IMG/VR virus record: IMGVR_UViG_3300025103_000070
Span: 1 to 36,248 of that record
Source of the DNA: a virus
Taxonomy: Duplodnaviria > Caudoviricetes
DNA length: 36,248 nt
Reading direction: 5' to 3' (one strand)
The first letter of the stretch is position 1, and every line of letters begins with the position of its first letter. A model generated the notes under the pieces. The model was not told where the DNA came from, ran no database searches, and was given only the letters and a program-made list of their open reading frames with translations. Shown here one piece after another: positions 1 to 36,248 of this stretch. The position numbers and the translations under genes were made by a program.

Positions 1-86
1 AAGGTACAACAACTGGTAAAACAGCAGATTTAAACAATATTAGTAATTTAACAGCTCCTGTCGCTTGGTACAGAATGGGGGATTAA
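1..86 (+). CDS. 3' end of an upstream LamG/concanavalin A-like virion protein (partial)
   Basis: The frame from position 3 reads GTTTGKTADLNNISNLTAPVAWYRMGD*. The P-x-A-W-Y-R/K ending matches the domain ends in the next gene (PPIAYYPLG, LRAWYKL, PTGWWSL). Confidence 0.7.
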   Translation, partial: GTTTGKTADLNNISNLTAPVAWYRMGD

Positions 87-95
87 AATAATTAT

Positions 96-2927
96 ATGGC
101 AACAGAGTGGATATCACCAACATGGCGAATGCCAAATGATAAGAACCAAAGTAAGTTTGAGAACTATAGTTTAGATACGTCGGGAACATCAGAAGGAATA
201 AACGTTGGGTCAATGGCTGATTTATTTGGAACTGCTTTAGTAACTTATAACACTAGTTATTCAATTTGGATTAAACCTGAATTTGATTATAACACTGGTA
301 CTTATCAAACTTTTTTTGGTAACTTAACTTCAGGAGACGATGCTGTGCTTTTATATTATCAAACAGCGAGCGATAAATGGCGATTTTTAGTAGGAGATGG
401 ATCTGGTTTTAACTATATAGAAAGCACAGTAATAACCAGCAATGAAGAGTTAGGTAAAGGAAATTGGCAACATCATTGTGTGGTTTTTGACACTGTAAAT
501 AATAATGCTTATTATTATATTAATAATCAACAAGTAAATACTTCTACTTCTTTACCTAAAAAAATATCTACTAATGCTGATTTTTATATAGGTAAAAAAT
601 GGGATCTCACAAGCGGAGCTTGGGTAGGTGAGTTAACTCAAGCTTGTATTTTTAATTATGCTTTATCTACCAATCAAAGAAATTATCTATACAACTCAGG
701 TACTCCACAAAATCCTATGGCTATATCTGGACAACCACCTATAGCTTATTATCCTTTAGGTGGGTCAAGTACTGGTAGCTCGTCAACTTTGACGATCCCA
801 AACGAATCAGTGCCAAGTGCAACTGTTTTTGATTTTAACAATAGTGAAACAATAAATTGTGGTTATTTAGATTTTTTAAGTAATGCAACAAAAGCAACTT
901 TTTCTTTTTGGGCAAAAAAAGAATCATCAATAGCTTTAAATCAAATTTTTGGTGTTCAAAGTTCAAGTAGCGATAGAATGGGTTTTGTTATTCCTTCATC
1001 AAATCAAGCGGCTTTTTATATTAATAGCGTAGGTTCCACAATTAATAATTTTATTCCCAGCGAGGGATGGTATCATATTGTGATAGTTTGGGATGCAAGT
1101 GAATCTACAGCGTTAGATAGGGTGAAAATATATTTAAATAATAGTGCTACATCTTGTGGTGATGCAGGTAATCCAAGTAGTTTTAGTGCTATGAATGCTG
1201 ACTTCCAACTTGGTCAATTTAGCACGCAGTATTTAACAGGGCAGTTAAGTAATTTTCAAATATGGGATACTAGTTTAAGTTCTACAGAAGTAGCAACACT
1301 ATACAACAACGGTGTTCCATTATTATCAGGTACACAACCTGAAGAAGCTAATCTCAGAGCTTGGTATAAACTAAATGTTGATACTAGCACTTGGGATGGA
1401 GCTGATTGGATTATAGGAGAAGCACAAGCTAATTATTCTAGTGCTTTAAATTTTGTTAATAGTGAAAATGATAGTGTTGATGTAGCAGACAGTTCAAGTT
1501 TGAAAATACAAGAACAAATAACTATATGCGCTTGGGTTAATCTTGATAATTATTCAAGTTATACAAATATAATAGACAAGCAGTGGGATGGAGCTGACAG
1601 GTCTTATTTGTTTAGAGTGTACAGTAACAAACCTCAATTTTTGCTTGCAAATGCGTCAGGTTCAAGTTGGACTACAGTTAACTCAAGCAGTACTTTAGAC
1701 TATAATGAGTGGTATTTTTTATCAGCAGTTTATGATGGTTCTGAAATGAAAATTTATATAAATGGTATTGCTGATGGAACACCTGTAAGTAAAACAGATA
1801 ACATATCTCCAAACAATTCAGCATTATCTATAGGTAACGCATCTTTATATACTCACGGATGGAATGGTATGTTGAGTAATGTAATGCTATTTAACACTGG
1901 TCTTTCACAGTCTGATATAACAACTTTATACAATAATGGCAATCCTGTTACTGATTTATCAAGTTTTTCAAGTGCAGTTTCTTGGTGGAAATTAAATAAC
2001 TTAACTACAGGAATACAAGATAGTGCTGGAAGCAACAATGGAACTAACAACGGAGCTACTGTTACAGATATTCAAGTTTCTACACTAAACGGTACTAGCG
2101 ATGGTATGACTACAGCAAATTTAGTTAACTCTGATTTAACTCGTAGTATTCCGTATAGTAGTTATAGTATGGAGTTCGATGGGGTAGACGATGAAATTAA
2201 TTTTAGCTCTACTAACGACTTAGGTTTAAACAACACAGTTAGCATGTGGGTTAATTTAGACAGTGGTTATAGTGGAGCTTTATTAGGAGAATCTTCCTAT
2301 GGCTCTACTGGATATTTTTTACTTCCTTACGCCACAGGATTTTTTGTTAGAATTGGAGCAACTTCAGCTTCAGCTACAAACGTACATACCTATTTAACTG
2401 CTGGTTCTTGGCATAATTTAACTGTTGTTAGAAACGCTGGTAATTTTCTTTTTTATGTAGATGGTGCTTTCATAGAAACAGTTGCATTATCAAGCACTAC
2501 TACAACTAAGTTTGATATTATAGGTAATAGTCATACAGGAGCTGACCCTATAGAAGGTAACATTTCTAACGTTTGTGGTTTTAATTCTATACTAACAGAA
2601 GATCAAATATTAACTATATATAATGGTGGTGTTCCAAATGATATTTCAAGTTTGTCCCCAACGGGATGGTGGAGTTTAGCAGATGATAGTTATTTTAATG
2701 GAACAGACTGGATATGTCCAGACTTAGGTAGTGGTGGTAATAATGGAACAAGTAGTGGCATGGGTGGATCAGAACTAGTGGGTGATGCTCCTGGTGGTTC
2801 TGCGAACGGAATTGCTACAAACATGGATATCCCAACTAACCTAAAAGGTGATGCACCTAACTCATCTAGCAATGCTTTTTCAGTGAATATGGATTCACAG
2901 GATAGAGTTGCGAGTGTTCCTTCGTAA
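96..2927 (+). CDS. Multi-LamG (concanavalin A-like) domain virion protein, probable receptor-binding or fibre protein
   Basis: 943 aa with four LamG-like repeats: S-x-W-I/V, W-x-H/F-x-x-x-V, YING/YVDG, G-x-L-SN-x-x-x-F/W, L-S/T-x-x-x-I/V-x-T-LYN-x-G-x-P. Confidence 0.8.
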   Translation: MATEWISPTWRMPNDKNQSKFENYSLDTSGTSEGINVGSMADLFGTALVTYNTSYSIWIKPEFDYNTGTYQTFFGNLTSGDDAVLLYYQTASDKWRFLVGDGSGFNYIESTVITSNEELGKGNWQHHCVVFDTVNNNAYYYINNQQVNTSTSLPKKISTNADFYIGKKWDLTSGAWVGELTQACIFNYALSTNQRNYLYNSGTPQNPMAISGQPPIAYYPLGGSSTGSSSTLTIPNESVPSATVFDFNNSETINCGYLDFLSNATKATFSFWAKKESSIALNQIFGVQSSSSDRMGFVIPSSNQAAFYINSVGSTINNFIPSEGWYHIVIVWDASESTALDRVKIYLNNSATSCGDAGNPSSFSAMNADFQLGQFSTQYLTGQLSNFQIWDTSLSSTEVATLYNNGVPLLSGTQPEEANLRAWYKLNVDTSTWDGADWIIGEAQANYSSALNFVNSENDSVDVADSSSLKIQEQITICAWVNLDNYSSYTNIIDKQWDGADRSYLFRVYSNKPQFLLANASGSSWTTVNSSSTLDYNEWYFLSAVYDGSEMKIYINGIADGTPVSKTDNISPNNSALSIGNASLYTHGWNGMLSNVMLFNTGLSQSDITTLYNNGNPVTDLSSFSSAVSWWKLNNLTTGIQDSAGSNNGTNNGATVTDIQVSTLNGTSDGMTTANLVNSDLTRSIPYSSYSMEFDGVDDEINFSSTNDLGLNNTVSMWVNLDSGYSGALLGESSYGSTGYFLLPYATGFFVRIGATSASATNVHTYLTAGSWHNLTVVRNAGNFLFYVDGAFIETVALSSTTTTKFDIIGNSHTGADPIEGNISNVCGFNSILTEDQILTIYNGGVPNDISSLSPTGWWSLADDSYFNGTDWICPDLGSGGNNGTSSGMGGSELVGDAPGGSANGIATNMDIPTNLKGDAPNSSSNAFSVNMDSQDRVASVPS

Positions 2928-2937
2928 AAAAGAAATT

Positions 2938-2970
2938 AAACAAGTAAATATATAAATAACAAGTAATTAA
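2938..2970 (+). promoter_or_regulatory. Two degenerate copies of the candidate late promoter motif (AACAAGTAAATATA, AACAAGTAATTAA)
   Basis: Intergenic, and similar to the AACAAGTGATTATA found at 13776 and 19906. Confidence 0.45.
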
Positions 2971-2987
2971 CAAATAACAATTAAACA

Positions 2988-3236
2988 ATGGCAACAACTT
3001 ATGCAGTAATTAACTTAGACGATACAAATGCTATTTTGTTCAGTCAAGTAAATCAAAGTTCAGCTCAGACAATGAGAAGGAACTTAGCTAATACGCAAGG
3101 TTTACTGTCTTACCAAGTTGAACCTAGTTTTATCACTAATGGTTCATTAACTCCGGTTGAGACATTGAATCATGAAGAAGCGTTAGCGTTGATGGCAACT
3201 CCAGCTTGGTCGGATCCAAATCCCCCAACTGAGTAA
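2988..3236 (+). CDS. Small hypothetical protein, possibly a fibre-associated or chaperone protein
   Basis: 82-aa ORF with an A-rich leader, directly after the LamG gene. Confidence 0.65.
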   Translation: MATTYAVINLDDTNAILFSQVNQSSAQTMRRNLANTQGLLSYQVEPSFITNGSLTPVETLNHEEALALMATPAWSDPNPPTE

Positions 3237-3263
3237 ATAAATAAAACAATCAAATTTAATTAA

Positions 3264-3524
3264 ATGGAAAACAAAATCACAGACGAGCAATTGTCTACAA
3301 TTCAAGAGCAACAAAATAATTTATCGCAAGTAATAAATGAAATAGGGGTATTAGAGACAAGAAAACACGCTTTGTTACATCAAGTTGCTGAAATTAACAC
3401 AGATATAGAAGAAGTTAAAACTGAGTTAGAAAAAGAATATGGTGCAGTAAACATTAATTTAGAAGACGGTACCTATACTGAAATAACAAAAGAAGAGGGA
3501 GAACCAGCTGTTAGTCATGTCTAG
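3264..3524 (+). CDS. Hypothetical coiled-coil protein
   Basis: 86 aa with a heptad pattern and C-terminal EKEYGAVNINLEDG. Confidence 0.7.
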   Translation: MENKITDEQLSTIQEQQNNLSQVINEIGVLETRKHALLHQVAEINTDIEEVKTELEKEYGAVNINLEDGTYTEITKEEGEPAVSHV

Positions 3525-3744
3525 TGTAATAAGAAAAATTAGTATTGGTGCAGATTATAAAAACGAAGCAATGCATTATGCTGTAAGCCAGCAAGTGTAT
3601 GGTGGTCATACTATATGTAATATATTACACAATGAACAAGATAATTCGTATAATATATACATAAAAAAGAATGATGAAGTTCTTCCTTGGAAAAAGTTCA
3701 ATTCTAATATGGCAGTTTCAGTTGAATATGATCTTGAATACTAA
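3517..3744 (+). CDS. Hypothetical phage protein
   Basis: 75 aa. Overlaps the upstream gene by 8 nt and is TAATG-coupled to the downstream gene. Confidence 0.75.
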   Translation: MSSVIRKISIGADYKNEAMHYAVSQQVYGGHTICNILHNEQDNSYNIYIKKNDEVLPWKKFNSNMAVSVEYDLEY

Positions 3745-4349
3745 TGAAAACTATATATAGGTTTTTAGTTAAACCTAAAGAAGAGAGATACGATAATAAA
3801 ATAAAAGTAGGGGATAAAGAATTAATTACTAACACAAGAATAGAAACATTCCAATCTGTTAGTAAAAGAGCAATTGTAGAAGTTGTCCCTGAATATTTTA
3901 AAACTGGTATCCGACCTGGTGATGAAATAATTATTCATCACAATGTATTTCGTAGATTCTACGATATGAAAGGTAAAGAAAAGAATAGTGCTTCTTTTTT
4001 TAAAGATGATTTATTCTTTTGTGATATGGAACAGATATATTTATATAAGAAAAACAATGAATGGATTTCTAATTTAAACTATTGTTTCGTCCACCCTATA
4101 TTATCTACTGATGACTTTAGTACGTTTAAAGAACAATCTAATCTTGGAATACTAAAATATGGCAATAGCTCCTTAGAAGCCAAAGGAATAACCCCTGGAG
4201 CACTTATAACTTTCACTCCAAATTCTGAATTTGAATTTATAATAGATAGTGATCGTTTGTATTGTATGAAATCTAATGATATAGCCTTGACACATGAATA
4301 CCAAGAAGACAAAGTTAAATATAATCCAAGCTGGGCAAAGAGCTGTTGA
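3744..4349 (+). CDS. GroES-like co-chaperonin with two tandem GroES-like units
   Basis: First unit: RFLVKP...AIVEVVP...GIRPGDEIII. Second unit: YCFVHPI...GILKYG...GITPGALITF...FIIDSDRLYCMKSNDI. Both follow the GroES strand pattern. Confidence 0.6.
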   Translation: MKTIYRFLVKPKEERYDNKIKVGDKELITNTRIETFQSVSKRAIVEVVPEYFKTGIRPGDEIIIHHNVFRRFYDMKGKEKNSASFFKDDLFFCDMEQIYLYKKNNEWISNLNYCFVHPILSTDDFSTFKEQSNLGILKYGNSSLEAKGITPGALITFTPNSEFEFIIDSDRLYCMKSNDIALTHEYQEDKVKYNPSWAKSC

Positions 4350-4575
4350 GGAATTAATTAAAGTAGCAAAAGAACCTATTGTAGATTCTGGAGATGATGT
4401 TTCAGCAGATAGATTAAAAAATGCAGCTGCAACTAAAAAGTTAGCTATATTTGATGCTTTTGAAATCCTCACAAGAATAGAAACTGAGAAAGAACTATTA
4501 GAGGATAAACCTAAAAAAGAAGATAAAAAAGAAGAAAGATCTTTTAGAGGTTTTGCCGAAGGGAGGAGTAAGTGA
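4294..4575 (+). CDS. Putative terminase small subunit
   Basis: 93-aa helical protein that overlaps the TerL GTG start. The functional call is positional only. Confidence 0.45.
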   Translation: MNTKKTKLNIIQAGQRAVEELIKVAKEPIVDSGDDVSADRLKNAAATKKLAIFDAFEILTRIETEKELLEDKPKKEDKKEERSFRGFAEGRSK

Positions 4576-6812
4576 GTTACGAGCAAACACTTTGGAAAGA
4601 AGTAAAAGATGTTGTAAACCCTAAGATACTTAAGAAGCAAAATAGATTTAAGAAATGGGAGTATGGTTATAATCCAGATTATGACTTTATAGTAATTAGT
4701 AAAACTGGTAAGATTGGACAAATCATTGAGATTCAAAACCTACGTATTGCATTACCGGCAGAAGACGAATGTTTTAAACGAAGTGAAGTTAAAGAGAAAC
4801 AATACTGGGAAAAACAAGAATACCCAAAAGAATTAAGTAGAATAAAGAGTAGATTTGATTGGGAGGAATATCCAAATGATTTTAAAGAAAAGTGGTACGA
4901 CTATATTGACAATGAATTCAAAAAACGAGACGAGGGTTATTGGTTTTTTAATAACGGTAATCCTACTTATATTACTGGTACTCATTACATGTACTTGCAA
5001 TGGTCAAAGATCGATATCGGATCACCTGAATATAGAGAAGCAAATAGACTCTTCTTTATATTCTGGGAAGCTTGTAAAGCAGATACCAGGTGTTATGGAA
5101 TGTGCTATCTTAAGAACAGACGGTCTGGTTTCTCCTTTATGTCATCAGCAGAACTTGTTAATCAAGCAACAATCTCAAGTGATGCAAGATATGGTATTCT
5201 CTCAAAAAGTGGAGCAGATGCTAAAAAGATGTTCACAGATAAAGTTGTACCAATCTCGATTAACTATCCGTTTTTCTTCAAGCCGATCCAAGATGGTATG
5301 GATCGTCCTAAAACCGAACTGGCATACAGAGTTCCGGCATCTAAACTTACACGTAGAAAACTGGAGACGAACGAACAGCTTAAAGAACTTCAAGGATTAG
5401 ATACTACAATTGATTGGAAAAATACAGGGGATAACTCTTACGATGGTGAGAAATTAAAAATATTAGCCCATGATGAAAGTGGTAAGTGGGAAAGACCTGA
5501 TAATATATTAAACAACTGGCGAGTTACAAAAACTACATTGCGACTAGGAAGAAGGATCGTAGGTAAGTGTATGATGGGCTCAACTTCAAACGCATTAGAT
5601 AAAGGTGGAGACAACTTCAAAAAATTATACTACAATTCAGACGTTACTCAAAGAAATAGAAACGGACAAACAAGTTCGGGACTCTATTCTTTATTCATCC
5701 CTATGGAATGGAATTACGAAGGATTCATGGATTCTTTTGGATCACCTGTCTTCATTACGCCAAAAGATAGAACGATTGCAGTCGATGGTCTCCCAATTAC
5801 AATCGGAGTCATCGAACACTGGGAAAACGAAGTCGAAGGATTAAAATCTGATCAAGATAGTTTAAACGAATATTACAGACAATTTCCCCGTACTGAACAA
5901 CACGCTTTTAGAGATGAAACTAAACAAAGTTTATTTAATTTAGTAAAAATCTACGAACAGATAGATTATAATGAAGAGTTAAATAATAAAGTTAACGTTA
6001 CAACTGGAACGTTTCAATGGGAAAGAGGAATAAAAGATACTAAAGTTATATTTCATCCTAAAAAAGATGGTAGATTTAGAATTAGTTGGGTTCCTGATAA
6101 AAATATCCAAAACAATGTGATTATAAAAAATGGAATTAAACACCCTGGAAACGATCATATCGGAGCATTTGGTTGTGATTCTTATGATATTAGTGGCACT
6201 GTCGACGGTAAAGGGTCTAATGGATCACTTCATGGATTAACTAAGTTTTCTATGGAAAATGTTTTACCTTATCACTTTTTCTTAGAATATATTGCACGTC
6301 CTCAAACAGCAGAAATATTTTTTGAAGATGTACTTATGGCATTAGTATTTTACGGCATGCCTATACTTTGTGAAAATAATAAACCTAGACTTTTATATTA
6401 TTTAAAGCGTAGAGGTTATAGAGGATTTTCTATAAGTAGACCTGATAAAACATGGAATAAACTTTCCACTACAGAAAAAGAAATAGGGGGAATACCAAAT
6501 TCAAGTGAAGATATAAAACAAGCACATGCAGCTGCAATCGAGAGTTATATAGAAGATTATGTTGGTTTTAGAGGAGAAGAGTGTGGAGATATGTACTTTC
6601 AAAGAACATTAGAAGATTGGGCAAAATTCAATATAAATAATAGAACTAAGCATGATGCTACAATAAGTTCAGGTTTAGCAATTATGGCTTGTAATAAGAA
6701 TAAGTATAGACCAACAGCAACTAGAACAAAGAAAAAAATAGATTTAGGAATATCTACATATGATAACACGGGATCGACGTCTAAAATAAATAATATACAT
6801 GATTTACACTAA
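4572..6812 (+). CDS. terL: Terminase large subunit
   Basis: Walker A-like KNRRSGFS, Walker B ILAHDESGKW, coupling motif MGST, RNase H-like nuclease motif FGCDSYD and a C-terminal HD. Lies directly upstream of the portal. GTG start. Confidence 0.92.
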   Translation: MSYEQTLWKEVKDVVNPKILKKQNRFKKWEYGYNPDYDFIVISKTGKIGQIIEIQNLRIALPAEDECFKRSEVKEKQYWEKQEYPKELSRIKSRFDWEEYPNDFKEKWYDYIDNEFKKRDEGYWFFNNGNPTYITGTHYMYLQWSKIDIGSPEYREANRLFFIFWEACKADTRCYGMCYLKNRRSGFSFMSSAELVNQATISSDARYGILSKSGADAKKMFTDKVVPISINYPFFFKPIQDGMDRPKTELAYRVPASKLTRRKLETNEQLKELQGLDTTIDWKNTGDNSYDGEKLKILAHDESGKWERPDNILNNWRVTKTTLRLGRRIVGKCMMGSTSNALDKGGDNFKKLYYNSDVTQRNRNGQTSSGLYSLFIPMEWNYEGFMDSFGSPVFITPKDRTIAVDGLPITIGVIEHWENEVEGLKSDQDSLNEYYRQFPRTEQHAFRDETKQSLFNLVKIYEQIDYNEELNNKVNVTTGTFQWERGIKDTKVIFHPKKDGRFRISWVPDKNIQNNVIIKNGIKHPGNDHIGAFGCDSYDISGTVDGKGSNGSLHGLTKFSMENVLPYHFFLEYIARPQTAEIFFEDVLMALVFYGMPILCENNKPRLLYYLKRRGYRGFSISRPDKTWNKLSTTEKEIGGIPNSSEDIKQAHAAAIESYIEDYVGFRGEECGDMYFQRTLEDWAKFNINNRTKHDATISSGLAIMACNKNKYRPTATRTKKKIDLGISTYDNTGSTSKINNIHDLH
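4912..5400 (+). CDS. Candidate overprinted gene in the +1 frame of terL, a membrane-anchored or lipoprotein-like protein of 162 aa
   Basis: The frame is open from 4845 to 5400. The ATG at 4912 gives MNSKNETRVIGFLITVILLILLVLITCTCNGQ. The overlapping TerL codons avoid TTA entirely. Confidence 0.5.
   Translation: MNSKNETRVIGFLITVILLILLVLITCTCNGQRSISDHLNIEKQIDSSLYSGKLVKQIPGVMECAILRTDGLVSPLCHQQNLLIKQQSQVMQDMVFSQKVEQMLKRCSQIKLYQSRLTIRFSSSRSKMVWIVLKPNWHTEFRHLNLHVENWRRTNSLKNFKD
5605..5844 (+). CDS. Candidate second overprinted gene in the +1 frame of terL, a 79-aa coiled-coil protein
   Basis: GTG start and heptad LSSLRQKIERLQSMVSQLQSE. The overlapping TerL codons are strongly enriched in C-ending forms (GTC, ATC, CTC, TTC, TAC, AAC). 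Confidence 0.5.
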   Translation: METTSKNYTTIQTLLKEIETDKQVRDSILYSSLWNGITKDSWILLDHLSSLRQKIERLQSMVSQLQSESSNTGKTKSKD

Positions 6813-9201
6813 TGGTAATAGTTCATTTCCAGACCAGGTAGTACCTCAAGCTGAGAAAGAAACTTATGAATATGGACTACAAGTAGGTAGAGCTATTGAG
6901 GGAGAATGGTTCTCTGCTGGTCGGACTAATAATAGATTTTCCACTTATTATAATAATTTTCATAATAGAAGATTATATGCGAGAGGGGAACAATCAATTC
7001 AAAAATATAAAAATGAATTATCTATCAATGGTGATTTATCTTATTTAAATTTAGATTGGAAACCGGTTCCTATTATACCTAAATTTGTAGATATATTAGT
7101 AAATGGTATTTCTTCTAGAGATTATGAAATAAATGCTTATGCTCAAGATCCTGAATCTGTGTTTAAAAGAACTAAATATGCCGAAGGATTATTAAGAGAC
7201 ATAAACGCTGAGCAATATCTTAATAAAGTTCAAGAAACTTTAGGATTAGATTTATTTTCATATAAAGATAGAGAAAAAGCTCCTCAAGATACTAGTGAAT
7301 TAGAAGTACATATGCAGTTGGATTATAAACAATCCATAGAAGTAGCAGAAGAAGAAGTTATTAACAACATTCTAGCTAAAAATAAATATGATTTAATTAA
7401 TCGTAGGTTAAATTATGACTTAACTGTATTAGGTATAGCGGCGGTAAAAACCACGTGGAATAGAGCTGAAGGAGTGGTGGTGGATTATGTAGATCCAGCT
7501 CGTATGGTATATTCATATACAGAAGATCCTAATTTTGAAGATATATGGTATGTAGGTGAAGTTAAGAATTTAACATTACAAGAAGTTAAAAAACAATTCC
7601 CATACTTATCTGATGAAGAATTAGAAAGAATACAAAAATACCCAGGTAATTCTAATTATAGTATAGGATGGAATGGTAGATATGATGAAAATAACATCCA
7701 AGTTTTATTTTTTGAATATAAGACATACGTTGATCAAGTTTTTAAAATAAAAGAAACTTCTACAGGGTTAGAGAAAGCGTTAGAAAAACCTGATACCTTT
7801 ATACCGCCAGAAAATGATAACTTTCAAAGAGTATCTAGAGCAATTGAAGTATTATACACTGGAGCTAAAATAGTTGGCCATGATAATATGTTAGACTGGA
7901 AGATGTCTGAAAACATGACTAGACCTACCTCTAATTTAGCTAAAGTAAATATGAATTATGCTATATGTGCTCCTAGAATGTATAAAGGACGTATAGAATC
8001 TACAGTAAGCAGGATAACAGGTTTTGCTGATATGATTCAATTGACTCATTTAAAATTACAACAAGTATTATCCAGAATGGTACCAGATGGGGTATATTTA
8101 GATGTGGATGGTTTAGCAGAGGTAGATCTAGGGAATGGCACAAATTACAACCCAAAAGAAGCTTTAAACATGTATTTCCAAACTGGTAGTATTGTAGGTA
8201 GATCTATGACTCAAGATGGAGATATGAACCCTGGTAAAGTTCCTATTCAAGAATTATCAAGTTCTAATGGTGGAGCTAAAATGCAGAGTCTTATACAAAC
8301 TTATCAATATTATTTACAAATGATAAGAGATGTAACCGGGTTAAACGAAGCTAGAGATGCAAGTACACCGGATTCAGATTCACTAGTTGGGTTACAAAAA
8401 ATTGCTGCAGCAAATTCAAACGTTGCAACACGTCATATATTACAATCTAGTTTATATCTTACTTTAAGAGCGTGTGAGAATATAACTCTTCGCGTAGCTG
8501 ATAGTTTACAATTTCCTTTAACTAGACAAGCTTTAGAATCTAGTATATCTAAATTTAATGTAGGAACTTTAGATGAGTTATCTTCAGTTAATATACATGA
8601 TTTTGGTATATTTTTACAACTAGAACCAGACGAAGAGGAAAAAGCATTATTAGAGCAAAATATTCAAGTAGCTTTACAATCTGGGCAAATTTTCTTAGAA
8701 GATGCTATCGATATTAGAGAAGTTAATAATTTACAATTAGCTAACGCTGTTTTAAAGCAAAGAAGAAAAAGAAAACAAAAACAAGATCAACAGCAACAAC
8801 AGCAGATGATTCAAGCTCAAGCACAAGCAAATGCTCAAGCTGCAGAGCAAGCTGCATTAGCGGAAACTCAAAAACAACAAGTTATATCAGAACAAAACAT
8901 TAATTACGAAAAAGCAAAATCTGAATTTTCTATACAAAAGATGAGAGAAGAAGCTGAAATAAAGAAACAATTAATGGAAATTGAATTCAACTATGACATG
9001 CAACTTGCCAAGGTTAAAGTAGAAACAGAAAAACAAAGAGAAGTAGAAATAGAAGATAGAAAAGATAAAAGAACACAAATACAAGCAACTCAACAAAGTC
9101 AAATGATAAATCAAAGACAAAACGATTTATTACCAACTGATTTTGAGAATCAAAATGTAGAACAACCACAGAGTTTTGGTTTAGATAACACAATGTTATA
9201 A
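6799..9201 (+). CDS. Portal protein
   Basis: 800 aa between TerL and the scaffold/capsid genes. Contains PIIPKFVDILVNG, IRDVTGLNEARDA and a Q/A-rich C-terminal coiled-coil barrel like P22 or crAss-type portals. Confidence 0.88.
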   Translation: MIYTNGNSSFPDQVVPQAEKETYEYGLQVGRAIEGEWFSAGRTNNRFSTYYNNFHNRRLYARGEQSIQKYKNELSINGDLSYLNLDWKPVPIIPKFVDILVNGISSRDYEINAYAQDPESVFKRTKYAEGLLRDINAEQYLNKVQETLGLDLFSYKDREKAPQDTSELEVHMQLDYKQSIEVAEEEVINNILAKNKYDLINRRLNYDLTVLGIAAVKTTWNRAEGVVVDYVDPARMVYSYTEDPNFEDIWYVGEVKNLTLQEVKKQFPYLSDEELERIQKYPGNSNYSIGWNGRYDENNIQVLFFEYKTYVDQVFKIKETSTGLEKALEKPDTFIPPENDNFQRVSRAIEVLYTGAKIVGHDNMLDWKMSENMTRPTSNLAKVNMNYAICAPRMYKGRIESTVSRITGFADMIQLTHLKLQQVLSRMVPDGVYLDVDGLAEVDLGNGTNYNPKEALNMYFQTGSIVGRSMTQDGDMNPGKVPIQELSSSNGGAKMQSLIQTYQYYLQMIRDVTGLNEARDASTPDSDSLVGLQKIAAANSNVATRHILQSSLYLTLRACENITLRVADSLQFPLTRQALESSISKFNVGTLDELSSVNIHDFGIFLQLEPDEEEKALLEQNIQVALQSGQIFLEDAIDIREVNNLQLANAVLKQRRKRKQKQDQQQQQQMIQAQAQANAQAAEQAALAETQKQQVISEQNINYEKAKSEFSIQKMREEAEIKKQLMEIEFNYDMQLAKVKVETEKQREVEIEDRKDKRTQIQATQQSQMINQRQNDLLPTDFENQNVEQPQSFGLDNTML

Positions 9202-9228
9202 CACTATTATTAATTATTATATTATATT

Positions 9229-10446
9229 ATGTCAAAAGAAGAAATAAAAGAAAAACCAGATGGCACACTGGAACAAGGGGATTTTAAAATGAAAAAGAAA
9301 CCCAAAAAACTTGCTAGTAAAAAGAAAGAAGAACCTACTAAAGTAGATTTAAGTGATAAAAAAGAATCAATTCCTCAAGTTGATTTAACTAAAACCGAAA
9401 AAGATGCCAATACAGAGTCAAGCACAGTGGGTGTATCTAATGAAGAACCTACCAAAAGTATTCAAGAAGTTGAAATACCTGAATCAGAAGTTCAGCAAAC
9501 TAAAGAAAAGGTCACAAAAGAAGAAGTAGAAAATCCAATACAAGAATTAACTTCCGAAGAAGTAAAATCTACTGAAAAAATAACTAAAGAGATTCAAGAA
9601 GAAGTTAAAGAAAATCCACAACTACAATTACCAGAAAATGTAGAAAAATTAGTTTCATTTATGCGTGAAACAGGTGGTAACCTAGAAGATTATGTTAGAT
9701 TAAACGCTGATTATTCTTCAATTAATGAAGATTCTCTCTTAAGTGAATATTATAAAAATACTAGACCACATCTTGAACCAGAAGAAGTTAAATTCCTAAT
9801 GGAAGATAAATTTTCTTATGATGAAGATATGGATGAAGAGCGAGATATTAAAAGAAAACAACTCGCTTATAAAGAAGAAATTGCTAAAGCCAGAAACTTT
9901 TTAGAGGAAACGAAAAAGAAGTATTACGACGAGATCAAGTTGAGACCGGGCGTTACTCAAGACCAACAAAAAGCAACTGAATTTTTCAATAGATATAACA
10001 AAGAACAACAAATAGTTGAAAAACAACATAATCAGTTTAAAACTAATACTAAAGATTATTTTTCTAAAGATTTCAAAGGTTTTGATTTCAACGTAGGGGA
10101 AAAGAAATTTAGATATACTGTTAATAACCCTGATGAAGTTGCCGACCAACAATCCAATCTTACTAATTTCGTTAAGAAGTTCTTAGATGATAAAGGTAAT
10201 GTCACGGATTACAAAGGTTATCATAAAGCTATTTATGCAGCTAAAAACGCAGATACTATTGCTAACCATTTTTACGAACAAGGTAAAGCAGATGCTGTTA
10301 AAGATATAACTTCTAAATCAAAAAACATAGGTAATGAACCTAGAGTTACTGGAAGTGGAGATATATTTTTAAACGGTATGAAAGTAAAAGCAATTAATGG
10401 TGTAGATAGTTCTAAGTTAAAAATTAAAAAAAGAAAAACAACTTAA
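9229..10446 (+). CDS. Probable head scaffolding protein
   Basis: 405 aa with an acidic, low-complexity N-terminal half and a helical C-terminal half, located between portal and major capsid. Confidence 0.65.
   Translation: MSKEEIKEKPDGTLEQGDFKMKKKPKKLASKKKEEPTKVDLSDKKESIPQVDLTKTEKDANTESSTVGVSNEEPTKSIQEVEIPESEVQQTKEKVTKEEVENPIQELTSEEVKSTEKITKEIQEEVKENPQLQLPENVEKLVSFMRETGGNLEDYVRLNADYSSINEDSLLSEYYKNTRPHLEPEEVKFLMEDKFSYDEDMDEERDIKRKQLAYKEEIAKARNFLEETKKKYYDEIKLRPGVTQDQQKATEFFNRYNKEQQIVEKQHNQFKTNTKDYFSKDFKGFDFNVGEKKFRYTVNNPDEVADQQSNLTNFVKKFLDDKGNVTDYKGYHKAIYAAKNADTIANHFYEQGKADAVKDITSKSKNIGNEPRVTGSGDIFLNGMKVKAINGVDSSKLKIKKRKTT
9404..9529 (+). CDS. Candidate nested 41-aa basic peptide in the +1 frame of the scaffold gene
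   Basis: MPIQSQAQWVYLMKNLPKVFKKLKYLNQKFSKLKKRSQKKK*. Has an A-rich leader (TAACTAAAACCGAAAAAG) and resembles small phage proteins beginning MPFKSxxQ. It is below the ORF-track length cut-off. Confidence 0.6.
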   Translation: MPIQSQAQWVYLMKNLPKVFKKLKYLNQKFSKLKKRSQKKK

Positions 10447-10463
10447 ACTAAAAATTAAAAATT

Positions 10464-11921
10464 ATGGGATTTGTAACAGGTGGGAGTTTTCCCGCAAGTT
10501 TAGTTCCTTCTCAAAGACAACAAGCATTATCATCGAATTATTTAAATTTCGCTGATGGTACTTCAGATTGGGCTCAGCAATATTTACCTGAGTTATACGA
10601 GCAGGAAGTAGAGAGATATGGTAATAGAACATTATCAGGTTTCTTAAGAATGGTTGGCGCAGAAATGCCAATGACATCTGACCAAGTAATTTGGTCTGAA
10701 CAAAATAGATTACACGTAGCATATAACCAAGTTGCTTGTACTGGAGCTAATCAATTAACAATTACGTTAACTACACCAGCTACTTCAGCGGCTATTAAAA
10801 GAAACCAAACTATTTTAGTTTCTGATAATGCTACAGGATTAATCACTCAAAAAGCAATTGTAACAGCTGTTTCAGCCGGAGTAGTAACTGCTACTCCTTA
10901 TGATACACCTGCGTTTAGTGCTACTATCCAAACATTATCTGGAGCAAGTGATCTTTCTGTATTCGTTTATGGATCAGAATGGGAGAAAGGTTCTGACGAT
11001 CAAGGAGCAGTTTCAATTACTCCTGGTTTTCAAGAGTATAACAACTCTCCAATTATAATTAGAGATAATTATCAAGTGAGTGGTTCTGATGCTTCTCAAA
11101 TTGGATGGATCGAAGTAGCTACTGAAGATGGAACATCTGGTTTCTTATGGTATTTAAAAGCTGAGTCTGAGACTAGACTTAGATTTGAAGACTATATGGA
11201 AATGGCTTTAGTTGAAGGTGAATTAGCTGGACACACCTTTCAAGGTGTTAACCCTGCTGGCGGTGGTACAGCTTGGACAGCCAATGTTAAAGGTACAATG
11301 GGATTATTCTCTGCTATTGAAAATAGAGGTAATGTTTATCAAGGTTTTGCAGGTGCTGCTGCTCCAGGTTCTGGTGCAATGGCTGATTTCGATGAAATCC
11401 TTAAAAACTTAGATAAGCAAGGTGCTATTGAAGAAAACATGCTTTTCTTACAAAGACAAACGGCTCTTGATTTTGATGATATGATCGCAGCTATGGCTGG
11501 TGGAGGTTATGCTTCTACAGCTTCAGCTTCTTACGGTTTATTTGACAATGAAGAAGAAATGGCGTTAAACTTTGGATTCTCAGGTTTTAGAAGAGGTTCT
11601 TATGACTTCTATAAAACTGATTGGAAATATCTTAACGATGCTTCTACTAGGGGAATGTCTAAAGTGATTGATGGTGTTTTAGTTCCAGCTGGAACTTCTA
11701 CAGTATACGATCAGATGCTAGGTGCTAACATCAGACGTCCTTTCTTACATGTAAGATATAGAGCTTCTGAAACTGAAGATAGACGATACAAAAACTGGAT
11801 CACTGGTTCAGTGGGTGGAGCTTATACTTCAGGTGTTGATGCTATGAACGTACATTTCTTAACTGAGAGATGTTTAGTAACTCAGGCCGCTAATAACTTT
11901 GTGTTGTTTAAAGCAGTTTAA
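10464..11921 (+). CDS. Major capsid protein (HK97 fold)
   Basis: 485 aa after the scaffold. Contains E-loop-like WSEQNRL, PIIIRDNYQVSGSD, a spine helix ending LVEGE, and GLFSAIENRG. Followed by a hairpin. Confidence 0.88.
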   Translation: MGFVTGGSFPASLVPSQRQQALSSNYLNFADGTSDWAQQYLPELYEQEVERYGNRTLSGFLRMVGAEMPMTSDQVIWSEQNRLHVAYNQVACTGANQLTITLTTPATSAAIKRNQTILVSDNATGLITQKAIVTAVSAGVVTATPYDTPAFSATIQTLSGASDLSVFVYGSEWEKGSDDQGAVSITPGFQEYNNSPIIIRDNYQVSGSDASQIGWIEVATEDGTSGFLWYLKAESETRLRFEDYMEMALVEGELAGHTFQGVNPAGGGTAWTANVKGTMGLFSAIENRGNVYQGFAGAAAPGSGAMADFDEILKNLDKQGAIEENMLFLQRQTALDFDDMIAAMAGGGYASTASASYGLFDNEEEMALNFGFSGFRRGSYDFYKTDWKYLNDASTRGMSKVIDGVLVPAGTSTVYDQMLGANIRRPFLHVRYRASETEDRRYKNWITGSVGGAYTSGVDAMNVHFLTERCLVTQAANNFVLFKAV

Positions 11922-11932
11922 TTTTATATAAT

Positions 11933-11963
11933 GAGAGTGTCTACTTTAGTCACTCTCTTTATT
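11933..11963 (+). terminator. Intrinsic terminator or attenuator after the major capsid gene
   Basis: GAGAGTG-TCTACTTTAGT-CACTCTC followed by a weak U tract (TTTATT). Confidence 0.6.
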
Positions 11964-11984
11964 AACCTTTAAATAATAGAAATT

Positions 11985-12323
11985 ATGGCAAATTTTATGG
12001 AATTCAACGTGGACGCTACTGATAGTCTTCATTTGAATGTCGAAAATGTATACAGAGTAGGATTAAAAGCAAACGATCCAACAGATGCTAATGTGATGTT
12101 TTATTACAACGTTGCTTCAGCTTCTGGAACAAACGTTTGGGCATGTGAAGTGACATTAGCTTCGGCTATTTCACAAAAACAAGCTAATGATCTAGAAGCT
12201 CTTGTGAGACGAGTAAATAAGCAACCAGGTGGGATTGTTAAAGCTGCAGATGTATTAGGTGTAAGCCTTTTCTTAGCAACGGCAGCTCCATTCGCGGTAG
12301 CTAATACGGCTCAACCATCTTAA
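11985..12323 (+). CDS. Putative capsid decoration or auxiliary protein
   Basis: 112 aa, Ala/Val-rich, immediately after the major capsid gene. Confidence 0.55.
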   Translation: MANFMEFNVDATDSLHLNVENVYRVGLKANDPTDANVMFYYNVASASGTNVWACEVTLASAISQKQANDLEALVRRVNKQPGGIVKAADVLGVSLFLATAAPFAVANTAQPS

Positions 12324-12341
12324 CCTTAAAAAATATATATT

Positions 12342-12947
12342 ATGCAAAATGGTATTATAGTTCCACTTAGTGGAGCGTTTATTGCTGGTGCGATTGGTCC
12401 AGCTGCTACTGACACACAGTTAGATATATCAGCGATGACATTTGTATTAAATGGTACTCCAAGTTTACCTGCTACAGGTGGATCTGGAACAGGTGCTGTT
12501 GCTACAGTTACTATAAGTGGTGGTGCAAAAACAGCAACCACTTTAACCTTTAGTGCTGGCACAGGTTATAAAGTAGGAGATGTATTAACTATAGCTGGAA
12601 ATACTACTAACTTTACAGGAAGTATTGTTTTAACCGTAACAGAAGAAGATCTTTTAGGAGATGAAACTGAAGGTTATATCAACGCGCCTGGAGCTGGTGG
12701 TTTCTGGAATTGTGTATTACCACCCGAAACTGGTGATAGTTTTAATATTCTTTATATTTCTCAAATTGAATCAGATCATGAGAGATTATGGAAAATTACT
12801 ATAACTGGTGGAAGTTCAGGAAATCACAATGATGTTGCTGTATGCTTTAATAGAGCAATGGTGCAAGCTGCTCAACGACCTATGCAAGACATAACTGTCT
12901 CAGGACTTCCTGCGGGAGTTGCTGTGAGTAGTGTTGTATTGAGTTAA
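12342..12947 (+). CDS. Putative decoration protein with an inserted Gly-rich beta module
   Basis: 201 aa containing GGSGTGAVATVTISGG...AGTGYKVGDVLTI. Confidence 0.55.
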   Translation: MQNGIIVPLSGAFIAGAIGPAATDTQLDISAMTFVLNGTPSLPATGGSGTGAVATVTISGGAKTATTLTFSAGTGYKVGDVLTIAGNTTNFTGSIVLTVTEEDLLGDETEGYINAPGAGGFWNCVLPPETGDSFNILYISQIESDHERLWKITITGGSSGNHNDVAVCFNRAMVQAAQRPMQDITVSGLPAGVAVSSVVLS

Positions 12948-12960
12948 AAACAACAATAAT

Positions 12961-12986
12961 GATCCCGTTTCGGCGGGGTCTTTTTT
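12961..12986 (+). terminator. Rho-independent terminator
   Basis: GATCCCGT-TTCG-GCGGGGTC stem with a UUCG loop, followed by TTTTTT. Confidence 0.9.
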
Positions 12987-13009
12987 AAATATTTATATTA
13001 TATTATATT

Positions 13010-13777
13010 ATGGAAACAAAAGGAAAAGTTTCTCAAGTAAAAGATACTTGGGAATATAAAGATAGACATTATTACTTGTCTGGAAATAAAGAACCATTAA
13101 CTTATACTATACCTAGTAAGCATACTCGGAAATATCCTTTAACATGGTTTGATCCAGAAGTAGGATATGAACGAGAATTAAGATATGCTACTAATCAAAA
13201 GAGTATATTTGTAGATGAACAGAAAGGAAATGCCACTCTAAAACATATAGTGTTTGAAAATGGAGTTTTATATGTTCCAAAAAATAAAAGAACTTTACAA
13301 GAGTTTTTAATTAAACATCCACACAATGGTGTTATATTTAAAGAATTGGATAAACAAGTGGAAGCAGTCGATGAATTAGAATTTTTAGAATTAGAAGTAG
13401 ATGCTATAAACATCGCTAGACAGATGGATATAGAACAAGCGGAAGCAATTTTAAGAGTAGAAAAAGGTTCATCAGTATCTTCATTAAGTAGTAAAGAACT
13501 TAAAAGAGATATATTACTTTTTGCTAAAAGAAACCCTGCTTTATTTATAAATTTATCACAAGACGAAAATGTAGTTCTTAGGAATTTTGCTATTGTAGCA
13601 AGAGAAACAGGAATTATAAATTTATCAGATGATCAAAGAACCTTTAAATGGGGGAGTAATGGTCGTAAACTAATAACAGTACCATTTGATGAAAATCCGT
13701 ACTCAGCAATGGCTGCGTGGTTTAAAACAGATGAAGGTTTAGATGTTTACAAATCAATTGAGAAAAAACTCAAATAA
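13010..13777 (+). CDS. Conserved head-module protein of unknown function
   Basis: 255 aa between the capsid and tail ring genes, a position also occupied in crAss-like gene order. Confidence 0.6.
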   Translation: METKGKVSQVKDTWEYKDRHYYLSGNKEPLTYTIPSKHTRKYPLTWFDPEVGYERELRYATNQKSIFVDEQKGNATLKHIVFENGVLYVPKNKRTLQEFLIKHPHNGVIFKELDKQVEAVDELEFLELEVDAINIARQMDIEQAEAILRVEKGSSVSSLSSKELKRDILLFAKRNPALFINLSQDENVVLRNFAIVARETGIINLSDDQRTFKWGSNGRKLITVPFDENPYSAMAAWFKTDEGLDVYKSIEKKLK

Positions 13778-13789
13778 CAAGTGATTATA
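13776..13789 (+). promoter_or_regulatory. Candidate phage late promoter AACAAGTGATTATA
   Basis: The identical 14-mer recurs in the intergenic region at 19906-19919. Confidence 0.55.
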
Positions 13790-13792
13790 ATT

Positions 13793-13821
13793 AAGGGTGG
13801 TTAACGCCACCCTTTTTTTTT
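13793..13821 (+). terminator. Rho-independent terminator
   Basis: AAGGGTGGT-TAAC-GCCACCCTT followed by a T run. Confidence 0.85.
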
Positions 13822-13833
13822 AAAAATATTAAT

Positions 13834-14886
13834 ATGGTAAACGTAGATATAGTTTATAAAACGGTTTTATATATCTTAAATAAAGAACAAAGAGGATATT
13901 TAACACCAGATGAATTTAATAAACTTGGAATTCAAGTTCAAAGAGAAATATTTGAGAAATATTTTGACGATCTTAATCAACAATTACGTGTACCTCAATC
14001 AGATAACGAATATTCTGATAGAATAAGAAATTTAGAGGAAAAAATAGATATATTTAAAACTAGTGCTGATTGTACGCATGTACCAGCTAATTCTAATTTT
14101 TCTTTCCCAACTGATTTATATAGATTAGGAACTTTAATGTATGAACCTACTGGATTAGACTTCAAGGAAATCCAACCGATTAATTACAATGAGTATTTCT
14201 TAGTTAATAAATCTCCTCTTACCAAACCTACAACTGCATATCCAGTTTACGTTCTTCAAGGTACTGGAGCTCCTTCCACGGCTCCTAGCGATGTGTTTGT
14301 TTATCCTAACACTATAACTTCCAAAGTAAAAGCTTATTACACTAGAATACCTTCAGATCCTAGATGGGGTTATTCAGTGGGGTCTTTAGGTCAATACGTA
14401 TATGATTCCACTACTTATGGAGCAAATTTATTAAATAATGGAGGAAGTTTGTTATCTAGCATAACAACTAATCAAACTGATTTTGTTAATGGAACTTATA
14501 CTGGTACTGTAGGAGTGACAGCAGGTTATTCCACTAGTGGAGCAGGCACAGGATTAAATATTACAGTTACGGTTTCTGGAAATACAGTAACTCAAGTTAC
14601 TATTAACACACCTGGAATTGGATTTGCAGTTGATGATACTATTACAGTGACTGGTTCAGGTGGTGTTTTAGGTGGTGCTACAGGTAATCTTGTAATTACG
14701 TTAGCTTCAACAGATTTCAATGCTAACAGCACTTATGGTTCAACTCAATTTGAACTCCACCAAGCTGAACAAACTAATTTAATACTTAACATACTAATGT
14801 ATACTGGAGTTATTATAAGAGATCCTAATGTTGTTCAAGCAGCGACTACACTAGTACAACAAGATGAAGTAAATCAAAAAAGCTAA
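13834..14886 (+). CDS. Head-tail adaptor / tail ring protein
   Basis: N-terminal helix pair ILNKEQRGYLTPDEFN, core YYTRIPSDPRWGY...FELH and a C-terminal helix. Carries an insertion of about 100 aa. Confidence 0.65.
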   Translation: MVNVDIVYKTVLYILNKEQRGYLTPDEFNKLGIQVQREIFEKYFDDLNQQLRVPQSDNEYSDRIRNLEEKIDIFKTSADCTHVPANSNFSFPTDLYRLGTLMYEPTGLDFKEIQPINYNEYFLVNKSPLTKPTTAYPVYVLQGTGAPSTAPSDVFVYPNTITSKVKAYYTRIPSDPRWGYSVGSLGQYVYDSTTYGANLLNNGGSLLSSITTNQTDFVNGTYTGTVGVTAGYSTSGAGTGLNITVTVSGNTVTQVTINTPGIGFAVDDTITVTGSGGVLGGATGNLVITLASTDFNANSTYGSTQFELHQAEQTNLILNILMYTGVIIRDPNVVQAATTLVQQDEVNQKS

Positions 14887-14892
14887 TATACA

Positions 14893-16038
14893 ATGGCATT
14901 ATTAACAGAAACTAATGAACAATATTACGCAGGACAGCAAGCTCAAGTTGCTGGTGCTGGAGCAACTACTTTCACTTGGACTGGAGATACAACTTTAGTA
15001 GCTACCACTGGTACTACTAACACCAACTTTAAAGTTTTAGTCAATAATGTTGTATGGACAGAAGTATCTGTAGCTCCTTTAGGAAATCAATATCAATTAA
15101 CAGCTTTAAATACTATTACTGTTCCAACTATGGCTGGTGGAGAAGTTGTTGTTATAGAATTGCTAGATGACGCGAAATGGGCGAATTATGGAGGTTATTC
15201 TTACATTAAAATGGAAGATGTAATAAATAACTTTCTAGTTGCTTATGTTGGAGCTGGTAAACTTATTCCTTCAGCGAAGCGTACTGATGTAATGTTCCAT
15301 GCGAAAAGAGGTTTACAAGAGTTTAGTTATGATACTTTAAAAAGTGTGAAATCTCAAGAATTAACTATTCCTCCAAGTTTATCTTTAATAATACCTCAAG
15401 ACTATGTAAACTATGTTCAATTATCTTGGATAGATGGTTTAGGTGTTAAGCATATTATATATCCAACTACATTAACTAGCAATCCTTATACAGTTCCTTT
15501 ACAAGATAATGAAGGTGTTCCAACTCAAGACAATTTAGGAGAAAATTTAGAAGGAACTTCTTTAACGAACGAAAGATGGGCGACCGCTAGAGATTATTAC
15601 TTATCAGGTGCTTACACTAACAATATGTACAACGCTGGAGTGTATGATTGGAGTTGGAATAAAGTGGTTTATGGCCAACGTTATGGTTTAAATCCTGAAA
15701 CTTCCCAATGGAATGGATGGTTTACTATAGATGAAAGAGAAGGTAAATTTAGTTTTAGTAGTAACTTAAAAGGACAGTTAATAATACTAGAATATGTGTC
15801 AGATGGTTTATCAGTAGACTATGACATGAGATTTCCAAAAATGGCTGAGGAAGCTATTTATATGCATATAGCACATGGTTTATTAGCGAGTAGAGCAGGA
15901 GTACCAGAATACGTAGTTGCTAGATATAAAAAAGATAGAAGAGCTGCTTTAAGAAATGCTAAGATAAGATTAAGTAATATTAAGTTAGATGAATTCATTC
16001 AAGTTATGAGGAATAAATCTAAATGGATAAAATCGTAA
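14893..16038 (+). CDS. Tail tubular / ring protein (P22 gp4-like)
   Basis: KRGLQEFSYD, IPQDYVNYVQL, IILEYVSDG, PKMAEEAIYMHI and RNAKIRLSN fit the tail ring pattern. It precedes the nozzle gene. Confidence 0.65.
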   Translation: MALLTETNEQYYAGQQAQVAGAGATTFTWTGDTTLVATTGTTNTNFKVLVNNVVWTEVSVAPLGNQYQLTALNTITVPTMAGGEVVVIELLDDAKWANYGGYSYIKMEDVINNFLVAYVGAGKLIPSAKRTDVMFHAKRGLQEFSYDTLKSVKSQELTIPPSLSLIIPQDYVNYVQLSWIDGLGVKHIIYPTTLTSNPYTVPLQDNEGVPTQDNLGENLEGTSLTNERWATARDYYLSGAYTNNMYNAGVYDWSWNKVVYGQRYGLNPETSQWNGWFTIDEREGKFSFSSNLKGQLIILEYVSDGLSVDYDMRFPKMAEEAIYMHIAHGLLASRAGVPEYVVARYKKDRRAALRNAKIRLSNIKLDEFIQVMRNKSKWIKS

Positions 16039-16042
16039 TTAA

Positions 16043-19000
16043 ATGCCAGAAATAAAAAGCACTTTCATCAAGTCTAAAATGAACAAAGACTTAGATGCGA
16101 GAATATTACCTGAAGGAGAATACAGAGATGCTCAAAATATTGCTGTAAGTAAATCTGATGGACCCGATGTTGGTGCATTAGAAAATATATTAGGTAATAT
16201 TAGCTTAACAGACTTTGGTTTAACTGACAACAATTTAAAAATTATTGGTCATTATGAAGATATGACTAGTAATAGAATATTTGTATTTTTAACTAATTAC
16301 AATGACTCCTCTGTTGACAATTTAAGTAATTTTGCTTTAGGTGGAGCTACAGATACTAGTTTACCTGGCTCCCCAACTTTTGGTGGGAGTAAATGCTATA
16401 TATGTTGTTATAATATTTTAACTGGAATTTCTAATATTTTAGTATCTGGAAATTTTCTTAATTTCTCTAAAACATCACCTATATTAGGAGTTGACTTAAT
16501 AGAAAATTTATTATTTTGGACTGATAACAGAAATCAACCAAGAAAAATAAATATTCAAAAAGCAATAGATGATTCTACATATTACACCACTGAAGATCAA
16601 ATTTCAGTATCTAAATATTACCCGTGGGAAGCAATTACTTTTTTAGATAATGGTAATAATAGTACTTTAAAAAATCGATCTAGTGAATTTTTACCTTACC
16701 ATACTTTATCAACGATAAGTAGTATAGGTGGTGGACCTACTTATGCTATTACTTTAACTGCACCAAACTCAAATATATCTATAGGAGATAAAGCTTATTC
16801 TCCTGACGTACCAGAAGGAGGTTATGCAATTGTATCAGGTGTAGGGGCAATGCCTCCTAACACAGTCACACTAGTATCTAGTAGTGGAGGAATACTAGAT
16901 CCAGATACTATTGGATGGAATATAGGAAGGTTAAAAACAGGAAATGGGCAATTGACAAGTAGTATAAGCTCTAATACTACAGGTGCTACAAATGGAACAC
17001 ATTCTATCAATCTCCCTAATGGAGGAGCAGGAGCCGTAGATGGAGTAACGGTAACTGGTAGTGGTGAAGGTGGAGAAATAACAGTTCACGTTTCTGGTGG
17101 TGTAGTTGTAAAAGTAGATGTTAATATAGCAGGTAAAAACTATGCTAATGGCAATACTATTACTTTCGATGCAACTGCTGTTACTTGGATGGATCCAGCA
17201 AGTACTGATATTATAATAACTTTAGCATCAGTTAACGATGATTTTGAAGCTAATCCTAGTATTTATTTCGCTAAACCTAATCCAGATTATATATCCACAT
17301 TTCCAGGAGATCCAGAATTTTTAAAAGATAAATTTCCAAGATTTAGTTATAGGTTTAAATTTGACGATGGAGAATATTCACTTATGGCTCCATTTAGTCA
17401 AATAGGATTTATACCTGATCAAGGTGGATGTTTTATGTTGGGAGATGAAAGCAATACTAAAACTAGTGGTGTTGTAAAATTTATGGAGAATTGGGTGGAT
17501 ACTGTAGGATTAAATATTTCTCTTCCATCTATAAATACTTCATTTAATGAATTATACAAAGTAGATGAAATAGAAATACTATATAAAGATTCTAGTAGTC
17601 AAGGTGTATATGTGGTGGATTCAATAAAAACAGATCCAGAAAGTGGTTTTGATAGAGGTGGAGTAACAGGTGTAGCTATAACCACTGCCGGTACGGGCTA
17701 TACTAATGGAATATATACAAATATTCCAACTACTGGGGGAACTGGTGTAGGTTTAACTTTTGATTTAACAATAGCTGGCAATGCTGTAACCGCAGTTAGT
17801 GTTAATTCTATAGGATCAGGTTATACGAATGGAGATTTAGTATCTATTACTTTAAGTACAGCTGGCACTGTAGCTATATTAGCTTTAACTATAGGTAGTT
17901 TTTCTAATTACATTTATTGGTATGAATCTCAAAAACCTTATCAAGTACTTCCAGAAAAAGATTTAATAAGGGTGCATGATAAAGTTCCAGTAAGAGCAGC
18001 GGCACAAGCTAGTTCTGGAAATAGAATAATATATGGAAATTTTTATAACAAACATACTTCTCCAGATTATTTAAATTATGAATTAAAATTAGGAGAAAAA
18101 AACACTATTATATCAGGATCCAATATAAAGAAAGAGTTGCCTAATCACACTTTAAAACAAAATAGAAGTTATCAAGTAGGCGTAGTGTTGGTAGATAGAT
18201 TTGGAAGATCTTCTAATGTTATTCTTAGGCAAACTTTAGATAATGTAAATGAAAATTATAATAATTCAACTATATTTGCTCCTTATACTAATGCTGGAGC
18301 CTCACCTTATGAATGGTTTGGGAATTCTTTAAAAATTAATTTTTTAGATCAAATTCCAGCAACGGATTCTACTCCAGGATACCCAGGTCTTTATAGTACG
18401 TCAAATCCTTTGGGGTGGTATTCTTATAAAATAGTTATTAAACAACAAGAACAAGAATATTACAATGTTTATTTACCTGGCGCATTAAGTGGAAATATAG
18501 ATTGGAGTGGAGCGAAAACTAGTGAACTTACCTATAGTAATGGAACTTTTGTATCTAATATAGCTTTATTCGGGGAAAATATAAATAAAGTTCCTAAAGA
18601 AACTATTAATGTAGGTCCAACAGATGAAATATTTGGTAGTAAAGTTCAACTTTACAATAGAGTTATGCAAGTAGGTCCTGCTGCTACTACTAGTGCAAAT
18701 TCTCAATCTCCGCCTAATGGAAGCGCACACGATGTAACAGCTATACAACAGTTTAGAGATTTAGGAAGTTGGACTTTAGAAAAAGTTAATTTAACAACTT
18801 CTCCTTTTTGTTATCCACAATCTGATCCATTTTTCAATGTGGATGATAATCCATATATAGCTTCTTTATCTACCCCTTTTAGAGTTGGTTATCCAACAAC
18901 TGATCAAATAAACCCTTATTGGAATTTTGCTAAAAATTTAATAGTTTACGAAACAAATGCTGTAAAATCTAATTTAGATATATATTGGGAGACTACCACA

Positions 19001-19885
19001 ACTGGTTTAATAAATCAATTAAACTCTTCCATTTATACTAGCGCAGGAAATGATACACCTGATAAATTAAGTGATTTTTCTATTATATTTGACGAAAGCT
19101 CTGCTCCTAACACAGATATAGTTAATACGGCTTTTGAAGCTTTAGACACTGGTGGTAATCAGATGGGAGATCAAACAGCAACAATGGTTTTAGATAAAAT
19201 AGTAAATGGTAATGGAGTTACAGTGCAAACAGGTAATTCAGGTGTGTTTGATCTTTATCAATTTAGTGCTGCTGCTCCTAGTGTGTCCCCAACATGGAAA
19301 ATAAGAACAGGTGTAGGGCAATATTTTTCTTTTCAACAAGATAGTGATGTTGTAAATAGTTATACTTTTTATGTAACCGCTACAGGTAATGGAGGTAGTA
19401 AAACTTTTAGGTTTTTTGGTTCGTTAAGTAACGCAACACCTATTATACATAGTGGTGTTACTCACGCTGGAGTTACAGTAGTGAGTGGTGATAGTATAAC
19501 GGTATCTAGCGCTATCGCTGCTGGTCCATCAACTAACGACTATATTCTTAAATTTACAGACTTTATAAACGGAACCAATGCAGCTAATCCTATCATACAA
19601 AACAAAGTAAATGGATGTACATTTTTTGTTGATTCCGTAACTAATGTAGCTGGCTCTATTGTAACGCCATCCTTTTTTAAAATTCTTAATGGAACATGGC
19701 CTGCAACATCTTTAACAGGTCCATTTCTTCCAATTTTAAAAGCGTCAAGTGCAAACGTACAAGGCACATGGATTGTTAAGATTAAACTTACGGATTGCTG
19801 GCAAATATTTGGTTCAAATCAAGGTAGTTATAGTAATCCACCTGCTTTACAAGGAGAGTTTGATGTTACAATAGAAATAACTTAA
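16043..19885 (+). CDS. Tail stabilisation / nozzle (muzzle) protein, N-terminal part, with inserted domains
   Basis: MNKDLDARILPEGEYRDAQNI, LLFWTDNRNQPRKINI, FSYRFKFDDGEYSLMAPFS, GNRIIYGNF and YQVGVVLVDRFGR are motifs of crAss-like tail stabilisation proteins. Confidence 0.75.
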   Translation: MPEIKSTFIKSKMNKDLDARILPEGEYRDAQNIAVSKSDGPDVGALENILGNISLTDFGLTDNNLKIIGHYEDMTSNRIFVFLTNYNDSSVDNLSNFALGGATDTSLPGSPTFGGSKCYICCYNILTGISNILVSGNFLNFSKTSPILGVDLIENLLFWTDNRNQPRKINIQKAIDDSTYYTTEDQISVSKYYPWEAITFLDNGNNSTLKNRSSEFLPYHTLSTISSIGGGPTYAITLTAPNSNISIGDKAYSPDVPEGGYAIVSGVGAMPPNTVTLVSSSGGILDPDTIGWNIGRLKTGNGQLTSSISSNTTGATNGTHSINLPNGGAGAVDGVTVTGSGEGGEITVHVSGGVVVKVDVNIAGKNYANGNTITFDATAVTWMDPASTDIIITLASVNDDFEANPSIYFAKPNPDYISTFPGDPEFLKDKFPRFSYRFKFDDGEYSLMAPFSQIGFIPDQGGCFMLGDESNTKTSGVVKFMENWVDTVGLNISLPSINTSFNELYKVDEIEILYKDSSSQGVYVVDSIKTDPESGFDRGGVTGVAITTAGTGYTNGIYTNIPTTGGTGVGLTFDLTIAGNAVTAVSVNSIGSGYTNGDLVSITLSTAGTVAILALTIGSFSNYIYWYESQKPYQVLPEKDLIRVHDKVPVRAAAQASSGNRIIYGNFYNKHTSPDYLNYELKLGEKNTIISGSNIKKELPNHTLKQNRSYQVGVVLVDRFGRSSNVILRQTLDNVNENYNNSTIFAPYTNAGASPYEWFGNSLKINFLDQIPATDSTPGYPGLYSTSNPLGWYSYKIVIKQQEQEYYNVYLPGALSGNIDWSGAKTSELTYSNGTFVSNIALFGENINKVPKETINVGPTDEIFGSKVQLYNRVMQVGPAATTSANSQSPPNGSAHDVTAIQQFRDLGSWTLEKVNLTTSPFCYPQSDPFFNVDDNPYIASLSTPFRVGYPTTDQINPYWNFAKNLIVYETNAVKSNLDIYWETTTTGLINQLNSSIYTSAGNDTPDKLSDFSIIFDESSAPNTDIVNTAFEALDTGGNQMGDQTATMVLDKIVNGNGVTVQTGNSGVFDLYQFSAAAPSVSPTWKIRTGVGQYFSFQQDSDVVNSYTFYVTATGNGGSKTFRFFGSLSNATPIIHSGVTHAGVTVVSGDSITVSSAIAAGPSTNDYILKFTDFINGTNAANPIIQNKVNGCTFFVDSVTNVAGSIVTPSFFKILNGTWPATSLTGPFLPILKASSANVQGTWIVKIKLTDCWQIFGSNQGSYSNPPALQGEFDVTIEIT

Positions 19886-19905
19886 CTAGGGTTAAAACTA
19901 CTTAA

Positions 19906-19919
19906 AACAAGTGATTATA
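19906..19919 (+). promoter_or_regulatory. Candidate phage late promoter AACAAGTGATTATA
   Basis: Exact repeat of 13776-13789, ending 4 nt before the ATG at 19924. Confidence 0.55.
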
Positions 19920-19923
19920 TATT

Positions 19924-21639
19924 ATGGCGACTGAAATAGAAATAAAATACTTTAACACTTTTTGGTTAAAAAAAGTTGTAGATGCTTCAGGTAATCCACT
20001 TTGGCCTGGGCTACCATGGAATCCTACGGATTATCCTGTTTTCCCGAGTACAGCAGATACTACAACAGCATATGACTGGATAATAGAAGAAGCGAGAATT
20101 GAAGGAGGATTTAATAATACTCCCACTAATTACGGTGTTAAAGCTTATTTAGTTGAAAGTAGCAATGAGCAAACACACAGGTATAATACTATGATTTACT
20201 CAGGTATTTACAATTCTACAACAGATGTAAATAATACAAATGTTTTTTCAGTTGGAGAAGCTATCACTAAGAGTGTAAACCCAGATAAAGGTTCTATTCA
20301 AAAACTATATGCAGAAGACACCAATTTAATTGTTTTTCAAGAAAATAAAGTTAGTAGAGCACTGATAGATAAAGATACTATATATACAACTGAAAGTGGT
20401 ACACAAACTCAAGCAGCAGCAACTGTTATTGGACAAGCTGTTCCTTATGTTGGAGAATATGGTATTAGTACAGATCCTTCTAGTTTCGCTGTATATGGTT
20501 ATAGAAAATATTTTACTGATAAAAATAGAGGATGCGTATTAAGGTTATCTAGAGACGGAATGACAGAAATAAGTAATTATGGAATGTATGATTACTTTAG
20601 AGATAATTTATCCACTATTTTGGATGGTTTTCAAGAATATGCCGTTACATACACTTTCGTTTTCCAATCACAGACTAGTGCAAGTGGAGGATTTGCTCCA
20701 TTGCAACCTTGGGAACCATATATAGATTTAGCTCTTACCGGTGTTGGTCCAGAACTAACAGATATTGAACCTGGTATGTTTATAGAAGCTAATGGAACTT
20801 TACTTGATCCATCTATATATGTTAAAGGAGTTAACACAGCTAATGGAAGAGTTTATCTAAGTGCTATACCACCTACAATTCCAGGCGGAGCTACTTTAAG
20901 ATTTATTAAGTATGTAAAAGATTCCATTCAAGGTAGTTGGGATATTCATCAAAGAAATTATACTTTATCTTTACAAAAAGCTAAAACTTCTACAACAATA
21001 CCTACTTATTCAACTTTATCATTTGATGAAAGCGTGCTTGGATGGACTAGTTTTTATACTTACAACCCTACATTTATGGGGAGTTTGAAGAATAAGTTTT
21101 ATAGTTTTTATAATGCTAAACTATGGGAACACTATGATGAACTAACCCCTAATAATAGAGGGTTATTTTACGATGTTAGAAGTGAAGCTAATGTTATATT
21201 TATTCTAAATAACAATCCATCTATAAATAAAAATTTTAATACCTTAGCGTATGAAGGTGGTAATGGATGGCAAGTAGATTATATAACCTCAGACGAAGAA
21301 GGTATAGATCCTACTATACCTCTTACCAATCCTTTAACTTACTCAGATAGTAATCAATATCAAGATTCTACAAATTCTATTAAAAGTTACGATGAAGGTA
21401 GATATTTAATCAATGGCGCTCCTTTTAGAGCTGGCTTTGATAGAAAAGAAAATAAATACGTGGCTAACTTAGTTAACGCAAGTTCAGTTAGACCAGGAGA
21501 AATTATCTTTGGTACAGCAGTCGGTGGTATAAAAGGTTATTTTGCAACAATAAAAATGTCAACTGACTCAAGTACAAATTTAGGAGGAATGAAAGAATTA
21601 TTCGCTGTTTCTTCTAACTTTGATGTATCATCTTATTAA
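19924..21639 (+). CDS. Tail stabilisation / nozzle protein, C-terminal beta-propeller part
   Basis: KGSIQKL, LIVFQENKV, GEYGISTDPSSFA, YFTDKNRGCVLRLSRDG, TLSFDE-x-x-x-GWTSFY, FDRKENKY and GIKGY. Confidence 0.7.
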   Translation: MATEIEIKYFNTFWLKKVVDASGNPLWPGLPWNPTDYPVFPSTADTTTAYDWIIEEARIEGGFNNTPTNYGVKAYLVESSNEQTHRYNTMIYSGIYNSTTDVNNTNVFSVGEAITKSVNPDKGSIQKLYAEDTNLIVFQENKVSRALIDKDTIYTTESGTQTQAAATVIGQAVPYVGEYGISTDPSSFAVYGYRKYFTDKNRGCVLRLSRDGMTEISNYGMYDYFRDNLSTILDGFQEYAVTYTFVFQSQTSASGGFAPLQPWEPYIDLALTGVGPELTDIEPGMFIEANGTLLDPSIYVKGVNTANGRVYLSAIPPTIPGGATLRFIKYVKDSIQGSWDIHQRNYTLSLQKAKTSTTIPTYSTLSFDESVLGWTSFYTYNPTFMGSLKNKFYSFYNAKLWEHYDELTPNNRGLFYDVRSEANVIFILNNNPSINKNFNTLAYEGGNGWQVDYITSDEEGIDPTIPLTNPLTYSDSNQYQDSTNSIKSYDEGRYLINGAPFRAGFDRKENKYVANLVNASSVRPGEIIFGTAVGGIKGYFATIKMSTDSSTNLGGMKELFAVSSNFDVSSY

Positions 21640-21650
21640 AAATAAAAATT

Positions 21651-22355
21651 ATGGGAAATCCAGCTTTAGCAATGTTAGCAATGAAAATGGGGCCAGACGT
21701 TATTGGAGGAGTTACAAGCTCTGTCCAAGCTCGGAAAGCTAGTAACACTCTTAAAGAGAAAGAAGAGTTAATGAAAAAGATTATGGATACTAGACAAGAT
21801 ATACCAAATCCAATGGATAATTATCAAGATCTAAGCGGTATGATAACTAATCCATATGCTAATTTATCTGTTGCTACTAAAGCTGCTGAGATGCAAGCGG
21901 AGGAAGCTGATATTTCCCTTGCTAATACATTAGATACTATGAGAGCTACAGGAGCTGGTGCTGGTGGTGCCACTGCTTTAGCACAGGCTGCTGCTAAATC
22001 AAAAGAAGGTGTTGCTGCTAGTATAGAGACACAAGAAGCTTCTAATGCGAGGCTTAAAGCACAAGGAGAACAAGCAGCGAATCAAGCGATGATGCAAGAG
22101 AAACAAAGAATGCAAACTACAGCAGATGCATCTCAGAAATGGATGTTTGGACAAACTGAAGCTAGAGAAGACGAACAAATCCAGTTTGCTGAAAAGCAAG
22201 CAGATAGAGCTTGGTCTGAAAAATGGCAATATAAAAACCAAGCGCGAGGGTATTGGGATAGCGCAGGAGACACATTATCATCAAGTGGAATTTCTACTTA
22301 TGGACAAGCTATGGGAGTAGATCCTAGTATAGTAGGGCAATTCATAGGAGGATAA
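21651..22355 (+). CDS. Internal virion / DNA ejection (pilot-like) protein
   Basis: 234 aa, Ala/Gly/Gln/Met-rich, with a hydrophobic Gly-rich N-terminus and a coiled coil. Follows the tail genes. Confidence 0.6.
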   Translation: MGNPALAMLAMKMGPDVIGGVTSSVQARKASNTLKEKEELMKKIMDTRQDIPNPMDNYQDLSGMITNPYANLSVATKAAEMQAEEADISLANTLDTMRATGAGAGGATALAQAAAKSKEGVAASIETQEASNARLKAQGEQAANQAMMQEKQRMQTTADASQKWMFGQTEAREDEQIQFAEKQADRAWSEKWQYKNQARGYWDSAGDTLSSSGISTYGQAMGVDPSIVGQFIGG

Positions 22356-22375
22356 TTTTTAAAATTTAATTACTA

Positions 22376-24325
22376 ATGGCATATAAATATCAAACTAGAA
22401 ACTGGGCTATTCCAACTAGCAAGTCTACTCCAAATAAAGAAGCTAAAAGATTAAATAGTCAATATCAAAAAAATATAAACGCTTTAAATAAGCTAAGACA
22501 GACTGACATTACAGAAAGACAAAGAACATTAAAAAAGTTTAGTGACACTGAAAATAGTTCCACTAATCAAGCTTTTAATAATAGAACAGATGCTTTCTTC
22601 TTGCAGAATGGGCAAGAATATAGTGATATAGCCATGGGCATGGGAGCGTCTGGAGGTAATGTTATTGATCCTGCTGAAGGTGCAGCTGCTCAAAACGCTT
22701 TAATGCAAGAATTAGAAATATGGCAAACATTTGTTGGTTTAAGTAATGGTTTAATTCCAGACTTAGAAAAAGCATTCGCCCAAGGCGGAGGAGACATTGG
22801 AGCTTTAGTTACAGATGCTAGGATAAATGATATAGAAATGTTAGGGATGATCCATAACTTATGGAATAATCCAGAGGGAATGGAGTTAGTAAGAGAAGAT
22901 GGAACATTGACATTAAAACAAGATTTAGGTGATGGTAATATAAAAACTCTTAATTTAGAAGAGTTTAATTCCATATATGAAAGCGCTGAGGAAATAGCAA
23001 TGACTATCAATGATCCAAGTGATTTAATGAAAGAAGGAGTGGAAGGAACAAAAACCTTAGTAAGTGGATGGGCTAGTCAAAAAACGGAGAAAGTATATAA
23101 TCCTGAAACAGGTCAGTATGAAAAGCAAACTTGGGACATGGTTGATGTGGACAAACTAAAGAATGGTATGCTAGAAAAAGGTGTTTGGGATACAGTGATG
23201 AACAATAGTCTATCAGCACCTGGGTATTGGGAGTATTTAAGTAAAAATTATGAAGGAGATAAAAAAGGTTGGAATCCTGAATGGATAGGTAGTGGTCCCG
23301 GAGCAACCAGTGATGAACAATTGTCGTTAGAAGAACTTAAAAGAAATTTTCCTAATAGATCTAAAGAAGAATACTTAGCAATGCAACAAAGTAACTATAC
23401 TGTAGAAGCTTTGAAACAACGTGAACAATTTGCAAATGCATGGAGCGATATAGCTATTAATAAAAATGTTCCTACAGAAGCTCAATTAAAATCTACTGAA
23501 ACTTGGTATAGCGCTGGTCAGGAAGCTTCTATGTATAATGCTCGTCAGCAACGGATAATAGCTGAGTTAGATGAAAAACATTATCAAGAATTTAAAGGTG
23601 GTATTGTAGGTCAATTAGGTAGAGATGAAGGTATGTCACGTGAGTTATTTGAATTACCTGAAGGAGGAAAAGAAAGAGCGGATAGATTAATGGAGGAATT
23701 AAAAGAACTCGATAATGACATGGGTTATGATGATGTTTATGAAATCGTGGAAGATGATGGTGTTTTTAGTGTAATGAAATTACAATATAATACTGACGGG
23801 GCTAAAATTGATTCAAAAAATATGAGCGAGAAATTCCTTAGTCCTAGATCTTATAGAAAACATCTTAACACTAGACTATTAGAAAATGCGAGTGCAGCAG
23901 AAAAAAATAAAATTAAAGATATAATAAATCAGTATGATACATACTTGCAAGAGTCTAACAAACCTTCTTCGGCCAAACCTTCTTCAAGTTCTTCAAAATC
24001 TCCTTTTAATGCTACTAATATACTTAACCCTACATCATCAGATGAGAAAAAACCCAAAGTTTTAAAAGAAGAAGAAGAAGAAGAAAAAACAACTTCCTCA
24101 GATCCTCAACAGTATAGTAAAAGTGAAATTAGCGAATTCAACAATGCTAACAGTAAAGAGGAGATTTTAGAAAGTACAGTGTTTGAGAATGAATTAGATA
24201 AAATAGTTAGAGATTATCATGGGGAAAGTGGATCGAGACAAGCTTATAGAAATTCTAAAAAAGCAAGAGATAAAGCATTTAAAAATGCTAAAATTTTATT
24301 AATGAAAGAATATTTTGAAGATTAA
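22376..24325 (+). CDS. Probable internal virion / ejection protein
   Basis: 649-aa helical protein between the pilot-like gene and the giant gene. The call is positional. Confidence 0.5.
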   Translation: MAYKYQTRNWAIPTSKSTPNKEAKRLNSQYQKNINALNKLRQTDITERQRTLKKFSDTENSSTNQAFNNRTDAFFLQNGQEYSDIAMGMGASGGNVIDPAEGAAAQNALMQELEIWQTFVGLSNGLIPDLEKAFAQGGGDIGALVTDARINDIEMLGMIHNLWNNPEGMELVREDGTLTLKQDLGDGNIKTLNLEEFNSIYESAEEIAMTINDPSDLMKEGVEGTKTLVSGWASQKTEKVYNPETGQYEKQTWDMVDVDKLKNGMLEKGVWDTVMNNSLSAPGYWEYLSKNYEGDKKGWNPEWIGSGPGATSDEQLSLEELKRNFPNRSKEEYLAMQQSNYTVEALKQREQFANAWSDIAINKNVPTEAQLKSTETWYSAGQEASMYNARQQRIIAELDEKHYQEFKGGIVGQLGRDEGMSRELFELPEGGKERADRLMEELKELDNDMGYDDVYEIVEDDGVFSVMKLQYNTDGAKIDSKNMSEKFLSPRSYRKHLNTRLLENASAAEKNKIKDIINQYDTYLQESNKPSSAKPSSSSSKSPFNATNILNPTSSDEKKPKVLKEEEEEEKTTSSDPQQYSKSEISEFNNANSKEEILESTVFENELDKIVRDYHGESGSRQAYRNSKKARDKAFKNAKILLMKEYFED

Positions 24326-24339
24326 TTAAATTAAATTTC

Positions 24340-27300
24340 ATGGATGAAGATTATTTGAGTAATATATACAACGGTTTAGGTGGTGAAGATTTTTTCGGAA
24401 AATACGATGATTTTACGACTTTAATAACATCAGACAATGAGTATAGGAAAAATATTCACAATCATTTTGGAAAAAATGTATTAGGTACTTTTAATGATTT
24501 TACACAATTAACAACTGGTAATGCAATAGAAGAAAAAGGAAATTATTATGGTGATGAAGGTATAATAGAAAAAACAACCGTTACCACACCACAACCTGAC
24601 GCAGAATGGAAACCTAAGTATGCGAGTTCTTATTATAAATCTCTTCCATTGATGGATGAGGAAAGATCTAATTTTGAAGAATGGTTAGAAAAAGATAGTA
24701 GAGAAGCTTTACCTGAAGAAGTTGAAGCTGAAAGAAGAAAAAAAGATACTGAAGTATTAGATATAAATCAACAAATTGAATTAGGTTTTAATGTTCCTTT
24801 ACAACCTATTGAAGTGGGAAGAGATCCGCTTACAGAGGATGTTGAAAGAAGAAAAAATTATTTATACAATGATGAAGAATATCTTTCTTTAGATAGATAT
24901 GTTAATGATGATATTCCAATTATAGAAGAAGAGGAGGAAGAAGATGGGTATTATACTCGAGCATTAGATTTTATAGAAAATGATCCTAGAGCTTTAGTTT
25001 TACCACCAGTTTTAGGAATGAAAGGTTTAGAACTACTAGGTGATGGAGTTGGAAGTGTGCTAGATGGTGTTAGATATTTAATAGGTAAACCAACTAGTAT
25101 AGTAGGGGCAACTGATACAGAGATTGACGCAAGTGATGAAACTCTTAAGCAAAGAGGTGCTCAACTTAAAACTGATCAAATAAATAAAGCGATAAGAGAT
25201 GGTGTAGGAACAAAAGTAATTTATATTATGGAGGATGGTCAATTAACTCCTCACGTATCTAAAAATACTAATGTCACTAAAGCAGACATCGTAAAAACTG
25301 AACAATTAGTTAGAGATCACCAAAGTGCGTTAAATGTTCAACGATTGAGTGATAATGAGCAAAAAATTTTTTACAAGCAAAAGGAGTTAGAAGAATTACC
25401 AGAATGGGATGATGTAAGAAAAAAGGAATTAACTCAAGAGATTGCAAAGTTGAGTGAAGAAGAAGGTGGTAGTAATAAAATATTTGCAGAAGATGGATCT
25501 TATATAGACAAATCAAAAGCTACGCCAAGTGATAAAGAAGCTAATGAAAGTATAACTCAAGAAGCTAAAGAGCAATATATTCTTACAGATCTTCAAAGTA
25601 TGATTAAAGCTCAAGATGAATTATCGATGAAAATTCTCTATCTTGCAACAGAAATTGATAAAGATCCAGATGTTATAGATAAAGGGATGAGTTTTTTAGA
25701 AGTTCTAGGAGATGCATATCAAGAATGGGAGAGTGAAGGAAACCGTTTATATAATCTTAGTTTTTTACCTGGTTTTGGAGATGATCCCCGTTTAAAAGAA
25801 AAACAAACTAGAGATATTGGTCTACTTGGAGCGTGGCAAGATGAAGATCTTATATGGAAAAACGATAAAGAGATTATTAAGAAAATGGTGGAAGGATATT
25901 ATGTTGATCCTTCTTTAAGTTATTTACCAGGAAAAAGCAATGTTGCAACAAAGTTTAATGATTTACTACACCAGTATAATGTAGTTAATAGAGCTATTCA
26001 ATTAAACATGGATCCAACTCAAAATGTAGATAATGATTTGATAGATAATCTAGCTACAACAGGAGCTGGGTTTGCAGAGTTTGTAACTCCTAGTAGGGTA
26101 GAAACGGATAGATCTGATGCAAGAGCTTTTATTAACTTTGCTAAAGATGATGTTGGTATAAACATAAGCGAGAGACAATTAGAGATTTTAGAAGGTAGTG
26201 CTGGTGAGATTGCTGCTCATACCATTCCTGAAGTAACTAAAATAATGGGGGAGTTTTTTGTTGCTAGAAAAATGGTTGGTCCAGCTAGAATAAAACAATT
26301 AGGCTCAGTAATCACCGCTTTAGGTGCTAATAAACCTAAAATAGTTAGAAGAGCTTTAAATGTGAGTGCAGCTATTATAGAAGAAGCAGTCGCTATTCAA
26401 GCAGTTAATACGGCTATTAGACCAGTAACTGGGGAAGAGGACATGAGTTTAACTTGGGCAGTTGGTGCTGGAGTTGCAGGTTCGTTTTTTAAATATTTTT
26501 CCCCTGAAGCTATTGAAGGTATTTGGACTGCTAATAATAAAGTTGTTAACAGATTAATAACTACAATAGGCTCTTCAGAAACTGCTAAAATGTTATCTTC
26601 TCAATTAATTCAACCGGCTATAGGTACAGGCGTAATGATAGCAGGAGAGATAAGTGAAGGATTGTTAAAGGGAAGAGGTTTTAGTGATACTATGAAAGAG
26701 GCTTTATTAGAGCAAGAAAGTAGAACTGGAGAATTTAATGTTAATTGGGATAAACTTATTGGAACATGGGGAGCTTTATGGGCTATGCAAATTGCTAAAG
26801 CACCTGTTAATATAGTTCGTCAACCTTTGAAAGCTATTGAAGCTGATATATTAGCTTTAGGTAAGAAGACAAGATTTACTAAGCAGGCAGCTAAAGAGTT
26901 AGGTATTGAATCTAACTACGTGGAAAAAGATGCAGAAGGAAATTATAAAATAACAGAAGATTATATACAGCAAAAATATAGGGAAAAGATACAAGAATTA
27001 GCTAATGATAAAACTTTATCTTCTAAAGAAAAATCAGAGAAATTCAAAAAACTTAATAAAAGCTATAGACAATTAAATAATCATAGACAATACTTAGATG
27101 TAAAAAAAGCTATCACTGACCAACAAGGAGGAAAACAGCTATGGGCGGATCAATATGTAGCTAATATGAATCTAGGTTATGGAAGAAAATTAAGTGGATT
27201 AGATATAGAAGCTTTAGGAAATACACCTAGCGCGAAATTAACTAAACTATTAGTTGAAGATCCTTACAATCCTTTGTCTTCTCAAAAAAATTCTCAATTA

Positions 27301-30300
27301 GCTAATTACATTTATAAAGTAAGAAAGTATGCTGAAACATTAAGTAGTGAAGCTAATTTAATTGTTGCTTCTCAAGGCGGGCTAAGAGGTAAAGCTAGAA
27401 CTAAGTATTTTGATGAAGCTTTAAAAAGAGATAATGTAAAAAATGAAATTACAATTTTAGATGGGTTACTTAAAAAGAAAAAAATAAGTGAAAAAATCTA
27501 CAATGAAAAGAAAGGTGAATTAGAAAAGCAACTAGAAGGTATTGAGTCTAATATAGATAAAATAACAGATGATTTTACAACAGAATTAAAAAGTTCTGAT
27601 AAATTTAAAAAAATATCTAAACCTATAATTGAAAAAGCTAAAGAAGCAGGGTTTGAAATTATCGAAGATAAAACATTAGAAGGTGAAGCTGAAATAGGAG
27701 GAGGAAGATTTAAATATAATCCAGATAAAGCCCCAGAATTCTTTACTTTAGGAGTACATGAAGTAGGTCACCCTATCGTGAATAAAATGCTTGAAGGTAA
27801 AACTCAAGCAGAAAAAGATTCATTTGTACAAGAGTTCAAAAAAATACTTCCAGAGAAAACTTATCGTATGATAGAAGAAAGACTCTTAGGAAGACAAAAT
27901 GTAAAAGACTATAAAGAAAATCCAAATACAGTGGAATGGATGAATGTATTTTTGGATCTTACCAGTAGTGGAGCTTTAAAATACGAAGGTAATTTCTTTG
28001 ATAAAGTAGGGGATTTTCTTAATAAATATAAGAAAGGTAAAGACTATAGTTTAGATTTAAATTTTGAGAGTCCAAAAGAGGTATATGAAAACCTAAAAGC
28101 GTTTGCCGAAGCAGCTGGTAAAGGGAAAGCTGCAGTTGGGGAAAAAGGAGAAATGCTCGTAGAAGCTTTGAAGAAAGCTCCACAGATGGAAGGGGTACAG
28201 CGTTCTATGACTGAAAAAGAAATTAATAAATTTACTAAAACTGAAGAAGGTAAACCAATGACACAAGTAGAGTGGTTTGAGTTTACTGGAAAAATGAACG
28301 ATAAAGGAGATTTAGTTAATCAAGAAAAGATAGGGAAAGCTTTTGAAGGATTGATAAATTCTAAAATTAAAGGTGATAAAAATCAACCCGGATGGATATT
28401 TGGAGATAATGCTAAAAAAGATATTATTGATGATTTTAAGTTTAGATTAAGAAAAAAAGGATTTTATGATAGAAAAATAGAAGAATTTAATCCAGAAAAA
28501 AATGATAACTTTTCTGGTTATATGTCTAGTATAATTCACAATGTCTATAAAGATGTATTAGCAGCGAATAAAAAAACAATTCCAACTGTATCTAGAGATA
28601 TACAAGTAGAAGGTAAGACAATGCCTGAAGCTGAATCTAAAGATCTTGATCCTTCTCAATTAGCAGATATTGCTTTAGAAAAAGAAAGAAAAGCTAAAGC
28701 AGCGAAGAATAAACCTAAAGAAACTATTGCTTCTAAAGTAGGAATGCCCCTTAAGATTAAAGAAAGAGGTAAGGAAATAGATTCTGAAAAATATATTGAA
28801 ACTGCGGCTGAAAAAGTAGATTATAGAAAATTACCAGAAATTTCAACTCCTCCTGGTCCTAATCAAACTATCCCTCCATTTCTTAGTAAATTAAAGTCTC
28901 AAATTGCTACCTCTAGAAAATATAAAGAAGAAGTAGCTCAATCTATGGGAACTAGAAAAGACTACATGGATTATCTAGATAAAAACTTTGAAAAAATAGT
29001 TAAAAATTTACCACCATCATATTTTTCTGGTTTAATAGAAAGAGAAATAAAAAGTGGTAAAGAAGTATCATTACCTAAAAACCTGATTCAAAAAGATACT
29101 GGTAAAGGGTATACTTCTAACTGGCAAGGAAAGAAAGCTGTAGGAACTAAAGCCGCTAAAACAGGTATTACTTCAGGTCTTCAAAGAATAAGATTAAATC
29201 CTAATTTTGATTTTAAAAATAAAGCTAATATTGAAGCATTTCAAAAAGCTTTTAAATCTCAAGGAAGAAAAGAAGGATTAGCCGGACAAGTAGCTGCTAA
29301 AGGTGTAATTGATTATCTACAAGAAAAGTTAGGAACAGGAAGTAAAATAGATAGACAATTAAAAGATATTTATGAACTTCAAGGAAGAGAATTACCTAAA
29401 GATTATGCTACACAATTTAAACAACAAATTGCTAAATCTGAAGTTGAAAGATCTTTTACTGATGAGAAAAAATTACGTCAAGAAGAAATTCAAAAAAGAT
29501 TATCATCTTTAAAAAAGCATCCTTTATTTATTAAAGAAATGCAGGGTATGGCAAATGCTATTAAAACATTAGCAGACAAACTAGAGTTAACTATACCTAA
29601 AGAGATTGGAAAAGATGGAACAGTAAGAGATCCTATTGGTCAACAAAAACTATATGAGTTAGCTACTAATATTTTACCTTTATATTACGGTGAAAGTATA
29701 CTAAGCGGTTCTACTTGGAGTAATACTAAGCTGGGAAAAGGAATGTGGTTTTCTAGTGACTTAAGATCAAAAGCTTTAAGCGACTTTAGATCTAATATAA
29801 AAAATGAATTAAAAAGAGAAAAAATAGAATTAATAAATTCTGGCATGAAAAGCCCAGGATTAGATCCTATGAAAACTTCATCATTTAAGGCGCGAGGTAA
29901 AGAAAGCAAATGGATAGAAAATGTAGATAAAAATTATAAAGGATTAGATTTATTCGTAGATCAAACATTTAAAATGTTGAAAGAAAATCCAGATTTTTTA
30001 GGAGAATTTTTAGCTATGATGAAAGGATCTTCAGCAGCTAGCACTCATTTTTGGAGAAATTTTGCTCAAGTAATCGGAAAAGATTTAAGCTGGAACATCG
30101 ATAAACAAGGAGGAATAGGAGAACATGCTTTAGTTCAAAATCAAGCAGGAGAATTCATGACTAAAGCTGTATTAGAATCTATAGCTCGTGACAATCCTAA
30201 AGCAAAAAACATTGCAAAAGAACTATTAAATGAAAACTATTTTCAAATTTTAATAAGTCATGCAAACGATGGCATGTTAAAACAAATAGGATTACAATCG

Positions 30301-33300
30301 AGCATGCCAAAAGGATTTTGGGAGAGTTGGAATAAAGCAGTGGAAACAGGAAATATTAAAGAAGCTTGGTCTGTATGGAGTAGATATTTCAATCCTAAAA
30401 TAAATAAAATTAAAAACGGCAAAGGAGAATTTGGGTTTAATCCTAATGAAATAATTTTACTTAATAGAAAAACAGGTGCAATAGAATCTTTAGCAGATAT
30501 TTTTGGAATAGGTGAGAAACAATTTGGTAGGGATATTTTAAATCCTGAAATTATAGCTAAACAACAAGAACTTATTGGAGAATGGGCTATTAGAAATCCA
30601 AAATACAACACTATAAAGAAATTGCGTGAACATTTAGCTATAGAGTTAGACATGCTTAATTCTAAAAGAGATGCTACTTTAGAATCTAAAACAGAAATAG
30701 AAAAAATAGATAATATATTTAAAATATCTGAAAAAGCTTCTAATGAAATGTTAGTACAAAAATCTAACACTTTTGACAAAGCTTTAGATGAAGGTAAAAA
30801 AATAGAAAAACCTATTAAAAAAGCTAGAGTATTTGATTTTGATGATACTATTGCTAAAAGTAAAAGTAAAGTATTATATGAAACTATAGATGGTAAAAAA
30901 GGAGAATTAACTCCAGAACAATTTGCAGAAAGAGGTGAAAGATTAAAAGAAGAAGAAGGAGCTATATTTGATTTTTCTGAATTTAATGAAGTAAAAGAAG
31001 GAAAAAAAGGACCTTTATTTGAAGTATTCAAAAAAATGAAAGAAGCTGTTGGAGATAGAGATATGTTTATATTAACTGCACGAGCGCCAGAATCTGCTAT
31101 TGCTATTCAAAAGTTTTTAAAAGAAATGGGGGTTGACATCCCATTAGATCATATTACGGGATTGGGTGATAGCTCTCCTTTAGCCAAATCAGATTGGGTT
31201 GTAGGAAAAGCTGCCGAAGGATATAATGACTTTTATTTTGCTGATGATCATTTACCTAATGTTAATGCTGTTAAGAAAGTGTTAAATCAATTAGATGTAA
31301 AAGGGAAAGTTCAACAAGCTATCATGCAGAAGAGCAATACTCTTAATGATAAGTTTAATGAAATAATAGAACAGAAAAAAGGTATTGGAAAAGAAAAAGT
31401 ATTTTCTGATATTAAAGCGGAGATAAGAGGAGCAGAAGCTAGACGACAAAGATTTTTTATTCCACCTTCTGCAGAAGATTTTAGAGGTTTATTATATACT
31501 ACACTACCTAAAGGAGCTAAAGGAGAAAAAGCATTAGAGTTTTACAAAGAGTCATTATTAGATCCATATTCTAGAGCTATGGAAAATCTATCTACAGATA
31601 GAATTAATTTAATGAATGATTTTAAAGCTTTAAAGAAAGAACTAGATGTACCTAAAGATTTAAAGAAACAAACAGAGTCAGGCTTTACTAATGCTCAAGC
31701 TGTCAGAGTACATTTGTGGAATAAAACAGGTAAAGAAATCCCTGGATTGTCTAAAGCAGATTTAAAAGAACTTAATGATATTGTGGAAAAAGATTTTAGA
31801 TTGAAATCTTTTGCAGATCAAATTCTAGCAATAACCAAAGGTGATGGTTATTCTACACCTACTAAGAATTGGAATGCTGGAACCATAACAACTGATTTAA
31901 TAGATGTATTAAATACGACTAAGCGTAGTAAGTATTTAGAAACATGGAAACAAAATGCAGACATTATATTTAGTAAAGATAACTTAAATAAATTAGAAGC
32001 TGCATTTGGAAAGAAATATAGAGAAGCTGTAGAAAACTCTTTAAAAAGAATGAAATCTGGAAGCAATAGGATAGCTGGAGGGAATAAATTAAGTAATCAA
32101 GTATTAGATTATATAAATAATTCCACAGCTGTTACCATGTTTATGAACACTAGATCAGCTCTGCTTCAAACTATATCTGCTGCTAACTTTATCAATTGGA
32201 GTTTTAATAGTCCTTATCATGCTGGGAAAGCATTTGCTAACCAACCTCAATACTGGAAAGATTTTACTAAGTTGATGAACTCTGATTATTTAGTGGACAG
32301 AAGAAACGGATTGAAGTTAAATATAAACGAATCTGAAATCGCTAATGCAGCCAAGACTTCTAAGAATAAAGCTAAAGCAGCTTTAAATTATATTTTGGAA
32401 AAAGGGTATTTACCTACTAAATTCGCAGATAGCTTTGCAATAGCTTCTGGTGGTGCTACTTGGTATAGAAATAAGATTAAAGATCTTATGAAAGATGGAT
32501 TGTTAACAGAGAAAGAAGCAGAAGCTATAGCTATGAAAGAATTTAGAGATATTTCAGAAATGTCTCAACAATCTTCAGATCCATCTAAAATATCTTCGCA
32601 ACAATCTAGTGATATAGGTAGAATAATATTGCAATATGTTAATACTCCTATGCAGTATGCTAGGATACAGAAAAGAGATATACAAGATATAGCTAATAAA
32701 CGTAGAATGCCTGGCAAAACTCTAGCTCAAAGCAACAGGATTAGAGCAAGTAGAATCGCTTACTACATGTTTTTACAGAACATGATGTTTAATGCGCTTC
32801 AACAAGGATTGTTTGCTATTGGATTTGGAGATGATGAAATGGATGAGAAAGATGAAAAATCATTATTCAAGACTGCAAATGGAATGCTTGACTCTAGCTT
32901 GAGGGGATTAGGTTTAGCAGGTGTAACAGTTCAAGTTATTAAAAACTTAGGAATTGATATTTATGATAGATCACAAAAATCCCGGCCAGAATATTCAGAT
33001 GCTTGGATTAAACTATTAGAATTTTCACCTGCTGTAAAGAGTAAATTATCTAAATTACGTAGTGCTGCATGGCCTTTTGATTCTAAAAAACGAAGAGCTG
33101 AAGTATTTGAAAAAGGTTTTAGTTTAGATAACCCAGCTTATGAATCCATGGCTAAAGTTATATCAGCAGCTAGCAATGTTCCATTAGACAGGTTATATAG
33201 TAAAATAAACAATTTAAAAGCAGCAGCATCTGACGAGGCTGAAGCTTGGCAATCAATAGCAATGATCTTAGGATGGCCAGAATGGCAAATTATGGAAGAT

Positions 33301-33390
33301 GATAAACCTAAATCTAAATCTAAAGCTGTTAATGCATCTAAAAGTAAACGATCAAGAGGTAAAAAAAGAAAAACTAGAAAAACTAGATAA
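24340..33390 (+). CDS. Giant polyvalent internal virion / ejection protein with zincin HExxH, sigma-region-2-like, HNH-like and HAD modules
   Basis: 3016 aa. HEVGH at 27757-27771, FNPEKNDNFSGY at about 28486, EH...RYFN at 30121-30393, DFDDT/ILTAR/K/FADD at 30835-31248, and Gly/Ala hydrophobic helices. Confidence 0.7.
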   Translation: MDEDYLSNIYNGLGGEDFFGKYDDFTTLITSDNEYRKNIHNHFGKNVLGTFNDFTQLTTGNAIEEKGNYYGDEGIIEKTTVTTPQPDAEWKPKYASSYYKSLPLMDEERSNFEEWLEKDSREALPEEVEAERRKKDTEVLDINQQIELGFNVPLQPIEVGRDPLTEDVERRKNYLYNDEEYLSLDRYVNDDIPIIEEEEEEDGYYTRALDFIENDPRALVLPPVLGMKGLELLGDGVGSVLDGVRYLIGKPTSIVGATDTEIDASDETLKQRGAQLKTDQINKAIRDGVGTKVIYIMEDGQLTPHVSKNTNVTKADIVKTEQLVRDHQSALNVQRLSDNEQKIFYKQKELEELPEWDDVRKKELTQEIAKLSEEEGGSNKIFAEDGSYIDKSKATPSDKEANESITQEAKEQYILTDLQSMIKAQDELSMKILYLATEIDKDPDVIDKGMSFLEVLGDAYQEWESEGNRLYNLSFLPGFGDDPRLKEKQTRDIGLLGAWQDEDLIWKNDKEIIKKMVEGYYVDPSLSYLPGKSNVATKFNDLLHQYNVVNRAIQLNMDPTQNVDNDLIDNLATTGAGFAEFVTPSRVETDRSDARAFINFAKDDVGINISERQLEILEGSAGEIAAHTIPEVTKIMGEFFVARKMVGPARIKQLGSVITALGANKPKIVRRALNVSAAIIEEAVAIQAVNTAIRPVTGEEDMSLTWAVGAGVAGSFFKYFSPEAIEGIWTANNKVVNRLITTIGSSETAKMLSSQLIQPAIGTGVMIAGEISEGLLKGRGFSDTMKEALLEQESRTGEFNVNWDKLIGTWGALWAMQIAKAPVNIVRQPLKAIEADILALGKKTRFTKQAAKELGIESNYVEKDAEGNYKITEDYIQQKYREKIQELANDKTLSSKEKSEKFKKLNKSYRQLNNHRQYLDVKKAITDQQGGKQLWADQYVANMNLGYGRKLSGLDIEALGNTPSAKLTKLLVEDPYNPLSSQKNSQLANYIYKVRKYAETLSSEANLIVASQGGLRGKARTKYFDEALKRDNVKNEITILDGLLKKKKISEKIYNEKKGELEKQLEGIESNIDKITDDFTTELKSSDKFKKISKPIIEKAKEAGFEIIEDKTLEGEAEIGGGRFKYNPDKAPEFFTLGVHEVGHPIVNKMLEGKTQAEKDSFVQEFKKILPEKTYRMIEERLLGRQNVKDYKENPNTVEWMNVFLDLTSSGALKYEGNFFDKVGDFLNKYKKGKDYSLDLNFESPKEVYENLKAFAEAAGKGKAAVGEKGEMLVEALKKAPQMEGVQRSMTEKEINKFTKTEEGKPMTQVEWFEFTGKMNDKGDLVNQEKIGKAFEGLINSKIKGDKNQPGWIFGDNAKKDIIDDFKFRLRKKGFYDRKIEEFNPEKNDNFSGYMSSIIHNVYKDVLAANKKTIPTVSRDIQVEGKTMPEAESKDLDPSQLADIALEKERKAKAAKNKPKETIASKVGMPLKIKERGKEIDSEKYIETAAEKVDYRKLPEISTPPGPNQTIPPFLSKLKSQIATSRKYKEEVAQSMGTRKDYMDYLDKNFEKIVKNLPPSYFSGLIEREIKSGKEVSLPKNLIQKDTGKGYTSNWQGKKAVGTKAAKTGITSGLQRIRLNPNFDFKNKANIEAFQKAFKSQGRKEGLAGQVAAKGVIDYLQEKLGTGSKIDRQLKDIYELQGRELPKDYATQFKQQIAKSEVERSFTDEKKLRQEEIQKRLSSLKKHPLFIKEMQGMANAIKTLADKLELTIPKEIGKDGTVRDPIGQQKLYELATNILPLYYGESILSGSTWSNTKLGKGMWFSSDLRSKALSDFRSNIKNELKREKIELINSGMKSPGLDPMKTSSFKARGKESKWIENVDKNYKGLDLFVDQTFKMLKENPDFLGEFLAMMKGSSAASTHFWRNFAQVIGKDLSWNIDKQGGIGEHALVQNQAGEFMTKAVLESIARDNPKAKNIAKELLNENYFQILISHANDGMLKQIGLQSSMPKGFWESWNKAVETGNIKEAWSVWSRYFNPKINKIKNGKGEFGFNPNEIILLNRKTGAIESLADIFGIGEKQFGRDILNPEIIAKQQELIGEWAIRNPKYNTIKKLREHLAIELDMLNSKRDATLESKTEIEKIDNIFKISEKASNEMLVQKSNTFDKALDEGKKIEKPIKKARVFDFDDTIAKSKSKVLYETIDGKKGELTPEQFAERGERLKEEEGAIFDFSEFNEVKEGKKGPLFEVFKKMKEAVGDRDMFILTARAPESAIAIQKFLKEMGVDIPLDHITGLGDSSPLAKSDWVVGKAAEGYNDFYFADDHLPNVNAVKKVLNQLDVKGKVQQAIMQKSNTLNDKFNEIIEQKKGIGKEKVFSDIKAEIRGAEARRQRFFIPPSAEDFRGLLYTTLPKGAKGEKALEFYKESLLDPYSRAMENLSTDRINLMNDFKALKKELDVPKDLKKQTESGFTNAQAVRVHLWNKTGKEIPGLSKADLKELNDIVEKDFRLKSFADQILAITKGDGYSTPTKNWNAGTITTDLIDVLNTTKRSKYLETWKQNADIIFSKDNLNKLEAAFGKKYREAVENSLKRMKSGSNRIAGGNKLSNQVLDYINNSTAVTMFMNTRSALLQTISAANFINWSFNSPYHAGKAFANQPQYWKDFTKLMNSDYLVDRRNGLKLNINESEIANAAKTSKNKAKAALNYILEKGYLPTKFADSFAIASGGATWYRNKIKDLMKDGLLTEKEAEAIAMKEFRDISEMSQQSSDPSKISSQQSSDIGRIILQYVNTPMQYARIQKRDIQDIANKRRMPGKTLAQSNRIRASRIAYYMFLQNMMFNALQQGLFAIGFGDDEMDEKDEKSLFKTANGMLDSSLRGLGLAGVTVQVIKNLGIDIYDRSQKSRPEYSDAWIKLLEFSPAVKSKLSKLRSAAWPFDSKKRRAEVFEKGFSLDNPAYESMAKVISAASNVPLDRLYSKINNLKAAASDEAEAWQSIAMILGWPEWQIMEDDKPKSKSKAVNASKSKRSRGKKRKTRKTR

Positions 33391-33393
33391 ACA

Positions 33394-33669
33394 ATGAAAA
33401 TAAGCGAAGGAACTGAGTTTAAGATAGATATAAAAACTATCATAAGCGTTATTGTTACAACCTCTATGTTCGTAGGAATGTATTATACTTTACAATCTGA
33501 CATTGAAGAAGCTAAAACACTTCCTCCAGCAGAGATAAAAAGAATGGAATATGATCTAAAACAAGAGTGGGTTAGTGAACATATTAGTGAATTAGAGGAA
33601 AAAGTAGACGAAATTCTTTATTGGTGTAAAGAATTAGATAGAGAATTACATAAGAAAAAAAATAAATAA
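33394..33669 (+). CDS. Small single-pass membrane protein with coiled coil, possibly a lysis component
   Basis: Hydrophobic segment TIISVIVTTSMFVGMYYTL followed by a heptad region. Confidence 0.55.
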   Translation: MKISEGTEFKIDIKTIISVIVTTSMFVGMYYTLQSDIEEAKTLPPAEIKRMEYDLKQEWVSEHISELEEKVDEILYWCKELDRELHKKKNK

Positions 33670-34192
33670 GGAACAATAAGATGGGAAACGGTAAAAAATA
33701 TAAGTCTAAAAGACAACTAAAGAAAGAAGGAGTTGTACCTCAAAATAAACTTAAGGAAATGGGTTTAATTAAAAACGCTGAATGGACTGATGAATTAGGT
33801 GATCGATCTTGGAAAGAAGGACCTTTTAGAAATAGAGCTGTAGAAACTTGGAATGGTACTAAACGCGTATATAAGAAAGGAAAAGAAGAAGGATATGATG
33901 GAGATTTATGGAATTTAAAGAAAAATAAAGAAGATGGGGATAAATTTATTAAACGAAAATCTCATACTGTTTCATATGAAACTGGTACTCCTGATGAATA
34001 TGAAGAAAAAGTAACAGGTATAAAAATAGGAAAAAATATTATAGCTGTTAAAAAAGATGCAGCGGGATTAAAATATAAAGAGACAAAGAAAAATAAACGT
34101 AAAGGAGTAAAAAGACCTATACCAGATAGTTTTAAACTACCTAAAACAATTTCAGAAAAGAAAGGTTTATAATGAAATAAACTAAGGAACAA
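33667..34192 (+). repeat. 10-bp direct repeat TAAGGAACAA flanking the 163-aa gene
   Basis: Copies at 33667-33676 and 34183-34192. Confidence 0.6.
33681..34172 (+). CDS. Lys-rich hypothetical protein
   Basis: 163-aa ORF flanked by a TAAGGAACAA direct repeat. Confidence 0.6.
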   Translation: MGNGKKYKSKRQLKKEGVVPQNKLKEMGLIKNAEWTDELGDRSWKEGPFRNRAVETWNGTKRVYKKGKEEGYDGDLWNLKKNKEDGDKFIKRKSHTVSYETGTPDEYEEKVTGIKIGKNIIAVKKDAAGLKYKETKKNKRKGVKRPIPDSFKLPKTISEKKGL

Positions 34193-34227
34193 AAAAAATG
34201 GGCACCATACCCAAAGTTCCTGTAACC

Positions 34228-34261
34228 AAAAAAGGGGATCTCAATACGAGGTCCCCTTTTT
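34228..34261. terminator. Bidirectional intrinsic terminator between the convergent operons
   Basis: AAAAAA-GGGGATCTC-AATAC-GAGGTCCCC-TTTTT. Confidence 0.9.
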
Positions 34262-34282
34262 ATTTATACTAGTGTAAGTAAA

Positions 34283-35695
34283 CTACTTTATCACCTTAGT
34301 AACTGTCCCATTATCCCATAAATGTATCATAAAACCTTTTTCAATTGAATCAATTTCTTGCCCATGGATATTTATAGTTTTAATAATACGTTTTCTTTCT
34401 CCTTTAACTTGAATAGCTATTGGATGAAATGTTTCACTTTTTCCATCATAATCTACTTGTCTTAATCTATAATAAGTATAACCTACGTGAGGATTATAAT
34501 CATTAAGAAAGTATGACAATTGGGTATTAGTAGTGCCTGCTCCTATTACACTATCTACTAAAGACCATTGTTCTAAATCTGTAGATTTTTGAACTGTAAA
34601 ATAATCATTATTAATTTGGGAAGCTACAGTCCATTCTATATGAACAACATTTCCACTTACTTCTCCATTAAATGATACTAAAACTATAGGTAAAGCATTT
34701 CCGCCTCCTTGGTGTCCAAATACAGTATTAGGTCTAATAGAATTAGTATATCCATTGGAACTAGGGAAACTTCCATCACTGTAATTATATACTACTGAAT
34801 TAGATTTAGCAGTGTATTGAAATTCAGGATAACTAAGAGCGTATGATCCATGATTGTTAACTACTTTAACAACTAAATTTCTCACTCCATCCCATCCATA
34901 AGCTCCTTGTAAAACAACTTCATTCCATCCGGGAACAAAACTTATAGGACCATCATATACTTTTTTCCACTCATCCCAAGGACCTGCTCCAGCTTCAGGC
35001 ATAGTTCCATCATGAAATATTTCCTCAGGTGTCATTGCCATCCAAATTTCTTGATTATTTAAAATCATAGAATTTCCATTCAGAACATTCCAACTAATTT
35101 TCTCCATTGTTAAAGGTACTCCACCTAATTCTGCAACGGTATATATAGAAGCACTCCAACTATAATCATAATATCCATAAGCAGGAACTCTACCATCGTT
35201 TAACGTAGAGTTAGGATCTCCAATAGTAACTTCATTACCAGTTCCACCGCTACTACCACCTCCCGTGGAAGCTGGAGTTTTATATATCATTACTTCAGTA
35301 GAAGTAGAATTAGACACGCAATTATATTCAGTTAAGTGTACATACAAAACACCTGTGTAAGCTGCTGTATGTTTAATATAAGAAGTATATCCTGTACAGC
35401 CAGCAAAGTCATCATTAAAATCCACAATAACTCCTAGCTCATCTATTAGAGTTAATTGAGTATCATATGAAGCATTTACCCCACCATGATTTCCACAAGT
35501 AGAAAATTCATATTCATCTCCAGTAGTTATATTTACTCTTATAATTTCACCTGCCCAATTATAACTAGTAGCAGATCCCCATGTATTATTACTTGGCGTA
35601 TACGCTGTACTTGGATAATAATTAGTACCATTATCACATTGAGCATTATAGAATCCTATAATCACAATAAATATTAAAGTTAATAAATTTTTCAT
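34283..35695 (-). CDS. Secreted protein resembling Bacteroidota T9SS cargo (signal peptide, PPC-like domain, beta-sandwich, LPxxLxxF domain, CTD-like tail)
   Basis: MKNLLTLIFIVIIGFYNA|Q, YEFSTCG...YDTQLTL...FNDD, LPIVLVSFNG...YYRLRQVDYDGK, and C-terminal IIKTINIHGQE...DNGTVTKVIK. Confidence 0.7.
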   Translation of the reverse strand: MKNLLTLIFIVIIGFYNAQCDNGTNYYPSTAYTPSNNTWGSATSYNWAGEIIRVNITTGDEYEFSTCGNHGGVNASYDTQLTLIDELGVIVDFNDDFAGCTGYTSYIKHTAAYTGVLYVHLTEYNCVSNSTSTEVMIYKTPASTGGGSSGGTGNEVTIGDPNSTLNDGRVPAYGYYDYSWSASIYTVAELGGVPLTMEKISWNVLNGNSMILNNQEIWMAMTPEEIFHDGTMPEAGAGPWDEWKKVYDGPISFVPGWNEVVLQGAYGWDGVRNLVVKVVNNHGSYALSYPEFQYTAKSNSVVYNYSDGSFPSSNGYTNSIRPNTVFGHQGGGNALPIVLVSFNGEVSGNVVHIEWTVASQINNDYFTVQKSTDLEQWSLVDSVIGAGTTNTQLSYFLNDYNPHVGYTYYRLRQVDYDGKSETFHPIAIQVKGERKRIIKTINIHGQEIDSIEKGFMIHLWDNGTVTKVIK

Positions 35696-35707
35696 AGTAG
35701 TATTGTT

Positions 35708-36247
35708 TTAATTAATTTCACAAGCACCGCCAGCACAAGCAAGCTCGCCAGCCAGATCAGTGTTGTCTTCAGACTCGAGAACATTTTCTAGGTTTATATC
35801 GGTTAAAGATTTCATCATATAGTCGTATTTAGTCTTGCTAATATCCTCGAAAGGAGCTTGAGTATAAGTACCACCATCGTAAGGTAAGACAGAAAGACCA
35901 TTATAATGTTCTCTATTATCCCACATCCACTCCCCTGCGTAACTCCATTCAGCTTGTTTTAAACTGACAGTGGCAGAAACATTATGAGTGTTACTACCTT
36001 TTCTATGACCTGGTTTCACCCACTCTGTAGCAACTTTCTTAATCCTATCTAACAAATCAAATGGTGATTCATCTCTTAAGATAGCACCTTCAGGAGCTTT
36101 TTGTGGTATACTGATTACAGCAGTGTCATGTGGTCTAAAGAATTCATCTTCCACTAGCTCAGGATGGTTTACACTTAAGTATTTGTACATACTTTCATTT
36201 TTTCCAACTCTTACTCTACGGACATAATAATCGTTATGCCAAGCATG
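35708..36247 (-). CDS. nrdJ: Class II (adenosylcobalamin-dependent) ribonucleoside-triphosphate reductase, 3' part; the gene starts beyond the window
   Basis: HAWHNDYYVRRVRV, HNVSATVS, GLSVLPY, YTQAPFE and the C-terminal redox pair CAGGAC. Confidence 0.85.
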   Translation of the reverse strand, partial: HAWHNDYYVRRVRVGKNESMYKYLSVNHPELVEDEFFRPHDTAVISIPQKAPEGAILRDESPFDLLDRIKKVATEWVKPGHRKGSNTHNVSATVSLKQAEWSYAGEWMWDNREHYNGLSVLPYDGGTYTQAPFEDISKTKYDYMMKSLTDINLENVLESEDNTDLAGELACAGGACEIN

Positions 36248-36248
36248 A

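Follow-up and report, generated by a model that had tools for sequence, protein, structure and literature searches.

The stretch of DNA that was analysed (the window) is the 36,248-nucleotide record IMGVR_UViG_3300025103_000070, a linear virus record about 60% complete that carries terminase, portal, capsid and crAss-type muzzle genes. About 15,000 IMG/VR stretches match its TerL, and the nearest cultured relatives by this protein are Flavobacterium Elemovirus (45% identity) and phages of Cellulophaga, Maribacter and Tenacibaculum, from which we infer a Bacteroidota host. Open +1 frames lie within terL (Table 1). Elsewhere in the window were noted a 3016-aa gene without significant family match (24340-33390), in the position where crAss-like phages carry their virion RNA polymerase; a minus-strand gene (34283-35695) whose 470-aa product, with a host-like C-terminus and a signal peptide that ends in NA-Q, has no Pfam match and resembles a 629-aa secreted-looking protein at L285:15937-17826; two long antisense ORFs without family matches (30258-31031, minus strand, 257 aa; 4173-4736, minus strand, 187 aa); and a +2 run of 52 codons within the portal gene (8031-8186; P = 4e-4, uncorrected for 44 runs).

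Table 1. Positions in the window of terL, of the frames nested in it and of a possible partner gene
Feature	Position	Strand	Remarks
terL, terminase large subunit, 746 aa	4572..6812	+	PHROG 6681, E 4.5e-167; host (ancestral) frame
ORF0, candidate third +1 frame, TerL codons 44-88	4696..4836 (open 4696-4833)	+	TTG 4714, 40 aa, basic; closest clade only
ORF1, +1 frame over TerL codons 92-276	4846..5400	+	likely CDS from ATG 4912, 162 aa, TAG 5398-5400; open in 48/81 close homologues
ORF1 predicted export leader	4912..4998	+	short n-region; 18-residue hydrophobic stretch 4936-4989; Cys27 4990-4992; Cys29 4996-4998
ORF1 mature tail	4999..5397	+	basic, no second TM, predicted mostly disordered; open but without sequence constraint
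ORF2, second nested +1 frame, TerL codons 343-423	5599..5844 (open 5599-5841)	+	GTG 5605, 79 aa; predicted helical hairpin
TM + coiled-coil gene, acidic coiled coil, i-spanin-like architecture	33394..33669	+	possible, unproven ORF1 partner

A preliminary description of this DNA had pointed to a +1 frame of terL open for about 185 codons and had read it as a nested gene that constrains TerL codons. Stops at 4843 and 5398 were indeed found to bound 184 open codons (4846-5397), and the codon counts made by hand were reproduced. Thus, none of the ten TerL leucines in the stretch uses TTA (CTT five times, CTC twice, CTG twice and TTG once), none of the 13 Leu, Ile or Val codons that stand before a purine has the NTA form, and the eleventh leucine is a TTA that makes the closing TAG. 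The product from ATG 4912 likewise has a hydrophobic segment followed by TCTCNGQ. In the 21 other window genes tested, the next longest +1 run was 75 codons. When TerL codons were redrawn, the exact probability that the ORF1 stretch would be open was 6e-8 with genome codon usage and 3e-6 with terL usage, so that an open frame of this length was almost never obtained. Among 1000 redraws of 15 window genes, no +1 or +2 run reached 184 codons (the longest was 139). The 15 genes contain 44 long alternative-frame runs, of which ORF1 alone stands out as an extreme outlier (P = 1e-7, against 4e-4 for the next run). Sigma-70 promoter matches were at chance level (14 versus 11.3).

The state of the frame in relatives was determined for a close set of 81 loci, consisting of the window and the best 80 of 600 IMG/VR candidates matched by TerL region. 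No +1 stop was present over TerL codons 114-249 in 48 of these loci (0.02 expected), here called open, and the other 33, here called closed, contained 1-8 stops each (5-8 expected). Among 80 loci matched by more distant TerL, 79 were closed and one was open; the +1 frame was closed too in TerL of Manatee Spring phage and of Elemovirus. Thus, the frame is bimodal among homologues, being either fully open or freely interrupted, and stops are not scattered through it, although these counts overstate independence because the loci are kin. Out-of-sample loci were selected by an 11-codon leader signature alone (236 loci, of which 138 were non-redundant and covered the tail). Over codons 146-250, the frame was open in 51 of 51 new loci that carried the hydrophobic-leader signature and in 0 of 50 that carried the alternative one, and the corresponding values for previously sampled loci were 16 of 17 and 0 of 20. 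A further set (set C), open in 78 of 78 loci, was selected with the +1 protein and is biased. A protein search also returned 31 unnamed gene calls that represent the same overlap in relatives; four calls that were inspected (P0012, P0017, P0018 and P0027) proved to be TerL/+1 chimeras, likely from assembly frameshifts, and were excluded.

Avoidance of rare codons was ruled out as the cause of the open frame, NTA codons being retained before a pyrimidine, where no stop arises (642 of 1085 within the frame, compared with fractions of 0.63-0.69 outside it), which argues that stops were purged rather than rare codons. The corresponding absence of NTA before a purine in open loci (0 of 1061) is true by definition of an open locus and is not evidence. 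Closed relatives with identical TerL residues carry the expected +1 stops. Taken with the codon redraws, the bimodal homologues support the earlier proposal that a nested gene constrains TerL codons: ORF1 is almost certainly a real protein-coding overlap, and these results indicate that its frame is held open by selection in the window phage and in many relatives.

In a FastTree phylogeny of 193 rows from which the overlap columns had been removed, all open loci except L132 fell in one clade (support 98) of 120 rows, 93 of them open and 27 closed, with at least 7 changes of state. An IQ-TREE phylogeny of the nuclease domain (58 rows) placed the root elsewhere and forced at least 5 changes. The host frame is older and more widespread, as TerL of Elemovirus, of Manatee Spring phage and of 79 of the 80 distant loci is without ORF1; the root and the number of origins are unsure. 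These trees indicate repeated gain or loss of ORF1 across lineages, and the history is read here as one birth followed by several losses.

Selection on the N-terminal part of the product was evident from four-fold degenerate TerL codons. Thus, codon 135 gives a +1 leucine in 48 of 48 and 31 of 31 open window-type loci versus 7 of 33 closed loci, and codon 137 does so in 47 of 48 and 31 of 31 versus 13 of 33. A small residue precedes a Cys in 78 of 79 open window-type loci, the single exception being L028, and in 24 of 33 closed loci. When leader residues and open state were compared across 5 independent pairs, no significant association emerged. The caveat in the preliminary description, that T-ending codons make +1 frames hydrophobic by default, does not fully account for the leader, the h-region of the window exceeding, given no stop, 99.9% of redraws (P = 0.0008); in eight other loci the same test gave P values of 0.003-0.09. 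In the lineage L165-L212, the leader lies approximately 15 codons upstream (TerL codons 95-126), ends IGSC-AT and belongs to an ORF of about 235 aa, the h-region at the former position has been lost, and codon 135 reads Gln in +1 in 46 of 47 loci. The start in this lineage has ATAAAAA at -13 to -7 in 45 of 45 loci within an invariant A-rich context. These observations indicate selection on a hydrophobic leader that ends in a small residue and Cys, and indicate further that one lineage moved the leader upstream to a canonical lipobox (IGSC), releasing the old one.

Of 124 open loci that could be scored, 113 have an ATG 14-40 codons ahead of the Cys and the other 11 do not. By its context, ATG 4912 ranks at the 4th percentile among real starts; the best ATGs of the closest clade have scores similar to those of closed loci. 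Judged from its leader, the ORF1 product is very probably exported, and its lipidation is reasonably likely. The NG-Q of the window-lineage leader could alternatively, with the Gln rule of Bacteroidota in mind, be a signal-peptidase-I site. The window lipobox, LITC/TCTC, has Thr at -1, outside the consensus [LVI][ASTVI][GAS]C that follows the h-region, for which the available text of PMC6139136 also lists working exceptions such as AWAC; the IGSC/TGSC of a sister lineage fits. Residues after the Cys of ORF1 leaders (TCNGQR, SGPK or ATV) do not form the C-X-K-(D/E)2 export signal that Bacteroidota surface lipoproteins carry after the Cys, as described in the available text of PMC5080379, and the product, if lipidated, would therefore face the periplasm.

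In contrast with the leader, the tail is kept open but shows no sequence constraint. The synonymous-site check put forward in the preliminary description bore out only part of the overlap: synonymous variation was reduced over the leader (0.47-0.79, with an interval that includes 1 in the closest clade) and over ORF2 (0.47-0.77) but not over the tail (0.95-1.14 of baseline), and a pairwise synonymous test over TerL codons 125-249 revealed no difference between open and closed loci (p = 0.68). The end of the tail varies from TerL codon 250 to codon 332, its net charge is positive (medians of +6 to +20), and a second TM segment was found in 0 of 113 ORF1 products. AlphaFold2 (AF2) gave no fold for ORF1, the leader being the only confidently modelled part and residues 32-162 having pLDDT values below 50; the tail is thus predicted to be disordered. 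No family match to ORF1 or ORF2 was found in Pfam, PHROGs (window and 65 members) or the ESM Atlas.

ORF2 was absent from the reading in the preliminary description. Synonymous variation was lowest at TerL codons 341-400, with values of 0.47, 0.77 and 0.51 in open groups compared with 0.75 in closed close relatives and 1.04 in the distant set. The ORF2 frame, which played no part in the choice of loci, was open in 22 of 23, 40 of 51, 45 of 45 and 29 of 30 loci (5.5, 13.6, 6.1 and 5.1 expected, respectively) and in 21 of 75 distant loci (17.5 expected); new signature-selected loci agreed. Stops have been purged and synonymous sites constrained even where ORF1 is lost. The start codon differs among lineages. 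The AF2 model is a helical hairpin (pLDDT 81), for which Foldseek returned no match at E 0.001. RNA structure was rejected as the source of the constraint (-3.2 kcal/mol; 0 of 9 pairs covary), and a DNA site stands as an alternative to a product; on the pattern of stops and synonymous sites, ORF2 probably encodes a second small protein. ORF0, a candidate and the weakest of the three frames, follows a series of stops and extends for 46 open codons; it was open in 23 of the 24 closest loci (0.13 expected) and in 9 of 9 new close loci, all of them near kin.

A lysis or envelope role had been suggested for ORF1 on the ground that no clear spanin pair was visible. The window does contain the TM + coiled-coil gene, which is i-spanin-like by architecture, and represents only some 60% of a complete genome, so the lack of a pair is weak evidence. 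In five close open genomes a gene of the same family directly follows the amidase, and the family occurs also in closed L067 and L464. Lysis genes were surveyed in the upstream regions of 40 chosen genomes, in the rest of eight of those and in new pattern loci, with 'spanin-like' assigned by architecture, PHROGs naming none of these genes. Among open genomes that showed an endolysin or spanin-like gene, 21 of 22 were without a spanin-like gene. The exception, L028, is the only open genome with its own u-spanin-like gene, and at no other open locus do both Cys residues lack a small residue in front of them. A gene for a lipoprotein with a C-terminal TM segment was noted in this genome at L251 (L028) 10760-11206, on the terL strand, as were a leader of degenerate form (IICIC) and stops within both ORF2 and ORF0; L028 is possibly a case of loss in progress.

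Closed genomes with at least 65.5% TerL identity comprised five with a spanin-like gene and four without, and more distant closed genomes two with and four without. The five carry a swapped lysis cassette, at least four being from one lineage, and the four (which include the complete L067) have an endolysin and neither ORF1 nor a spanin-like gene; an either/or link between ORF1 and a spanin is consequently weak and may reflect one or two events. An apparent lipoprotein of closed L067 was rejected as a substitute gene, since a homologue-like gene occupies the same place in open L217. Other observations in relatives were, in L256-L279, a GroEL/GroES pair and numerous small, very basic ORFs clustered upstream of terL, with an exchange of lysis cassettes among lineages (amidase or M15, and either of two holin types), and, at L285:12430-14184 and L288 (minus strand) 17065-19232, a conserved trio after the giant gene that, labelled by the look of the sequences, consists of an exported protein with an aromatic barrel-type C-terminus, a TM + coiled-coil protein and an exported thioredoxin-like protein.

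We tentatively propose that ORF1 encodes a late lipoprotein-like helper of outer-membrane breakdown at lysis. Because ribosomes would have only a weak ATG within the late terL message to start from, little product would be made; Sec would export this product, Lgt and LspA would lipidate it and cleave it at the Cys, and it would come to sit on the periplasmic side of the outer membrane. There the polycationic tail would destabilise the membrane by charge rather than through a fixed fold, the protein acting alone or with the TM + coiled-coil protein. An unconstrained tail is unexpected for a specific spanin partner, and the Thr at -1 of the window lipobox and the weak context of ATG 4912 also tell against such a helper.

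The same lipoprotein might instead block the phage receptor or exclude competing phages, protecting progeny late in infection in the manner of T5 Llp and T1 Cor. A lipoprotein-like leader joined to a fast-changing tail would suit this unlikely role. So would gains and losses that are patchy, with at least 5-7 changes of state forced, as befits an accessory, host-dependent trait, and so would the fact that the complete, closed L067 lyses without ORF1 or a visible spanin. Receptor binding, however, usually needs a fold, and the tail is predicted to be disordered, varies in its end point and has no PHROG family similarity in 65 members.

Less likely again, the product in the window lineage would escape lipidation, being either a signal-peptidase-I substrate cut at NG-Q or a protein that stays uncleaved in the inner membrane and acts as a regulator of the holin or as an i-spanin-like component. 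The 18-residue hydrophobic stretch of the window would allow this, and among the 48 open loci of the close set (best 80 of 600 and the window) Gln follows Gly in 23 and the second Cys is lost in 10; a related phage protein family moreover shows both NA-Q and TCCG-Q ends. On the other hand, in many open loci the uncharged run ahead of the Cys is no longer than about 10-12 residues and Pro follows SG (15 of 48 and 17 of 31), and a sister lineage has the canonical IGSC lipobox.

That translation of the +1 frames matters rather than their products, with coupling or ribosome traffic tuning TerL or ORF2 output, is improbable, although it would explain a tail that is open yet unconstrained, the tandem arrangement of three +1 frames and the stop directly before the ATG in 15 of 48 open close loci (best 80 of 600 and the window); the hydrophobicity and Cys context of the leader appear to be selected and were rebuilt elsewhere in another lineage, which points to a protein with a destination. 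The remaining account, that codon bias, RNA structure or a DNA site removes stops without any gene, draws on the first Cys and several hydrophobic residues being forced by conserved TerL residues, on the kinship of the loci (counts not independent) and on the weak ATG context, but is largely refuted for ORF1, and very improbable, in view of the chance tests, NTA retention before pyrimidines, the signature-selected loci and the lack of conserved structure at ORF2.

More broadly, the terminase ATPase gene may serve as a gene nursery in a large group of aquatic phages, its +1 frame forming a 'shadow operon'. As many as three genes born de novo, one of them the lipoprotein with a signal peptide rebuilt at a second position, would together provide a spanin-free means of outer-membrane breakage in Bacteroidota; as a whole this reading is unlikely. 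The second (perhaps third) nested frame and the relocated leader, which serves as an internal control, appear to be new: in a literature search that took in few subscription papers, no published report of a terL overlap or of a second frame was found. The overlap is in effect a natural experiment, on a large scale, in how genes arise de novo within a highly conserved phage gene. Open, closed and re-engineered lineages occur side by side, so that the origin of the gene, the remodelling of its leader and its loss can each be followed at individual sites. In practical terms, terL codon usage and synonymous rates are distorted in this group and gene callers miss the +1 frames. According to the available text of Kongari et al. 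(PMC6139136), 91 of 677 phages yielded no spanin. Part of this 'spaninless' puzzle would be an annotation gap if the job of a spanin is done by genes hidden in terL.

Among known systems, the closest in kind is lambda Rz1, an o-spanin whose gene lies within Rz in the +1 frame (PMC6139136). As far as the available text of that source describes it, Rz1 shares with ORF1 a lipoprotein-type leader, nesting in a +1 frame, an unstructured periplasmic part and a late operon. ORF1 differs in being embedded in terL, neither within, overlapping nor beside an i-spanin gene, its candidate partner (the TM + coiled-coil gene at 33394) lying 28 kb away and occurring also without ORF1; it is in addition longer (about 140-235 aa), with a variable end and, in the window lineage, an atypical lipobox. 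By architecture, then, ORF1 appears Rz1-like in kind but is not an o-spanin. Unimolecular spanins of the T1 gp11 type are described for the flavophages Ingeline and Nekkels in the available text of PMC8776804, and ORF1 resembles these in its N-terminal lipoprotein-type signal but is without a C-terminal TM segment (0 of 113); genes with u-spanin architecture adjoin the endolysin in some relatives without ORF1. The PhiKT gp28 disruptin, a 56-aa cationic amphipathic peptide, is a proposed outer-membrane disruptor in a spaninless phage (available text of 10.1101/515445). Its cationic character recurs in the ORF1 tail, although ORF1, with 162 aa, an export leader and a long tail, is not a short peptide. 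PhiX174 E, inside D, and MS2 L are single-gene lysis proteins of tiny phages, in contrast with the present group, which has a holin and an endolysin; what ORF1 would have in common with them is its origin, an essential gene having been overprinted in the +1 frame by a gene for a membrane-directed product.

Follow-up and report, generated by a model that had tools for sequence, protein, structure and literature searches.

A +1 reading frame nested in the terminase large-subunit gene of an uncultured phage group is held open and under purifying selection

To our knowledge, few overprinted genes of tailed phages are well supported, and most of those are lysis genes. T7 18.7 in 18.5 (NC_001604) and lambda Rz1 in Rz (available part of PMC8365609) are out-of-frame genes embedded in late genes. 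T7 gene 19 (terL) also contains two small ORFs, 19.2 and 19.3, which lie wholly inside it in the +1 frame at offsets 646 and 1183 (NC_001604). The available part of PMC8365609 treats both as hypothetical, conserved in T7 relatives and with a potential lysis function, and the accessible portions of PMC2680503 and PMC6938266 make no mention of 19.2 or 19.3. In the accessible part of PMC8227390, which concerns RNA viruses, genes that arose de novo by overprinting are said to have a narrow distribution and, for the most part, accessory functions.

We analyzed a 36-kb phage contig (36,248 nucleotides, referred to as the window) that carries a GroES-like gene, a 93-aa gene, terL and the portal gene in that order (Table 1). 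The nearest annotated records were an uncultured spring phage (63%), Flavobacterium elemo phages (45%) and Cellulophaga phages (37-38%), so the host is probably a member of the Bacteroidota. The nested frame examined here, ORF2, overlies TerL codons 345-424 in the +1 frame of terL, and its GTG lies 5 codons after the TerL GSTSN motif, which we take to be ATPase motif III. T7 19.2 (85 aa, GTG) likewise begins shortly after the counterpart of GSTSN, at TerL codon 216 and about 15 codons after GTPQ, and is the closest precedent for ORF2 (79 aa, GTG). The precedent is non-homologous: comparison of ORF2 with 19.2 and 19.3 using hhalign gave probabilities of 0.1-0.3% (E 0.19-0.6), and T7 belongs to an unrelated phage group. 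The T7 nested frames have a P(open) of about 0.05 in a single-sequence test, whereas selection on ORF2 is evident from comparative data. Two further genes were recorded elsewhere in the window. A gene at 21651-22355 (+) has a 75-codon stop-free +1 run with raised third-position G (0.17) and a 64-aa ATG-led ORF at 22126-22320, and 34283-35695 (-) encodes a 470-aa protein with a signal-peptide-like leader and no PHROG match that by eye resembles a Bacteroidota secreted protein.

Table 1. Features of the terL locus, in window coordinates.
Feature	Position	Strand	Description
93-aa gene directly upstream of terL	4294..4575	+	conserved; predicted helical hairpin
terL, terminase large subunit	4572..6812	+	746 aa; PHROG 6681, E 4.5e-167; ancestral frame
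ORF0, candidate third nested +1 ORF	4714..4836	+	TTG start; 40 aa; basic
ORF1, first nested +1 ORF	4855..5400	+	hydrophobic leader ending in LITC; likely start is the nearer ATG at 4912
ORF2, overprinted +1 gene	5605..5844	+	GTG to TAA; 79 aa, ~9.1 kDa, pI 8.0
Putative ORF2 start, GTG	5605..5607	+	formed from TerL codons GGT-GGA (G345-G346)
ORF2 core	5641..5772	+	residues about 13-56, around SLWNGxTKDS; common to all carrier lineages
ORF2 heptad helix, LSSLRQKIERLQSMVSQLQSE	5746..5808	+	residues 48-68; L48 and L65 invariant in 37/37

The initial annotation described ORF2 as set off from the first nested ORF by stops, and eight +1 stops (5398-5596) indeed separate ORF1 from ORF2. The stop-free run of ORF2 is 81 codons and ranks second after ORF1 among same-strand off-frame runs in 15 genes. 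Judged from one genome alone, the probability that the entire frame is open by chance was 0.002-0.005. However, TerL codons 343-395 permit only about one +1 stop per sequence, so openness there is partly trivial and the strong support for ORF2 is comparative rather than single-genome openness. Codon usage also changes over ORF2. Third-position C was used in 22/80 codons (27.5%) compared to 41/481 (8.5%) in terL outside ORF1 and ORF2 (Fisher p=8e-6), while third-position G was the same (7/80 versus 51/481 in the rest of terL, p=0.84). The switch to C-ending codons that was first read as a GC3 shift is therefore a C shift only. A terL segment recombined from a higher-GC donor, which the initial annotation had raised against its own reading, was excluded: only C3 rises, and the ORF2 stretch is at least as similar to the clade members (identity 0.81) as the C-terminal flank is (0.76).

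Selection on the +1 frame was assessed using 80 loci with a whole TerL and 80 with the TerL C-terminal part, which lies outside ORF2. Removal of 9 loci not covering the region and 13 duplicates resulted in 139 terL genes including the window; 80 further loci picked by ORF2 likeness were used for alignment depth only and excluded from the counts. The 24 nearest terL genes formed a clade (support 0.91). These contained no +1 stops over the first two parts of ORF2 against 69 expected (observed/expected 0/26 over codons 343-395 and 0/43 over codons 396-412), and 13/37 over codons 413-423; the corresponding values for the flanks were 160/167 and 621/627. No comparable stop depletion was observed in the other frames of terL in these 24 genes; +2 stops dropped to 90/171 at codons 343-395 because C replaces T. 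NTA codons were never found before a purine, where they make a stop (0/122), as compared to 47/135 before a pyrimidine, and stop-forming codons were avoided at 11 different variable positions of the ORF2 region. When the clade was enlarged to 38 members, 37 had an ORF2 of 68-86 codons and the exception (L023) had lost it. In the clade the shortest ORF2 stops where the heptad does, at residue 68. On the conservation check proposed initially, start, length and heptad were retained in the clade (37/38 with at least 68 codons), but the heptad was not retained outside it.

Codon choice in TerL pointed to the same frame. Among the 37 clade members with ORF2, rare codons were fixed at L371 (CTC in 35/37, background 0.01), F375 (TTC in 37/37) and F394 (TTC in 36/37, background 0.12), and the fixed very rare TerL codons fall where the +1 frame gains Ser or escapes a stop. 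Third-position change in TerL, measured by tree-aware parsimony, was reduced over ORF2 to 0.51 of control in the window's clade (p=0.0002) and to 0.57, 0.63 and 0.65 of control in three other groups (p<=0.0012). Codons 342-409 were the lowest synonymous-change window of terL, with 0/10000 control bootstraps as low. TerL-silent changes that alter ORF2 were found at 0.29 compared to about 0.54-0.63 in control regions, and pNN/pNS over ORF2 was 0.38, modestly below the controls (0.46-0.75). Sites silent in both frames were free to vary (pSS 0.94, few sites). An independent locus set selected on the TerL C-terminal half gave a matching picture. Together these data demonstrate that the +1 frame in terL is held open and under purifying selection, and indicate that ORF2 is very probably a real translated gene.

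That ORF2 specifies no protein, and that the pattern reflects a DNA or RNA constraint (promoter, packaging site or structure), a chance opening or a GC-rich import, we regard as very unlikely. The few stops that TerL codons 343-395 allow regardless would fit such an origin, as would the constraint that reaches upstream of ORF2 (codons 277-341, ratio 0.80), but neither the unchanged G3, the freely varying both-frame-silent sites nor the specific avoidance of stop-forming codons does. RNA structure as a cause was rejected as well, with a fold z-score of -0.09, 0/22 pairs compensatory and no Rfam match.

An in-frame TAG at 5596-5598 lies just before the ORF2 GTG, and this stop at codon 342 was present in 37/37 intact clade members. 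The GTG was present in the same 37/37, and GGT was found at TerL codon 345 in all 38 of the enlarged clade. GGT was also completely fixed at 1 other of the 43 conserved Gly sites of TerL, so conservation of the GTG alone is little proof. Initiation at GTG is weak, and the sequence around it is unlike the A/T-rich starts of the other genes in the window. Carriers beyond the window's clade probably start at an ATG at codon 353, 354 or 357; this ATG was found in 59/60 carriers and also in 33/42 non-carriers. As a conserved GTG directly follows a conserved stop and other lineages offer these ATG alternatives, ORF2 appears to be translated by independent internal initiation. The alternative is a programmed frameshift near codon 343-345, in which the TerL ATPase portion would run into a hairpin tail instead of the lid and nuclease. 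Codons 344-346 read AAA GGT GGA without exception (24/24) and ORF2 has no clear Shine-Dalgarno sequence, both of which would suit a shift. However, in the window's clade the +1 stop at codon 342 restricts a shift to two or three codons, other carriers vary at these codons yet have the downstream ATG, and conserved RNA structure was absent. We regard a frameshift as very unlikely. Just upstream, TerL codons about 301-340 (5473-5592) were under moderate synonymous constraint (the 0.80 ratio over codons 277-341) with the +1 frame closed, and this stretch is possibly a promoter or initiation element. A scan for sigma-70 promoters and terminators resulted in 13 sites compared to 10.3 in shuffles, an uninformative difference.

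AlphaFold modeled ORF2 as two long helices (2-35 and 41-78; pLDDT 80, pTM 0.54) joined at SLWNGITKDS, and the product is accordingly predicted to be two antiparallel helices with the hairpin turn at SLWNGxTKDS. The amino acids of ORF2 are largely dictated by the overlapping TerL. The peptide was compared to stop-free synonymous recodings of the same TerL stretch. The window peptide was more hydrophilic (GRAVY -0.50 compared to +0.89 for the recodings, p=0.003) and its residues 44-68 were more amphipathic than the recoded stretch (p=0.003), in agreement with the initial description of a hydrophilic heptad peptide unlike typical out-of-frame junk. Across the clade, hydrophilicity passed this comparison in 37/37 sequences and second-helix amphipathicity in 26/37, while the N-terminal helix (8-33) was amphipathic beyond the recodings in 0/37. 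Retention of the heptad as a coiled coil was largely confined to the window's clade; in other carriers the C-terminus was shorter and often basic instead of heptad. Read from its sequence, the window copy has no hydrophobic leader, no Cys and a GRAVY of -0.75, and neither a TM helix nor a signal peptide with a lipobox Cys, as expected of a spanin or holin, was found.

Searches with ORF2 returned no family. Pfam produced only weak coiled-coil matches below cut-off, PHROGs and NCBIfam had no match to the window protein, and three PHROGs were matched weakly by 1-2 of 96 ORF2 members. A PDB sequence search found nothing at E<=10, and at E<=0.001 Foldseek matched no structure of PDB or BFVD. The best ESM Atlas match (0.81) was generic, and VIA-align produced generic coiled-coil and hairpin matches, none of which identifies a partner. 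The best fold match was prefoldin (Z 10.6, rmsd 1.4, 76 aligned) with dozens tied within 1-2 Z, and no small terminase was among the top fold matches. No stand-alone homologues were found: by eye, the 13, 17 and 38 matches (overlapping sets) looked like the +1 frame of terL relatives, most of them joined to TerL-frame sequence in the manner that assembly indels would produce, and the protein-database matches likewise looked like this +1 frame, mostly joined to TerL-frame sequence. On these searches ORF2 is a new protein family, and the arrangement itself is of a known kind. No published description of ORF2 was found in the openly accessible literature.

ORF2 was carried by about 97/139 relatives in a patchy distribution, using a carrier set defined post hoc after the data were seen. 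The distribution is narrower than that of terL, with ORF2 absent or broken in 42/139 relatives whose TerL and upstream gene persist. The ORF2 codon signature was bimodal across six other groups (14/14, 10/10, 16/16, 10/19, 9/14 and 1/27); the signature was trained on other groups that were chosen after their constraint had been seen, and the last three counts are independent tests. Group G (n=27) had an open frame (2 stops versus 34 expected) without the codon signature (1/27). The shortest carrier ORF2 was 56 codons. On a 49-row tree built without the ORF2 codons the carrier state changed 6 times, and strongly supported branches require 4 or more of these changes, which may represent repeated loss or spread by recombination. 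The frame was closed in MW202828 and phi13:2. Among the 38/139 loci with at least 3 kb of flank, no gene present solely where ORF2 is missing was evident upstream. ORF2 looks to have been born in place by overprinting, and because it has been repeatedly lost an essential packaging role is excluded.

T4-like small-terminase oligomerisation hairpins consist of two long antiparallel helices, and ORF2 is predicted to form a hairpin of similar size. Unlike a small terminase, ORF2 is nested and dispensable, has no DNA-binding domain, and is not present wherever TerL is (absent or broken in 42/139). A separate small-terminase candidate is the 93-aa gene at 4294-4575, for which the fold search found only generic hairpins. 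In elemoA (L243:3542-6172) and Calle_1 (L245:3527-6166) TerL lies directly after groES and is about 130-150 aa longer N-terminally, and in the window and phi13:2 the place of this extension is taken by a small gene of its own. The long TerL of elemoA and Calle_1 is possibly a fusion of small and large terminase; BLASTP of the window 93-aa protein against the elemoA and Calle_1 N-terminal extensions found no likeness. A non-essential packaging role, in which the ORF2 hairpin modulates packaging through TerL, the portal or a ring of the 93-aa small-terminase candidate, is possible but doubtful. By position ORF2 would be co-transcribed with the packaging genes, both it and the 93-aa protein are predicted two-helix hairpins, and the T7 terL contains a nested ORF at the corresponding position. 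Yet TerL and the upstream gene persist in the 42 relatives without an intact ORF2, nesting shows where a frame was free rather than which partner is bound, and the hairpin fold is generic.

The other nested frames of terL were also evaluated. ORF1 had 24 +1 stops compared to 223 expected in 24 relatives. It is open far beyond chance, with the sequence after its leader barely constrained. By eye, the clade seems to alternate between an ORF1 ATG near TerL codon 109 and one near codon 114-115, and TAC at Y139 (31/34) preserves the Thr before the Cys. Over ORF0 the synonymous change ratio was 0.46 (p=0.0002) in the window's clade only, with the other groups unconstrained. CGA was used at R70 in 32/32 compared to a background of 0.03, and all 32 intact clade members covering the region were free of +1 stops at TerL codons 48-86. 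ORF0 is a candidate third nested +1 gene. The initial proposal of a small hidden cassette held up in that ORF2 behaves as a protein-coding gene, and the cassette may hold three genes (ORF0, ORF1 and ORF2), but the proposed partnership with ORF1 was weakened: in 121 terL genes spanning both regions ORF1 was open without ORF2 in 12, and the ORF2 codon signature occurred with ORF1 broken in 10. As each was lost independently, ORF1 is not an obligate partner of ORF2. These counts also bear on a lysis or envelope role for ORF2 as the partner of the lipoprotein-like ORF1, in a spanin-like or holin-regulating pair. The two ORFs share a gene, frame and message, both are open in at least 54/121 relatives, and lysis roles have been speculated for T7 19.2/19.3 in the available part of PMC8365609. 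Apart from the independent losses, the ORF1 leader is export-like while ORF2 has no leader and the window copy no Cys, which would place the two in different compartments. Rz1 and T7 18.7 are lipoproteins (o-spanins) nested in the gene of their own partner, whereas ORF2 lies in terL and has neither leader nor lipobox. We consider the lysis role unlikely.

The reading we prefer, with a probability of roughly 0.35, is that ORF2 is a soluble, dispensable late accessory protein that binds a host partner; the remaining probability includes roles outside those discussed here. ORF2 would be translated from a late message covering groES, the terS-like gene, terL and portal, with ribosomes starting internally at the GTG, or in other lineages at an ATG 8-12 codons downstream. 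No Shine-Dalgarno sequence would be used for this initiation, a mode suggested by the A/T-rich starts of other genes in the window. Judging from position and composition, expression would be late and low-level and the protein cytoplasmic. The amphipathic helices would engage a partner. We favor a host protein rather than the packaging motor in this role, since TerL is conserved whereas the presence of ORF2 varies.

A further nested frame was noted in the cultured Cellulophaga phage Calle_1 (NC_062744), where an ATG-led 87-codon +1 ORF (L245:4923-5183, +) occupies the same place in terL. It is not homologous to ORF2, and its P(open) of 0.005 is post hoc. The TerL proteins of phi38:1 and phi40:1 are 99% identical. 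Avs-type host immunity senses terminase. A more speculative proposal, which we think improbable, is that terL holds a three-gene +1 stack, that the stretch after motif III is a recurrent birthplace of genes (here, in T7 19.2 and perhaps in Calle_1/phi38:1), and that ORF2 is a bodyguard shielding TerL from terminase-sensing immunity or else a motor tuner.

ORF2 would be a soluble protein of no known family. Its gene overlies the conserved ATPase half of an essential enzyme and escapes standard annotation. The phage group that carries it is uncultured and abundant, with an estimated 13000 or so stretches matching TerL peptide patterns. The history of the gene can be traced through a shift of start codon, extension of the C-terminus and loss, and it offers an independent counterpart to T7 19.2, itself unexplained. 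With ORF2, ORF1 and the candidate ORF0, terL would be one gene specifying up to four proteins.
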